Part shown: positions 1 to 64,000 of the stretch, one piece after another
How the letters are laid out: the number at the start of each line of letters is the position of its first letter
Position numbering within the stretch: the first letter of the stretch is position 1
DNA from: a virus
Lineage: Duplodnaviria; Caudoviricetes
Strand: one strand, 5' to 3'
IMG/VR virus record: IMGVR_UViG_2888055400_000002
Span: 1 to 64,000 of that record
DNA: 64,000 nt
The notes under the pieces: generated by a model
Seen by the model: the letters and a program-made list of their open reading frames with translations, nothing else
Told to the model about the DNA's origin: nothing
The model's database searches: none
Translations under genes and position numbers: made by a program

Positions 1-207
1 CTATTGATGAGAAGAGGGAAGAGTAATATCTTCGGAAACTCTCTGTTCTTCTAAATTTGAAAATTTTCTCATTAAAACATTAATTTTTTTAGATATCTCA
101 TTCAAACTTTTCCATTGATCAGTTACCACGCAAGAAAGCTCGTCAATAAGTTTTTCTTGATAAGCTAGCTTCGTTTCTAATTCTATTAGCCTATTTTCAT
201 CCGACAT
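1..207 (-). CDS. slyX: SlyX family protein
   Basis: RLIELETKLAYQEKLIDELS...DQW coiled-coil pattern typical of SlyX; stop codon at window start. Confidence 0.85.
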   Translation of the reverse strand: MSDENRLIELETKLAYQEKLIDELSCVVTDQWKSLNEISKKINVLMRKFSNLEEQRVSEDITLPSSHQ

Positions 208-660
208 GGCTCTTATTCCATCTTAAATAGAAGAACATATTTAAATTATTAAATCCTCTTTTTATTCTTATTTCTATAAGAATGAGAAGTCCTTTTTCTA
301 CCCATTCCACTGATCTTATCTTCACATAATAAAGGTTGGTAATATCTTTTATTCCCCTAATCGTTTACCCAATATTTTTTCCTTTGCATAGAAAAAGAAA
401 ATATCCCATCATTTTTTCCTCTCCAAAGATGCACTATTTTCATACCGACTTCTAAGTTTAAATGTAATCGTAAATTGGAAAGCATTTTATAGCATCAAGA
501 TCAAAAATATTGTTCTGCTTTTAAACCCTTGTACTCCCCTCCTCCTCCCTCAATAATTACAGCATGTTATAAATTAGTGAAAAAAATGCATACTTGCTTT
601 TGTATGGACTTTTGGCTATTACCCTCGAACTGACTGTTGTCTCATTATATACAAATCTAG

Positions 661-736
661 GCCGCATTAGCTCAGTTGGTAGAGCACATCATTCGTAATG
701 ATGGGGTCGCTGGTTCGAATCCGGCATGCGGCACCA
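661..736 (+). tRNA. tRNA-Thr(CGT)
   Basis: Acceptor stem GCCGCAT/ATGCGGC+ACCA, D-arm AGCTCAGTTGGTAGAGC, anticodon stem CATCA-TTCGTAA-TGATG, T-loop GGTTCGAATCC. Confidence 0.97.
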
Positions 737-747
737 TTTTGTGTCTT

Positions 748-814
748 TAACATATTGAAATATATAGATTTTTTCTTTGATTGGCAATTTTTAGACCACC
801 TTTTGGACCACCTT
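748..814. promoter_or_regulatory. Prophage att-arm region: IHF-like site and integrase arm-type direct repeats
   Basis: TAACATATTGAAA just after the tRNA 3' end; GACCACCTT at 794-802 and 806-814 (12-bp period). Confidence 0.55.
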
Positions 815-835
815 ATACAGTTTATATAATTTTAC

Positions 836-1039
836 CTAATTTGTTCTTATTTGCTCCTTATTTTTCTTTGGAGTGAATGCCAAGATTTCTTTCTTTCTCC
901 ATCTCACTGCTCTCCCTAATTTATAGGGTTCAGGAAACTCTCCCTGAAGCACCCAATTGCGAATCGTTGTTGTGGATACGCTAAAAAGCTGTGCACATTC
1001 ACGTGTCGTTACATATCTATCGCCATCATCAAATATCAT
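836..1039 (-). CDS. AlpA-family excisionase / recombination directionality factor
   Basis: HTH CAQLFSVSTTTIRNWV followed by GEFPEPYKLGRAVRW. Confidence 0.88.
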   Translation of the reverse strand: MIFDDGDRYVTTRECAQLFSVSTTTIRNWVLQGEFPEPYKLGRAVRWRKKEILAFTPKKNKEQIRTN

Positions 1040-1114
1040 CTCATGACCTTTCTCTTTTTTATATTACATAAGTGGGCGGGGATGCTCGGGAGGAGAAGAG
1101 CACCCCCATAAACT

Positions 1115-1737
1115 TCAAGCAGCTTTTGTCAAAATCTTTTTCATGTCTTGTTCTATTTCCCCTAAAAAGGCTTCAACAGCTTTATTAATCTCTTCAATGT
1201 GTTTCTCATCACGGAGAATGCGTTTGATTTTCATTCTCAAACCAGTAGATTTGCCTACAAAGTTTGGATTATAGCTCATGAAATGACACCATTTGCGTCC
1301 TGTGCATGCCATTTGGAATTGCATCTGCGCGTGATATTCAGGCTTGATTTCGTCATACATAAAAAACGAAGATGGGTCGTTGATTGCGGGCATTTGACTT
1401 CAACTAAACCGTCATCACCAACAAACCCATCAGGACTAGCCCCCGCCATTTCCATTTTTGGGTGTGGGATAAACCCGCATCTTGTAACATTGGTGTCATA
1501 AATGAGTTCATATTCTTTCAAGGCATTATCCTCATGTTCAATGCCCCATTGCATAGCAGGTGTTGTATAAGATTGGCTTATTTCCCCTGTTAAGCGCTCT
1601 GTCATGAGTTTCATTTTGTAGTCTTCATATTTGCTTGTCGGCAAACCTTTTGCTGTCTTACTGAGTACGTTGTAAACATTAGATGCGGTGACTTTCCCTA
1701 GCCGCGCTTGAAACCATTCTGCTGTCCTTTGTTCCAT
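1115..1737 (-). pseudogene. YqaJ/lambda-exonuclease family recombination nuclease, frameshifted near 1365-1375
   Basis: MEQRTAEWFQARLGKVTAS, GASPDG, LVEVKCP in one frame; YHAQMQFQMACTGRKWCHF in another. Confidence 0.88.
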
Positions 1738-1738
1738 C

Positions 1739-2515
1739 TCACACCGCCGTTTGTTGCTCTTGTGGTGGTAAGGATTGTTGTGCTTCATTCATTTGCGTGC
1801 GTTGCTTTTTTTTCAAAGAAAACAAAGCGGTTTGTGCTTGTTTATAAGACATATCTGTGATTTTTTTCTCTCCTATGAAAGAGAGAAGTTGCTTTCATCT
1901 GATTGTGTCTGTTCTATTAATTCTCTGATCTCATTCATTTGTTCAGGAGAGATACCTGAAAGAAGTGTTATTCCATCTGTATCGTCTTCTTTTCTTGCGA
2001 CATTAAGAAGCATGCCTAAGAGATATCTACGTGCGTAGGTGAGAGTAGAACCAACCGCTTGTATGTTATTTTTGCTCCCTGTAGCGTCAAAAGGAAATGT
2101 TCCTTCTGTTGATATTTCATTGCCTGATATATGCTTTAAAGCCATTTCTACAGTTATACTATTCGAACTCTGCTCTTTGATACGAGAGAACAAGGCAAAG
2201 TGATATTTTGCAAGAGGTTCTTTGATTGCATCAATATATTTATCAAGTGTTGTATAGAGGCTTTTAGTATGTGTATTAATGGCGTTTTGTTCGATACTTT
2301 TGTATTCCATTTGCATCGCGGAAAGATCACGGACAAAGTTTTGGCGCTCTTGTCGTTCTATCTCTTTTTTCTCGCAATTCGAGAAGACGCTTGAGACGAT
2401 CCATATCAACATCATTTTCTAATGCTCTGGTTAAAATGCGTTCCATAGCTGTAGCTTTGGCTGCTAAATGTTGTGTTTCTTCAATTTCTGTTAGGTTAGT
2501 GTTTTGTTCACTCAT
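1739..2515 (-). pseudogene. ERF-family single-strand annealing protein, frameshifted
   Basis: IQAVGSTLTYARRYLLGMLLNV..EDDTDG ERF motif; N-terminus (2327-2515) and C-terminus are in other frames. Confidence 0.85.
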
Positions 2516-2655
2516 CTTGATTTCCTTTCATTGCACGCAATTCTCCCGTGGCGTGAATCACGCTTGTGTTTAAAAGTTGGTTGTGTGGTTAGAAATGGCT
2601 TATAGAGATACTATAAGATTAGTCGTTCGTATTTCTTTTCCATGATGATTTCCTT

Positions 2656-3391
2656 TTAATGCATGGTTTGTCTTTTAAGCTCTTGAGAAAGCACACCAAT
2701 TCCTTTTGCTGTGATTTTTGCGCAAGGAATGATTTTTTCTATTCCACTGCGGTTTGGAGTGTGATAGTTGGACAATCCATAAGTTGCTTTTGGATTTTGT
2801 CTTGATAAGGAAGCAAATTTCCACCTGCTGCTCGTCTGTAAACCCATCCTTTTTTCTGTAAGAAGAGAATGAACTGTTTTGGGTTGCATCTCGAGTATTT
2901 TAGCGGCTTCTGTAAGACAAACAGTCCATTATGACGCTGTAAGCTTTCAAGAGCCATTGCCTTTGGTTTAAGGGTACTCACTTCACTTTTTAAAATCTCT
3001 AATTGTGTGACGCTTTCTAAAAGCAATTTTTTCACAACAGAGGGTCTTCTAAAGCATTTGCAAGGTCTAAAGGTTTCTTTGCACGCCGTTCACATTCAAT
3101 AAAATATTGACGGGCTTGTTTACCTTTTTCATTACGCTCTACCATGGCGAGCTCTTTAGCCATGTCTAATGTGAGGTGGTATTCTACTGCTATGGCATTG
3201 TTTGCCTCCACTTTTTTGTGGAAGCGAATAAAGTCTTGTCCGTCAAGAAAAGCATACGCCATGATGCGTTTTTTTATCCAAGTGGAAAAATCTTGTTTGC
3301 TTTGCAAAAACGCATGTAATTCACGTGCGTTGACTGTTGGAACTCTTGTGTTATTAACAGTGCTTTCTGATATTGTAATGAGATTGCTCAT
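2656..3391 (-). pseudogene. Phage antirepressor (AntA/AntB N-terminus + KilAC C-terminus), frameshifted
   Basis: VNARELHAFL..QDFSTWIK..EYHLTLDMAKELAMVERNEKGKQARQYFIECE; C-terminal KITAKG motif; split over three ORFs. Confidence 0.88.
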
Positions 3392-3430
3392 AATAAATTC
3401 CGTTGCCTAGTATCGATGATATTGTTTGCG

Positions 3431-3450
3431 AAGGGGCTTAAGCGCCCCTT
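3431..3450. terminator. Intrinsic terminator-like hairpin
   Basis: AAGGGGC-TTAAGC-GCCCCTT. Confidence 0.55.
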
Positions 3451-3454
3451 ATTT

Positions 3455-3827
3455 TTAAAGCACATCACAAGGACGCAAACGGTGTTGTTGTTCGTAAGTA
3501 CCGTACATTGCATCGTCATATTCACGCTGTTTTATATCGTCTAAAAAAAACCGTATGCTGTGCTGTGTAAAATAAAGTCATGAGGTATGTTTCCGTTGAA
3601 ACACTGTTCTTCACGTTCTCTAAGATAAAATTCCGCGATATCTTCAGAAATATCTTCGCAACTGTTCTCAGAAGGATTTATGCGAAGGATTTGGATTGCA
3701 TCATCTGCTTCGTCAACAATCTCTAAAATTTGGCTTTCATCAAGCGGACCTGACTCTCCAATGTGTTGATCATCATCGTAAACAACTAATAAAATTTCAT
3801 GGAATTAATAAGAATTGGATTTTCCAT
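3455..3827 (-). pseudogene. Acidic phage hypothetical protein, frameshifted; absent from the ORF track
   Basis: RBS GGAGGAGA, ATG at 3827 (MENPILINS..), continuing LVVYDDDQHIGESGPLDESQILEIVD...HRLRPCDVL* across frameshifts. Confidence 0.6.
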
Positions 3828-3887
3828 AATTTTCTCCTCCCCAACGCCTCTTGGCAATTGTTTATTTGCGGTTTGTATAATTACTTA

Positions 3888-3903
3888 TATAACTATAATT
3901 ATA
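3888..3903. promoter_or_regulatory. Putative repressor operator (OL-like)
   Basis: Imperfect palindrome TATAACTATAATTATA, identical to 4657-4672. Confidence 0.65.
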
Positions 3904-3985
3904 AAATAGCAAGCAAAAAATTATAAAAAGTTATATTTTTTATAAAAATTATTATAATATCTTGCTGAATAAGAGGGGAGGATAA

Positions 3986-4601
3986 TTAGCGATAAGTCCG
4001 AATCATCTTGCTGTAAGAACTTATTGGCAAAATAGCAAATATCTCTCCAACCCACACAATTTTAACATTCTTAATGGGTGAGGCATTCCAAGAAAGCAGA
4101 TCTATTTCACCATTCATGCCCCTGCTAATCTGCTTTATATATCTTTTATTATCATGTGTTAAAATAACGGCTTCTTTGCCAAAAAAGGATTCTATTGTTT
4201 TAATTTGGCGCCGTCTTACGATAACCATATCTCCATCTTTATAAGCTGGAAGCATAGAATCTCCTTTAACTTCAAAAGCAACCATATCATCAGGTAAAGC
4301 AAAAGGAATTTCTACTTGTTCAAGACCATCTTCTGGGATTTGTTCAAAGCTTGGATCTATCTGTGTTCCTGCTCCAATATACCCCATAAGAGGAACAAAA
4401 GTTGTTAAGTGATTGTCTCCTTTTAGTTCTTTATATAATTCTAAATGGCATTCGATTAGAGCCGCGTGGATCAGAATCTTTTAACCACTTAGACACTGAA
4501 GCTTGTGTTACGTTTAACCGTTTGGCTACATCTTCTTGCGTTAAGTTAAACTCGGTCAAAATCTTTTTTAATGTGCTTATGATATTAGATTTATTACTCA
4601 T
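3986..4601 (-). pseudogene. CI-like repressor (XRE HTH + S24 autopeptidase), frameshifted near 4445-4455
   Basis: ATG 4601 MSNKSNII..LTQEDVAKRLNVTQASVSKW HTH; downstream frame FEVKGDSMLP..YIKQ S24 motif. Confidence 0.87.
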
Positions 4602-4656
4602 ACTTCTGCTTACCTTATTTTTTTATCGTTGATAAAGATAAATTTCCTTGACTTTG

Positions 4657-4672
4657 TATAACTATAATTATA
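4657..4672. promoter_or_regulatory. Putative repressor operator (OR-like) between divergent cI and cro, just after TTGACT (4648-4653)
   Basis: TATAACTATAATTATA, identical to 3888-3903. Confidence 0.7.
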
Positions 4673-4710
4673 CGAATAAAATAAGACAAAGCTGTAATTG
4701 GAGCTTGTAA

Positions 4711-4962
4711 ATGGATCAACGAGAAGATTTTAAGAATTTGGCTAAGTCAATACGAGGCAAATTTAATTGGACACAATCAGAAATGGCGAAAATGCTTGGT
4801 GTAACTCAAGCAGCAGTTTGCAAGTGGGAAAAAAGAGGATCTATCTCTGTAATAAATTATTTAAAGCTGCAAGAATTGAAAGGCAGCTCTGTTTCTAGTT
4901 CTGCTTTTATTGCTGCTCCTACAGACAATAATGAACAGCAACAGCACCATTCACACTCTTAA
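4711..4962 (+). CDS. Cro-like XRE HTH regulator
   Basis: WTQSEMAKMLGVTQAAVCKWE, divergent from cI. Confidence 0.85.
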   Translation: MDQREDFKNLAKSIRGKFNWTQSEMAKMLGVTQAAVCKWEKRGSISVINYLKLQELKGSSVSSSAFIAAPTDNNEQQQHHSHS

Positions 4963-5097
4963 ACAGGCATTAAATAATATGAAGAAAGGAAAATAAAAAT
5001 GGATTACGGTTTAGCAATATCATTACTGTCCATATCAGTTATCGTTTGAATATAATTGTATTTTTCACTGGTACAATAATAGATAGGGGCAAAATTA

Positions 5098-5479
5098 TGA
5101 GAAAAAAAGAAAGCTTAGAGATGTATTACAATTTCGCAATGATTATTATGCTTTTTACGACCAATGTAATCACGATTTTTTGTTTTTATGTTCTCATAAA
5201 AAAATGCAAAGCTCTACAAAGGTGTTGCAAAGACCATATTACACTTTTCACATTTTGAAAGATTCAATAAAAGAAATGGATTTTCCAGACGGCAGCAAAA
5301 TTATTTTTCATGATTCTGATTGGAATTTTTCTCTTGATGCAAATGATAATTTGATAGTTCAAAGTACTTTAGGACCTTCATTGTCCATCAGGGCATATGG
5401 TGACGCATATGGTTTCAAAAAGTATCTTATAGATAATTTTCAGAATATAATCGGTCTATACATTGATGCAACGAGATAA
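5098..5479 (+). pseudogene. Hypothetical phage protein, probably frameshifted
   Basis: Overlapping ORFs 5046-5258 and 5180-5479 with an N-terminal hydrophobic stretch. Confidence 0.35.
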
Positions 5480-5533
5480 GATAGAGAAACTATCCGCTCA
5501 TAAGAGAAAGAAAGTAAGTGAATTTGATTACTT

Positions 5534-6150
5534 TTAGTTCCGTGAAATTAGAGTACTAGTCATCACAAAAGGAACCAAGATAAAATTAGGTTTGAGTGTT
5601 TTTGTCGGATAATTTGGAGAAGTATGTTCTACAATGATATTTATAGGCTGTATTTCAGATGGATTGCGCATTGCAAAAATGAGTAAAAATGTTAGTTCGC
5701 TTTTACTCCCAATACTAAATAGATCATACCATTCATTTTGGATTGGGTTGAGTTTAGGGGTTATCAAGTTGACGTGGTTTTCTTGTGTTTTAATGAAGAT
5801 GTCTTCTGTTTGTTTTTGCAATTCTAAGTTGGATTTAGGATATGAGACATGAACAAATTGAAAGGGGCTCTTTTTATCTATCCATATATGATTCAGTCTA
5901 ATCATCTGTTTTGTAGGGTTATAGAAAGTTACTTGTAAATGAACCAACGATGCTGTGATTATATTAAATCCTCCTTTCTTTGATGGAATAACACTATCAC
6001 TCTTGGTTGGGAAATAGATTTCAGTTCTAATTTGGGTCCTAGTTTTCGTTCTTCCTGTTCTTTGTACTTAGTGTAAATTGAAAAAATTGTATGTGCGAAA
6101 TTAATAAGAACAGAAGAAATAGAAAACAATTTAGACACTACTTGAGGCAT
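5534..6150 (-). pseudogene. Hypothetical accessory protein split into two ORFs
   Basis: Adjacent same-strand ORFs 5959-6150 and 5534-5947; GGGGGG RBS before 6150. Confidence 0.45.
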
Positions 6151-6219
6151 TTCCCCCCCATTTCGAAAATAATTACCGTTGAACGGCTTTGGTAAAAATA
6201 ATTTTTAATGGAATAACAA

Positions 6220-6363
6220 ATGACTAACACGATTCTCTGTCTTGATCTAGGTACTAAGACAGGCTGGGCGATATGTTCCAAAGGGTATGCGCTTAAAGAC
6301 GACAACGAAGCAGATGCTTTAGCAATTTTATATTTAATGAAAGAAGGGGGCGCGCATGTCTAA
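6220..6363 (+). pseudogene. Internally deleted phage RuvC-like resolvase remnant (47 aa)
   Basis: MTNTILCLDLGTKTGWAIC joined in frame directly to SKGYALKDDNEADALAIL, the N- and C-terminal motifs of phage RuvC-like proteins. Confidence 0.7.
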
Positions 6364-7434
6364 TGCAATGCCATGGATAAGATTCCATTTGTATGACTGG
6401 ATAAGTGGTACAAATGGAATGACATCTGAACAACGGGGGGTTTATATAACCCTTTCTCGTTTGCATGTATGAAAAAAAAGAACCACTTAAAACAGATTTT
6501 CAAACGCTTGCACGCGTTTGTCATTGTTCGCAGAAAAAATTTGCAGCTATTGTCGAATACTTAATGAGGAATAATAAACTTGTTGAGACAGATAATGGAT
6601 TGTGGAATACGCGCGTTGAAGAAGAGCTGAACGATTTTGCTGATAAAAAAGAGCACATATCGCAAGTTCGTAGTGAAGCTGGTAAAAAAGGTGCGCAAGC
6701 AAAAAACAATACAAAACAACATGTTAATAATTTTGCTGAAGCAAATGACAAGCAAAACGTTTTTTTTGCTGAAGCAAATGCTAAGCAAAATCAAGCTATA
6801 AAGAACCAGAATAAGAATATATATAAAAAAACTAACACTATCGTGTTAGCAAAAAAAGAAATCGATTCTGAAAATTTAGAAACGAACGAACAGGTTGACG
6901 AGCCAACTGAGGTTGCTGCTTGCGAAAACCAACCAGAACAAATCACAACGGTATCTGAAACCAACCTCCCATTCACGAGCAAGAGAACGTTTCCCAAAAA
7001 GCAAAACGAGCGAAGCTAATCGCGGTTGTCGATTGCCAGAGGATTTTGAACCTAATTTGCAATACGCAATCGATAAAGGCTTAACGCATGATGAGGCGCT
7101 GTTAGAAAACCGAACGGTTCAAAAATTTTTGGCTAGCAAGATCAGGAAAAGATGCAACCAAAACGGATTGGCAAAGGACTTGGTACAATTGGGTTACAAA
7201 CCGGAATGGAACTCTAGCCAAGAAAAAGAAAAACAGGTAGGTGGAAACTATGGAAATCACTCTCAAAGGCAAAAAAGCGTTGGTGAACGCATCGCAGACA
7301 GCATCCTTGATATCGGGTCTCGAGGTCACTTTGAAGCACATTCACGAAATGATAGCCTCAGGGTTCCCTTTGGTTTTGAAGAATGGCAGTGCATTGACAC
7401 AACAGCAGGAAGCGATTGCCTTAGATGCTTGTGA
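6356..7434 (+). pseudogene. DUF1376/YdaU-type phage replication protein, multiply frameshifted
   Basis: MSNAMPWIRFHLYDWISGT..MTSEQRGVYITL from ATG 6356; continues in ORFs 6465-7019 and 6895-7434 (RGCRLPEDFEP). Confidence 0.78.
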
Positions 7435-7866
7435 TCAACTTCACGAGTTGTTTTCAGTGAAAGCGAGCAAAGAGGACATAGCCAAGGCAATTCGGATGCT
7501 TTCGTGTGGTTTGAAAATATCGCAACAGGCAGATCATGAGGGAATGGCGCTTACCTATGGAATGGTTTTGGAAAGTGTTTCTGCATGGTCACTGATGAAA
7601 ACGGTAAAACGGATTTTGTGTGATGAGGTAGAAGGTTTATCGGATACGTTTTTCCAAGTACCCGCGAGCTTGTGAGATTGTGTCGTGATTTGGAAACCAA
7701 TCTTTTGAACAAAGCAAATGTTGTTCGCAAGGCTGTTTTGAACACCCGTGAAAAAAGGCTGAAAGAGAAGGCAATGAGAGAGAATTCAAAACCACTCACG
7801 TTGGTTGAAAAGCAAGATCTTGAAGAAACTTTAACTGGGCTTGGGGGAACAATGAAAAACATTTGA
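7250..7866 (+). pseudogene. Phage replication-region hypothetical protein, frameshifted near 7655
   Basis: ORFs 7241-7675 and 7672-7866 join at DTFF(PS)TRELVRLCRDLE. Confidence 0.55.
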
Positions 7867-8047
7867 GACAGCAAAATAGTGAAAAGTGGTGATTGTTTTG
7901 TGATTATATATGCATTTAAATCGATAAAAAGGTACAGTACAAAGCGATTTAGTAATTTTTTGATACAACCCACATAAGGAATTAAAAACGCTTTGTACGA
8001 TCAAATTTGAGGCAAATAGACCAATTAGTAAAATTATGGACTAAAAC

Positions 8048-8392
8048 ATGAGAATATTAAAAGATCTATTCTTAAAAAAGCGTAAACAGCCAATGAAAAA
8101 AGAATTTGTTGCAACAGCTGTTGGTTATGTTCCTTGGGGGGACGGAGCAGCTGAGTATTTTTACAATCTCTACGAATATGAAGATGGCACAAGAGAGTGT
8201 GAAAAGTTTGATGGGGCAGTATTATACCACACCAGAAAATGCGGATTTTAGTACCAAAGCGCAAGTGAAAGCATGGGTTTATGGGGGTGATGTCCCTAAA
8301 AGCGTTCTGATATCAAACCTCTCATAGACGAGATCAACAGAGAGATCAAAAAAATATCGAAAAACACAGGAAAAGAACATGTTTACAGATAA
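8048..8392 (+). pseudogene. Phage hypothetical protein, frameshifted
   Basis: ORFs 8048-8251 and 8106-8327 join at EKFDG(G)QYYTTPENADF. Confidence 0.55.
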
Positions 8393-8897
8393 ACAGCTAA
8401 GAGCCTTGTTTGGCATTATAACTTTTATATTTTTATGTTTTTTAGGAATAAGAAAAAATATTGATGTTATTCAGAGTATTTTGACATTCGCGTCTGTTTC
8501 TTTGGTGGTAGTAACAACTGTTTTTGCAATTTTATGCAATTCTAATATCCCTTCTGAGTTGCAGAACAACCCAAAATATAAAGATGATGATACAACGGCT
8601 TGGGTGAAACTAACACGTGATTTACAACAATATATGCACCAACTCTTAAATATAATAATTTTAGCACTTGTCGTTTTAATTTTCCCAAATAGTTATAAAG
8701 AAACTGTTTCTTTGCTTGCTATTTCTAAGTACGTGGAGCACAAGCTTTCTTTTTCATTGGATACCATACTTTGGTACTCAGATATTGCTCTTTGGTACTC
8801 TCTTTTAGTTTGTATATTCTTTCTTATTTTGCGTACACGCAGTTTGATAAATATATCTATCCTCACCCTGCAGTGTTCCATTATCAAGCCACAGTGA
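8379..8897 (+). CDS. Hypothetical multi-pass membrane protein (low-GC accessory gene)
   Basis: 172-aa ORF with about four hydrophobic segments. Confidence 0.6.
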   Translation: MFTDKQLRALFGIITFIFLCFLGIRKNIDVIQSILTFASVSLVVVTTVFAILCNSNIPSELQNNPKYKDDDTTAWVKLTRDLQQYMHQLLNIIILALVVLIFPNSYKETVSLLAISKYVEHKLSFSLDTILWYSDIALWYSLLVCIFFLILRTRSLINISILTLQCSIIKPQ

Positions 8898-8944
8898 AAT
8901 TTCCGATTTTGATAGAGTTTTCGTTATATATACAGGAGGATTCA

Positions 8945-9466
8945 GTGAACAGATTAATACCTCAATCTGATGGAAATACTAAGGTTCTCCTTGATATGCT
9001 TGATGTTCATCTGAAGAACATTAATGGTTTTATAAAAACTGATTTTTATGACTTTAAGCATATATACGACGGTCCTTTTTAGTTTCCAAGACCAAGTCTT
9101 TTCCACTTGAATCCATTATAATCGTAAATATCGAACAACCAACAAAACATGAAAATAGATCCAATGGATAAAGGCTTGGTTAACCGTGTTTTTGATTATT
9201 TAAACAAAGTTCGTAAAGGTGAGGCTTTCACGATGGATGGATGTCCAATACCAGCATCTCAAAATATTCCTGGATTTTGCTATATTGTCTGTAGTTTAAC
9301 TGAAAATATGAGAAGATATTGTAATCTTTTGGATTTAACTAAAACAAACGACGGTATTGCGATATTTTGGTTACAATAAGAACTACAAACTTATATAGAA
9401 GTTTTGTCTTTTGAAAGCTTAAAAATTGAAGAAACTATGTGGGTTTTAGGACAGAGTAGATATTAA
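8945..9466 (+). pseudogene. Hypothetical accessory protein, fragmented
   Basis: RBS AGGAGG + GTG at 8945; fragments end at 9082 and 9379. Confidence 0.35.
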
Positions 9467-9469
9467 TTT

Positions 9470-9766
9470 CTAAAGGTGTCCAGCTTGCTCTAAAGGTGAA
9501 ATATGTGGGATTGGGCTATTATGCCGAGCTTGCCACAAATCATGTTTTTGTTGCAATTTAAGCCAAAATTCCGCATCATTTAACCCCGCTTTTTCTAACC
9601 GTAAAGCTAGGTTAATACTAATCACCGCATGACAATTTAAGACGCGTGATAAAGTTAAACGCGCAACACCGAGACGATGTGCTGCTTCTGTTACTGATAA
9701 CCCTAATTCATCAAGCAATTCTTCTTTCAAAATGCCGCCAGGGTGTGGAGGATTGTACATCATCAT
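9470..9766 (-). CDS. higA: HigA family antitoxin
   Basis: [45 protein letters not shown]. Confidence 0.92.
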
Positions 9767-9779
9767 AATACCTCAAAAA

Positions 9780-10060
9780 TCAATGATAGTCTTGATAATC
9801 AACAAGTTCAACATCTGTTCCTATAAAGCGAAAAGTAACACGCCAATTGGCATTGACACGCATCGACCAATAACCTTTTAAATTGCCTGTAAGCTCATGG
9901 AGACGATACGATTTAAGGGTTACTTGTTCAGGAGAAGATATCGTATCTAAAATTACCAAAATATTTGCTATTTTTTAGCATGTGCGGGTTGTATACCTTT
10001 GCAAACTCCTCTTTCAAAGAATAATTTCAATCCTTTATGCTTAAAGCTAACAATTGCCAT
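9780..10060 (-). pseudogene. higB: HigB-like (RelE/ParE) toxin with a 1-nt deletion; absent from the ORF track
   Basis: MAIVSFKHKGLKLFFERG..IQPAHAKK then TAG; the shifted frame gives ANILVILD..YRLHELTGNLKGYWSMRVNANWRVTFRF..VDYQDYH*. Confidence 0.88.
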
Positions 10061-10248
10061 ATATTTCCCTTTTGATACTTGATACTATACACCATGCACT
10101 TGTGTCAATCGTTATTTATTTAGAGCACCTTAAAACATAATTTTATATGTTAAAAAATAACAATATCATTTTGAAATAATTGAAAAAATATGCAAATAAT
10201 GCTAAGATTTTGCATGTATAAATTGCACATCAAATGGAACTTACAAGC

Positions 10249-10692
10249 ATGTTAAATAAAGTGACGTTAATCGGGCATTTGGGTGCTGATCCCGAAAGCA
10301 AAACTATGACCTCTGGAGTAGAGGTAGTCAATTTTCGTATAGCAACTTCTGAAAGCTATACAGATAAAAAGACCAATCAAAAAATAGAAAAGACAGAATG
10401 GCATTCCGTTGTAGTTTTCAATCCACATTTGGCAAAAATAGCGCTTCAATATTTGAATAAAGGTTCAAAGGTTTATGTAGAAGGCAAATTACAGACACGC
10501 AAATGGCAAGATAAAAATGGACATGAACGTTACTCAACAGAAATTGTCTTACCACAATTCAAAGGCGAATTGTATTTGCTTGATGCAAAGAAAGGACAAT
10601 CTTCTTCACCTGTTACTTCCCAAAGTTATGCTATCGCTTCAGGTGCTTCTGATTATGGTATATCTCTTAATGATAGCATGCCATTTGATTGA
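10249..10692 (+). CDS. ssb: Phage single-stranded DNA-binding protein
   Basis: [40 protein letters not shown]-terminal PF. Confidence 0.95.
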
Positions 10693-10698
10693 AAAAAT

Positions 10699-11235
10699 AT
10701 GACAAAAGGGAAAATGTGGGCTCCACAGATTAGGGGATGTATGAGAGAGAAAGATGCTTACATTTCACAGGTGAAAGTACGTCAAGATCCTGTTGATCGA
10801 TTGGCAATTGAAATGCGTGCTAAACGCTTTGGCTTGACTATAGAAGAGGCGAAAAATCCGCTTGCTAGTACCTATATTGGGCGGCTTTGTTTGCAAGGCG
10901 TGCTTACTCAAGACCAGTATGATGCCGCTCAAAAATATCTTGAAATAAAAAATGACTATTTGTGTGCAAAAGGTTTACCAAGCGCTGTTTATGATGAAAT
11001 ACCATCATCTTCTGATGACAAAGCAAGAGAGAAATGGGTCGAATTTGCAACAGAGCAGTTTTTTAATATGCAAGAGGTGATAAAAGAAACACAACATCTC
11101 TATAGACAGTATAATCTTTATGCAGCAATACAATATATTGCTATAGAAGACCAAACATTACCACATCTTGTGAATTCATTGCGGGTCGCTCTTAACGCGC
11201 TTCATAAATATTTTGACAGAAAAACTAAATGGTAA
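10699..11235 (+). CDS. Conserved phage protein, possible late-gene regulator/antiterminator
   Basis: 178-aa ORF; last early-region gene before the late promoter (function inferred from position only). Confidence 0.55.
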   Translation: MTKGKMWAPQIRGCMREKDAYISQVKVRQDPVDRLAIEMRAKRFGLTIEEAKNPLASTYIGRLCLQGVLTQDQYDAAQKYLEIKNDYLCAKGLPSAVYDEIPSSSDDKAREKWVEFATEQFFNMQEVIKETQHLYRQYNLYAAIQYIAIEDQTLPHLVNSLRVALNALHKYFDRKTKW

Positions 11236-11293
11236 ATGTTTTATTGTTCTTTTTCCATAAAAGCATGAAAACCTCTTGAAGAATATGCACTAG

Positions 11294-11317
11294 AATGTTA
11301 TATTTTTATATAATATT
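11294..11317. promoter_or_regulatory. pem-box-like TA operator
   Basis: Palindrome AATGTTATAT-TTTT-ATATAATATT upstream of the antitoxin. Confidence 0.6.
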
Positions 11318-11331
11318 AAAGGGAGTGTTTT

Positions 11332-11589
11332 ATGCACACAACAAAATTACGTAAAGTTGGAGGGTCAGTTATGCTCTCTATACCGCCCGCATTGCTTGAT
11401 GTTCTTCATCTTTCTGAAAACACGCAAGTTGGTTTGGCTATTGATAATGGCCGTCTTGTTGTTGAACCATCAGTTCAGTCGCGCTACACGATGGCTGAGT
11501 TATTAGCTGCTTCCGATTATTCGCAGCCACAATCACCTGAAGACCGTGAGTGGGTTGATGCCTCTGCTGTTGGGGGCGAGCTTATATGA
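11332..11589 (+). CDS. pemI: PemI/MazE-type AbrB-fold antitoxin
   Basis: MHTTKLRKVGGSVMLSIPPALL..GRLVVEP..RYTMAELLA..EW. Confidence 0.9.
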   Translation: MHTTKLRKVGGSVMLSIPPALLDVLHLSENTQVGLAIDNGRLVVEPSVQSRYTMAELLAASDYSQPQSPEDREWVDASAVGGELI

Positions 11590-11912
11590 GGCGTGGTGAC
11601 ATCTATATGGTAGATTTGGAACCAATTCAAGGACGAGAACAGCGTGGGTATCGTCCTGTCGTCATTGTTTCTCCTGATGATTTTAATCAAGCAACAGGTT
11701 TACCCGTTATTTTGCCGATCACAAGCGGTGGAAATTTTGCACGTCGTATTGGATTTGCGGTGCCGCTTATGGGTACAAGAACAAGGGGTGTCATTCGTTG
11801 CGATCAACCCCGTGTTCTCGATTTGGTGGTGCGCAATGGGCGTAAAGTAGAAAGTTTGCCAACAGCTATTATGGATGAGGTATTGGCGAAGGTTGTTACG
11901 ATCTTTAGTTAA
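11586..11912 (+). CDS. pemK: PemK/MazF endoribonuclease toxin
   Basis: MRRGDIYMVDLEPIQGREQRGYRPVVIVS..PITSGG..CDQPRVLD; overlaps the antitoxin stop. Confidence 0.93.
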   Translation: MRRGDIYMVDLEPIQGREQRGYRPVVIVSPDDFNQATGLPVILPITSGGNFARRIGFAVPLMGTRTRGVIRCDQPRVLDLVVRNGRKVESLPTAIMDEVLAKVVTIFS

Positions 11913-12100
11913 TCAATTACGTGTAAGATCCAGCTTTTCAGAACGGACATAAATTGACAAGACATATGATCAGTTGTGCTGCAGGTTTTTCTCCTGAAAC
12001 AATAAATTCCGTGCTTTAGCCACTTTGCGGTACAGTTTCAGGTGCTTAATAATAGAGTAAGGAAGAAAAATAGAAAATATTATTGCAATTATTGCCATAG

Positions 12101-12481
12101 TTATTTTTCCCTTCTTATTTCTGTGGTTTGGTTAGCAATTTCTTCGTCTAGTTGCTCAATGGCTTTTTTCAGTTTTCTCTTTATCACGATGTACAGTACC
12201 AAAGAGATTGGTAAGGAAGTATATATGAGCAATACGCATACCAGTCCTATTGCGGTTATGGCATCCATCTGGTCTTTATCTGCATTGCCTAATACTAAGA
12301 GAATAAGACCCAAACATACGCTTATGAGGGTTATTAATATAATTTCTTTTTTTGAAACAACACCAGCATTTCTTGTTTCATGAATTTCTTTTTGTAGATT
12401 GAGTACTTCTTTCCATAAAGAATATGTATCATCCCGTTCTTTAAGAAATGTCTTTGATATTTGTGGTGTTTGGGCTGTCAT
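12101..12481 (-). CDS. Hypothetical two-TM membrane protein
   Basis: 126-aa ORF with two hydrophobic helices. Confidence 0.55.
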   Translation of the reverse strand: MTAQTPQISKTFLKERDDTYSLWKEVLNLQKEIHETRNAGVVSKKEIILITLISVCLGLILLVLGNADKDQMDAITAIGLVCVLLIYTSLPISLVLYIVIKRKLKKAIEQLDEEIANQTTEIRREK

Positions 12482-12528
12482 GTTAGTATCATTTTCTTTC
12501 TTAATTGCTTTATATTCTTCATAAATAT

Positions 12529-13293
12529 TTATAATGTTTCAGAAGCAGTTGATTTCTTTTCTGATATTTCGGTTATGAACACTAAGTGGGAAAAGCTAAA
12601 TAATATATATATGAATATTTCAAAGGCTATAATATAGAGTACAGTATTTATAGAGAGGATTTTGCAAAATTGAATCCAGAGAAGTATTGTCTGTAATAAA
12701 AATGAAACAGGTAGTGCTTGGATTCTATATTGAACTGGCGCCATGCAGACCGTAAGAGGAAGACTAAGTATTAAAATGATTGTTCCTATAAAATAAGGAA
12801 CAGAAGAGTGAGGGAAACAGCTAGCAAGTATATACACTGTAGAAAACATAATTATTAAAGTAATTGCTGCTGCAAAGTAGAAGAGCGCCATAAGGCTTAA
12901 GAATAAAAATAATCCGCGTTTAACAAGGCGAAAGTAGTAATTTATCGTTTCTTCTCCATTTTCTTTTTTAATCGATTGATATTCCTTAAATTTTTTTCGT
13001 TCTTCAATTATTTTATTCCATTCGCTTTTATCCTTTGTAAGGGCATAGTCGATAGTTTCTAATGTTGGTAATATTATTGTTAATAGTACGTTACCTACTG
13101 CATTTAGTATCGTCCCTAGTGTATTAAATATTCCCCTTACCAATAGTCCAATGCCGTAAATAATTGGAATTGCAATCGCATCAAGTACAAATAGAACTAT
13201 TAAGATAATGATTGTAGTTTTTATGATAAACCACATTTTTCCCCCCTTTTTAGCAGTTTTCAATTTTATACTTGATTCGACTAGATGATACAA
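12529..13293 (-). CDS. Hypothetical multi-pass membrane protein (likely start ATG near 13236)
   Basis: Long hydrophobic ORF; GGGGG RBS before MWFIIK. Confidence 0.6.
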   Translation of the reverse strand: MYHLVESSIKLKTAKKGGKMWFIIKTTIIILIVLFVLDAIAIPIIYGIGLLVRGIFNTLGTILNAVGNVLLTIILPTLETIDYALTKDKSEWNKIIEERKKFKEYQSIKKENGEETINYYFRLVKRGLFLFLSLMALFYFAAAITLIIMFSTVYILASCFPHSSVPYFIGTIILILSLPLTVCMAPVQYRIQALPVSFLLQTILLWIQFCKILSINTVLYIIAFEIFIYILFSFSHLVFITEISEKKSTASETL

Positions 13294-13369
13294 TTATGAA
13301 TTGTTGGTTATTGATGGCACTAGATTTAGATAAAAAAATAAAAAATATACAATATCGTGATTTTTTTTG

Positions 13370-13398
13370 TTGACAATGTGTTAAAAGTCGTATTTAAT
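13370..13398 (+). promoter_or_regulatory. Putative late promoter (pR'-like)
   Basis: TTGACA-N17-TTTAAT upstream of the terminase genes. Confidence 0.6.
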
Positions 13399-13483
13399 GG
13401 CGCTGCTGTAGTTGGTCGAATTGCGTCTAAAATTACAGTGAAGGAGATATAACTTCTCTTAAAATTATTATATGATTGTTCAG

Positions 13484-13507
13484 AGCCCTGCATTTGCGGG
13501 GTTTTTT
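13484..13507 (+). terminator. Intrinsic terminator between the late promoter and terS (tR'-like)
   Basis: GCCCTGC-ATTT-GCGGGGT followed by a T-run. Confidence 0.7.
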
Positions 13508-13535
13508 GTTATCCTTTTCACAAAAAGAAATCCTC

Positions 13536-13850
13536 ATGAACACTACTGAGAAACTTGCAAAAAGAACGCCCCCAAAGGCTGGTCAAGGGCGGGTAAAAGG
13601 CGTGCCAAACAAAACGACACGTATTTTGAAAGAGGCAGTGCTTAAAGCTGCAGAGCGTGCTGGTAAAAAATATGGTGATGATGGTTTGATCTCTTACCTC
13701 GAAAAGCAGGCAATCAAATGCCCCGCTGCTTATTTAGCATTGCTTGGCAAGGTGTTGCCTTTACAGGTTACAGGCGAGGATGGTGGAGCGATAAAGACGA
13801 TAACGCGTGTAGAGATTGCTCCTTTGGTTGATGACGATAGCACAGATTAA
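13536..13850 (+). CDS. Putative terminase small subunit
   Basis: GRVKGVPNKTT..LKEA..LLGKVLPLQVTGEDGGAI; overlaps the large terminase start. Confidence 0.75.
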   Translation: MNTTEKLAKRTPPKAGQGRVKGVPNKTTRILKEAVLKAAERAGKKYGDDGLISYLEKQAIKCPAAYLALLGKVLPLQVTGEDGGAIKTITRVEIAPLVDDDSTD

Positions 13851-15156
13851 TATAGTACCAAAGCTGATACCAATCTTTTCAGGCAAGGCAGCAGTGCGTG
13901 CGGCTTGGGGAGGACGAGGGTCAGGCAAGACAAGATCTTTTGCCTTGATGGCAGCTTTAAAGGGCTATCAATTTGGTATGGGAGGGATATCAGGCACTAT
14001 TCTTTGTGCACGGCAGTTTCAAAACTCGCTAGCAGAAAGTTCATTGGAGGAGATTAAGCGCGCCATTGAAGCACATGACTTTTTAAAGGACTATTACAAG
14101 GTTGGGGAGTCGTCGATTAAATCGATAGATGGTCGTATAGCCTTTCAGTTTTCTGGTCTTGACCGGAATATAGCCAGTATCAAGTCGATGGGGCGTATTT
14201 TGCTTTGTTGGGTTGATGAGGCAGAGCCCGTTACAGAGACGGCTTGGCAAACGCTTATACCGACTTTGCGAGAAGAGGGAGAGGGATGGCGGGCAGAGTT
14301 ATGGGTGACATGGAACCCATTGCGAGAGAATGCCCCCGTTGAGAAGCGATTTCGTTTTTCAGACAATGAGGCAATCAAGCGTGTGGAGATCAACTGGTCA
14401 GACAATCCGAAGTTTCCCAAGATCTTGAATGAAGCACGATTGGATGATCTGAGAAACCGCCCCGAAACCTATAAGCATATCTGGGAAGGGGATTATCTGA
14501 AAGCTGTTCAAGGCGCTTATTATCAAAAGGAAATGTTGGCAGCCGAGCAGGAGGGAAGGATAGGGCGTGTTGCGCGCGACCCCTTGATGCAGATACGCGC
14601 CTTTTGGGACATTGGGGGAACAGGAGCCAAGGCAGATGCGACGGCGATATGGATAGCGCAGTTTGTTGGTCGAGAAATCAGAGTGCTTAATTATTACGAA
14701 GCACAGGGACAACCGTTATCGGAGCATATAGGGTGGTTGCGTCAAAATGGCTATGAGAAGGCATTGATGGTGCTTCCTCATGACGGTGCGACGAGAGATC
14801 GTGTGCACAATGTGAGTTTTGAGAGTGCTTTAAATGATGCGGGTTTTGAAACGCAAGTGATCCCTAATCAGGGGGCAGGAGCGGTTAAGATGCGTATAGA
14901 GGCGGTGCGACGGATATTGCCGTCAGTATGGTTCAATGAAGAGATGACGGTAGCAGGGCGCAAAGCACTGAATTGGTATCACGAGAAATGGGATGAGAAG
15001 CGCGGCATTGGTTTGGGTGCAGAGCACGATTGGTCGAGCCATGGGGCGGATGCTTTTGGTTTAATGTGCATTGTCTATGAAGCACCCCGTGTCAAATCCA
15101 AGCAAGAGCGTTATTGTACTATGGAAAGAGAAGCGGCATCATGGATGGCATTCTAG
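13831..15156 (+). CDS. Terminase large subunit (PBSX-like)
   Basis: Walker A GGRGSGKT, Walker B WVDEAE, TWNP coupling motif, nuclease WDIG and HDWSSHGADAF. Confidence 0.95.
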   Translation: MTIAQINIVPKLIPIFSGKAAVRAAWGGRGSGKTRSFALMAALKGYQFGMGGISGTILCARQFQNSLAESSLEEIKRAIEAHDFLKDYYKVGESSIKSIDGRIAFQFSGLDRNIASIKSMGRILLCWVDEAEPVTETAWQTLIPTLREEGEGWRAELWVTWNPLRENAPVEKRFRFSDNEAIKRVEINWSDNPKFPKILNEARLDDLRNRPETYKHIWEGDYLKAVQGAYYQKEMLAAEQEGRIGRVARDPLMQIRAFWDIGGTGAKADATAIWIAQFVGREIRVLNYYEAQGQPLSEHIGWLRQNGYEKALMVLPHDGATRDRVHNVSFESALNDAGFETQVIPNQGAGAVKMRIEAVRRILPSVWFNEEMTVAGRKALNWYHEKWDEKRGIGLGAEHDWSSHGADAFGLMCIVYEAPRVKSKQERYCTMEREAASWMAF

Positions 15157-15365
15157 ATCAAGACTTTCAAAAAACGACAGATTTTGATGAATATGAACTC
15201 TATAAGCGTTTAAAGTCTTGGTACGCAGAAGATATTGAACATGTCAACGAATGGCGTGAACAGGCGCGTGAAGATTTTGATTTTTATAATGGTCGCCAAT
15301 GGGCGGAAGAAGATCTTGCGGTTTTAAAAGAGCAACGCCGTCCTGTTATGAAGGCGCAGTATTAA
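15141..15365 (+). pseudogene. Portal protein N-terminal fragment (about 70 aa), truncated by the island at about 15351
   Basis: EWREQAREDFDFYNGRQW..LKEQRRPVM matches P22-like portal N-termini; immediately follows terL; sequence turns abruptly AT-rich and non-coding. Confidence 0.82.
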
Positions 15366-16036
15366 GAAAAACACAATAAAATCAATAGATTAAGTGTATT
15401 TATTTTATATGAATCCACTTAAGAATCCACACTTTTATGCACGATTCAATTGAACATTTTTTATAAACAATAGCCATCTATAAACAGAGCATAAAAAGCA
15501 AATCATGATGCCAATATTATAACGCATGGGAGCATTCAAATGAAATGCAAAGCAGTTATCATTCATAACAGGTCATAAATTTTATGATACGTTTTTATCA
15601 TAATAAATCGCATTGTTAAAACGCAATTGAATATGAGAGCTTTTTAAATGCAAAGATTTGAAATGTTTTCTTTTGAAAGGGATTAATCCAAATTTGGATT
15701 GGCTAATTTTAGTCACCTCAAATATGAGGGCATTGTTATTGATAGGTTTGAAAGCATCACAAAACTAATAGGCTTTTTTTATTCAAATGTGATGATCTAA
15801 AAGAGCGCTTTCAGAAGCATTCATTTATATTCTTTTGAATAAGTTTTTAATAAAGAGAATAGAGCACTTGCGATATTAATACATTTTGTATATACGTATT
15901 TATTCATTTGTTAATTTGTATTTTTTAGTTACATTTCATTTAAAAGCCGCGTCATATAAATTGGCACGGCTTTCTTTTTTGTACTTTTTTCTTTTGAGAT
16001 GGCATTAAACATAAAAAGCGCCCCCGCGTTTGTTGT

Positions 16037-16825
16037 TTATTCTTCTGTCTCAATTTTCTCAATAAGCTCCATAAGAATATCACTTTTGTAAACTTCCTTA
16101 TTTTGGGGAACCTCCTTAATCTTACTTTGTCTATTGAGAAGCGCCCTCCCATGGACACGACCCCAGACCTTAATAGTGTAAGAAACCTGAGCTTTTTCAT
16201 AAACAGAGCCATAAATTTCAGCACAGCCACTCACTTTTGCATAGCCATAAACCTTGCCATAGATTTTTGCACGGTTGTTAATAACAGCATGACCATAAAC
16301 ATGCGCATAATTAAAAAGACGGGCAGAACCTGAAACCCTCGCATTGCCATAGAGCCTTGCATAATCAAAAACACAACTATTATGAGAAAGATGCGCATTG
16401 CCATAAACATGCGCTTCAGAATAAACGCGGCTATTGCCATAAACACGAGCCTTGCCATAAACATAGCCATAGACATAAGCATTTTTAGAAACACGCGCAT
16501 TGTCATAAACTTTTGCATATTGAGAAATAAAAGCCTGATCACAAATTTGCGCATTGCCATAGACTTGACCACACACTTGAGACTGATGACGTATTTTTGC
16601 ATTCTCAGAAACACGGGCATATCCATAAACCCATGCATCATCATAAACCCAGCAGTTGCCATCATGAGAGAGATTGCTTTCCTTTTCAATAAAACCCCCA
16701 AGGTCCCCCACCTTGACATCATCGAAATTTCTTAAAGCACGAATGCGATAAAGCTTGGTAATTTTTTGAGTACTTTTATCTTTCAATTGTTTCATTTCAT
16801 TGGTTAATTTGTATTTTTTAGACAT
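16037..16825 (-). CDS. Hexapeptide-repeat (left-handed beta-helix) protein, array gene 5
   Basis: KKYKL..LYRIRALRNFDDVKVGDLGGFIEKESNLSHDGNCWVYDDA + (A-x-V-Y-G/D-N)n. Confidence 0.88.
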   Translation of the reverse strand: MSKKYKLTNEMKQLKDKSTQKITKLYRIRALRNFDDVKVGDLGGFIEKESNLSHDGNCWVYDDAWVYGYARVSENAKIRHQSQVCGQVYGNAQICDQAFISQYAKVYDNARVSKNAYVYGYVYGKARVYGNSRVYSEAHVYGNAHLSHNSCVFDYARLYGNARVSGSARLFNYAHVYGHAVINNRAKIYGKVYGYAKVSGCAEIYGSVYEKAQVSYTIKVWGRVHGRALLNRQSKIKEVPQNKEVYKSDILMELIEKIETEE

Positions 16826-16903
16826 AACAAACGCCTCACAATTTTGATTGTGTTAAAATTTGAATGGAAAATATTTGAAGGAGAGGGGCGCCCCCGCAGC
16901 ACC

Positions 16904-17416
16904 CTAGATGTTTAAAAGGGCTTTATTACGCAGCCAGAAAATTCTTAATTCATTATGAGAAAGCTGTTCGACATAAGCTCTTGTTTCAATATCATCACTT
17001 GTCTTTTCTAAAATCATAACCATGCCGTGAAGATTGGCATATTCACAAACATGGAGATGATTTATCACACGGGCATGATCATAAATTCTTGCATTGCCAT
17101 AGACATGAGCATGATCAAAAATGATAGCCTTTCCAAAAACGCATGCCTTTCCATAAACAAAACCAGCGATAACAGAGTTATTAAAAACCTTGGCATCTTG
17201 AGAAACATGAGCAGGGTTTAAAACCAGAGCATTATCATAAACCCAGCAATTGCCATCATGAGAGAGGTTATTTTCATTTTCGATAAAACCACCCAATTGA
17301 CCCGCCTTGACATCAGAAAAGTTTCTTAAAGCTTTAATGCGATAAAGGGTACGATTAGCAAAGAGACGCGTTTCATTTATAAATTCATATTTTTTAGTTA
17401 CAACTGTACTAGTCAT
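16904..17416 (-). CDS. Hexapeptide-repeat protein, array gene 4
   Basis: Same N-terminal motif, fewer repeats, different C-terminus. Confidence 0.85.
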   Translation of the reverse strand: MTSTVVTKKYEFINETRLFANRTLYRIKALRNFSDVKAGQLGGFIENENNLSHDGNCWVYDNALVLNPAHVSQDAKVFNNSVIAGFVYGKACVFGKAIIFDHAHVYGNARIYDHARVINHLHVCEYANLHGMVMILEKTSDDIETRAYVEQLSHNELRIFWLRNKALLNI

Positions 17417-17490
17417 GAGAAAACCCAATCTAAATAATTGCTAAAATTTGAATGAAAGAATTTGGAAAGCAGGCGCCCCCGCGCCGTTAT

Positions 17491-18178
17491 TTATGCTGCT
17501 TCATTTTCAACAATTTTTACAACGTTATCGCCTTCATAAACTTCATAATTTTTGCTAACCCAACATAAATCGCTACGTCTTTTTAATCTTGCATTGCCAT
17601 AGACCCTACCTCTAATCAAGAAATAACCAGAGACCCTAGCATTGCCATAAACAGAACCATGAACCTCAGTATGACACCCCACGCTAGCATTGCCATAAAC
17701 CTTGCCATAAATTTTTGCTGCTCCATTAACAACGGCATTATCATAAATTTGTGCTCTTTCTTTAATACGAGCAGAACCTAATACCCTAGCATTGCCATAA
17801 ACTATAGCATTATGAAAAACCCATGCTTTATTTGAAATATGAGCATTACCACAAACATGGGCATTCAAATAAATGCGGGTTTTATCACAAACATGGGCAT
17901 TGCCATAAACCAAACCACCGATAGCAGCATTGTCATAAACCCTTGCGTTTTCAAAAACACGACCAGGCTTTAAAACATATGCATTATCAGCAACCCAGCA
18001 ATTGCCATCATGAGAGAGATTACTCTCATCTTCGATACCCCCCCAATTGACCGGCTTTAATATCATCAAAATCTCTTAAAGCTTTAATGCGATAAAGGGT
18101 ACGATTACCAAAGACACGCGTTTCATTTGTGAGTTCATATTTTTTGGATACAATTTTAGATGCAGTTATAGTGGTCAT
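17491..18178 (-). pseudogene. Hexapeptide-repeat protein, array gene 3; frameshift at a G7 run near 18040
   Basis: ATG 18178 MTTITASKIVSKKYELTNE..KAGQLGG, then frame change to IEDESNLSHDGNCW. Confidence 0.82.
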
Positions 18179-18267
18179 AGGTTTTATCCCTAATTTAAAT
18201 AATGATTAAATTTTAATGAAAGTTAGAGGGGGGCGCCCCCGCCGCGCCTTTCATTTACGTTGCTTTT

Positions 18268-18777
18268 TTACAGATGGCACATCACAAATGAAATTTCACC
18301 ATAAGGAGAGAGACGCTCTGTATAAACATTTTCTCTTGTATTGCCATAAGCATTTTTAGTAACAACAGCCATGCCATAGGCACTTGCATTTTCATAAATA
18401 TGAACATTACTTATGATTTTTGCACTATCAAAAACCCGCGCGTTATCATAAACATGCGCATTGGCAAAAACCTTGGCAAAATCATAAACCTTGGCATTTC
18501 CATAAACAAAGCCACCCACAGAGGCATTGCCATAAACCCTAGCGTTTTCAAAAACACGACCAGGTTTTAAAACAGTAGCATCATCACCAACCCAGCAATC
18601 ACCATCATGAGAGAGGTTGCTTTCATCTTCAATAAAGCCACCAAGGTCACCAGCTTTAATATCACCAAAGTCTTTTAATGCTTTAATACGATAAAGTGTG
18701 TGATCACCCAATACACGGGTTTCATTTGTGATTTCATATTTTTTGGATACAATTTTGGATGCAGTTATAGCGGTCAT
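18268..18777 (-). CDS. Hexapeptide-repeat protein, array gene 2
   Basis: LYRIKALKDFGDIKAGDLGGFIEDESNLSHDGDCWV + repeats. Confidence 0.88.
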   Translation of the reverse strand: MTAITASKIVSKKYEITNETRVLGDHTLYRIKALKDFGDIKAGDLGGFIEDESNLSHDGDCWVGDDATVLKPGRVFENARVYGNASVGGFVYGNAKVYDFAKVFANAHVYDNARVFDSAKIISNVHIYENASAYGMAVVTKNAYGNTRENVYTERLSPYGEISFVMCHL

Positions 18778-18862
18778 AGGTTTACTCCTATTCTAAATAA
18801 TTAATAAATTTTGAATGAAAGGGTTTGGAAAGCAGGCGCCCCCGCCGCGCCCGCGCGTTTAT

Positions 18863-19654
18863 TTACGCAGCGTCTTTTATGGATTGATCATCACCACAAA
18901 TATCATCACGAATTTTTATATGGCTATTAACCACGGCGTTGCCATAAATTTTTACATGATGATCGATATTTGATTTTCCATAAACCTTTGCATTATCATA
19001 AATTCTTGAGAAGCAACCAACGCGCGCCGAGCCAGAGACCTTTGCATTTCCATAGACGCTTGCATAATCCTTAATCCATGCATTGCAAAAAACATGCGCA
19101 TTGTCATAAACAGAAGCATAGACATGAATACGTGATTTACCATAGATTTGTGCATTGCCATAAACATAGCCACAAACATGGGCATTATCATAGACCCTAG
19201 CATTGTCATAAATTTTTGCACCATCAGTAATAATAGCTTTATTGCAAACCACGGCATTACCAAAAACTTGCCCAGCGATTTTCGTATCATCATAGATTTT
19301 AGCATTCTCATAAATGCAAGCATCATTACCAAAAACCCATGCCTTTCCATTTATAGTAGCATTTCCATAAACCTTGGCTTGTCTAAAAACTTTAGATTCT
19401 TGATAAATTTTAGCATTCTCATAAAGCTTGGCATTCAAAAAAACCGCAGCATTGTCATAAACCCAGCAATTGCCATCATGAGAAAGGTTCTCTTCATTTT
19501 CAATAAAGCCCCCAAGGTCACCCGCCTTTACATCATCGAAATCCCTTAAAGCCCGAATGCGGTGCAAAGTAATTCCTTCAAAAGTGAAGTTTTCAGTTGT
19601 TAATTCATATTTTTTTGCAGAGATAACGGGGGTATTTTTTACTGTAGATTTCAT
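18863..19654 (-). CDS. Hexapeptide-repeat protein, array gene 1
   Basis: LHRIRALRDFDDVKAGDLGGFIENEENLSHDGNCWV + long run of hexapeptide repeats. Confidence 0.9.
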   Translation of the reverse strand: MKSTVKNTPVISAKKYELTTENFTFEGITLHRIRALRDFDDVKAGDLGGFIENEENLSHDGNCWVYDNAAVFLNAKLYENAKIYQESKVFRQAKVYGNATINGKAWVFGNDACIYENAKIYDDTKIAGQVFGNAVVCNKAIITDGAKIYDNARVYDNAHVCGYVYGNAQIYGKSRIHVYASVYDNAHVFCNAWIKDYASVYGNAKVSGSARVGCFSRIYDNAKVYGKSNIDHHVKIYGNAVVNSHIKIRDDICGDDQSIKDAA

Positions 19655-19702
19655 TTGAAATCCTTTCTAATCAAAAAGTTTTGAATTGACACCTATAAAG
19701 GC

Positions 19703-19783
19703 GCCGGGTGTTCAAAACACGGTGATTAGTCCGTTGCTTACACTTTTCCCATAAGGGTATTGTATGGTGTAAGCACACCCGAC
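19703..19783 (-). ncRNA. Putative P4-CI / P1-C4-like antisense immunity RNA (about 81 nt cloverleaf)
   Basis: Outer stem 19703-10/19776-83, inner stems TGCTTACAC/GTGTAAGCA and ACGG/CCGT; loop and bulge are complementary to flanking sites 19667-19685 and 19864-19882. Confidence 0.72.
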
Positions 19784-19895
19784 AAAATCTTCATATACTA
19801 ACAAGAGTATAAAAGATAGCCAGTTTTAAAAGGTTTTGGAAAGGTTGTTACGTAACCTATCCGCTAATCATAAGTGTTTTGATCACTTGATTATT

Positions 19896-19924
19896 TATAT
19901 ACAAAAATACGTATTTATTGTCAA
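19896..19924 (-). promoter_or_regulatory. Putative sigma70 promoter for the antisense RNA leader and hexapeptide operon
   Basis: TTGACA (19924-19919)-N17-TATATA on the minus strand. Confidence 0.55.
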
Positions 19925-20545
19925 TTATATTTTGCTATTTTTTGTATTTTTTTATGATTATTTTTTATCATATTGTGTATAAATATGCGTCATATGCCTA
20001 TGAATATTTTCTATTTTATTGCGTTTATTTGACTCTATATTACGCAATGGCGTTATTTTTCTCTTTTAAACTTCATAACAACTAAAAACGCTTCTTATGA
20101 TGATTATTTTTATCTTTATAAAGCATGGTTATTTTATTGAATGCCTTGTGAATATTTTTGTGAATTTTGTTATCATTTATAAGAGCTTTGTAACTTAAGA
20201 AGCTTTAATAGAGATCGCATTTTTATAACCAACCCTTTTGATTCATTCTCTATAGCCACCGCATCATTTTTATATCAAAGGATAATAAGATAATGCGGTT
20301 TTTATCTGTTATAAGAAGATATATAGATACCTATTGAATTCTTATATCCTTATCAAAATACCTTTTAAGGGGCTTTTGTCTCTTTTGTTAGTTTTGTCTG
20401 TAAATCTTAACAAACAATTCTTATGATTTTAGTGAGTGTTTAAACCCATATCTTATGAGAAGGCATATGGCTCTTTAAAGCCTTTCAAAAGAGAGTGTGT
20501 AATTATGAAAGGTGCTATCAAGATTATTATCGTTATTAGTTTTAA

Positions 20546-20741
20546 GGATTTTGGAGGTTTTGGGGGTTTTGGGGGTGCCTGTCTCATTTTTCTTTTAATT
20601 TTTTTCAATAAAAAATAAAAATCATTATATTTCAATATGTTATTTTTTACCAATTTTCAAAAACAACCTATTTCCATAATACAACCTATAAATACAATCA
20701 ATAATATATGTTTTGTAGGGGTTTTGGGGGTATAGGGGGTG
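20546..20741. repeat. Two clusters of 9-bp G/T-rich direct repeats (iteron-like) flanking an AT-rich spacer
   Basis: GGATTTTGG-AGGTTTTGG-GGGTTTTGG-GGGTG at 20546-20577; GTTTTGTAG-GGGTTTTGG-GGGTATAGG-GGGTG at 20710-20741. Confidence 0.7.
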
Positions 20742-21101
20742 TTTTTTTGCTTTTTTAAAAATGAAGGAATTAAAAGCGTAAAGTGATATCAACATTCACT
20801 GTTTTCTTTAAAGAGAGCGTTTGAAAGATATGATGGCATCATCTTAAATTGCGCGTTAATCTTTTAAAGGCAATGTAAACAAATCTCATTCTGTTTAAGA
20901 TGGGATTTCTTAAAAGCCTTAAAGCAATCCAAATGAGAGTGTTTAAAAGTGCAAGGCTTCTCTTTTTAGAAGATCGCATGATAAATCGTTCCTTTAAGAT
21001 TGTACATAATCATCTTTAACAAGAGAGTATAGATATAAACTCTATACCCCTTGTAAGATGTGCATACCCATCATGTAAAATGTGAGCATGCTTTCTTAAG
21101 T

Positions 21102-24100
21102 CTATTCAGTTTCTCTTAATTCCAATTTGGGGAGGTTCTTAACAATCTTCATTGTTTCTAAACTTACCGTAATAACCCTTTGAAACAATTCCAATGGATA
21201 AGCAGGGTTGCCAATGGTTTCAACCGCATAGCAATTGGCATCATTAACAATGCCACTCTTTTTATCAGTCTTTACGCATTGCCGACCCATAACCCATTCA
21301 AGAGCGGGCTTGCCATTTACGATATACTCATAAGCTTCAAGAGGGATATCTGTTATTGTGATATTATTGTTATAAAAAACAGTAGTTTTATCTTTTTCCT
21401 TACTATTGCCAGCAAATTTCATTTCTGTAACATAATAGAATTTCTCAGGGTTCTTGATATCTGTAAGTTTTGGATTGCCTTTTTTAAAGGTCACAGGATA
21501 AGGTTCTACAGTTTCATAATTGACGTGCAAATTGCCTAATTCACGCCCTGCTGTAACAAACATCCAAAAATCTTTAGCACTCTTTACGCAAGGGATGCGA
21601 GGGAGCTCTTTAGAGAGGTTATCAGCATAGCGAGCACGGTAATCTTCCGAGTGTAAAATCCCGTAAACATAATAGAAGATATCATCCTTAGTTATGGTTT
21701 CATTAGGATAAGCAGCTTTAAAATGTGCTAATCCTTCATCAGTGATGGCATCACGGCGTTGTAAACCAGAGGTTTTGATTTCTTCTGTAGAATTTGTAAA
21801 TAAATGAGATTGGCTATTACTTCTATTTTTTGAAAGTATAGTATCTTCGTAAAGGTACAATGAAAAACATTGGCTACCACATCTATCATATTCAAATCAG
21901 GTAAATTTTTACTCATCAAAGCAGAAAAACCACTTCGTGCTCCTGTTCCTGTAATTTGTATTACTCTATTATCAACCACTTTTCCCATAGGGAATATACG
22001 AGGCATTTGATAAACCATTTCATTGAAAGTACGATTGTAATAGAGCCATTGTCGTGTAAAAGGACGGTAAAGCTTTGAACTAAGCAATTGTTTTCAAAAT
22101 TCAAAAACTTTTCCTTTAACTAATTGCTGTTTAAGTGCACGACTCCAACTAATTTTTTGTGCATCTGAATTGACAAAAATTATTTACAGCATTTGCACGT
22201 GTTTTATGTTCAGAATGTAAATAGGTATTATTAAAGCGTTCTACTTCGTTATTATAGAAGGCAATCATGTTAGTCATGTTTTTCACTAAAGATTCACGGC
22301 TTGAGTTATATACCCAAACATCACGATTTGTTACCAGCCCAAGAGAGAAAGTTCAAAGAGCTTTTATCATGACCTTTCTTAATACCCATAGCTAGGAATG
22401 TTTCAAAACTGTCATCACGTTGATTTACCAATCACCATGTTTGTCTGGTGTAATAGTTCCAACTTGATTTAGCCGCATACCATCAACACTACTAAGGTAA
22501 TCAGAACGGTGAGTTTTTCTTTTGTTGTAAGATTATTGCCGATATCATGGTAGTAAATTTTACAAGGTTTAGAAACATTAGGATTTTTGATAAATAATGT
22601 TACAGCAATACCGGTCATACTACCATTACCAAAAATATTTTCACCTTCTTGAGCCTTCCCATTGCTTAACATATTTTTGCGAATATCCCCCCGCAAATTA
22701 AGCACATAAATGCTCGTAAATTCTTTGGCTAAAGATTTTCGCAAGCCATCCATTGCTGGTTTTTCTATATAACCAGAACCAGAAACAAAGCCGATAATCC
22801 CAGCATTACTAATACGATCACTTGCCCAACGAATAGCACGAATGTAACTATCATACAAAGCTTGCATATTGGTTGCTTTCGATTGAGCAGCATAAGTCTC
22901 ACGAATACGGTCATCTAAAAGTGGATAAGGAGTGTTTTTTGCGTTGTCATTTTCACTTTTTTGTCTCAAAGAATAAGGAGGATTACCAAAGATAACTTCT
23001 ATATTCAGCTTTTTTTGAAGTTCCAAATAGGCGCTGTTTTCTTCTAGTAACCCTTTCATCAGATCTTGCTTTTCAACCCTCTGAAACGTATCGGTTAATC
23101 CAATATGCTTAAAGGGAATATAATCTCCTTTCATAAGACCATGATAGGTTGCTTCAATATTTATGGCTGCTATGTAATAGGCAAGGCAAAACAATCTCAT
23201 TGGCATGGATGTCATGACGGAATTTATACTCCATATCTTCCGGTTTTATCAGATCTGATTGTAAAAGCCGTGTGATAAAGGTACCTGTTCCCGTAAAGGG
23301 ATCAAGAATAGAAACACCACGGGAGCCCAAACTCTTGCAAATTCTTTGCGTAAAACATCATCAACGGAATGAATGATAAAATCCACAACCTCAACAGGGG
23401 TATAAACAATCCCAAGTCTATCTGTTGTCGTTTTAAATGCCTTGGCAAAAAAGCTTTCATAAAGCGTAATAATGAGATTTTGTCTTGCTTGCGGGGTCGT
23501 AATACCAGAGGCACGTAATTTTACACTGTCATAAAACTCTCTAAGATCCTTTGACTCTTCTTCAATATTTGTCTTGTCTAATTCCTTTAAAATCTTATCC
23601 ATTGCTTGCGAGATGGTATTGTTTTGAACAAATTCATTGCCATCAAACAAACTTCAAACACAGGGCGCGTTACAAGATGCTGTGCTAACATCTCAACTGC
23701 TTCTTCTTGGTTTAATATCACTGTTTAAATTGTTCTTTAATTCAAGATGAAAGCTCTCAAAGGCATGAGAGGCTTCACTCTTTTCATCAGAGAGCATGTT
23801 TTGAAGACGGTTGATATGGTTTTGAGCAATCTCAGCAACATTGCCAGCCCAGTTTTCCCAATAATCCGCAATAGCAAATTTCTTCGTTAGAAGGGTTATG
23901 AGAGCATTACGGAACTCCTTAAAAAAGGGTAATCTTCCTTGTACTCCAATACTCTTAGAAGGTTCATAGGCTGGTTTTCCAATTTTTAATCCCACACTTT
24001 CTGATTTCTCATGGATTGAGATTTTATCTTCAACAGCCGTCATACTGTCTAAGGCAAGAATCTCTAGGGTATGACTTACATCTTGCCCTAAAATCATCTG

Positions 24101-26074
24101 GTTAAGGATAACTTCAAAATTCTCATCATGAGCAAGCAAAGCATTGATCACTTGCCAAACAACCTTGTATCTCTTGTTGTGTCTTAAAGCTTGCTCAGCA
24201 GAAATCCCCGCAGGAACTCCAACGGGTAGAATGATATAACCTCTCTTTTTTCCTTTGGCACGACGCATGATACGTCCCACCGCCTGTATGACATCAACAT
24301 GACTTTTGCGGGGATGGAGAAACATGACCGCATCAAGAGCAGGGACATCCACACCTTCAGAGAGACAACGAACATTGGTTAAGACACGGCAGGTATTTTC
24401 CCCCGCATCTTCTTTAAGCCAGTCAAGAGCTTGATTACGTTTTTTTGCACTTTGTTTTCCGTCAATATGTTCAAATCTACAATGAAGAGGGGAGGTCTTT
24501 TTATAGCTTTCATAAAGAGTCCGTAATTCATCCTGAATTTCATCAGAATTAAAGGTATCACGAATGCGTTCAGAGGTTTTAATATCTTTACAAAAAGCCA
24601 AAGCACGGCGCATGGGATTAGGGTCATCACTGAGATCAACCTTCAGATCGATTTTACTCAGAGCTTGATAACAGCCCACAATCTTTGTCTTATCATCAAG
24701 AATAAGTTCATAATTATCATCGGTCATAAGATGTTGAATGGATTGGGCTACTGCTTCTTCATTCACACCCAAAACAATAATCTTATAAGGTGCTAAAAGG
24801 TTATTCTGAACGGCTTTTGAAAAGGTATAAGTATAAAGGTTTTTGCCATAGAGCTCTTCATCATCCATAGAAGCCAGAACAGCATTAATCTCATTGGCTT
24901 GTTTCTTGGCATTATCGGTAAAGATCTTTGGAGTTGCCGTCATATAGAGACGTTTTTTGCCTTGTATAATGCTGTTGTCATGAACCTTGACAAATTCAGA
25001 TTCACTGTTGTCTGTACCCAACACAGCACCCGTGGTTCTATGGGCTTCATCACAAATGATCAGATCAAATTCAGGTAAATGATATTTCTTTTGAGCATCC
25101 GATATCACTTGGATTGAATGATAAGTTGAAAAGATAACAGTCATGACATCAGCAGAAGTCTTATTGGCTTTGCTAGCAAGCTGTTTTGCATCTGTTGTAG
25201 CAGGCAGGGCAAGATCAGAAGTATCAAGACCAGCATCATCATCTTGGTTTTTACGCCGCTTGCCAACTTGTGTATCAGAACATACAGCAAAGGAACGCAA
25301 GGGTACCTCTGTATCACTTGTCCATTCTCTTATCGTTTGAGACATGAGAGCAAGAGAAGGCACTAAAAACAAAACACGCTTACCTTTTCCGGCTATTTGT
25401 TCTGCTATCTTGAGACTGGTGAAGGTTTTTCCCGTTCCACACGCCATAATCAGCTTGCCACGGTCTGCTTCTTGTAAACCCTCACAAACAGCTTCAAGGG
25501 CTTCTTTCTGATGATCTAAAAGCTTTTTCTTCGTTTGCTCTTTAAGGACAACCGTTTCTTTTCCTTCAAAACGACTCCAATCGATTTGACTGTTTTCTAA
25601 ATCAAACAAATTAATCTGTTGAATGCGAACTTCTTGACCTTCACAGGTGTGAGAAGCATTATCACTCCAATCACTTTCCGTGCTATCGATAAGAAGTCGA
25701 CGGGTGAAGATCTTTTTGCCAGAGGCAGCAATAAAACTATCAATATCTTCTTTTTTAATGCAATGGGAAGCATTATAGCATTTACATTGAATAGCAACAT
25801 AGCCTCCTTCATCACGAATTTTAGCGACTAGATCAATGCCAATATCCCGTCCATCTTCTCCACGCTCTTTAGCCCATTCACAATAAGTTTGAACCTGTTC
25901 ATATTCTTGGCATTGCAGAGGATCTTGCGTCAAATAAGCCATGACAAGGTTTTCAAAGAGAGTTCCCAATTCACGGGGTGATTTTGCTTTTTGACGGTAG
26001 GATTGTAAGAGAGAGCGTAAAGAAGATTGTTTGTAATCAGACTTGAGGGTTTGAAGCATTATGAGAAACTCCAT
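21102..26074 (-). pseudogene. Type ISP (LlaGI/LlaBIII-like) restriction-modification enzyme: Mrr-type nuclease + SF2 helicase + N6-MTase + TRD; many frameshifts
   Basis: GIDLVA..AIQCK nuclease; MACGTGKT, DEAH, TATP, QAVGR helicase motifs; GIVYTP, GNPPY MTase; YIVNGKPALEWV C-terminal domain; split over at least five ORFs. Confidence 0.9.
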
Positions 26075-26380
26075 AGTCTTATGACATTAATTTATTACCT
26101 TCGAAAGAATCGAAATGGAGTTTATTAAATACATTTAGAACAAATATCGAGTCTGAAATGGGCGAAAACCGCCAAAAAAGCTATAAAATGCGTCAAAAAA
26201 ATTTAACAAGATGCAATCAAGATGCATTTATAAACAGCCTATAAAAAGTAAACTACTGAAATTTGCTATTCATTTTACGTCAATCAAGACGACTCCAATA
26301 TGTGCCTTTAAAAGTTCAAATATGCAATTTTGAAGAGTTTTATGATCACTCTAACCATAAAGAATTGTCAGTTAAGATTT

Positions 26381-26575
26381 ACCGACAAAAATTGACAAAA
26401 GCAGACAAAACTCAAGTCACTGATTGTCTATTTTACTCACATGGCTTTTATGCATGAGATTGCAAAAAATTGTATAATGCTAACCTATTGAAATAAAATG
26501 TTTTTATTTTTTCTCATTAAAAAAATAAAAGTACGACCAGAAGGGACCGACAAAACTGTCAAAAGATACAAAACT
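26381..26575. repeat. Phased GACAAAA repeats with an IHF-like site (att-like relic)
   Basis: ACCGACAAAA-ATTGACAAAA-GCAGACAAAA (26381-26410); TAACCTATTGAAA near 26481; GACCAGAAGGGACCGACAAAA near 26535-26555. Confidence 0.5.
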
Positions 26576-26888
26576 TTTTTTACAAAAGAACTCTGATTAT
26601 TTTCTTTGGAGAAAGGCTAGTTGATGAGCATGCCATTGAATAAAGAGTTTTGCAGGATTAGGATTATTGTTTAAGGGTGGAAAGGGTTTTAATTTTTGCT
26701 TTATGGGGGTGGGATAAGCGTTTAGTGGCATAGAATAAATATGGGGAAAAGATTTTTTACACTTGAGTGAGAACAAGATATTGTGCTATTCGCAGCTGTC
26801 TTTGAATAGTCATTGCGTTTTGATCAAGTATTTTAGTTGCTTTTAAAGCAATGCTTACAGAAAAAGCAAAAGTGGGGGGCAATCTGTA

Positions 26889-28655
26889 TTGTTTTTGGGA
26901 TTTTTACGCCAAAGTTCTCTTTTGAGAATTTTTCGTGCCATTTTTGTTTTATTGGGCATGTTTACAGGTGTAAGTGTTTATGCGCGCTCCTTAGCTTTTT
27001 TACACTCCCCTACAGATAATTTTTCTCGCCAACAATCTGAGAAGCAACGATTAGAAAGAATTGAGAATTTACGCGCTTTAACGCCTAAAAGGATCAAGAC
27101 GCCTTCAGAGCAAAATCCAGAAACGCTTTTGGGTGGGAAACAATGTTTTCCAATTCATGCTATTGTTGTTGAGGGAGTGCATCATGTCAAAAAGCGCTCT
27201 ATATCAGCCGTAACAGAGCCTTATGTTGGAAGATGTATCGGTCTTGTCGATATTCAGCTCTTAATCAAGCAGTTAACCAAAGTTTATTTGGATCAAGGCT
27301 ATGTGACGGCGCGTTTTTATATTCCTGATCAAGATATCAAAAATAGCAAGACACTCAAATTTGTTGTTGTTGAGGGAAAGCTTTCAGATATTTATTATAA
27401 TGGTTTACCGGCATCTCGTTATAACACTGTTGTGTGGAGCGCTTTTCCTGGGCTTAAAGGTCATGTTCTGAACATGCGCGATATTGAACAGGGGCTTGAT
27501 CAGATCAACAGACTTCAGTCAGCGCATGCCAAAAGTGAACTTCTACCGGGGCGTGAAGATGGTGGTACCATTGTTAATATTAGCAATCACCCTGAGAAAG
27601 CTTTTAAGGTTACTGTTTCTCATGACAATATGGGGCAATCCTCCACCGGTTATGCGCGTTATAGTGCAGGCTTAAAGGGTGAAAATATTTTAGGGATGAA
27701 TGATGCGTGGGATTTTGGTTATCAACGCAGTGAGACAGATTATTGGGGTGGGAGCAAGCAAGAAGGACATAGCAATAATTTTTCAGCGAGTGTGAGTATT
27801 CCTTACGGTTATTGGACTTTTGGATTGAATGGCACTGTTTATAATTACCAAAGCATTATCCCTGGCAATTTTACCGATATTGAGACGACGGGGGATTCCA
27901 GTGAGTTACACGCCAGTACAAGCAGGGTTCTTCACCGCGATAGTGTTTCGCTTACAACCTTGAATTTAGGTCTTTCTTATAAAAGAACCAACAATTACCT
28001 TCTTGGCAATAAGATAGAGGTTGGTAGCCGTCAATATAGCGTCGCTAATTTTGGGATTTCGCATTCGCGCCAGATGTTGGGTGGGACATGGACCTTTGAT
28101 GTGAGTTATTTGCAAGGGCTCCCCTTGTTTCATTCAGTAAAGAAACATGCTCCAGGGGCAGGGGATGGCGAGCCACAATTTTCTAAATTTACCGGCACAC
28201 TTAGTGTCATGACGCCTTTTAAGGTAGGGGGCTTGGATTTTATACTGAGCAATCTTTTGAGTGGTCAATATTCCCCGCATAATTTATTGGGTGCGGAACA
28301 GATTTCGTTGGGTGGCGCTTCCAATGTTCGTGGAACGCGTGAGAGTTTGCTTTTTGGCAATAATGGTTTTTTTAGCCGTAATGATTTGTCTTTGCGCACC
28401 ATTCCGTGGAGCAACAGCGCTTCTCTGAAAAAGGTTTTGGGGGAACTTCGTCCCTTTGTTGGTTTGGACTATGGGCGTGTGTTTTCGCAAGCCTTGTATG
28501 GAATGACCGGTGAACAGCTTGCCGGTTGGACAGCAGGTGTCAAGCTTGCGGGGGGCATGGTCTCTCTTGATGCCAGTTATTCCAGTATTTTTTGGAGCAC
28601 AGTTAAGCACAAAAAATCAGGAACATTTTTTATGACATTAACAATGGAACTTTAA
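26889..28655 (+). CDS. fhaC: Two-partner secretion transporter (ShlB/FhaC/HecB; CdiB-like)
   Basis: POTRA CFPIHAIVVEG..YLDQGYVTAR..VVEG; IEQGLDQINRL; loop-6 variant VRGT; immediately upstream of a TpsA gene. Confidence 0.93.
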   Translation: MFLGFLRQSSLLRIFRAIFVLLGMFTGVSVYARSLAFLHSPTDNFSRQQSEKQRLERIENLRALTPKRIKTPSEQNPETLLGGKQCFPIHAIVVEGVHHVKKRSISAVTEPYVGRCIGLVDIQLLIKQLTKVYLDQGYVTARFYIPDQDIKNSKTLKFVVVEGKLSDIYYNGLPASRYNTVVWSAFPGLKGHVLNMRDIEQGLDQINRLQSAHAKSELLPGREDGGTIVNISNHPEKAFKVTVSHDNMGQSSTGYARYSAGLKGENILGMNDAWDFGYQRSETDYWGGSKQEGHSNNFSASVSIPYGYWTFGLNGTVYNYQSIIPGNFTDIETTGDSSELHASTSRVLHRDSVSLTTLNLGLSYKRTNNYLLGNKIEVGSRQYSVANFGISHSRQMLGGTWTFDVSYLQGLPLFHSVKKHAPGAGDGEPQFSKFTGTLSVMTPFKVGGLDFILSNLLSGQYSPHNLLGAEQISLGGASNVRGTRESLLFGNNGFFSRNDLSLRTIPWSNSASLKKVLGELRPFVGLDYGRVFSQALYGMTGEQLAGWTAGVKLAGGMVSLDASYSSIFWSTVKHKKSGTFFMTLTMEL

Positions 28656-28680
28656 GCGTTTTTTATTGGGGAGTTAACGT

Positions 28681-31600
28681 ATGAGATATGAGAAGAGAGC
28701 AAACAGAGCAGCTTTATTAGGTGTTTTAGTCTCCAGTACGATGCTCAAAAAGGTTTTTCTAGGTGGGATAGGTTTTTCTTGTTTGTTAGCACCTTCAGTG
28801 GTTCAGGCGCAAATTACTTCTGATCCTAACGCAGGTAGCGCATATCGTCCGGATATAGTGGCAGCGCCCAATGGGGTTCCCTCGATTGATATTGTCACAC
28901 CCAACGGCAAGGGCTTATCGCACAATAAATATTACGATTTTAATATTGGCAATCTAGGTGTTATTTTCAACAATCATGCGCAAGAAGTAGGGCAATCGCA
29001 GTTGGGGGGCATTATGCCGGGCAATCCGCATTTGCGTTTCACGGGTTCAGCGAAAGTGATTTTAAATGAAGTGACCAGCGGTAAACGCAGCGCGCTTAAT
29101 GGTCCAGCGGAAGTTTTTGGGCGCCAAGCTGATGTGATTATAGCCAATCCCAATGGCATAAGTTGTGATGGTTGTGGTTTTATCAATACGCCCCATGCGA
29201 CCTTAACCACGGGTGTCCCCGAAATTGATGCGAGTGGTTTTTTGAAAGGCTTTGAGGTGCGAGGTGGGGACATCACCTTTGGAGCAAAGGGAGCCAATTT
29301 TTTCTCTGGCAAGGGGGCTGTTGATATTGTTGATATTGTTTCACGCACGGTGCATTTTGAAGGAGCTGTTGCGGGCAAGGATATTGGGGTGAGTGCTGGG
29401 ACGGGGCATTTTGATTATGCTTCTCGTCAAATGAAGGAGCTCACCGATATTACCGGCAAACCGGAATATGCGATAGATGGGTCAGCTTTAGGGGCTCTAC
29501 AGGCGGATCAGATTAAACTTGTAGCGACAGAACAAGGCGTTGGCGTTCGGATGCGTCATGATATGGCGGCGAATGCGGGGCAGTTGCAGCTTTCTGCTGA
29601 TGGAAAAATTTCCTTAAAAAATGTTTTTGGTCATGGGGGTGTTGTTCTTCAATCAAAGAGCAAGAGCGTGTTGGCAAAAAGCGTCACATCGAAAAAACAT
29701 ATTGAGATTGCAGCCAAAAAAGATGTCACATTAGAGATGGTTGGCGCCGATGGTGATTTGAAAGTAGAGGCGCAGGGGGGGCTTTTATCGATTGCAGGCA
29801 AGGCAACATCTGGAGGCAATATGGAGTTGTTTTCGCTTGATGCTATGAAAGTTTCTGGTCTTGGTTCTGGTGCTGATATAGCTCTTGAAGCGGGTGGAGA
29901 TTTGAAGCTTGAGGGGGTCGTGTTAGCTGAAGGAAACCTTAAGGCACATGCTGGTGGTGATATCCAAGCTGGTCTTTTAGCTGGTGGGGTTGATATGGCA
30001 GCAACGGGTGCTGCTGGTGTTGTTGTTCTTGGTGCCCAAGGAGATGTTGATCTTCAAAGTGTGGGAGGGAGAATTAACGCCGCAAACATTTATGGGGCAG
30101 GAGATGTGACCCTAGTTTCGTATGATGGGCTTTTTGTTTCCCAATCGATATTGTCTCACCAAAATGTAGCAATCCATGCACAACTAAACACAAATGCCCC
30201 TGTTCATTTTGGACAAGTTTTAGCCTATGGCAAGGCCAATATTGAGGGTGGGGCGGTTGATTTTGCTTCGCTGATGACGGGCGGTGATGCCGTTTTAACG
30301 GTAGGCAGCCTTGATGCAGGCACACTGATGACAGGTTTAGATTTTGTTAGCTCTCAAGTGAGCCCTTCGAATCCTTCCGGTGCTCTTGTTTTTTATGACA
30401 AAGGTTCCCTTTCTATCACGGCACAAAGGGGCATAAAGGTTGAACATATTATCAGTGGTGGCAATATTGATCTTTTTGCTGGCGACGACATTTATTACGA
30501 TCAGGTCATTGGCTATGGCACAGCAACATTGACATCGGTATCAGGAGGGATCAGTGTTGAGAATGTGCTGTCTGCTAAGGGGGATGTGAGATTGACAGCA
30601 AATACTCTCGATTTAAGCAATGATCGTTCTCATATTTACACGCCGCAAACGTTATTTTTAAATGCGGATCATATTTATGTTTCGGGCAGCACGCTGATTT
30701 ATGGCGGTTTAGATTTTAACAGCACCAATGTTCTTGATATTCACCATGCACGGCTACAAGCCATTACCACTGAGGGGGGAACAGGAGATATTCTCTTTGT
30801 TGCTCCAGGCGTTATGGTGGATGAGACTACATCGGTTTTAGCGGCACGAGATTTTGTGATCAAAACGGGCCGTTTAGAGAATAGCGGTCAATTAGCAGCA
30901 GGGCAGGATTTAGCCTTTAGCGTGACGGGGGATGTGACCAACAGCAAAACGGGCTTAATTTATGTGAAGGGCAATGGTGCTCTCAAAGTTGATGGCACTG
31001 TGTTGAATGATTTTGGCGCCATAATAGCAGAGGGTGATTTGTTTTTTACCAATGCAGATGGCACAGGAAAGAGCCTTTCCCTTGTCAATAAAGCAGGCTT
31101 TATTCAAGCCGGTGGCAACTTAAATATCCAAACCAACACCCTCAAAAACGAAGCCGATAGCACGCCTGTTATCACGGAAAAAACGGAATATAGCGATATT
31201 TCATTCGAAAGATCAAAGGGTTCTGATCAGCTCAGTGATGGGATGTTATATCATGATACGAGATTGAATAGCTGGGGCAAAGGAAAGCTTTCTAAGTGGC
31301 CGGTATTGAGTGACACGAAGAACTTTATATTTAAACAGCAGATTTGGGCGAGCAAAGAAGAAACCTATGGCAAAACAACATTGAAAGACGGAACAGTTTA
31401 TAAGGCATTTACTTGGGAATATAATGATAACAGAAAAGGCATAGAACAGTATTCCTGGAATGGTGATAGATGGAGAGAAGGATTCTTGGGGCTCTCGTTC
31501 CTAAACGAAAACTGGTCACACATGACAGAAGAAACTGTCACGCAAGAGTTTTCGCATAAACCCACTGTTTCGGGGATGATAGAGTCTCACGGCAATCTGA

Positions 31601-34600
31601 TCATTAACGCTGATAGCATTGACAACCATTATAGCATTATAAGAGCGGAAGGAAATGCCGATATTCACGCCAATGTGCTCACCAATTTAGGGGCAACAGC
31701 TTATAAAAACACCTATATGCATTGTAATGCAAACACAGATGCTTATTGTTATGGCTATCAAGCTGATGGAAGCCGCGATGTTTCTTTAGATATAGCCAAT
31801 GGCAAGTATCGCCAAACTGGCTCAGAAGCTTTGGAGAGCGTTCCTGGTCTTGTCCAAGCGGGTGGCACGTTGAATTTGGTGGTCGATCAACTCCACAACA
31901 CGGCAGCGGAAGGTTCGATTACAGGGGATGCGCATTTTGAGGCAAAAGCCGTTGGGGGTGATCCACTAGGGGCGCTGAGCGGTTTGACTGGGGCTGGTGC
32001 TTTGTTTACGCCAAATATCGCCTTAGATGGTACAGCTGGTGTTTCGGATGGGAGTTCATTGCCTTTACCAAAACCCCAATCGGGTGGAATTGGGGGCACG
32101 CTACCCAACCAGAATTTCCTTTATGAAACGCGGGCAGAATTCCTTGATGTTGGCAAGTTTTATGGCTCAGCCTATTATTTGAACAGAATTGGCTACAAAC
32201 CTGATCGGGAGATTTTTTTCTTAGGCGATGCTTATTTTGAAAAGCAATTGATTGAGAAACAAATGCGTGATCTGGTTGGTCAGGGTTTGGGAAAAGGTTC
32301 CTTTATTCCTGGAAGTGATGCTATTGAACAAGTCAAAACCTTGCTTGATGTCGGGGCGGAATATGCAAAAGCACACAATCTCCCTTTTGGTGAGGCTTTG
32401 AGTAAAGAACAATTGGCGTCCCTAGAAGCCCCGATGGTGATTTATGTGCGCCAACAGATCAAGGGCATGGATGTTTATGCACCGGTGCTTTACATCCCTG
32501 AAAAAGACAGAGCCTCCTTTGTTTCTGCTGGTGCTTTGATTATGGGGGATGATGTCAATATCACCAGCCAGAATACAAGCAATTCAATGATAACCAATTC
32601 TGGGCGGATAAATGCAAACCACCAATTGCATGTGCATGGTGGGGATCTCCTCAGTCAAGGGGGGCATTTTGCTGCTGGTGGTGATGCTGTTTTACTTGCG
32701 GAGAAGAATATTCGTTTTGAAGCAGGGCGAACAACGGTTGACGGCGTGGAGACCGTTTTAAACACCGAGGCGCTTTCTACAGGGGGCAATGCGAGCGTGA
32801 TCGCCAAACAAGATCTCACAGCCTCAGGGGTTAAGATCAGCACAGGGGGCGATCTTGCCATGGCCACAGAACAAGGCAACTTGACGATAGGTTCAGCAGA
32901 AACCCACTACCATGATGAACAGGGTGATGCCACCATGCATCATAAATCTGCGTTAAACTCTGGAGGATCGACGACACTTGTCTCTGGAAAAGATTTGAAT
33001 ATCTTAGGCTCTGATGTTCAAGCAACGGATAATCTTTCCTTACAAGCAAAAGGCAACGTTTCGATTGATGCCACGCGCAACAGTGCCAATAGCCATCACG
33101 GGGATCAAACCTCTCATGTTGCCTTACACAATGGCTCTCATTTAAGTTCTGGAAAAGAGACCACGGTTCTCTCTGGAAAAGATATTCATATGGCTGCTTC
33201 CGATATAGATGCCAAGGGCAATGTTGTTCTTGGTGCACAAGGGGAAATAGCGATAGGGGTGAGAGAAGATGAAATGGAGTATCATCTTCGCGCCAACAAC
33301 ACCAAAGTCGATATGCAAGCCTTGATTTCCCAGGGATCAACAATAAAATCTGGAGGCGATACCACTGTCGTTGCAGGGCAGGATGGAAAGAAGCATGATC
33401 TCACCATCACAGGCAGTTCTGTTGCGGCTGATGGCAAGGTGGGGCTAAAAGCCAGCAATGATATTGTGATCACCAATGCAGAGGATAGCTTACATTATGA
33501 GATGTCGTACCATAAAGACGGGGGAACATTCAGCAGCAGCAAATCCGTGCATAACAAGGTGGATGCTGTCCAAGTTTCCGGTTCACTCATATCTGGGGGC
33601 AAAGGCGTTGCCATTGACTCAGGAAACAACACGGAAGTTGTAGCCTCGACGCTCATAGCCGGTAAGGCAGGGGAAACGTCAGGAGAGAAAACACCAGAAG
33701 ATCAGGCAAAAGCGGATATTACCATTCACTCTGGTGGAAATATTGTTATCAAAGGTGCCCAAGAACATTTTGATCAGCAACAGCAATCCTCGTCAAGTAG
33801 CCTTTTGCACGAGGAATCTTCAGATAAATCTGAATCGCACACCACAACGGTTTCCTCTGTTCTAGGTGCGACGGGCAACATTGATATGGAAGCGCAAGGG
33901 GATGCCAAGATTACTGCTTCTCATCTGCTTTCTGGTCAAGACATCAATGTGAGTGCAGAAGATGTGATGATTGATGGCATGACAGACCACCATAGCAGCC
34001 ATTCAGAGGAGCATGAAACGGGTTTTGGCGTGGGATCAGGCAAGGGCTTTGTATCGATATATGGAAGTGAAGGCAAAACGCAAAATGAAGAGAGTTTTGA
34101 ACATCAAGGCTCTTCTTTGAATGCGGATGGCACTCTCAACATCACCGCCAAGAAAAAAGATGTGACAATTGTGGGCTCTGATGTTGAAGGGGAAAATGTT
34201 CATCTTACCGCAGCGCATGATGTTAATGTGCTTGTTGGCCATAATAGCCATAAGTCAAGCTCAAAAGAAGAGCGGGAAGGTTTTGGCATTCAGTTTGAAA
34301 AGAGCAGCAGCAGTGCCTCTGTCGGTGTTGGGGTTGCCAGTGCGAAGGATACGGGTGATGAGTGGGAAACGACCTCTGTTCAATCGCACATCACGGCGAA
34401 GAAAGATGTACAGATCACTGCCGGCAATGATGTGACCATGCAAGCGGCAGATGTTTTGGCGGATCGTGATCTAAATATCGATGCCGGCAATAATGTCACA
34501 CTATCAGAAAGCCATGATATCTCCAATACACAGGAAACCCATGAAAAATCCTTTGCCGGTGTTACAACCACTGTCAATGTGGGTGTTCTTGATACTGTAC

Positions 34601-36813
34601 AAGGCTTAAAAGATTCAGCGGACCACATGAATAATAAGGATGGAAATAACACAGTTATTAATGGCGTACTGACTGGCATGAAAATCAATAACCTCTTTAA
34701 CAAAGGTAGGAATTTTGTGAGTTGGCTGAGTGGCAATACAGGGGAAAGGGGCAATATCAGCAAAGGACTGAGTAGCCCATTAGGAGGGGTGGGGGGCTCC
34801 ACCAAGGATGCTCTTGCCAATATGGCTGATGTTTCTGCTAGCGTAACCGTGGGCTTTAAGACAGAGAAAGCAGAAGCCTCTTTTCAAACCTCCACGGCGG
34901 TGACAGGAACAATGGAAGCAGGGCGTTCTGTTAACATGCAAGCCCACAAAGGCAGCATCCATGATATTGGAGGTGACATTATCGCCGGTACCAATCCTGT
35001 TTATGCAAATGATGAGCAGAGTGGAAATATCAACTTAGAAGCAGGGAAAGATATCACCTTTGAAAGTGCACAAACCACGCAAAGCACACAAAACCACAAT
35101 GAAAGCGCCTCGGTAAATGTTGGGTATAGCTATGGTACCGGTGGTGCTGGGGGAACAGGCAATGCTTCCTTTAGTCAAGGGGAAGGCTCCAGTGAGGAAG
35201 TTCAACACAAAAACAGCCATCTTAGTGGCACCGGTACTGTTCACACCAACAGTGGAGGAAACACCACATTTGCGGGGGCCGTGGTTTTGGGAGACCATGT
35301 AGAGATGAATGTTGGTGGTGATTTGACCATTACCAGCCGCAGTGATACGGGTCAAACCTCTAACAAGCAGAAATCTGCTTCTGTTGGGTTTGGTGGCAGC
35401 AAAAGTTTTGATGCAGGCTCAACAAGCTTCTCCTTACAAAAGGATCAATCCTCCAGCGATTATCACAGTGTTGTGGAGCAATCAGGCATCAAAGCGGGTG
35501 ATGGCGGTTTTAAGATCAACGTTAAAGATAAAACAACCCTGACTGGGGGGCTGATTGCCAGCACCGCGTCGCCAGACAAAAACAGCCTGACCACAGGAAG
35601 CATCAGTACCAGTGACATCACCAACAGTGCGAGTGCACAAGCCAGCAGCCATGGTTTTAGCCTTTCTGGGAACGACACGATAAAAAACATTGCCAAAAAT
35701 GCTTTAAGTCATGGGAAAGCCAAGGATGCGGCGGACGGGGAAACCAAATCCGCCATCAGTGATGGCACCATCATCTTAACCGATGCAACCAACCAGAGGG
35801 CGATGGGGCAAGATGCTGGACAAATCATTGATGCCCTCAACCGCAACACCGCAGCAGCCCACCAAGCGGTAGTGCCGCTGGATACCACATCGCTTGAGGG
35901 AGCAGTGCATAATCGCCTCGATATGATCAATGATTTATCAGATGAAGGATTTGGATACCTTGGTAAAATTTATAAAATCTCATATGTCAAAGAGCATTTT
36001 GAGGGTGAGGTTTTGCATGATGAAAATGGCAATGTCATCTATGCAACAGATAAAAATGGGATCCCTATAAGAGATAGCTATGGAAGAAAAATACCTCTGT
36101 ATCATTATTTAACGCCAGAGGAAGAGAAGCATTTACAAAAAGGCTCTGATGGCAACCGGCATATGTTCTACAATGGAATTCGCACCTCACCAGATGACGC
36201 TGCGCGCTATGCTGTCCAGTTTGCTGATAATGATCATGATCCCCTTTATTTTACAGTTTTTCCACAAGCTGAAGACAAGCTCGTAGAGTTAGGGGTAGCG
36301 GTTTTTCAGAAGTTCCTAGAAGGTAGAGTTTTTTTTGGATTAACCAATTCAACAAAGAAGTTCCAGAATTTTCTATCTCTCTATGGCAATGATGGAGCGA
36401 TTGTTGATGCGCATAGCCGTGGTAGCTTGACAGTAGGCAATGGAATGCGTGACTTTAAAAAACGTGGCGTCCACGATATAGCAGAAAACACAAGTGTTAA
36501 TCTTTTTGGTCCAGCTTTTAACGCTCAAGACATGGCAAATACGTTATATATCTTAAGTAATGGCAAGCAAACCTATGTGAACTTGGAAAACCATAAATAT
36601 GACTTTGTTGGCGGATGGTTAGCTGGTCACAATCCTTATACCTTTGACAAAGTACCCGCTGGTAATGGTCCTTGGAAAGAGGGGGGGAAAATAATATTTA
36701 GTTATCCCAGTCCCCATGCTTGTTATGGGCATGCGGATAAATCATGTACATCGCGCTATGGTTCACCTCATCGTATAAAAGTTCATTCAACTTCTACAGG
36801 GAGGAAAAAATGA
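28681..36813 (+). CDS. fhaB: Filamentous haemagglutinin / CdiA-like TpsA exoprotein (2710 aa) with an alpha/beta-hydrolase-like C-terminus
   Basis: TPS domain (NPHL, ILNEV, NPNGISCDGCGFIN), FHA repeats, YETR..YGSAYYL..LGDAYFE, C-terminal AHSRGS. Confidence 0.93.
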   Translation: MRYEKRANRAALLGVLVSSTMLKKVFLGGIGFSCLLAPSVVQAQITSDPNAGSAYRPDIVAAPNGVPSIDIVTPNGKGLSHNKYYDFNIGNLGVIFNNHAQEVGQSQLGGIMPGNPHLRFTGSAKVILNEVTSGKRSALNGPAEVFGRQADVIIANPNGISCDGCGFINTPHATLTTGVPEIDASGFLKGFEVRGGDITFGAKGANFFSGKGAVDIVDIVSRTVHFEGAVAGKDIGVSAGTGHFDYASRQMKELTDITGKPEYAIDGSALGALQADQIKLVATEQGVGVRMRHDMAANAGQLQLSADGKISLKNVFGHGGVVLQSKSKSVLAKSVTSKKHIEIAAKKDVTLEMVGADGDLKVEAQGGLLSIAGKATSGGNMELFSLDAMKVSGLGSGADIALEAGGDLKLEGVVLAEGNLKAHAGGDIQAGLLAGGVDMAATGAAGVVVLGAQGDVDLQSVGGRINAANIYGAGDVTLVSYDGLFVSQSILSHQNVAIHAQLNTNAPVHFGQVLAYGKANIEGGAVDFASLMTGGDAVLTVGSLDAGTLMTGLDFVSSQVSPSNPSGALVFYDKGSLSITAQRGIKVEHIISGGNIDLFAGDDIYYDQVIGYGTATLTSVSGGISVENVLSAKGDVRLTANTLDLSNDRSHIYTPQTLFLNADHIYVSGSTLIYGGLDFNSTNVLDIHHARLQAITTEGGTGDILFVAPGVMVDETTSVLAARDFVIKTGRLENSGQLAAGQDLAFSVTGDVTNSKTGLIYVKGNGALKVDGTVLNDFGAIIAEGDLFFTNADGTGKSLSLVNKAGFIQAGGNLNIQTNTLKNEADSTPVITEKTEYSDISFERSKGSDQLSDGMLYHDTRLNSWGKGKLSKWPVLSDTKNFIFKQQIWASKEETYGKTTLKDGTVYKAFTWEYNDNRKGIEQYSWNGDRWREGFLGLSFLNENWSHMTEETVTQEFSHKPTVSGMIESHGNLIINADSIDNHYSIIRAEGNADIHANVLTNLGATAYKNTYMHCNANTDAYCYGYQADGSRDVSLDIANGKYRQTGSEALESVPGLVQAGGTLNLVVDQLHNTAAEGSITGDAHFEAKAVGGDPLGALSGLTGAGALFTPNIALDGTAGVSDGSSLPLPKPQSGGIGGTLPNQNFLYETRAEFLDVGKFYGSAYYLNRIGYKPDREIFFLGDAYFEKQLIEKQMRDLVGQGLGKGSFIPGSDAIEQVKTLLDVGAEYAKAHNLPFGEALSKEQLASLEAPMVIYVRQQIKGMDVYAPVLYIPEKDRASFVSAGALIMGDDVNITSQNTSNSMITNSGRINANHQLHVHGGDLLSQGGHFAAGGDAVLLAEKNIRFEAGRTTVDGVETVLNTEALSTGGNASVIAKQDLTASGVKISTGGDLAMATEQGNLTIGSAETHYHDEQGDATMHHKSALNSGGSTTLVSGKDLNILGSDVQATDNLSLQAKGNVSIDATRNSANSHHGDQTSHVALHNGSHLSSGKETTVLSGKDIHMAASDIDAKGNVVLGAQGEIAIGVREDEMEYHLRANNTKVDMQALISQGSTIKSGGDTTVVAGQDGKKHDLTITGSSVAADGKVGLKASNDIVITNAEDSLHYEMSYHKDGGTFSSSKSVHNKVDAVQVSGSLISGGKGVAIDSGNNTEVVASTLIAGKAGETSGEKTPEDQAKADITIHSGGNIVIKGAQEHFDQQQQSSSSSLLHEESSDKSESHTTTVSSVLGATGNIDMEAQGDAKITASHLLSGQDINVSAEDVMIDGMTDHHSSHSEEHETGFGVGSGKGFVSIYGSEGKTQNEESFEHQGSSLNADGTLNITAKKKDVTIVGSDVEGENVHLTAAHDVNVLVGHNSHKSSSKEEREGFGIQFEKSSSSASVGVGVASAKDTGDEWETTSVQSHITAKKDVQITAGNDVTMQAADVLADRDLNIDAGNNVTLSESHDISNTQETHEKSFAGVTTTVNVGVLDTVQGLKDSADHMNNKDGNNTVINGVLTGMKINNLFNKGRNFVSWLSGNTGERGNISKGLSSPLGGVGGSTKDALANMADVSASVTVGFKTEKAEASFQTSTAVTGTMEAGRSVNMQAHKGSIHDIGGDIIAGTNPVYANDEQSGNINLEAGKDITFESAQTTQSTQNHNESASVNVGYSYGTGGAGGTGNASFSQGEGSSEEVQHKNSHLSGTGTVHTNSGGNTTFAGAVVLGDHVEMNVGGDLTITSRSDTGQTSNKQKSASVGFGGSKSFDAGSTSFSLQKDQSSSDYHSVVEQSGIKAGDGGFKINVKDKTTLTGGLIASTASPDKNSLTTGSISTSDITNSASAQASSHGFSLSGNDTIKNIAKNALSHGKAKDAADGETKSAISDGTIILTDATNQRAMGQDAGQIIDALNRNTAAAHQAVVPLDTTSLEGAVHNRLDMINDLSDEGFGYLGKIYKISYVKEHFEGEVLHDENGNVIYATDKNGIPIRDSYGRKIPLYHYLTPEEEKHLQKGSDGNRHMFYNGIRTSPDDAARYAVQFADNDHDPLYFTVFPQAEDKLVELGVAVFQKFLEGRVFFGLTNSTKKFQNFLSLYGNDGAIVDAHSRGSLTVGNGMRDFKKRGVHDIAENTSVNLFGPAFNAQDMANTLYILSNGKQTYVNLENHKYDFVGGWLAGHNPYTFDKVPAGNGPWKEGGKIIFSYPSPHACYGHADKSCTSRYGSPHRIKVHSTSTGRKK

Positions 36814-37223
36814 AAAAAGCCTTTAAATTATCCAGTGCGATAGTTCTGTTTATTATAGCTGGGTGTAATTTTTTTAAGCCTTCTCCAGGTTACTTATATA
36901 TGTGGGAGAAACCGGGGGCAGATTTTACTGAAGTAGGAAAAGCTTTGTTGGAATGCGGAATGCCAACACCTTATGATGTCGATCCAGAAAATAGAAAGCT
37001 TAGTGTTAATGAGGATGCAACAATTTATGCTTGCATGATCCAAGCAGGATTCCGCTATAAAGATGAAGAGGTGTCGAGGGCTGGAGGATGGTGTTATACA
37101 TTTAAAGAGGAAAACCTACCCATTTGTCGTCCAGGGGCTATCATTCCGCAACGAAGTGTCAAGAAGCGCTTAAATAGCCCTTTTTGTAAAAAATATAAAA
37201 ATGCACCTGAATGCCAACCTTAA
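36810..37223 (+). CDS. Cys-rich lipoprotein, putative cognate immunity protein 1
   Basis: ATGA overlap with the fhaB stop; lipobox IAGC; WEKPGADF..ALLECG..CMIQAGF..C..LPIC..SPFC..EC. Confidence 0.8.
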   Translation: MKKAFKLSSAIVLFIIAGCNFFKPSPGYLYMWEKPGADFTEVGKALLECGMPTPYDVDPENRKLSVNEDATIYACMIQAGFRYKDEEVSRAGGWCYTFKEENLPICRPGAIIPQRSVKKRLNSPFCKKYKNAPECQP

Positions 37224-37460
37224 GTCTTGCTTGTGATGATCAACAATCCGCCATCCTTGCCTTCGCTTGGACTGGCGGGATTGTTTTCTTAATCCACCAT
37301 CTCAATTTAGTCCTACCTGTCTTAAACACAGTATAGATAGAAAATATCAACAGGCTTTTGAGCTTTTTTATCGTAAATAAATCCATTGAAAGAGGGGAAA
37401 AATGAAGAAAACTTTAAAACTATTGAGTTGCATGGCTCTGTTAAGTATCGCTGGATGTGT
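37209..37460 (+). repeat. Conserved inter-cassette repeat (terminator, promoter/RBS, signal peptide start); copies at about 39874-40130 and a partial copy at 45097-45190
   Basis: AACAATCCGCCA...TGGCGGGATTGTT hairpin and downstream sequence near-identical between copies. Confidence 0.85.
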
Positions 37461-37761
37461 TAACTCAATTCCCTCACTTTCTCCAGCAATATGGAGAAAG
37501 AAAATACTTTTAGAATGTGGAGTACCGGATTTTGATAAGGTTGTGGCGCTAGATTTGAATCAATTTGCTAGTATTGAAATGTGTATGGCGCAATCAGGTT
37601 TTCGCCCTAGCTTTCCAATACAAGGTTGGTGTGAAAATCATAAATCCGAAAAGCTTCCCATTTGTCGTCCTGGTGCTGTCATGCCTCAACGAAGTGTTGA
37701 GAGACGTTTAAAGAGCCCTTATTGTAAAAAGCATCCAGAACAATATGAATGTAAACCTTAA
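37402..37761 (+). CDS. Orphan Cys-rich lipoprotein, putative immunity protein 2
   Basis: Lipobox IAGC; LLECG..CMAQSGF..WC..LPICRPG..SPYC. Confidence 0.78.
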   Translation: MKKTLKLLSCMALLSIAGCVNSIPSLSPAIWRKKILLECGVPDFDKVVALDLNQFASIEMCMAQSGFRPSFPIQGWCENHKSEKLPICRPGAVMPQRSVERRLKSPYCKKHPEQYECKP

Positions 37762-39481
37762 CCACAATGAAAGCGCCTCGGTAAATGTTGGGTATAGCTA
37801 TGGTACCGGTGGTGCTGGGGGAACAGGCAATGCTTCCTTTAGTCAAGGGGAAGGCTCCAGTGAAGAAGTTCACCAGAAAAACGCCCATATTAGTGGCACG
37901 GGTACTGTTCACACCAACAGTGGAGGAAACACGACACTTGCAGGGGCCGTGGTTTCTGGAGACCATGTAGAAATGGAGGTTGGGGGTGATTTGACCATTA
38001 CCAGCCGCAGTGATACGGGTCAAACCTCTAACAAGCAGAAATCAGCTTCTGTTGGTTTTGGTGGCAGCAAAAGTTTTGATGCAGGCTCAACAAGCTTCTC
38101 CTTACAAAAGGATCAATCCTCTAGTGATTATCACAGTGTTGTGGAGCAATCAGGCATCAAAGCGGGTGATGGCGGTTTTAAGATCAACGTTAAAGATAAA
38201 ACAACCCTGACCGGAGGACTGATTGCGAGCACCGCGTCGCCAGAAAAAAACAGCCTGACCACAGGAAGCATCAGTACCAGTGACATCACCAACAGTGCGA
38301 GTGCACAAGCCAGCAGCCATGGGGTTAGCGTTTCTGGGAACGACACGATAAAAAACATTGCCAAAAATGCTTTAAGTCATGGGAAAGCCAAGGATGCGGC
38401 GGACGGGGAAACCAAATCCGCCATCAGTGATGGCACCATCATCCTGACAGGTGCAACCAACCAGAGGGCGATGGGGCAAGATGCTGGACAAATCATTGAT
38501 GCCCTCAACCGCAACACCGCAGCAGCCCATCAGGCAGTAGTGCCGCTGGATGCCACATCACTTGAGGGGGTGATACATAATCGCCTCAATATGATCAATG
38601 ATTTATCAGATGAAGGATTTGGATACCTTGGTAAAATTTATAAAATCTCATATGTCAAAGAGCATTTTGAGGGTGAGGTTTTGCATGATGAAAATGGCAA
38701 TGTCATCTATGCAACAGATAAAAATGGGATCCCTATAAGAGATAGCTATGGAAGAAAAATACCTCTGTATCATTATTTAACGCCAGAGGAAGAGAAGCAT
38801 TTACAAAAAGGCTCTGATGGCAACCGGCATATGTTCTACAATGGAATTCGCACCTCACCAGATGACGCTGCGCGCTATGCTGTCCAGTTTGCTGATAATG
38901 ATCATGATCCCCTTTATTTTACAGTTTTTCCACAAGCTGAAGACAAGCTCGTAGAGTTAGGGGTAGCGGTTTTTCAGAAGTTCCTAGAAGGTAGAGTTTT
39001 TTTTGGATTAACCAATTCAACAAAGAAGTTCCAGAATTTTCTATCTCTCTATGGCAATGATGGAGCGATTGTTGATGCGCATAGCCGTGGTAGCTTGACA
39101 GTAGGCAATGGAATGCGTGACTTTAAAAAACGTGGCGTCCACGATATAGCAGAAAACACAAGTGTTAATCTTTTTGGTCCAGCTTTTAACGCTCAAGACA
39201 TGGCAAATACGTTATATATCTTAAGTAATGGCAAGCAAACCTATGTGAACTTGGAAAACCATAAATATGACTTTGTTGGCGGATGGTTAGCTGGTCACAA
39301 TCCTTATACCTTTGACAAAGTACCCGCTGGTAATGGTCCTTGGAAAGAGGGGGGGAAAATAATATTTAGTTATCCCAGTCCCCATGCTTGTTATGGGCAT
39401 GCAGATGAAAGGTGTCGACAAGCTTACGGAGCCTCTCATCGTATAAAAGTTCATTCAACTTATACAGGGAGGAAAAAATGA
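37760..39481 (+). pseudogene. Orphan fhaB 3' fragment (toxin module 2), no TPS domain or signal peptide
   Basis: Near-identical to fhaB 35092-36813; starts at the lipoprotein-2 stop codon. Confidence 0.85.
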
Positions 39482-39888
39482 AAAAAGCCTTTAAATTATT
39501 AACTGTAATAGTTTTGTTAATTATTGCTGGATGTGAGGATTTTTTCAAGCCTCCTCTAGGTAACGTATATGGGTGGGAGAAGCCAGGTGCAGATTTTACT
39601 GAAGTAGGAAAGGCATTGTTAGAATGCGGAATGCCGAGTCCTGAATATCTTGATAGAGAAAATAGGCGCTTGAGCTATAATGATAGTGCAACAATTTATG
39701 CTTGCATGATCCAAGCAGGATTCCGTGATAAACTTAAAAAAGAGGTGGGAACTTGGTGTGAGAATTTTAAAGCCGAAAATCTCCCCATATGTCGACCAGG
39801 CGCTGTCATCCCAAAACGAAGTGTCAAAAAGCGCTTGAATAGCCCGTTTTGTAAAAGAAGTCCTGTGCAGCCTGAATGCCAACCTTAA
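39478..39888 (+). CDS. Cys-rich lipoprotein, putative immunity protein 3
   Basis: ATGA overlap; lipobox IAGC; same Cys pattern with divergent variable segments. Confidence 0.8.
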   Translation: MKKAFKLLTVIVLLIIAGCEDFFKPPLGNVYGWEKPGADFTEVGKALLECGMPSPEYLDRENRRLSYNDSATIYACMIQAGFRDKLKKEVGTWCENFKAENLPICRPGAVIPKRSVKKRLNSPFCKRSPVQPECQP

Positions 39889-40070
39889 GTCTTGCTGCTG
39901 ATCACAATCAACAATCCGCCATCCTTGCCTTTGCTTGGACTGGCGGAATTGTTTCCTTAATTCACCATCTCAATTTAGTCCTAACCTGTCTTAAACACAG
40001 TATAGACAGAAAATATCAACAGGCTTTTGAGCTTTTTTATCGTAAATAAATCCATTGAAAGAGGGGAAAA

Positions 40071-40550
40071 ATGAAGAAAACTTTAAAACTATTGAGTTGC
40101 ATGGCTCTGTTAAGTACAGCTGGATGTCAGTTGGGAACTCCTCCCCCATCAACGTTGGCTTTATGGGAAAAGTCTGGAACAGATCGGGCTGTAATCGAAC
40201 AATCACTTTTAAAATGTGGCTGGAAACCAGTTTATGCTTCTTCTAGTGATATGAATGCCTATGCAAGTGAATTTGCCTCAGTTTATGAGTGCATGAAAAA
40301 AGCAGGTTATCGATATAAATTGCAGGATTCAAAGGGGATTTATTTTACACAACCTCCGAAAAGTGACTCGTTCCTAACCGATCTCATGATAGCTGGATAT
40401 CAGAAATTTATGGACAATGATACTTTTGGTGTCAGCAATACGACCAGAAAAGAACGGGCTATGATAGCGCATTTTGAAAATGAAAGAAAACGTCAACAAA
40501 CGAAAAAATCTTTGCAAAAGCGATCATCAAAGCGTCCTACTCATTCTTAA
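40071..40550 (+). CDS. Orphan lipoprotein, divergent putative immunity protein 4
   Basis: Lipobox TAGC; WEKSG..LLKCG..CMKKAGYRY; unrelated C-terminus. Confidence 0.7.
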   Translation: MKKTLKLLSCMALLSTAGCQLGTPPPSTLALWEKSGTDRAVIEQSLLKCGWKPVYASSSDMNAYASEFASVYECMKKAGYRYKLQDSKGIYFTQPPKSDSFLTDLMIAGYQKFMDNDTFGVSNTTRKERAMIAHFENERKRQQTKKSLQKRSSKRPTHS

Positions 40551-40606
40551 AGAGAGAGTTGGACAAAAAGCACGAATGATGAAGGGAGTCAAAATAGTGC
40601 CCTTCT

Positions 40607-43600
40607 TATTCAAGCGGGTGGCACGTTGAATTTGGTGGTCGATCAACTCCGTAACACGGCAGCGGAAGGTTCGATTACAGGAGATGCGCATTTTGAGGCA
40701 AAAGCCGTTGGGGGGATCAGCACCGGGGGTGATCTTGCCATGGCCACAGAACAAGGTGATTTGACGATAGGATCAGCAGAAACCCATTACCATGATGAAC
40801 AGGGTGATGCCACCATGCATCATAAATCTGCGTTAAACTCTGGAGGATCGACGACACTTCTTTCTGGAAAAGATTTGAATATCTTAGGCTCTGATGTTCA
40901 ATCCCATGATGATTTGAACTTAAAAGCTGAGAGGAATATTTCGATTGATGCCACGCGCAACAGTGCCAATAGCCATCACGGGGATCAAACCTCTCATGTT
41001 GCCTTACACAATGGCTCTCATTTAAGTTCTGGAAAAGAGACCACGGTTCTCTCTGGAAAAGATATTCATATGGCTGCTTCCGATATAGATGCCAAGGGCA
41101 ATGTTGTTCTTGGTGCACAAGGGGAGATAGCGATAGGGGTGAGAGAAGATGAAATGGAGTATCATCTTCGCGCCAACAACACCAAAGTCGATATGCAAGC
41201 CTCGATTTCCTAGGGATCAACAATAAAATCTGGAGGCGATACCACTGTCGTTGCAGGGCAGGATGGAAAGAAGCATGATCTTACCATCACAGGTAGTTCT
41301 GTTGCGGCTGATGGCAAGGTGGGGCTGAAAGCCAGCAATGATATTGTGATCACCAATGCAGAGGATAGCTTACATTATGAGATGTCGTACCATAAAGACG
41401 GGGGAACATTTAGTAGCAGCAAATCTGAGCATAACAAGATTGATGCTACCCAAGTTTCCGGTTCACTCATATCTGGGGGCAAAGGCGTTGCCATTGACTC
41501 AGGAAACAACACGGAAGTTGTAGCCTCGACGCTCATAGCCGGTAAGGCAGAGGAAGCATCAGGAGAGAAAACACCAGAAGATCAGAAACAAGCGGATATT
41601 ACCATTCACTCTGGTGGAAATATTGTTATCAAAGGCGCCCAAGAACATTTTGATCAGCAACAGCAATCCTCGTCAAGTAGCCTTTTGCACGAGGAATCTT
41701 CAGATAAATCTGAATCGCACACCACAACGGTTTCCTCTGTTCTGGGGGCAACGGGCAACATTATCACACAATCAGACAAAGAGACCACAATCACTGCTTC
41801 TCATATGTTTGCAAATGAAGATATTCATGTGACGGGAGAAAATGTGACGATTGATGGCATGACGGACCACCATAGCAGCCATTCACAGACCCATGAAACA
41901 GGTTTTGGTGTGGGATCAGGCAAGGACTTTGTATCGATCTACGGGAGTGAGGGAAAGACAGAAAATGAAGAAAGTTTTGAGCATCAAGGCTCTTCTCTCA
42001 ATGGAAAAAATATCACCATCACGGCCACCAAAAAAGATGTGAATGTGGTGGGCTCTGATTTTACTGCGCAAGAAAATATTCATGTTTCGGCAGCCCATGA
42101 TATCAATGTTTCACCTGGTCACAATAGCCATAAGTCAAACAGCCAAGAAGAGCGGGAAGGTTTTGGCTTTCAGTTTGAAAAGAGCAAAAGTGGTGCCTCT
42201 GTCGGTGTCGGGATTGCCAGCGCGAAAGACACAGGGGACCAATGGGAAAATACCAATACACCATCTAATTTTAAAGCGGGCAAAGATGTACAGTTTAGTG
42301 CCGATCATGATGTGAATTTACAAGCGACAAATGTTTTGGCAAATCGTGATGTCAACATTGATGCTGGCAATACTATCACACTATCAGAAAGCTATGATAC
42401 CTCTAACGCAAAAGAAAAGCACGAAAAGTCTTTTGCTGGTGTGACAGGCTCTGTCAATGTTGGGGCTCTTGGTACCGTACAGGGCATTAAAGATGCAGTA
42501 AAGCAAGCTAAAAATAAGGATGACAAACACCATATTGCCAATGGTCTTATTGCTGGTCTAAAAGGCTATAATCTCTTTACCAAAGGCAAAAGTTTTTTCA
42601 ATTTTCTGACTGGTAACACAGGAGAAAGGGGCAACACCGCAAGAGCTCAGGGCAATGTAGCAGGAAATTTGGCTGGCTCTACCAAGGATGCTCTTGCCAA
42701 TATGGCTGATGCTTCTGCGAGTGTGACTGTGGGCTTTAAGACAGAGAAAGCGGAAGCCTCTTCTCAAACCTCCACGGCGGTAACAGGAACAATGGAAGCA
42801 GGGCGTTCTGTTAACATGCAAGCCCACAAAGGCAGTATTCATGGTGTTGGAGCTGACATTATCGCCGGTACCAATCCAGTCTACGCATTAAACAATGATG
42901 AGCAGAGTGGAAATATCACCTTGGAAGCAGGAAAAGATATTACCTTTGAAAGTGCACAAAACACGCAAAGCACACAAAACCACAATGAAAGCGCCTCGGT
43001 AAATGTTGGGTATAGCTATGGTACCGGTGGTGCTGGGGGAACAGGCAATGCTTCCTTTAGTCAAGGGGAAGGCTCCAGTGAGGAAGTTCAACACAAAAAC
43101 AGCCATCTTATTGGCACAGGCACTGTTCACACCAACAGTGGAGGAAACACCACACTTGCGGGGGCAGAGGTTTCTGGAGACCATGTAGAGATGAATGTTG
43201 GGGGAGATTTGACCATTACCAGCCGCAGTGATACGGGTCAAACCTCTAACAAGCAGAAATCTGCTTCTGTTGGGTTTGGTGAGAGCAAAAGTTTTGATGC
43301 AGGCTCAACAAGCTTCTCCTTACAAAAGGATCAATCCTCTAGTGATTATCACAGTGTTGTGGAGCAATCAGGCATCAAAGCGGGTGATGGCGGTTTTAAG
43401 ATCAACGTTAAAGATAAAACAACACTGACTGGGGGGCTGATTGCGAGCACCGCGTCGCCAGACAAAAACAGCCTGACCACAGGAAGCATCAGTACCAGTG
43501 ACATCACCAACAGTGCCCATGCTAAAGCCAGTAGCCATGGGGTTAATGTTTCTGGTGGCGGTGTTTTGCAACAGGGGAAATATGGCGTCATAAAAAACGT

Positions 43601-44717
43601 GGCTAAAAATGCTTTAAGTCATGGAAAAGCCAAGGATGCAGCGGAAGGGGAAACCAAATCTGCTATCAGTGATGGGACTATCATCCTTACTGATACAACT
43701 GGACAGAGGGCGATGGGGCAAGATGCTGGACAAATCATTGATGCCCTCAACCGCAACACCGCAGCAGCCCACCAGGCTGTAGCACCGCTGGATGTAGCAC
43801 TGCTTGAGGGAGCCGTGCATAATCGCTTAGACATGATCAATGATTTATCGGATGAAGGATTTGAAATCGCTGGTCAGGGCTTTGTAAACATGTTTATCAA
43901 AGAGCATTATCTGGCTACCGTTGAGCACGATGAAAATGGCAATGTGATCTATGCAAAAGATGAAAATGGGAAATATATAAAAGACAGCCATGGAAACCCA
44001 CAGCCACAATATCATTATTTAACGCCTGAGGAACAGCAGAATTTACAAAAAGGTTCTGATGGCAAGGTTCATGTTTTCCTCAATGGTATTCTTACAACAC
44101 CCGATGAAGCAGCCCATAATGCGGTTCAGTTGGTTGATAACAAGAATGATCCACACTATTTTCTGATGTTTCCCCATAGCGATTCGCTCTTGGTAGAAGG
44201 GGTTATTGCAGGGTATCAGTATTTTTTAGAAGGTAATTTGGGTGGTCTGACCAATTCGGCAAAGAAGTACCAGAATCTGTTGTATAGCTTTGGCAATAAA
44301 GGATTGCATGTTGATGCCCATAGCCGCGGCAGTATGACAGCGGGTAATGGATCGTATAATTTAGCAAAGCAGGGTGTTCACGGTATAGCAAAGGAAACAA
44401 CGATTAATTTTTTTGGACCAGCTTTTAATACTCAAGACATGGCAGATACGTTATATATCTTAAGTGATGGCAAGCAGGATTATGTTAATTTGGAAAATCA
44501 TAAATATGACTTTGTTGGTGTAAAGATTGGCAAAAATCCTTATACCTTTGAACAAATACCCCCTGGAAGTGGTCCCTGGAAAGAAGCAGGGCAAATATTT
44601 AAGGGCTACCCCAGTGTCCATGCTTGTTATGGTCATCCGAGTGATGCTTGTACAAAGTTCTATGGTTTGCCTAATCGTACGCCAATTTATTCAAAATATT
44701 CAGGGAGGAAAAAATGA
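40607..44717 (+). pseudogene. Orphan fhaB remnant (toxin module 3) with an internal deletion, a CAG-to-TAG stop at 41211 and a divergent C-terminal domain
   Basis: Matches fhaB from about 31855, jumps to about 32835; ATTTCC-TAG-GGATCA versus ATTTCC-CAG-GGATCA; ORF 41319-44717 diverges after DLSDEGF. Confidence 0.85.
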
Positions 44718-54153: not shown

Positions 54154-55508
54154 ATGAAAAAGTAAGAGAGGCAGTGATGATAAATAATAGCGATAACATT
54201 TTATCAAGGCTTATTAATTCTATGTATGCAATGAGCCCTTATGCGTCTCGTGTAATGCAGATGCACAATCAAAGTATGGCGCAAAAGAAAGCACAACAGC
54301 AGGCGAATATGTTGCCTTATCTAGTACCTTCAGTACCGGTTGGCACAGTTGGTTCACAACCTCATCCCTTAGGTTTGGCTAAGGATATAGAACCTTTACC
54401 TAATGCACTTTCGGATTTGACGTCATTGCAACCACAACAGAACCCGCTAGCAGAATCCCCTATTCCAATAGCACAATCAGAGCCAACCCAATCTGTACCG
54501 CAAGTACAACCACGACAAGATACTACTTCTTCAAAGAGTTTTTGGGATCAATTGCGTAGTCCTGAATTGTTAGAAAGATTATCAGACTATGCCCTTGGTT
54601 ATGCCATGTCTGATGGAACAATGGCACAAGATTTGGCTAATGCAGCTATGAATCTTCGTCGTGGTGATATGGCAAGAGAACAGAGAAACCAAGTTAACCA
54701 AACAGTCGAGTATCTGAAATCCAAAGGTTACAGTGATGAAGAAGCTACTATCATGGCGCGTAATCCTCAAATGCTTAGTGCATTGTTCACAGGCGGTACA
54801 GATAGCATAAAACATTACAATGATGGGAGTTCGTTAGTACCGGATTCAACTTCTCCAACGGGATGGAGAGTGGTTAATCACCCTGGTGGGAAAGCATATA
54901 TGGACAAAGAACGAGAAGCTGCTTTACGTCAACATAAAAACGTATATGCAAAGGTTTTGCTAGACGATATTGATTATTTGCAGGGATACCTTGAGCAATT
55001 TAAGGATAAGGCAACAGGTAATATAGCTTTAGCTGCTAGCTATGCGTTCTCAACGTCCGAACAATCGGATGCACGACAGGTTTTGGAATCAATACAATCT
55101 CGTATAGGGCTTGATCGTATAGATCAAATGAAAATGCTATCGCAAAGAGGGGCGCTAGGACTTGGAAATGTTAGCGATAAAGACATTGAAATGTTAAAAG
55201 AGTCTCTCGGGAAATTAAATTTACGTATGTCTACACGAGAGCTTAAACGGCGGTTGTCAACAATAAAAGATGTTTTATCAAGACTGAACCCTGAAGTACA
55301 AGGTATTGTATTAGGTAAGATTGAGGATACAGAAGATAATATGAGAAATGCCGTTATGGCAGGAAATAGCGAAAATTCTACCAGTCAGGCGGTGTCACAA
55401 GTGAATGTTGCAAACCTACCGACTGTAAATAGCAGAGAGGAAGCTAATAGAATGCCTATTGGGAGTACGGTTATTTACAATGGTCAAGTTTACAAGAGGG
55501 ATCGATGA
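54150..55508 (+). CDS. Putative DNA ejection protein 2
   Basis: Q/P-rich N-terminus, GLGNVSDKDIEML motif; position. Confidence 0.55.
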   Translation: MNEKVREAVMINNSDNILSRLINSMYAMSPYASRVMQMHNQSMAQKKAQQQANMLPYLVPSVPVGTVGSQPHPLGLAKDIEPLPNALSDLTSLQPQQNPLAESPIPIAQSEPTQSVPQVQPRQDTTSSKSFWDQLRSPELLERLSDYALGYAMSDGTMAQDLANAAMNLRRGDMAREQRNQVNQTVEYLKSKGYSDEEATIMARNPQMLSALFTGGTDSIKHYNDGSSLVPDSTSPTGWRVVNHPGGKAYMDKEREAALRQHKNVYAKVLLDDIDYLQGYLEQFKDKATGNIALAASYAFSTSEQSDARQVLESIQSRIGLDRIDQMKMLSQRGALGLGNVSDKDIEMLKESLGKLNLRMSTRELKRRLSTIKDVLSRLNPEVQGIVLGKIEDTEDNMRNAVMAGNSENSTSQAVSQVNVANLPTVNSREEANRMPIGSTVIYNGQVYKRDR

Positions 55509-57778
55509 TTAACAATAATAATTCTCTTGTAGTTGGTCGTGCATTAGGTGCTACGAGCAATCAAGTTAAAAAAATATCAGAACTTGGTCCAAACTTTACC
55601 CATCTTGGCTCTGTTTCAGAATATGCGGCTAATCGAGAGCGCCTATCAGAACTTGGTCCAAATTTTACCTACCTTGGTTCTGTTTCAGAATACGCCAATC
55701 CTTCTTATGAAGATACACCACAGCCTCCAGAAATCACGCAAAGTGAAGCTTTTTGGAATTCTTTAAAGCATGGTCTCAGTTTTAATTTAGATGACGAAGT
55801 TGAAGCAATTACAGCGTTAGGACGCGATCCTGATGATGGGTTGACACCGTTTGCTTTTCTCAATGAGTTGGCACCGATTGCTTTTGTCAATGGGATGAAA
55901 AAATATTGGTTATCTGGTGATAAGAAATATGAAGATAAGTATGACAAAGAAGTCAAGAAACGGCGTGATTATCAACGTAGGATGAGCGATACGCATTATT
56001 GGACGTCTTTGGGTGGAAATATATTAGGGTCTGCTTTGCCTTCACTTGCAACTTTAGGAGCAGGGGCGGGAGCATCACTAGCGGGGCGAGTAGCGCCTCA
56101 TGCTACTTCAAAATTAGGTCAACTATTCTCGAGAGCCGTTCCAACATCGGTGGGCAGAGTAGGGAAATATGTAGGTGAGAAAGCAAGCCCATTTTTAGGT
56201 ATTACGAACAAAACAACATTTCCGCATTTGCTTAAAGTAGGAGCGTTATCTGGTGCGTTACATGGGGCAGGTGAAGGTGAAGGGGCAGGAAATACGCTTA
56301 TAAATACAGCACTTGGTGCAGGTTTTGGAGTGGGAGGGGCAGCGGTTGGAAGTGTTGTTGGTTCTGGGCTTGGTTCAATTGGGGGATTGGCAGCAAGAGC
56401 TGTTTCACCCTCTCATGTAAATGGTGTTCCAAAAGAAACATTAAGAGAAATTACTAAGCATTTAAGCAATGATACTGCTGAAGCACTTGGGAAGTCTTTT
56501 CATAAGGCAGCAAGCCCTGATGATTATGTTGTAGATCACAGCCCTATCTTACAGGATCTTGTTTTTGAAATTTCAAGAAAAAATCCGGATGCTTCTCTTG
56601 ATTTAATCCAAAGAGCTGGCGCGAGAGCGAAGGGAGGAGGAGAACGTATTCATCAGGCTGCTGATGAACATTTTGTTCCTCGTCAAGATGTTGTAAGTTT
56701 AAAAGATGATCTTATTGCAAGCAAGAAAGCAGCATCAGAATCCCTTTATGAAATAGCAAAAAAGACACCGATAGGGGAAAAATATTATGGTGCTCTTAAT
56801 GAATTGATGGAGCGCCCCTATTTCAAAAGAGCTTATTATCAAGCGTTAACGAAATTCAAAAATGATGGGAACAAAATTGTTCCGTTTTCTTCTCAAAAGT
56901 TTAGTCTTCTCAAAGATAAACCGAACATGGCGGTTCTCCATAATACTAAGGAGAAAATCGATGACATGATACAGTTAGAACGAAACCAAGGGAAAAAAAG
57001 CAACATTCGTACCTTATACGGTATCCAGAAAAAATTATTAGAGATTATGGATGATGTATCGTCTGAATATACGAAGGGACGGGCGATCTATCATCGATAC
57101 AGTTCACATGTAGATGCTATGTCTGAGGGGGAAAAAATTGTTAGCAAGAAGATTAATAAAGATAAATTCAGTAAAATTTTGGGTGGATTATCAGAAGGCG
57201 AACAAGAATACTTAAAAAAAGGAGCAAGAGCAGAACTTCTCGAAAGTATGACGCAAACAACAGATCACGTTTCGAATGCGAAGCAAATTTTTGATACAGA
57301 TGATCTTTATGAGAGATTTGCAAAGACTTTTGGGTCCGATAAAGCTGCTGCTGTTAAGAAAGCTGTCGATAGAGAAGCGAATTATGCTGATCTTTATAAC
57401 AGAATACCAAATCGTGTAGCGGATAAAGAGATAGGTTTTTCGCATAATGTAACCCCGCCTACAAGTGTAGCAGATGCAGCTATGCAAGCAGGAAAAGCTA
57501 CTCTGAAAGCGTCGTACATTCCCTTTAAAACAGCAGCTTTGAAAGAGCGTCAACGCATAGAAAAGGACGTCGTCAAGTTGTTAACAGGGGGAACAAATTT
57601 TTCCAATGATGAAATCGTCAATATCCTTCAAAGAATGGTGCAGGCACAACATAAAGGATATGTGACTAAAGAGTGGGTGAAACAAGTTTCTGCTGCTTTA
57701 TTTGGAGGGGGAGGAAAAGCATTTGCGGGACAATTTAATATGCTGAGTACACCAAGTCAGAAGAGGGTATATAACTAA
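55505..57778 (+). CDS. Putative large DNA ejection protein 3
   Basis: 757 aa with Gly/Ala-rich hydrophobic segments (GALSGALHGAGEG). Confidence 0.6.
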   Translation: MINNNNSLVVGRALGATSNQVKKISELGPNFTHLGSVSEYAANRERLSELGPNFTYLGSVSEYANPSYEDTPQPPEITQSEAFWNSLKHGLSFNLDDEVEAITALGRDPDDGLTPFAFLNELAPIAFVNGMKKYWLSGDKKYEDKYDKEVKKRRDYQRRMSDTHYWTSLGGNILGSALPSLATLGAGAGASLAGRVAPHATSKLGQLFSRAVPTSVGRVGKYVGEKASPFLGITNKTTFPHLLKVGALSGALHGAGEGEGAGNTLINTALGAGFGVGGAAVGSVVGSGLGSIGGLAARAVSPSHVNGVPKETLREITKHLSNDTAEALGKSFHKAASPDDYVVDHSPILQDLVFEISRKNPDASLDLIQRAGARAKGGGERIHQAADEHFVPRQDVVSLKDDLIASKKAASESLYEIAKKTPIGEKYYGALNELMERPYFKRAYYQALTKFKNDGNKIVPFSSQKFSLLKDKPNMAVLHNTKEKIDDMIQLERNQGKKSNIRTLYGIQKKLLEIMDDVSSEYTKGRAIYHRYSSHVDAMSEGEKIVSKKINKDKFSKILGGLSEGEQEYLKKGARAELLESMTQTTDHVSNAKQIFDTDDLYERFAKTFGSDKAAAVKKAVDREANYADLYNRIPNRVADKEIGFSHNVTPPTSVADAAMQAGKATLKASYIPFKTAALKERQRIEKDVVKLLTGGTNFSNDEIVNILQRMVQAQHKGYVTKEWVKQVSAALFGGGGKAFAGQFNMLSTPSQKRVYN

Positions 57779-58440
57779 TGACCCGTTATAGTCTTTCGAT
57801 AGAACAAGCGATACGTGAAGCGGCATCACGCTATGGCTTGCCTGAAAGTTATTTGTACCGTGTTGCACAGATTGAAAGTGGTGGTAATCCGAATGCAAGA
57901 AACCCGCGTTCCTCTGCTGGTGGACTGTATCAGTTTATAGACAGCACAGCCAAGCAATATGGCTTGCAGGATAGGTTTGATCCTATACAAGCAGCGGATG
58001 CGATGGGGCGGCTCACACGGGATAATCGCAATCATTTAAGCCGTGTTTTGGGAAGAGCACCTAGCGAAGCAGAATTATATTTAGCCCATCAGCAAGGAGC
58101 AGGGGGAGCAGCGCGTCTTCTTCAAAACCCGCAAGCCCATGCAGCACAAATTGTTGGCAGCAATGCCGTAGGTTTGAATGGGGGCAATGCTGGTATGCGG
58201 GCTGGTGATTTTGTTAATCATGTCTTGCAAATGTACGGAGGAAAGCAGCCTTATCGTGCAAACCCTGTTGGTAGAGGGAGTGTACCTCCACAGGGTAACA
58301 GGGATAACGTGCTTGCCTTTTTAAGAGCTTTGCTTTCTTCACAACAGCAAGAAGCCTCAGAAGAAGACCAGAGTGAAGAAGACAATCCTCTTCTGTCACA
58401 ATTTATGAGAGCCTTTTACGGACCCTTTTATAGGATTTAG
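57778..58440 (+). CDS. Lytic transglycosylase (SLT domain), virion-associated
   Basis: AQIESGGNPNA..SSAGGLYQFIDSTA..YLAHQQG. Confidence 0.88.
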   Translation: MTRYSLSIEQAIREAASRYGLPESYLYRVAQIESGGNPNARNPRSSAGGLYQFIDSTAKQYGLQDRFDPIQAADAMGRLTRDNRNHLSRVLGRAPSEAELYLAHQQGAGGAARLLQNPQAHAAQIVGSNAVGLNGGNAGMRAGDFVNHVLQMYGGKQPYRANPVGRGSVPPQGNRDNVLAFLRALLSSQQQEASEEDQSEEDNPLLSQFMRAFYGPFYRI

Positions 58441-58451
58441 GATTCACGAAC

Positions 58452-59477
58452 ATGTCGACGATTTATGATTGGTCGCTTAGAGCGTCTGAAAACACGCATG
58501 CCGATAATTTGGTTAATTGGTCAGAGGGGCAATTGCCAAGTACGATCAATAACAGTGCGCGTGGAATGATGCAGCGCATACGGGAGTGTCTATCGGATAG
58601 GGGCGGTTCGATAGAAAGCACGTTTCATATTGATCACAACCAACAAACAACGGTTATTACGCTTCAAACCAAATCACAATTTACAGAATACAAGAATGAT
58701 ATAGTGGTGCGCTTTAAAGCGAAGGGTAAGAATGTTGGTGCAACCACGGTTGCTTTCAACAGCTTGCCTCAGAAGCAAGTTTACAAAGCAAAAGATGGTG
58801 GCGGCGCGGTTTTGTTAGAGGGGGGAGAGATACAAAATGGCTGTATTTATACGCTTGCTTATGATGAGGTTCTTTCAGGATGGCAGCTTCTCAATCCAAC
58901 ACCTACACAGTCACAATTAGGTTTGGCAAATAATCCTTATCCCTCAGGCTTTATAGGGACGTTTGCGATGCAGGCATTGCCTTATGGTTGGTTGGTTTGC
59001 GATGGGAGTGCTTATTCCCGAAGCCTTTATAGTGATTTGTTTGCGGCGATAGGAACGGTTTGGGGGAGCGGTGATGGCTATCGAACATTTAATGTACCGG
59101 ATTTGCGAGGGATGTTTTTACGGGGGCTTGATGATGGTCGCAATATTGATACTGGGCGTCACTTTGCAAGTGTGCAAGAGGATTTTATACAGTCGCATAA
59201 GCACGGAGGACATATGATTTCCGTTTCTCATATGGATGAAACCCAAGAGAATTTTTGGCATGGTAATGCAACGATCTTATGGGGGCATTCGCTTAATGAC
59301 GCGCAAAAAACGAACGTTAGTGGCAGTTCAGGGATAAGAGAAGAGGACATTCGGAGCTATGATATCTTGGCATTGCCTTCTGAGCAATCTCAAGGACATC
59401 GTTTGACGGAATTAAGAGATGGTGAAAATGAAACGCGCCCGATCAATGTCTCTGTTGTTTTTGCGATAAAGACCTGA
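58452..59477 (+). CDS. Phage tail-collar domain protein A
   Basis: PSGFI..PYGWLVCDGS..YSDLFAAIGT.WG.GDG..FNVPDLRGMFLRG; C-terminal ETRPINVS. Confidence 0.9.
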   Translation: MSTIYDWSLRASENTHADNLVNWSEGQLPSTINNSARGMMQRIRECLSDRGGSIESTFHIDHNQQTTVITLQTKSQFTEYKNDIVVRFKAKGKNVGATTVAFNSLPQKQVYKAKDGGGAVLLEGGEIQNGCIYTLAYDEVLSGWQLLNPTPTQSQLGLANNPYPSGFIGTFAMQALPYGWLVCDGSAYSRSLYSDLFAAIGTVWGSGDGYRTFNVPDLRGMFLRGLDDGRNIDTGRHFASVQEDFIQSHKHGGHMISVSHMDETQENFWHGNATILWGHSLNDAQKTNVSGSSGIREEDIRSYDILALPSEQSQGHRLTELRDGENETRPINVSVVFAIKT

Positions 59478-59484
59478 GGGGAAC

Positions 59485-60795
59485 ATGTCGACGATTTATG
59501 ATTGGTCTTTGACGGCGTCTGAGAATGCGGGCGCCGATAGCGTTATTAATTGGTCAGAGGGTCAAGCGCCCCATACAGTAAATAACAGTGCACGTGGCAT
59601 GATGCAGCGTTATCGGGAGTATTTATCAGAGAGTGGAGGAGCGATTGAGAGTGTTGTTGTTCATTTGGAGCATGAACAGACAACCATTCGCTTAACAAGC
59701 AAAACAGAATTTAGAGAGTACAAGAATGATAGAGTTGTACGCTTTAGATCAAATGGCTGGAACATTGGAGCAACCACGGTTTCGGTTAATTTATTAGAAG
59801 GTAAACCCGTTTACAAGGCGACGCAAACAGGTCTTGTCCCCCTTACAGGATCGGAAATCCAACCCAACTGTATTTATACGCTCGTGTATGATGAAGCGGT
59901 TTCAGGTTGGCAGTTGCTCAATCCAACGATCAAAACCGTTCCCTTTAGGCGTTTGCCTACGGGTTTTATAGGCAGCTTTGCCATGGAGATATTACCGGAT
60001 GGGTGGTTGTTGTGTGATGGGCGTGCGTATTCACGGGACAGTTACCGTGATCTGTTTGCAACGATAGGAACTTTATGGGGGGAAGGAGATGGGGCAACAA
60101 CGTTTCAGGTTCCTGATCTGAGAGGGATGTTTTTACGGGGCTATGATTATTTAGGGAATGTGGATAGAGAGCGAAGTTTTGCAAGCACGCAACAATGTAG
60201 CTTGAGGGATCATGAACATAACCTTGGGATTACGGCTTCAACCGGAAATTCTTCGAGACGTAGGCGTGATCTTTCATCTGTTGAAATTTCACATAGACAA
60301 CGTCGAAGTGTGGATCCAACGAGTGAGTGTTTACGGAAGCATTCCAAATGGGATGATGTTGAGGAGTGTATCCTCTCATTAGAGAGTGAGGAAGAGAAAC
60401 AAGCGCGTAAGGCAGAAAATTTACGGCGTAGAAATAAAATGAAAGGCTGTTTTGCTCCCAATTTGTGGGGGTATGAGGATCCTGATTGTTGGGGAGGGTC
60501 TTCTTCTGTTTATGATGAGGAATGTGTTGGCTTAACAGGGGATGCCTTAGAGAGATGTAATAGGGGCTTTGACGAAGCAACACAAACACCTCCATCAACT
60601 CCTACTAGAAGAAAAACACCCCACACCTCTCATCCTTTTTTTATCGCACATGATCAAAGATTTGTTCCTTATCTTATTTCCCAAGGCTTTGGAGAAGATC
60701 TAGGGGAGCATGATCATATTCTCATGACGGATAGTTATGGTGGGGCAGAAACGCGTCCACGCAATGTGTCAGTAGTGTTTGGAATTAAGACGTGA
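59485..60795 (+). CDS. Phage tail-collar domain protein B with an Arg/Cys-rich insert
   Basis: Paralog of 58452-59477 with a longer variable region. Confidence 0.9.
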   Translation: MSTIYDWSLTASENAGADSVINWSEGQAPHTVNNSARGMMQRYREYLSESGGAIESVVVHLEHEQTTIRLTSKTEFREYKNDRVVRFRSNGWNIGATTVSVNLLEGKPVYKATQTGLVPLTGSEIQPNCIYTLVYDEAVSGWQLLNPTIKTVPFRRLPTGFIGSFAMEILPDGWLLCDGRAYSRDSYRDLFATIGTLWGEGDGATTFQVPDLRGMFLRGYDYLGNVDRERSFASTQQCSLRDHEHNLGITASTGNSSRRRRDLSSVEISHRQRRSVDPTSECLRKHSKWDDVEECILSLESEEEKQARKAENLRRRNKMKGCFAPNLWGYEDPDCWGGSSSVYDEECVGLTGDALERCNRGFDEATQTPPSTPTRRKTPHTSHPFFIAHDQRFVPYLISQGFGEDLGEHDHILMTDSYGGAETRPRNVSVVFGIKT

Positions 60796-60804
60796 GGTTA
60801 TGAA

Positions 60805-61026
60805 ATGTTATCGAAGCCCTTTGCGATATCAGAAATAAGCGACCCGTCTCAAGTACGGGTTGTTTTGTATTCTGGCGAGCGTTTTGTGCATGCCCCGCTT
60901 AATGGAATTTTAGAATTACTCAAGGCGGATTTGAAGAGAGAATTTGAAAATAGGATCCGCTCTCTAGAGGAGCGCATACAAGTTTTAAGCACAGAGTTAG
61001 AAGAACTGAAAGAGTGTGGATTTTAA
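60805..61026 (+). CDS. Small coiled-coil phage protein
   Basis: 73-aa ORF with RBS; C-terminal heptad repeats. Confidence 0.6.
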   Translation: MLSKPFAISEISDPSQVRVVLYSGERFVHAPLNGILELLKADLKREFENRIRSLEERIQVLSTELEELKECGF

Positions 61027-61055
61027 AGATCAGTTGAAATTGAGGGAGCAAGACC

Positions 61056-62900
61056 ATGGCGATACCCTATCATACGCATGAGTATCAAGTACCAGCAGCA
61101 ACGAAAGAAGAGATCATAGAGGGGACCTCTATGGATACGGTTGTTGTTCCTAAGTTGTTAGGGACGGCATCTCTTTATGCCTATGAAGCCTTTGCAACGG
61201 CAGAGCAGGGTGTCCATGCACAGCAAGCCTCGGAACGTGCAACGGCATTAGCTACGACAGCCAAGCAAACAGCAGATACAGCGAAAAGAGTTGCGGATGA
61301 GGCGAAGGAGTTGGTTGATGCATCTGCGGTCACGGCAGGGCAAGCCGTTCAAACAGTGAATGCGGTTGTTACAACAGCTAACGAGGCAAAGGCAACAGCA
61401 GAGCAGGCATTGGCAGCAGGACGTGATGCAAAAAGCAGTGCAGAGACAGCGGTTAACAACTCTCAGAGTGCGAATGAAGCAGCTTCCAGAGCAGAGACAG
61501 AGGCAACAGCAGCGAAGACCACAGCAGAAGAAGCAAAGCAGTTATCAGGAGAAGCGAAGAGCCAATCAGAGAATGCAGAGGCGTTAGCACAAGCAGCTAA
61601 AAGCGCATCAGACGAAGCGAAGCAAGGAATAGAAACAGCCAAGGCAGAAGTTTCAGGAGCAGTCTCTATTGCAAGGGAAGCCAAACAAGCGTCTGAAGGA
61701 GCAGAGAGAGGTGCCAATGAAGCAAAGCAGATGGCGACAGATGCTAAGGGGACAGCGGATGAGGTAAAATCAACGGCAGAAGCAGTTAAGAGCTTAGTAG
61801 ATAAAGCAGTCTCTGATGTGCAAGATGTGAAGAATTCTGTTGCAACAGCGGTAGAAAGTTCCAATGAAGCGAAGGCAACGGCAGAAGAGGCAAAGGATGT
61901 AGCAGAGAAGGGTAAAGGAACTTCAGAAACAGCGATTTCTACAGCTAATGCAGCAAAGGTTACATCTGAAGATGCCAAACAAAAGGCAGAAGCAGCAGTT
62001 TCTAAAGCGGATCAGGCGCAACAGGTTGCGGATGAAGCGAGGCGAGTAGCCAATGAAATGAAAGCAGTAGCAGAGCAGGCGGTGAGTGTTGAGAGACAAG
62101 CAGTGCATGCACTTGATGAGTCTGTTAAGGGATTGGTCGAAGATGCCAAACAGAAGGCAGAAACAGCACAGACGTTAGCGCAAGAAGCGAAAGCAACAGC
62201 CGGTGAGGCAAAAGAAGTTGCAGATCAGGCTAAGAGTTCATCCGAAACAGCAACAGCGAGCAGTACGGAAGCTCTCACAACAGCGAATGGTGCAAAAAGC
62301 ATAGCAGAGACAGCGTCTAGAACAGCTGGTGAGGCAAAGGAAACAGCGTCTAGTGCGCTCTCTGTAGCCAATGATCTTAAGCAATCGGTTGATCATGTCA
62401 AGAATACAGCGGAAGCAGCAAAAAGGACGGCAGAAGGGGCAGAACAGAAGGCATTAACAGTAGAAACGCTAGCTTCTGAAGCGAAGATGAAATCTGTCGA
62501 AGCCAAACAATCTGTAGAAGAAGTGAAGAGCACGGCAGATTTGGCAAAGAATATAGCTGATGAAGCGAAGCAATCCGGTGATGCAGCGCTCAGTGCAGCA
62601 AATGATGCGAAGAGTGCGTCAACGGCAGCTTCAAGCTTGATTGATACTGTAAAGCAAACAGCAGATGAAGCAAAGGCAGTAGCAGAGCAGGCAAAGGGTG
62701 CATCAGAAACGGCGACAGTTACAGCAAATGCATCACAAGAGACGGCATCAACGGCAAAAGCCTTGGCAACTGAAGCGAAACAAACCGCCGATGATGCCAA
62801 GCAAGCCGTTGGCGATGTGAAAGTTATAGCAGAAACAGCGGTAACCACGTACAACACATTGATTTATAATGATAATTTGCTGTTTTGCATGTTGAATTAA
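61056..62900 (+). pseudogene. Ala-rich coiled-coil tail/head fibre protein, truncated at about 62850 by an integrase element
   Basis: A-x-E-A-K-x-x heptad repeats stop abruptly; the last 16 codons are element sequence homologous to the reverse complement of about 46997-47046. Confidence 0.8.
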
Positions 62901-64000
62901 ACCCCCGAATATTGTAAGATTTTCTCATCTCAAATCATCTTATGTTCAATCAATTAAAGTCACTTACTTGCACGTCATAAGTGGGGTTATCGTGTGGGTA
63001 AAAAACCGTTTAGAAAGGAGTAAAAATGCCTCTTATGAATCGTCTTAATGCAAGGGCTGTCGCAACATTGGGGGCTGGCAAATATAATGATGGTGCCGGC
63101 TTGTTACTTCATAAGCGTAAAGATGGGGGTGCTCAATGGCTTTATCGTTACACCATTCATGGGCGGCGTCGTGAAATGGGCTTGGGTGCCTTAAGAAATG
63201 TCTCTTTAAAAAAAGCCCGTGAATTGGCAACCCAATGGCGTTCTGTTTTACACGAGGGTCGTGACCCCATTAAAGAACGTGAGAAGCAAAAACGTGAGGC
63301 AATGCGTAATCTGCATTATTTAAAAGATATTGCTTTAGATGCTTTTGAAACGCGTAAAGCTGAATTAAAAAATGATGGTAAAGATGGAGATTGGTTTTTA
63401 CCTTTAAAACTTCATATTCTCCCCCAATTAGGCTGTCTCCCTATTTCAGAGATTACACAAACAGATATACGCAATACACTTGCTCCCATCTGGCATACAA
63501 AAGCTAAAACAGCAGAGAGAGCACTAATTCGCCTTAATATTTGTTTCAAACATGCTGCTGCAATGGGTTTGGATGTTGATTTACAGGCAACAGAAAAAGC
63601 AAAAGCCTTGTTAGGAAAACAACGCCATAAAGTTAAAAACATGCCTGCTATGGATTGGAAAGAGATACCGGCTTTTTATCAAACACTTTGCCAAACAACA
63701 ACCATGACACAATTGGCTTTGCGTCTGCTTATTCTTACGGGGGTTCGTACGAGCCCTTTGCGTCATATCCATAAAGATCAAATTGAAGGTGATATATGGA
63801 CCATCCCTGCTGAGAATATGAAAGGAAAACGTGATGCTACAACAGAATTTCGCGTGCCTTTATCAACCGAAGCATTAGAAATTTTAAAACAAGCGCGCTT
63901 GTTGTCGCGTAATGATTTCTTTTTCTCTGCAACCGGTCGGGGTCCCCTTGGTGAAACTTGTATGTCACAATACATGAAAAAAACAGGTCTTGAAGCCTGC
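62851..64000 (+). mobile_element. Second copy of the integrase island (left end; continues beyond the window)
   Basis: 62851-63025 is a near-identical inverted copy of 46872-47046. Confidence 0.88.
63026..64000 (+). CDS. P4-family tyrosine integrase (partial, runs off the window); close paralog of 45705-46871
   Basis: ATG 63026 MPLMNRLNARAVATLGAGKYNDGAG..; open frame to the window end. Confidence 0.93.
   Translation, partial: MPLMNRLNARAVATLGAGKYNDGAGLLLHKRKDGGAQWLYRYTIHGRRREMGLGALRNVSLKKARELATQWRSVLHEGRDPIKEREKQKREAMRNLHYLKDIALDAFETRKAELKNDGKDGDWFLPLKLHILPQLGCLPISEITQTDIRNTLAPIWHTKAKTAERALIRLNICFKHAAAMGLDVDLQATEKAKALLGKQRHKVKNMPAMDWKEIPAFYQTLCQTTTMTQLALRLLILTGVRTSPLRHIHKDQIEGDIWTIPAENMKGKRDATTEFRVPLSTEALEILKQARLLSRNDFFFSATGRGPLGETCMSQYMKKTGLEAC

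What the first reader, a model, noticed from the sequence alone, without database searches (positions are those of the whole stretch)
19655..19924. Hidden P4-CI/P1-C4-type antisense RNA switch controlling the hexapeptide array
Seen on the minus strand, in order: a promoter; site A TCAAAACAC-TTA-TGATTAG (19882-19864); an ~81-nt cloverleaf (19783-19703) exposing CTAATCA in a loop and GTTTTGAA in a bulge; and site C TTCAAAAC-TTTT-TGATTAG (19685-19667) running into the AAAGGA RBS of the first array gene. Sites A and C are both bipartite complements of the RNA. Established: this is the seqA/seqB/seqC logic of satellite P4 CI RNA, and similar to P1 C4, which normally silence kil/replication or icd-ant genes. 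Inference: an RNA-immunity switch here gates five beta-helix genes, so they would be expressed only transiently on entry into a naive cell or on induction. This is the best candidate for an undescribed system in the window.
Basis: partly seen in the sequence, partly recalled or inferred. Interest (0 to 1): 0.88.

Follow-up and report, generated by a model that had tools for sequence, protein, structure and literature searches.

The report
C4-type antisense RNA switch, Bartonella island
A small folded RNA of a known family sits between two copies of its own target sequence in front of five beta-helix genes on a Bartonella mobile island, laid out like the immunity RNA of phage P1, and it most likely blocks translation of those genes.

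Summary
The three-part layout is real and far beyond chance. The bipartite word occurs three times in 64 kb, at site A, the RNA and site C (0.01 expected).

Rfam calls the cloverleaf sRNA-Xcc1 (RF02221, 54.6 bits, cut-off 53), not C4. A second copy outside the window (74188-74277) has a different loop and junction, and both of its target sites changed to match.

Among 121 distinct homologues (Bartonella genomes and IMG/VR contigs, 37 loop words), 114 carry the exact complement of their loop upstream and 107 downstream. Non-cognate controls give under 1%.

One public RNA run shows minus-strand transcription from about 19880. The cloverleaf is about tenfold enriched and has a sharp 3' end at 19703. 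The mRNA continues into gene 1.

So this works like P1 C4 or P4 CI. It is very probably the published Bartonella "Brt" RNA family, there read as a riboswitch.

What is new is the cargo. Homologues drive AntA (53) or Rha (22) antirepressor-type genes, and 35 drive YdcK-like beta-solenoid genes, as here. The host element is a satellite-like island.

Transient expression of the array is untested. First-stage readers of this scan noted both copies in this genome, and C4-like switches on other DNA.

The parts
19896..19924 (-). Sigma-70-like promoter: TTGACA (19924-19919), 17-nt spacer, TATATA (19901-19896)
   Evidence: Read. The same hexamers and spacing are kept in the YdcK-class homologues. RNA depth is about 55 upstream and rises downstream, with a cluster of 41 molecule ends at 19880. 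The consensus scan did not list it.
19864..19882 (-). Site A (upstream target or decoy): box b1 TCAAAACAC 19882-19874, spacer TTA, box a1 TGATTAG 19870-19864
   Evidence: Duplex with the RNA's loop and junction is -21.4 kcal/mol, against -7.7 for the other copy's RNA. In 121 homologues, 114 have the exact complement of the loop 7-mer upstream, mostly at -104 to -106. Covariation is shown. In the fold of the whole leader, site A pairs in cis with the loop and junction.
19842..19858 (-). Small conserved leader hairpin just after site A (AGGTT / AACCT)
   Evidence: Present in the minimum-energy fold of the leader. The stem positions co-vary by eye in alignment A1. Not counted formally.
19703..19783 (-). 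81-nt cloverleaf antisense RNA: 9-bp outer stem, hairpin 1 (conserved AUACAAUACCC...GGG), hairpin 2 (ACGG/CCGU stem with an 8-nt loop), and a single-stranded 3' junction
   Evidence: Rfam RF02221, 54.6 bits against a cut-off of 53. Fold z -4.2. The outer stem is 99.7% paired, and 5 of 8 pairs in the hairpin-1 stem change on both sides. In RNA run X2, depth is 1920 to 5380 here against 230-450 in the leader, and 1045 molecules have their end at 19703.
19723..19729 (-). Recognition box a' (CUAAUCA) in the hairpin-2 loop
19711..19720 (-). Recognition box b' (GUGUUUUGAA) in the 3' junction; its first two bases lie in the hairpin-2 stem
19667..19685 (-). Site C (target on the mRNA): box b2 TTCAAAAC 19685-19678, spacer TTTT, box a2 TGATTAG 19673-19667, directly before the ribosome-binding site
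   Evidence: Duplex is -16.6 kcal/mol, against -6.7 for the non-cognate RNA. Among homologues, 107 of 121 have the exact complement of the loop 7-mer downstream at about +47 to +53. Only 1 of the 10 elements without a downstream gene keeps it.
19652..19666 (-). Shine-Dalgarno AAAGGA (19666-19661) and the ATG (19654-19652) of the first YdcK-like gene
16037..19654 (-). Cargo: five YdcK-like beta-solenoid genes (18863-19654, 18268-18777, 17491-18178 with a frameshift, 16904-17428, 16037-16825)
   Evidence: ORFs. Pfam PF18836 matched in 5 of 5, with scores 70.2, 30.0, 61.8, 28.0 and 44.8 against a cut-off of 30. NCBIfam YdcK_fam matched in 5 of 5 but far below its cut-off of 350. PHROG 5070 and 7964, function unknown, E down to 3e-81. 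The closest solved structure is YdcK, 2f9c/2pig.
15941..16028 (-). Terminator-like hairpins after the last array gene: GC stem with a T-run at 16028-16013, and a second hairpin at 15974-15941
   Evidence: Folds of the intergenic stretches. The four internal spacers have GC hairpins without a T-run.

Best explanation
**What it is.** This is a C4-type antisense RNA switch, a cis-encoded and trans-acting 'immunity' RNA.

**Shown by RNA reads.** A promoter at about 19924-19896 drives a minus-strand transcript from about 19889-19880. The transcript runs through site A, the cloverleaf and site C into the first of five YdcK-like genes. The 81-nt cloverleaf (19783-19703) accumulates as a discrete, stable RNA with its 3' end at 19703.

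**Shown by covariation.** The hairpin-2 loop (CUAAUCA) and the 3' junction (GUUUUGAA) are a two-box address. The address is matched by site C, directly 5' of the ribosome-binding site, and by site A in the leader.

**Inferred.**
- The free RNA pairs with site C and blocks ribosome loading on gene 1. The downstream genes of the operon are probably affected through polarity.
- In the unprocessed leader, site A pairs in cis with the same two boxes. A fresh transcript is therefore self-masked and translatable.
- As a result, the cargo is made when the element enters a cell that lacks the RNA, and it is shut down once the RNA has built up.
- The second copy in the record carries a different address, so the two islands do not cross-repress.

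The RNA belongs to Rfam family sRNA-Xcc1. It is very probably one of the Bartonella 'Brt' RNAs. The element carrying it is an integrase / primase / DUF3987 / Type ISP restriction island inserted in a prophage gene.
For: **In the window.**
- The bipartite word occurs 3 times, at A, the RNA and C, against 0.01 expected. It occurs nowhere else in the 82-kb record.
- The cloverleaf has fold z -4.2 and matches RF02221 at 54.6 bits against a cut-off of 53.

**Copy 2.**
- It lies at 74188-74277(+), 45.9 bits.
- Its loop is CUUGAUG and its junction GUUUUCAA. Its sites A and C read TTGAAAAC...CATCAAG, so all three sites changed together.
- Cognate duplexes are -16.6 to -22.4 kcal/mol. Non-cognate duplexes are -6.7 to -11.8.

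**121 distinct homologues with full flanks (144 before removing duplicates).**
- The exact complement of the loop 7-mer lies upstream in 114, downstream in 107, and in both in 103.
- There are 37 loop words and 81 loop-plus-junction combinations.
- Non-cognate pairs match in 138 of 19416 upstream and 51 of 19416 downstream.

**Covariation.** On alignment A1, the helix of site A with the loop is 97.7% paired. Five of its 7 pairs change on both sides, in 38-67 of 120 sequences each. The whole structure beat 500 of 500 shuffles on cells paired and on covariation score.

**Comparison with P1.**
- The annotated record has promoters, a1/b1, c4 (77 nt), a2/b2 and icd in the same order and with similar spacing.
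- The Rfam C4 consensus has the same topology: outer stem, two hairpins, 7-nt 3' junction.

**Cargo of homologues** (motif rules).
- AntA-like 53, Rha-like 22, YdcK-like 35, none or short 10, unclassified 1, of 121.
- Pfam confirmed AntA in 5 of 5 sampled proteins, with the KilAC (ANT) domain too in 2 of them.
- Pfam confirmed Rha in 8 of 8 sampled proteins, with KilAC too in 2 of them.

**RNA run X2.**
- Depth on the strand expected for a minus-strand RNA is about 55 upstream of 19894, 230-450 over the leader, and 1920, 5380 and 5240 over 19785-19705.
- 1045 molecules have an end at 19703, and 41 at 19880.

**Leader fold.** In the fold of the 246-nt leader, site A pairs with the loop and junction (-74 kcal/mol, z -6.3).

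**Distant members.** Two distant RF02221 members have the same three-site layout by reading: a Nitrosomonas MAG at 79.6 bits and an alphaproteobacterial MAG at 50.9 bits.
Against: - No functional test exists for this locus.
- In run X2, depth over gene 1 (about 360-820) is no lower than over the leader (230-450). The RNA does not visibly stop transcription into the array in that sample.
- That library is oligo-dT primed, comes from one study, and contains reads from paralogues. For example, insertions at 19750 and 19752 appear in 716 and 1270 of about 5000 reads. Levels are therefore rough.
- In this copy the a2 box ends 1-2 nt before AAAGGA rather than overlapping the SD, as it does in most homologues.
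- The column count for site C on alignment A1 failed, because the window row is shifted by 3 columns (32.8% paired at slide 0, and 256 double changes at slide +3). Site C therefore rests on the anchor-free count.
It is a sample, nearly all from one genus.
- The C4 covariance model does not match.
- The 5' end of the small RNA and any RNase P step were not resolved.
Confidence: 0.75

Rival explanations
1. The pairing acts as in satellite P4. Binding of the RNA to sites A and C causes premature transcription termination, directly or through Rho, rather than a block of translation. This would also fit the low trp transcription reported downstream of Brt RNAs.
For: Tu et al. report high Brt and uniformly low downstream trp reads in B. 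henselae. The review reports that deleting the 3' part of brt1 raises trp1 transcription (PMC5387305, Results read; PMC8070961, passages). In run X2, depth falls from about 5300 to about 980 right after 19703.
Against: In run X2 the depth over gene 1 (360-820) is at least that of the leader before the cloverleaf (230-450). The drop after 19703 therefore looks like the edge of a stable processed RNA, not a loss of read-through. No intrinsic terminator was found in 19400-20300 (0 found). The a2 box abuts or overlaps the SD in nearly all homologues, which points to ribosome occlusion.
Confidence: 0.12
2. It is a cis-acting riboswitch or thermometer-like attenuator that senses a ligand or condition, as proposed for Brt1 (heme, temperature, pH). 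No RNA-RNA recognition is involved.
For: This is the published proposal for the probable same family. The review cites a gfp reporter behind brt1 that brightened as heme fell (PMC8070961, passages).
Against: The exposed loop is the most variable part (37 words among 121 elements), and it co-varies with two flanking sites. A ligand pocket would be conserved and would need no matching copies. The review itself reports that pH and temperature gave no effect. The same layout in P1 is a proven antisense system (annotation).
Confidence: 0.05
3. Its main job is as a trans-acting small RNA on distant host genes, as claimed for sRNA-Xcc1 in Xanthomonas and for Brt1 on badA. The flanking matches would be secondary.
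For: The RNA is abundant. Other authors describe family members as trans-acting or virulence-linked: passages in PMC12189769 and PMC7313666, and the abstract and Results of PMC5387305.
Against: The only full bipartite matches in the 82-kb record are the element's own two flanks. The address changes from copy to copy together with those flanks, which is not expected for a conserved host target. The rest of the host chromosome was not searched for targets.
Confidence: 0.05
4. It is an addiction module of the RNA-antitoxin kind. One or more of the beta-solenoid proteins is toxic, and the stable RNA keeps it silent, so loss of the island kills or arrests the cell.
For: Known C4/CI-controlled operons start with toxic genes: icd in the P1 annotation, and kil in P4 (recalled). 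The RNA is far more abundant than the mRNA.
Against: An antitoxin should be less stable than the toxin message, yet here the RNA looks like the stable species. Nothing shows toxicity: there were no PADLOC hits in 5 of 5 proteins, and the family is of unknown function. One of the five genes is already frameshifted.
Confidence: 0.03

Closest known systems
C4 antisense RNA of phages P1/P7 with its a1/b1 and a2/b2 sites (immI operon c4-icd-ant; Rfam RF01695 and RF03163)
   Same: The order is the same: promoter, upstream target pair, folded RNA of about 80 nt, downstream target pair at the RBS, cargo. The RNA topology is the same: outer stem, two hairpins, single-stranded 3' junction. One address box sits in the hairpin-2 loop and the other in the junction. 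The addresses vary between heteroimmune relatives. Many homologues of this RNA drive antirepressor genes.
   Different: The C4 or c4-a1b1 models do not match, even at E<=10. The conserved core is different (AUACAAUACCC...GGG in hairpin 1). The cargo here is five YdcK-like genes, with no icd and no ant. Most AntA- and Rha-class homologues also have a near-consensus promoter placed to start at the first base of the cloverleaf (consensus, by eye). Processing by RNase P was not tested.
CI RNA of satellite phage P4 (seqA / seqB / seqC)
   Same: There are three related sequences, with the middle one inside a stable processed RNA. The host element is a satellite-like island with integrase and primase. 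P4 details are recalled, not fetched.
   Different: P4 CI acts by premature termination of the operon that holds its replication genes. Here the primase and DUF3987 genes lie in another transcription unit, and reads continue into the cargo.
Rfam family sRNA-Xcc1 (RF02221), first described in a Xanthomonas campestris integron
   Same: The window copy passes the family's curated cut-off over the full model (54.6 against 53).
   Different: The papers I could read describe family members as trans-acting or virulence-linked small RNAs (passages in PMC12189769 and PMC7313666). None mentions flanking target sites. The original paper (Chen et al. 2011) is not held. Many Bartonella copies fall below the cut-off. 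In three genomes only 4 of 33 matches passed, and 38 of 71 genomes have at least one copy over it.
Brt1-9 ('Bartonella regulatory transcripts') upstream of trp genes in B. henselae (Tu et al. 2016, PMC5387305)
   Same: The genus matches. The family is multi-copy, with 0 to 43 matches per genome in 71 genomes, against 0 to 34 in their Table 1. The size fits: 5' end at about 19889-19880 to 3' end at 19703 gives about 180-190 nt, against 194-203. The 3' part is the most conserved. Each copy sits directly before a small DNA-binding-type gene that has no promoter of its own. The copies lie in prophage-rich regions.
   Different: They call the family genus-specific and propose a riboswitch plus trans action on badA. 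Here the family is tied to RF02221 members outside the genus, to a C4-type mechanism, and to a second cargo class that they did not describe.

Membership tests
Rfam RF02221 (sRNA-Xcc1) | Covariance-model score at or above the curated gathering score (53 bits) over the full model | tested here: met
   54.6 bits, model positions 1-87 of 87, at 19695-19783(-). Copy 2 scores 45.9 bits, which is below the cut-off.
Rfam RF02221 (sRNA-Xcc1) | Outer stem enclosing two hairpins, with a conserved AUACAAUACCC...GGG hairpin 1 | tested here: met
   Alignment to the model. Minimum-energy fold. Pair counts: outer stem 99.7% paired, and 5 of 8 hairpin-1 stem pairs change on both sides.
Rfam RF01695 (C4 antisense RNA) and RF03163 (c4-a1b1) | A match to the covariance models | tested here: not met
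   Neither appears among the 8 matches at E<=10 in 19400-20200. The same search finds both in P1, at 68.8 and 51.0 bits.
C4/CI-type antisense immunity switch (functional class) | Two exposed boxes of the RNA are complementary to a bipartite site at the ribosome-binding site of the next gene | tested here: met
   In homologues, 107 of 121 have an exact match downstream.
C4/CI-type antisense immunity switch (functional class) | A second copy of the bipartite site lies upstream in the same transcript | tested here: met
   114 of 121 homologues have it. The helix is 97.7% paired with covariation.
C4/CI-type antisense immunity switch (functional class) | A small stable RNA is released from a longer precursor (RNase P in P1 and P4) | tested here: inconclusive
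   There is about tenfold enrichment of 19785-19705 and a sharp end at 19703 in one RNA run. The 5' end and the enzyme were not resolved. An internal promoter is an alternative in many homologues (by eye).
C4/CI-type antisense immunity switch (functional class) | Repression of the cargo depends on the pairing, and relatives with other boxes are heteroimmune | not testable with these tools
   Only energies are available: cognate -16.6 to -22.4 kcal/mol, non-cognate -6.7 to -11.8.
C4/CI-type antisense immunity switch (functional class) | The cargo is an antirepressor, kil or replication operon | tested here: not met
   The window cargo is YdcK-like. The feature is met in 75 of 121 homologues by motif (AntA-like 53, Rha-like 22), and Pfam confirmed 13 of 13 sampled.
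Bartonella Brt RNA family (Tu et al. 2016) | Sequence identity or similarity to Brt1-9 | not testable with these tools
   The coordinates and probe are in supplementary tables, which are closed. The match rests on genus, copy number, size and position.
YdcK family (NCBIfam NF040481; Pfam PF18836 repeat) for the cargo | Whole-protein score at or above the curated cut-off | tested here: not met
   NF040481 scores are 64-123 bits against a cut-off of 350, in 5 of 5 proteins. The PF18836 repeat is at or above its cut-off of 30 in 4 of 5 (70.2, 30.0, 61.8, 44.8) and below it in 1 (28.0). These are relatives, not equivalogs, of YdcK.

The most novel reading that the evidence does not exclude
The YdcK-like beta-solenoid proteins are a new class of antirepressor or early anti-host effector. 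They fill the slot that AntA-KilAC and Rha-KilAC antirepressors fill behind the same RNA switch in sister elements. Under this reading, a satellite-like island carries an array of five diversified paralogues so that, in the short window before its address-coded RNA shuts them off, it can act on several different helper prophages or host targets. It would also follow that the whole sRNA-Xcc1/Brt family is a natural library of dozens of orthogonal C4-type RNA repressors, not riboswitches or virulence sRNAs.
Probability: 0.2. Interest if true: 0.8.

Novelty: new variant of a known kind. Interest (0 to 1): 0.55.

Why it matters
1. **It re-reads a published virulence-regulation story.** The Bartonella Brt/Trp pairs were presented as genus-specific riboswitch-plus-regulator circuits controlling badA. 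They look instead like phage immI-type modules: an address-coded antisense RNA in front of an antirepressor-type gene, multiplied up to about 40 times per genome.

2. **It gives the Rfam family sRNA-Xcc1 a concrete, testable mechanism.** It links that family to C4 and CI by design. Curated models do not do this, because the family is in no clan.

3. **It offers a natural set of orthogonal two-box RNA repressors.** The sample holds 37 loop words and 81 loop-junction combinations, which is useful for synthetic control.

4. **It gives the first functional clue for a widespread phage protein family of unknown function.** The family (PHROG 5070 and 7964, YdcK-like) is found by tblastn in 96 phage records. 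The clue is that these proteins are interchangeable with antirepressors behind this switch.

Tried and rejected
**Searches and counts that gave nothing usable.**
- The Rfam C4, c4-a1b1 and isrK models found no match at E<=10 in 19400-20200.
- blastn (distant mode) of 19640-19930 against the phage collection found no match.
- PADLOC found no family for 0 of 5 array proteins.
- The column-based covariation count for site C is invalid, because MAFFT shifted the window row by 3 columns. I used the anchor-free count instead.

**DNA-mimic idea for the cargo.** The pI values of the ten proteins in the two arrays run from 4.7 to 9.4, so they are not uniformly acidic. I dropped the idea.

**YdcK-like genes in named phages.**
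- In Mannheimia phage 587AP2 the gene sits in the recT/exonuclease early operon.
- In Xanthomonas phage CP1 it sits beside an RNA polymerase gene.
- No RNA switch is annotated at either, and I did not scan them with Rfam.
- The RNA-cargo link is therefore shown only for the Bartonella set.

**Sequencing runs.**
- No RNA holder was listed by the index.
- Three raw-read RNA runs came in as additions by species label. Only X2 matched closely (7874 of 11860 laid reads at 99% or more).
- X3 and X4 matched mostly at 90-95% and in part only, so I set them aside as relatives.

**Papers.**
- Chen et al. 2011 (the sRNA-Xcc1 paper) is not held. What I say of it comes from other papers' citations.
- Searches for print linking Brt or Bartonella to C4-type RNAs: 'C4 antisense RNA' gave 26 papers, 22 of them listed, and none of the listed titles concerns Bartonella.
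- 'Bartonella' + 'antirepressor' + 'antisense RNA' gave 1 unrelated paper.
- 'Bartonella regulatory transcript' gave 3 papers.
- 'YdcK' gave 18 papers, with none on function judging by title and abstract.
- These searches cover only the held library.

**Supplements.** They would settle the Brt identity.

**Not attempted.**
- Structure prediction or complex prediction of the cargo.
- A target search for the RNA in the rest of the host chromosome.
Full report
**What is in the sequence.** Read on the minus strand, the stretch holds the following, in order:
- a promoter-like TTGACA (19924-19919), 17 nt, then TATATA (19901-19896);
- site A, TCAAAACAC-TTA-TGATTAG (19882-19864);
- a small hairpin;
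- an 81-nt cloverleaf (19783-19703);
- site C, TTCAAAAC-TTTT-TGATTAG (19685-19667);
- AAAGGA, and the ATG at 19654 of the first of five beta-solenoid genes.

The cloverleaf folds into an outer stem and two hairpins. CUAAUCA lies in the second loop and GUUUUGAA lies unpaired before the closing strand (-35.6 kcal/mol, z -4.2, 0 of 200 shuffles as good). The bipartite word TCAAAAC-N2-8-TGATTAG occurs three times in the 64-kb window, at site A, at the complement of the RNA, and at site C. Shuffles give 0.01. It occurs nowhere else in the 82-kb record.

**Database identity.** Rfam, at its curated thresholds, finds two RNAs in the window: a tRNA at 661-733, and sRNA-Xcc1 (RF02221) at 19695-19783(-), 54.6 bits against a cut-off of 53. 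A permissive scan of 19400-20200 lists 8 matches at E<=10. Only RF02221 is significant. The C4, c4-a1b1 and isrK models do not appear. The variable, lower-case positions of the RF02221 consensus coincide with the loop and junction words.

**A second, differently addressed copy.** The window is the first 64 kb of an 82,063-bp provirus record.
- RF02221 finds a second element at 74188-74277(+), 45.9 bits, below the cut-off.
- It has the same promoter, spacing and cloverleaf. Its loop reads CUUGAUG and its junction GUUUUCAA.
- Both of its flanking sites read TTGAAAAC...CATCAAG. Five loop positions and one junction position have therefore changed together in all three places.
- Predicted duplexes are -21.4 and -16.6 kcal/mol (copy-1 RNA on its own A and C) and -22.4 and -18.4 (copy 2 on its own). 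The four crosswise combinations give -6.7 to -11.8.

**Homologues and covariation.** I scanned with a pattern from the conserved core.
- The virus collection gave 21 IMG/VR loci.
- The genome collection gave 120 stretches.
- The core of window copy 1 is identical to a contig of Bartonella vinsonii subsp. vinsonii, and copy 2 is identical to another contig of the same assembly. This places the host.

Of 144 elements with full flanks, 121 are distinct. Among these:
- The exact reverse complement of the last seven loop bases lies within 160 nt upstream in 114, mostly at -104 to -106.
- It lies within 110 nt downstream in 107, at about +47 to +53, and in both places in 103.
- There are 37 different loop words, 9 junction words and 81 combinations.
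- Pairing the loop of one element with the flanks of another element that has a different loop gives a match in 138 of 19416 trials upstream and 51 of 19416 downstream.
- For the junction 7-mer the figures are 105 upstream, 99 downstream and 87 both, of 121. The non-cognate figures are 278 and 468 of 17609.

On a MAFFT alignment of 121 sequences:
- The helix between site A and the loop is 97.7% paired, and 5 of its 7 pairs change on both sides in 38 to 67 of 120 distinct sequences.
- The outer stem is 99.7% paired, and 5 of 8 hairpin-1 stem pairs show double changes.
- The whole structure exceeded all 500 shuffles in cells paired and in covariation score, and all six slid versions.
- The same count for site C is not valid, because the window row is displaced by three columns there.

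Two RF02221 members from outside the genus show the same three-site arrangement when read by eye. One is a Nitrosomonas MAG (79.6 bits) and the other an alphaproteobacterial MAG (50.9 bits).

**Expression.** The index listed no RNA holder, but three raw-read RNA runs came in under the same species label. I laid them on 19300-20100, and run X2 matched closely (7874 of 11860 reads at 99% or more). On the strand expected for a minus-strand RNA in a stranded library, depth runs as follows:

| Region | Depth |
|---|---|
| Upstream of 19894 | about 55, equal on both strands |
| 19867-19893 | 76 |
| Leader | 230-450 |
| Three bins covering 19785-19705 | 1920, 5380, 5240 |
| 19678-19704 | 978 |
| Gene 1 | 360-820, with a cross-mapping peak near 19435-19488 |

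- 1045 molecules have their end at exactly 19703, the last base of the outer stem, and 41 end at 19880.
- Reads from paralogues are present. Insertions at 19750 and 19752 appear in 716 and 1270 of about 5000 reads.
- The library is oligo-dT primed and comes from one study, so the levels are rough.

The run shows three things: the promoter is active, the cloverleaf accumulates as a discrete species, and transcription continues into the array.

**Comparison with P1.** The annotated P1 record lists two promoters, a1 (48255-61), b1 (48269-76), the 77-nt c4 RNA (48343-48419), a2 (48423-29), b2 (48452-59) and icd from 48470, followed by ant. Rfam's C4 consensus is an outer stem, two adjacent hairpins and a seven-base single-stranded junction before the closing strand. 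That is the topology found here, with one address box in the second loop and the other in the junction. The design is therefore the same, while the covariance models do not cross-match. A paper on Acinetobacter describes a multi-copy set of C4-like RNAs in one genome (PMC5320573, passages). A Xylella paper's table shows sRNA-Xcc1, C4 and isrK hits side by side in one region (PMC12189769, passages).

**What the switch drives.** I classified the first gene behind the 121 elements by motif:

| Cargo class | Elements | With site A | With site C |
|---|---|---|---|
| AntA-like | 53 | 50 | 50 |
| YdcK-like | 35 | 34 | 34 |
| Rha-like | 22 | 21 | 21 |
| No gene or under 40 aa | 10 | 8 | 1 |
| Unclassified (a cut YdcK-like start) | 1 | 1 | 1 |

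- Pfam confirmed AntA in 5 of 5 sampled proteins, with the KilAC (ANT) domain too in 2 of them.
- Pfam confirmed Phage_pRha in 8 of 8 sampled proteins, with KilAC too in 2 of them.
- The pattern for the ten gene-less elements shows that site C travels with the cargo.

The window's five proteins:
- They carry the YdcK beta-solenoid repeat and match YdcK_fam far below its cut-off.
- They match PHROGs 5070 and 7964 of unknown function.
- Their only clear solved relative is the hypothetical protein YdcK, 2f9c/2pig.
- They have no PADLOC match.
- tblastn finds relatives, all under 60% identity, in 96 phage records of many hosts, annotated as hypothetical or by fold.
- In Mannheimia phage 587AP2 the gene lies in the early recT/exonuclease operon.
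- Their pI values range from 4.7 to 9.4.

The third gene is frameshifted. GC hairpins without T-runs follow the internal genes, and terminator-like hairpins follow the last one.

**Context.**
- Positions 15353-26346 are an inverted copy (78-96% identity) of 78739-67564.
- The right-hand unit has an integrase, a primase split over two ORFs (DUF7146 and Toprim), a DUF3987 protein, an intact 1666-aa Type ISP restriction enzyme, the RNA switch and five YdcK-like genes. It ends next to an Mtd-like tail-fibre fragment and a lysozyme.
- The left-hand unit abuts an 83-aa start of a P22-type portal gene after the terminase gene. Its restriction gene is broken into several ORFs.
- These are two copies of a satellite-like integrative island inserted in prophage genes, as first-stage notes e1-6201586 and e1-6201584 proposed. 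Both arrays are transcribed outward, towards the island end.

**Relation to the Bartonella literature.** Tu et al. (PMC5387305; abstract and Results parts 1-2 read) describe the Brt RNAs as follows:
- There are nine highly expressed Brt RNAs of 194-203 nt in B. henselae, most conserved at the 3' end.
- Each lies directly upstream of a small helix-turn-helix 'Trp' gene that is poorly transcribed.
- Copy numbers run from 0 to 34 across Bartonella genomes.
- They call the family genus-specific and propose a riboswitch plus trans action on badA.
- The words phage, antirepressor, Rfam and RNase P do not occur in the text.

A review adds that deleting the 3' part of brt1 raises trp1 transcription (PMC8070961, passages).

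RF02221 finds 0 to 43 matches per genome in 71 Bartonella genomes. Fifty have at least one match, and 38 have at least one over the cut-off. In three genomes only 4 of 33 matches passed the cut-off. Genus, copy number, size (about 180-190 nt from the 5' end to 19703) and position all fit, so this is very probably the same family. The identity could not be shown by sequence, because the coordinates are in closed supplements. In the held library I found no paper that links Brt or Bartonella to C4-type RNAs.

**How it most likely works.**
- Shown: the layout, its covariation, transcription of the whole unit, and accumulation of the cloverleaf.
- Inferred: the free RNA pairs with site C and keeps ribosomes off gene 1.
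- Inferred: in the full leader, site A pairs in cis with the same boxes (fold of 246 nt, -74 kcal/mol, z -6.3). New transcripts are therefore self-masked and translatable until processed RNA has accumulated.
- This gives a burst of cargo on entry into a naive cell, followed by silence, as in P1.
- A termination mechanism of the P4 kind is less likely here, because reads continue into gene 1 at the level of the leader.
- Riboswitch, purely trans-acting and addiction readings are weaker, for the reasons given under rivals.

**Verdict.**
- The finding is real and the mechanistic reading is well supported, but the RNA is not undescribed.
- It is a member of a catalogued family, works like a textbook system, and is probably already published under another name with another interpretation.
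- The new points are the unifying reinterpretation, the large natural set of addresses, and the YdcK-like arrays in the antirepressor slot of a satellite-like island.
- First-stage readers of this scan noted both copies in this genome (e1-6201579, e1-6201588).
- Follow-up agents reported C4-like switches with other cargo on other DNA (e1-5467074, e1-5330715, e1-5092743). I did not check those.

Noticed in passing
G000:C1:74090-78054 (outside the window; L002 and L147): This is a second complete switch with a different address: loop CUUGAUG and junction GUUUUCAA, with matching sites at 74090-74109 and 74296-74315. It sits in front of another five YdcK-like genes. The first of those has a very acidic Tyr/Asp-rich tail (pI 4.7).
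   Followed up: yes
window 15353-26346 versus G000:C1:78739-67564: An 11-kb inverted repeat (78-96% identity) marks two copies of an integrase / primase / DUF3987 / Type ISP restriction island, inserted in opposite orientation into prophage genes. One lies after an 83-aa P22-type portal start, and the other lies next to an Mtd-like tail-fibre fragment.
   Followed up: partly
window 21102-26074 (-): The Type ISP restriction-modification gene of the left island is broken into at least five ORFs (793, 133, 248, 119 and 252 aa). The right island has one intact 1666-aa gene (67818-72818) with Mrr_cat_2, helicase, coupler, methylase and Type_ISP_C domains.
   Followed up: partly
window 17491-18178 (-): The third array gene is frameshifted. 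Its conserved N-terminal 50 codons (18026-18178) are in a different frame from the body (17491-18069).
   Followed up: no
alignment A1, columns about 103-150 (window 19812-19784): Most AntA- and Rha-class homologues have a near-consensus TTGACT-18-TATAAT promoter, placed so that transcription would start at the first G of the cloverleaf. In the window copy and other YdcK-class copies a 4-base insertion spoils the spacing. The small RNA may therefore be made directly in some elements and by processing in others.
   Followed up: no
window 16826-18870, intergenic spacers of the array: Each of the five stop codons is followed within about 25 nt by a GC-rich hairpin with a GGGG-containing loop. Only the last has a T-run. 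The role of these hairpins is unknown (RNA stabiliser, processing site or recombination site).
   Followed up: partly
window 26889-45112 (+): This is a two-partner-secretion-like locus. It has a 588-aa transporter-like ORF and a 2710-aa exoprotein-like ORF, followed by repeated C-terminal pieces and small lipoprotein-like ORFs (direct repeats 32835-37301 versus 40715-45190, 84% identity). It was only listed as ORFs and repeats and was not searched.
   Followed up: no
L067:3418-3505 (-) and L057:6987-7069 (-): RF02221 members in a Nitrosomonas MAG (79.6 bits) and an alphaproteobacterial MAG (50.9 bits) also have the complement of their loop and junction words upstream and at the ribosome-binding site of the next gene. 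The three-site logic is therefore probably a property of the whole Rfam family.
   Followed up: partly
Bartonella genomes G001-G071: RF02221 matches range from 0 to 43 per genome. Many copies score just under the curated cut-off (in three genomes, 4 of 33 passed), so routine annotation will miss a large part of this family.
   Followed up: partly
window 45705-46871 (-) and 63026-64192 (+): Two 388-aa integrase genes lie in inverted orientation (45187-47046 versus 64707-62851, 92% identity). They flank the prophage structural genes at 47-63 kb. Recombination between the inverted islands could invert that segment.
   Followed up: no

Follow-up and report, generated by a model that had tools for sequence, protein, structure and literature searches.

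Conserved furin-type basic motifs in the tip of the last tandem tail-collar fibre of a Bartonella vinsonii prophage

Here, we describe two basic motifs of the R-X-K/R-R type in the tip of a tail-collar fibre encoded by a prophage of Bartonella vinsonii, the arginines of which are conserved across Bartonella relatives within the fastest-evolving segment of the gene. The six-position pattern that they follow (P4 to P2') resembles that of sites cut by furin-type proprotein convertases, and it suggests that the fibre may be cleaved, that the enzyme may be a convertase of the mammalian host or arthropod vector, and that receptor binding may be affected. The window (the whole stretch of DNA analysed, 64,000 nucleotides) is part of an 82-kb provirus record (IMGVR_UViG_2888055400_000002). 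The open reading frame at 59485-60795 (+ strand, 1,311 bp, translated span 59485-60792) encodes a protein of 436 aa that is 100% identical over all 436 aa to one encoded on a contig (L003) of Bartonella vinsonii subsp. vinsonii CIP 103738.

The gene lies inside, and near the end of, a podovirus-like virion module of head, adaptor, ejection and fibre genes at 47-63 kb. This module contains a major capsid protein (PF13252), an SU10-type adaptor, ejection proteins, an internal virion protein and an SLT transglycosylase, and continues with the tandem collar genes at 58452-59477 and 59485-60795, a small coiled-coil gene and an alanine-zipper fibre gene; several proteins of the module belong to no recognised family. 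The ORF, Pfam and PHROG assignments identify the 436-aa product as the long paralogue of the tandem collar array, with matches to both tail-collar and tail-fibre families in PHROG and to no family in NCBIfam. The upstream paralogue (58452-59477, + strand, 341 aa; Pfam, alignment and motif scan) shares 60% identity with it over aa 1-245 and aligns again over the last 18 residues, and the middle differs: as the original prediction had noticed, its tip insert is unrelated to that of the long form and carries no R-X-[KR]-R. The long form is the final gene in all 33 collar arrays found among Bartonella genome loci. In the tandem series of T4 gp12-like receptor-binding fibres of this podovirus-like Bartonella vinsonii prophage, the product of 59485-60795 comes last.

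Three raw-read RNA runs carrying the same species label were compared with positions 57778-62900. In run X9, 25,205 reads fell on this region, 23,669 of them at least 99% alike, and depth over the gene ranged from 86 to 230 for reads with the first mate on the + strand and from 115 to 702 for those with the first mate on the - strand (for example, 112 vs 702 at 60172-60342). This antisense first-mate excess fits RNA from the + strand. Run X9 covers the gene, as transcription would have it, and DNA carry-over may also be present in the run.

The phage tail collar domain occupies aa 160-216 (59962-60132, + strand; PF07484, 75 bits against a cut-off of 24, with matches to T4 gp12 chains). Searched against the PDB, the profile of the collar family (alignment A1) finds its nearest solved relatives in 1ocy (E 1.2e-7), 1pdi (E 1.5e-7) and 5iv5 (E 9.5e-7). 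The tip insert starts at a first H-x-H motif, aa 243-245 (60211-60219, + strand; H243 in 42/42 and H245 in 41/42 sequences), and ends at a second, aa 409-411 (60709-60717, + strand), both histidines of which are invariant in alignment A2. It opens with a Ser-rich polar linker, aa 246-277 (60220-60315, + strand; 75% polar or charged), that holds both basic motifs; the downstream tip, aa 275-405, has a net charge of -7 and includes a Pro/Thr-rich linker at aa 366-381 (60580-60627, + strand, by translation). The protein finishes with an E-T-R-P-x-N strand, aa 422-436 (60748-60792, + strand), which the alignments place in all long forms and paralogues, and so in the whole collar family, and which taken alone matches the gp12 C-terminus weakly (5.3 bits). 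The Pro/Thr linker and the conserved C-terminal end had both been pointed out from the sequence, and both are there. Because the collar domain and the C-terminal strand align, the roughly 160 residues between the two H-x-H motifs would correspond to the receptor-binding head of gp12, a putative equivalence of position only, without similarity in sequence or fold.

When 1.84 billion representative proteins were searched with an insert profile built from 30 sequences (alignment A2), 11 matched, and among these the insert itself was covered by Bartonella-type sequences only; the remaining matches were confined to the last 30-40 positions, which are common to all collar proteins. Among these 1.84 billion representatives, no homologue of the insert was found outside Bartonella, eukaryotic proteins included. 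The ESM Atlas gave just weak leads (0.85-0.86), to phage tail clusters, and a Foldseek search of the insert model against the PDB returned no match (best E 2.3). The eukaryote-like character at first attributed to this protein is not borne out, the insert having neither a eukaryotic homologue nor a fold match. Within the genus, a full-length insert (E 1e-40 or better) is present in 38 of 90 species-level Bartonella genomes, and fragments of it in 3 more.

Translation places the two motifs where the original prediction had read SRRRR-DL and HRQRR-SV, from 60256 and 60295. Site 1, R-R-R-R at aa 258-261 (60256-60267, + strand), is followed by D-L-S-S, and its columns 258 and 261 are R in 42/42 aligned sequences; site 2, R-Q-R-R at aa 271-274 (60295-60306, + strand), is followed by S-V, and its columns 271 and 274 are R in 39/42 and 38/42. 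By translation, cuts at both sites would release a 13-residue connecting peptide, aa 262-274 (60268-60306, + strand). With the last basic residue as anchor, the 43 distinct inserts (from 55 loci) yield 79 sites. Of these, 77 have R and 2 have K at P4, and P1 is R in 78 and K in 1; P2 is K in 61 and R in 18. P3 is R in 30, K in 28 and another residue in 21 (58 basic in all). After the basic run, P1' is D in 34, S in 25, A in 13 and another residue in 7, and P2' is V in 37, I in 18, L in 17 and another residue in 7. Furin-type proprotein convertases recognise a consensus in which P1 and P4 must be Arg and P2 is basic (Lys or Arg), and any residue may stand at P3. Every one of the 43 distinct inserts has at least one strict site, 33 having two and 10 just one, and in degenerate copies of the motif R is still found at P4 and P1. 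K and R exchange freely at nearby basic columns of the 42-sequence alignment (K29/R12 at 241, R19/K11 at 357). The spacer between the sites differs in length among relatives, and 3 aligned sequences have a single site; with a variable spacer and a dispensable copy, a linear motif fits better than a folded binding site.

The consensus patterns of other classes of basic motif were compared with these column counts. A Tat signal was rejected on its internal position and on the twin arginines being non-adjacent in most sequences, a classical or bipartite nuclear localisation signal because Lys should then also be accepted at P1 and P4, a PKA or Akt kinase site on its register, and a trimerisation motif on its spacing.

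The number of motifs in the window is by itself not striking: R-X-[KR]-R occurs 4 times in 14,595 ORF residues vs 2.8 expected, although two of the four stand 13 residues apart in the product of 59485-60795. Such a near-expected count would speak for chance or neutral basic runs, or for a conserved element in the DNA or RNA, for instance one at which fibre cassettes recombine, and fibre genes do recombine (a junction in run X10 joins 58573 to 59615, linking both paralogues). We consider such an origin highly improbable. The motifs are beyond chance because they are conserved across relatives: in a survey of 77 Bartonella genome loci with 129 collar ORFs, at least one R-X-[KR]-R is found at this spot in 39/39 long forms vs 0/90 other collar paralogues (29,281 aa). 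On viral contigs the site is present in 11/11 long forms, and 66 other collar ORFs (22,855 aa) contain 3 such motifs, all N-terminal and none in the tip. The supposed restriction of the motif accordingly holds in the 90 paralogues and in the tips of the 66 other viral-contig collar ORFs, and the insert that bears it is found in Bartonella only.

Selection acts on the protein, since among 33 distinct sequences every one of the six Arg codons occurs at P4 of site 1 (CGA 9, CGT 6, CGC 6, AGA 5, AGG 5, CGG 2); P1 of that site has four codons, and third positions vary throughout. This codon variety at the Arg positions argues strongly against a DNA-level element. Across the family dS is about 1, and dN/dS in the linker is 0.40, the highest in the gene, vs 0.21-0.26 elsewhere; with synonymous sites this diverged and constraint on the gene weakest in the linker, the Arg columns stand out there as conserved islands. 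The expectation that the basic motifs would be kept while their surroundings vary is thus upheld by the two columns that are R in all 42 sequences. Together with the site pattern and the lack of any motif in the 90 paralogues, these results leave very little room for chance or a DNA element.

Structure models suggest that the segment with the basic motifs is flexible. The AlphaFold2 model of the full-length monomer (38 sequences) has a mean pLDDT of 46.6, and about 27 in the linker; the insert-only monomer model has a mean of 62.1, with values below 50 for aa 243-271, a stretch that runs from the first H-x-H through site 1 to R271. Any disorder predicted there is weak evidence, because both are low-confidence models of monomers of a presumably trimeric protein. 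Better-modelled parts of the insert-only monomer include three predicted helices at aa 278-319 (pLDDT 75-92), with C282 and C295 on neighbouring helices, and a helix at aa 353-366 (75-89).

Downstream of the sites, the three predicted Cys pairs are present, with the spacings C-x12-C, C-x12-C and C-x10-C. Pair 1, C282/C295 (60328-60369, + strand; 12 residues between), lies on the adjacent predicted helices, and pair 2, C322/C335 (60448-60489, + strand; 12 between), forms a C-F-..-L-W-G-type loop; both belong to the same extra module of about 65 residues, which is found in a minority of relatives (8/38 rows of alignment A1), several of which also have a dibasic pair immediately before the second Cys loop. 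Pair 3, C347/C358 (60523-60558, + strand; 10 between), is set in E-E-C-x-G-L-x-G-D-A-L-x-x-C, and C347, G349, L350, G352 and C358 occur in 42/42 sequences. Of the loops in the proposed disulfide-looped domain, only the third, the invariant C-x10-C loop, is a family feature in the alignments, and the two C-x12-C loops fall away as a general feature.

The motifs, with R-X-K/R-R followed by a small or acidic and then an aliphatic residue, would be endoproteolytic processing sites of the furin type. In the mechanism that we propose, the virion would leave the lysed bacterium and reach the mammal or the blood-feeding vector, where a convertase could cut after R261 and R274 and so release the connecting peptide of 13 residues. 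The tip, which contains the C-x10-C loop, would then be a separate chain, kept on the fibre by the C-terminal strand, and the nicked fibre would stay assembled, as furin-nicked toxins and viral spikes do. Processing of the fibre after virion release, by a convertase of furin type from the mammalian host or arthropod vector, is the leading reading of the sequence, though a tentative one, short of probable. The original prediction is confirmed in what it observed and partly supported in its interpretation. Since fibre assembly takes place in the cytoplasm of the bacterium and the fibre is aimed at a bacterium, any advantage of host cleavage is speculative, and the absence of a eukaryotic relative of the insert, both in the profile search of 1.84 billion representatives and in the ESM Atlas, is a counterpoint to the convertase reading. 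A further claim, that a phage whose bacterium is a vector-borne pathogen of mammals depends on a proprotein convertase of host or vector to arm one of its receptor-binding fibres, appears unlikely.

The same arginines could equally be conserved for phosphate or sulphate binding or for salt bridges. It is possible, and nearly as likely as processing by a host convertase, that the motifs are never cut and that the conserved arginines are working parts of a receptor-binding tip. They might then bind an acidic receptor, be it Bartonella LPS through its phosphates or another, by bidentate contacts, or form salt bridges to the acidic D-E-E-C tip; as a variant held with the same reserve, they might form a basic patch of the glycosaminoglycan-binding type that holds particles on host tissue. 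The insert sits at the position of the receptor-binding head of T4 gp12, the tip downstream is acidic (net -7 over aa 275-405), the tips of the fibre paralogues differ as receptor-binding parts should, and Arg binds phosphate or sulphate better than Lys, all of which agree with uncut arginines in a binding surface. Less easily accommodated are the repetition of the whole P4-to-P2' pattern, the varying spacer between its two copies, one of which may be missing, and the free P3 beside a P4 that is R in 77/79 sites and a P1 that is R in 78/79, with columns 258 and 261 R in 42/42; the flanks are moreover Ser-rich and the segment is modelled as flexible. Pattern repeat, variable spacer, free P3 and flexibility are therefore more readily explained by a linear motif that an enzyme recognises than by a folded binding site.

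An enzyme that reads such a motif need not be eukaryotic, and the sites might be cut during fibre maturation or adsorption by a bacterial or phage protease. This comes third among the readings, being rather improbable, and whatever is left belongs to readings that were not considered. Possible cutters are an oligopeptidase-B-like S9A enzyme, an HtrA-type protease or an unrecognised phage protease. An S9A peptidase nearest oligopeptidase B is encoded in 3/3 genomes; it scores 522 bits against NF007511, short of the 1313 required of an equivalog. Three S1 peptidases of HtrA size are encoded in 5/5 genomes; given the presence of these enzymes, bacterial or unknown phage proteases remain candidates. 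Proteolytic maturation is common among phage tail proteins, and the virion module has several proteins of no recognised family among which a protease might be sought. Against this, to our knowledge oligopeptidase B acts on short peptides only, and HtrA favours an aliphatic P1. An S8 subtilisin/kexin domain (PF00082) is found in 0/38 insert-bearing Bartonella species genomes, the two genomes with one among all 90 both lacking the insert; the convertase P-domain (PF01483) is absent from 3/3 genomes, omptin (PF01278) from 3/3 and caspase-like C14 (PF00656) from 5/5, and in none of the virion-module proteins scanned was a protease domain detected.

If convertases of host or vector do cut the fibre, the phage would sense the animal environment of its bacterium, which bears on where and when gene exchange in Bartonella happens. 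Were such cleavage even required, infection by the phage or the gene flow that phages mediate among Bartonella would be activated nowhere but in the animal or vector, by a priming step like that of animal-virus spikes, only in a phage. If the sites stay intact, the conserved arginines would mark the residues through which a new receptor-binding tip makes its key contacts. Most furin sites predicted in proteins of bacteria and phages are pattern matches in one sequence, and here the pattern is under selection in 43 distinct sequences. Phage-derived gene transfer is regarded as central to Bartonella adaptation in the available portions of two reports (PMC5496983, PMC3610622). The accessible text of the literature on Bartonella phages, tail collars or tail fibres and furin yielded no report of these motifs.

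Among known systems, T4 gp12 (1ocy, 1pdi, 5iv5) has the same layout of a collar domain and an E-T-R-P-x-N strand with a variable head between them. The H-x-H residues of gp12 are metal ligands, and the Bartonella fibre likewise has H-x-H at aa 243-245 and 409-411, its trimeric state being presumed. It differs from gp12 in its tip insert, which resembles the gp12 head neither in sequence nor in fold, and we know of no basic processing motifs in gp12. In furin-activated bacterial toxins and furin-primed animal-virus spikes, R-X-K/R-R lies in an exposed loop, and the two nicked chains stay associated while activity changes. Those proteins act on eukaryotic cells, whereas the expected target of the Bartonella fibre is the Bartonella surface and its cleavage is predicted.

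Within the genus, there is a likeness to bgtC of the gene transfer agent BaGTA, which shares the N-terminal and collar architecture. In the available portions of the reports, bgtC (BH13960) is a single tail-collar gene (PMC5496983) and the BaGTA tail fibre gene measures 972 bp (PMC3610622). A collar copy of 326 aa is present on another contig of the same genome (L066), and bgtC-sized forms (about 320-330 aa) carry neither the insert nor the motifs. The gene at 59485-60795, by comparison, is 1,311 bp long and stands in a tandem array within a podovirus-like module, not in a locus shown to be BaGTA. Its product is probably not the BaGTA fibre: bgtC is a single gene of about 970 bp, and that size class lacks the insert.

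A close parallel for the proposed cleavage is Wolbachia phage WO, in which, in the accessible text of PMC5062602, furin sites are predicted in 25% of genes of the eukaryotic association module (EAM) vs 11% of core genes. Such sites precede the latrotoxin-CTD, and host furin has been proposed to act on these phage-encoded proteins (PMC5062602). Both cases concern phage proteins of an animal-associated alphaproteobacterium with predicted R-X-K/R-R sites, which in phage WO are thought, according to the same text, to be cut by host furin (PMC5062602). As described there, the WO sites belong to large accessory proteins that stand outside the virion core and are homologous to eukaryotic ones (PMC5062602); the Bartonella fibre, in contrast, is a core receptor-binding protein of the virion with no eukaryotic homologue, in which the motifs are conserved position by position in 43 distinct sequences.

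Raw RNA reads carrying the same species label as the window, aligned to positions 57778-62900, point to recombination between the tandem tail-collar paralogues. In one of these runs, X10, 61 reads join position 58573, in the upstream collar gene (58452-59477, + strand), to position 59615, in the long paralogue (59485-60795, + strand; 436 aa, with the tip insert), skipping 1,041 bases and carrying 8 other letters between the two ends. These reads come from a relative that is 90-95% alike to the window, and in that strain a single chimeric collar gene seems to take the place of the window's two. The same run contains several junctions at 61550-62239, within the alanine-zipper fibre gene, with skips of 63, 524 and 43 bases among others, which indicates that the fibre varies in repeat length between strains. 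At 62850-62852 and 62897-62899, many reads of the two other runs, X9 and X11, continue into unrelated sequence (for example, 348 and 475 reads in X9), and alternative junctions within 62850-62900 appear to be present in both samples.

The long paralogue is split in two at three loci of one Bartonella genome (L042-L044), where a 244-aa N-terminal ORF is accompanied by a separate 149-aa frame holding the entire insert. The split is the same in all three copies, so it was a broken copy that multiplied.

The R-X-[KR]-R motif, found twice in the long paralogue, occurs 0 times in the 29,281 residues of 90 insert-free collar paralogues (loci L003-L079), versus about 5.5 occurrences expected if the motif were as frequent per residue as in the ORFs of the window; the insert-free paralogues may therefore avoid the motif. 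Among relatives whose insert holds the extra module, a part of about 65 residues with two C-x12-C loops, a dibasic pair (K-R, R-R or R-K) immediately precedes the C-F-..-L-W-G Cys loop (loci L004-L007 and L011; proteins P0004, P0009 and P0011). This pair, which is degenerate in the protein of the window, may be a third site of processing.

The virion module is bordered by an integrase gene (45705-46871), upstream of which lies a two-partner secretion island (26889-44717). This island encodes an FhaC/ShlB-type transporter (26889-28655) and an FhaB-like protein of 2,710 aa (28681-36813) that combines a TPS domain with haemagglutinin repeats; such repeats also occur in two more of its ORFs, at 37745-39481 and 41319-44717. 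Positions 23693-26074 (- strand) encode a Type ISP restriction-modification-like enzyme, which has an Mrr nuclease domain, a helicase domain and an ISP coupler domain.
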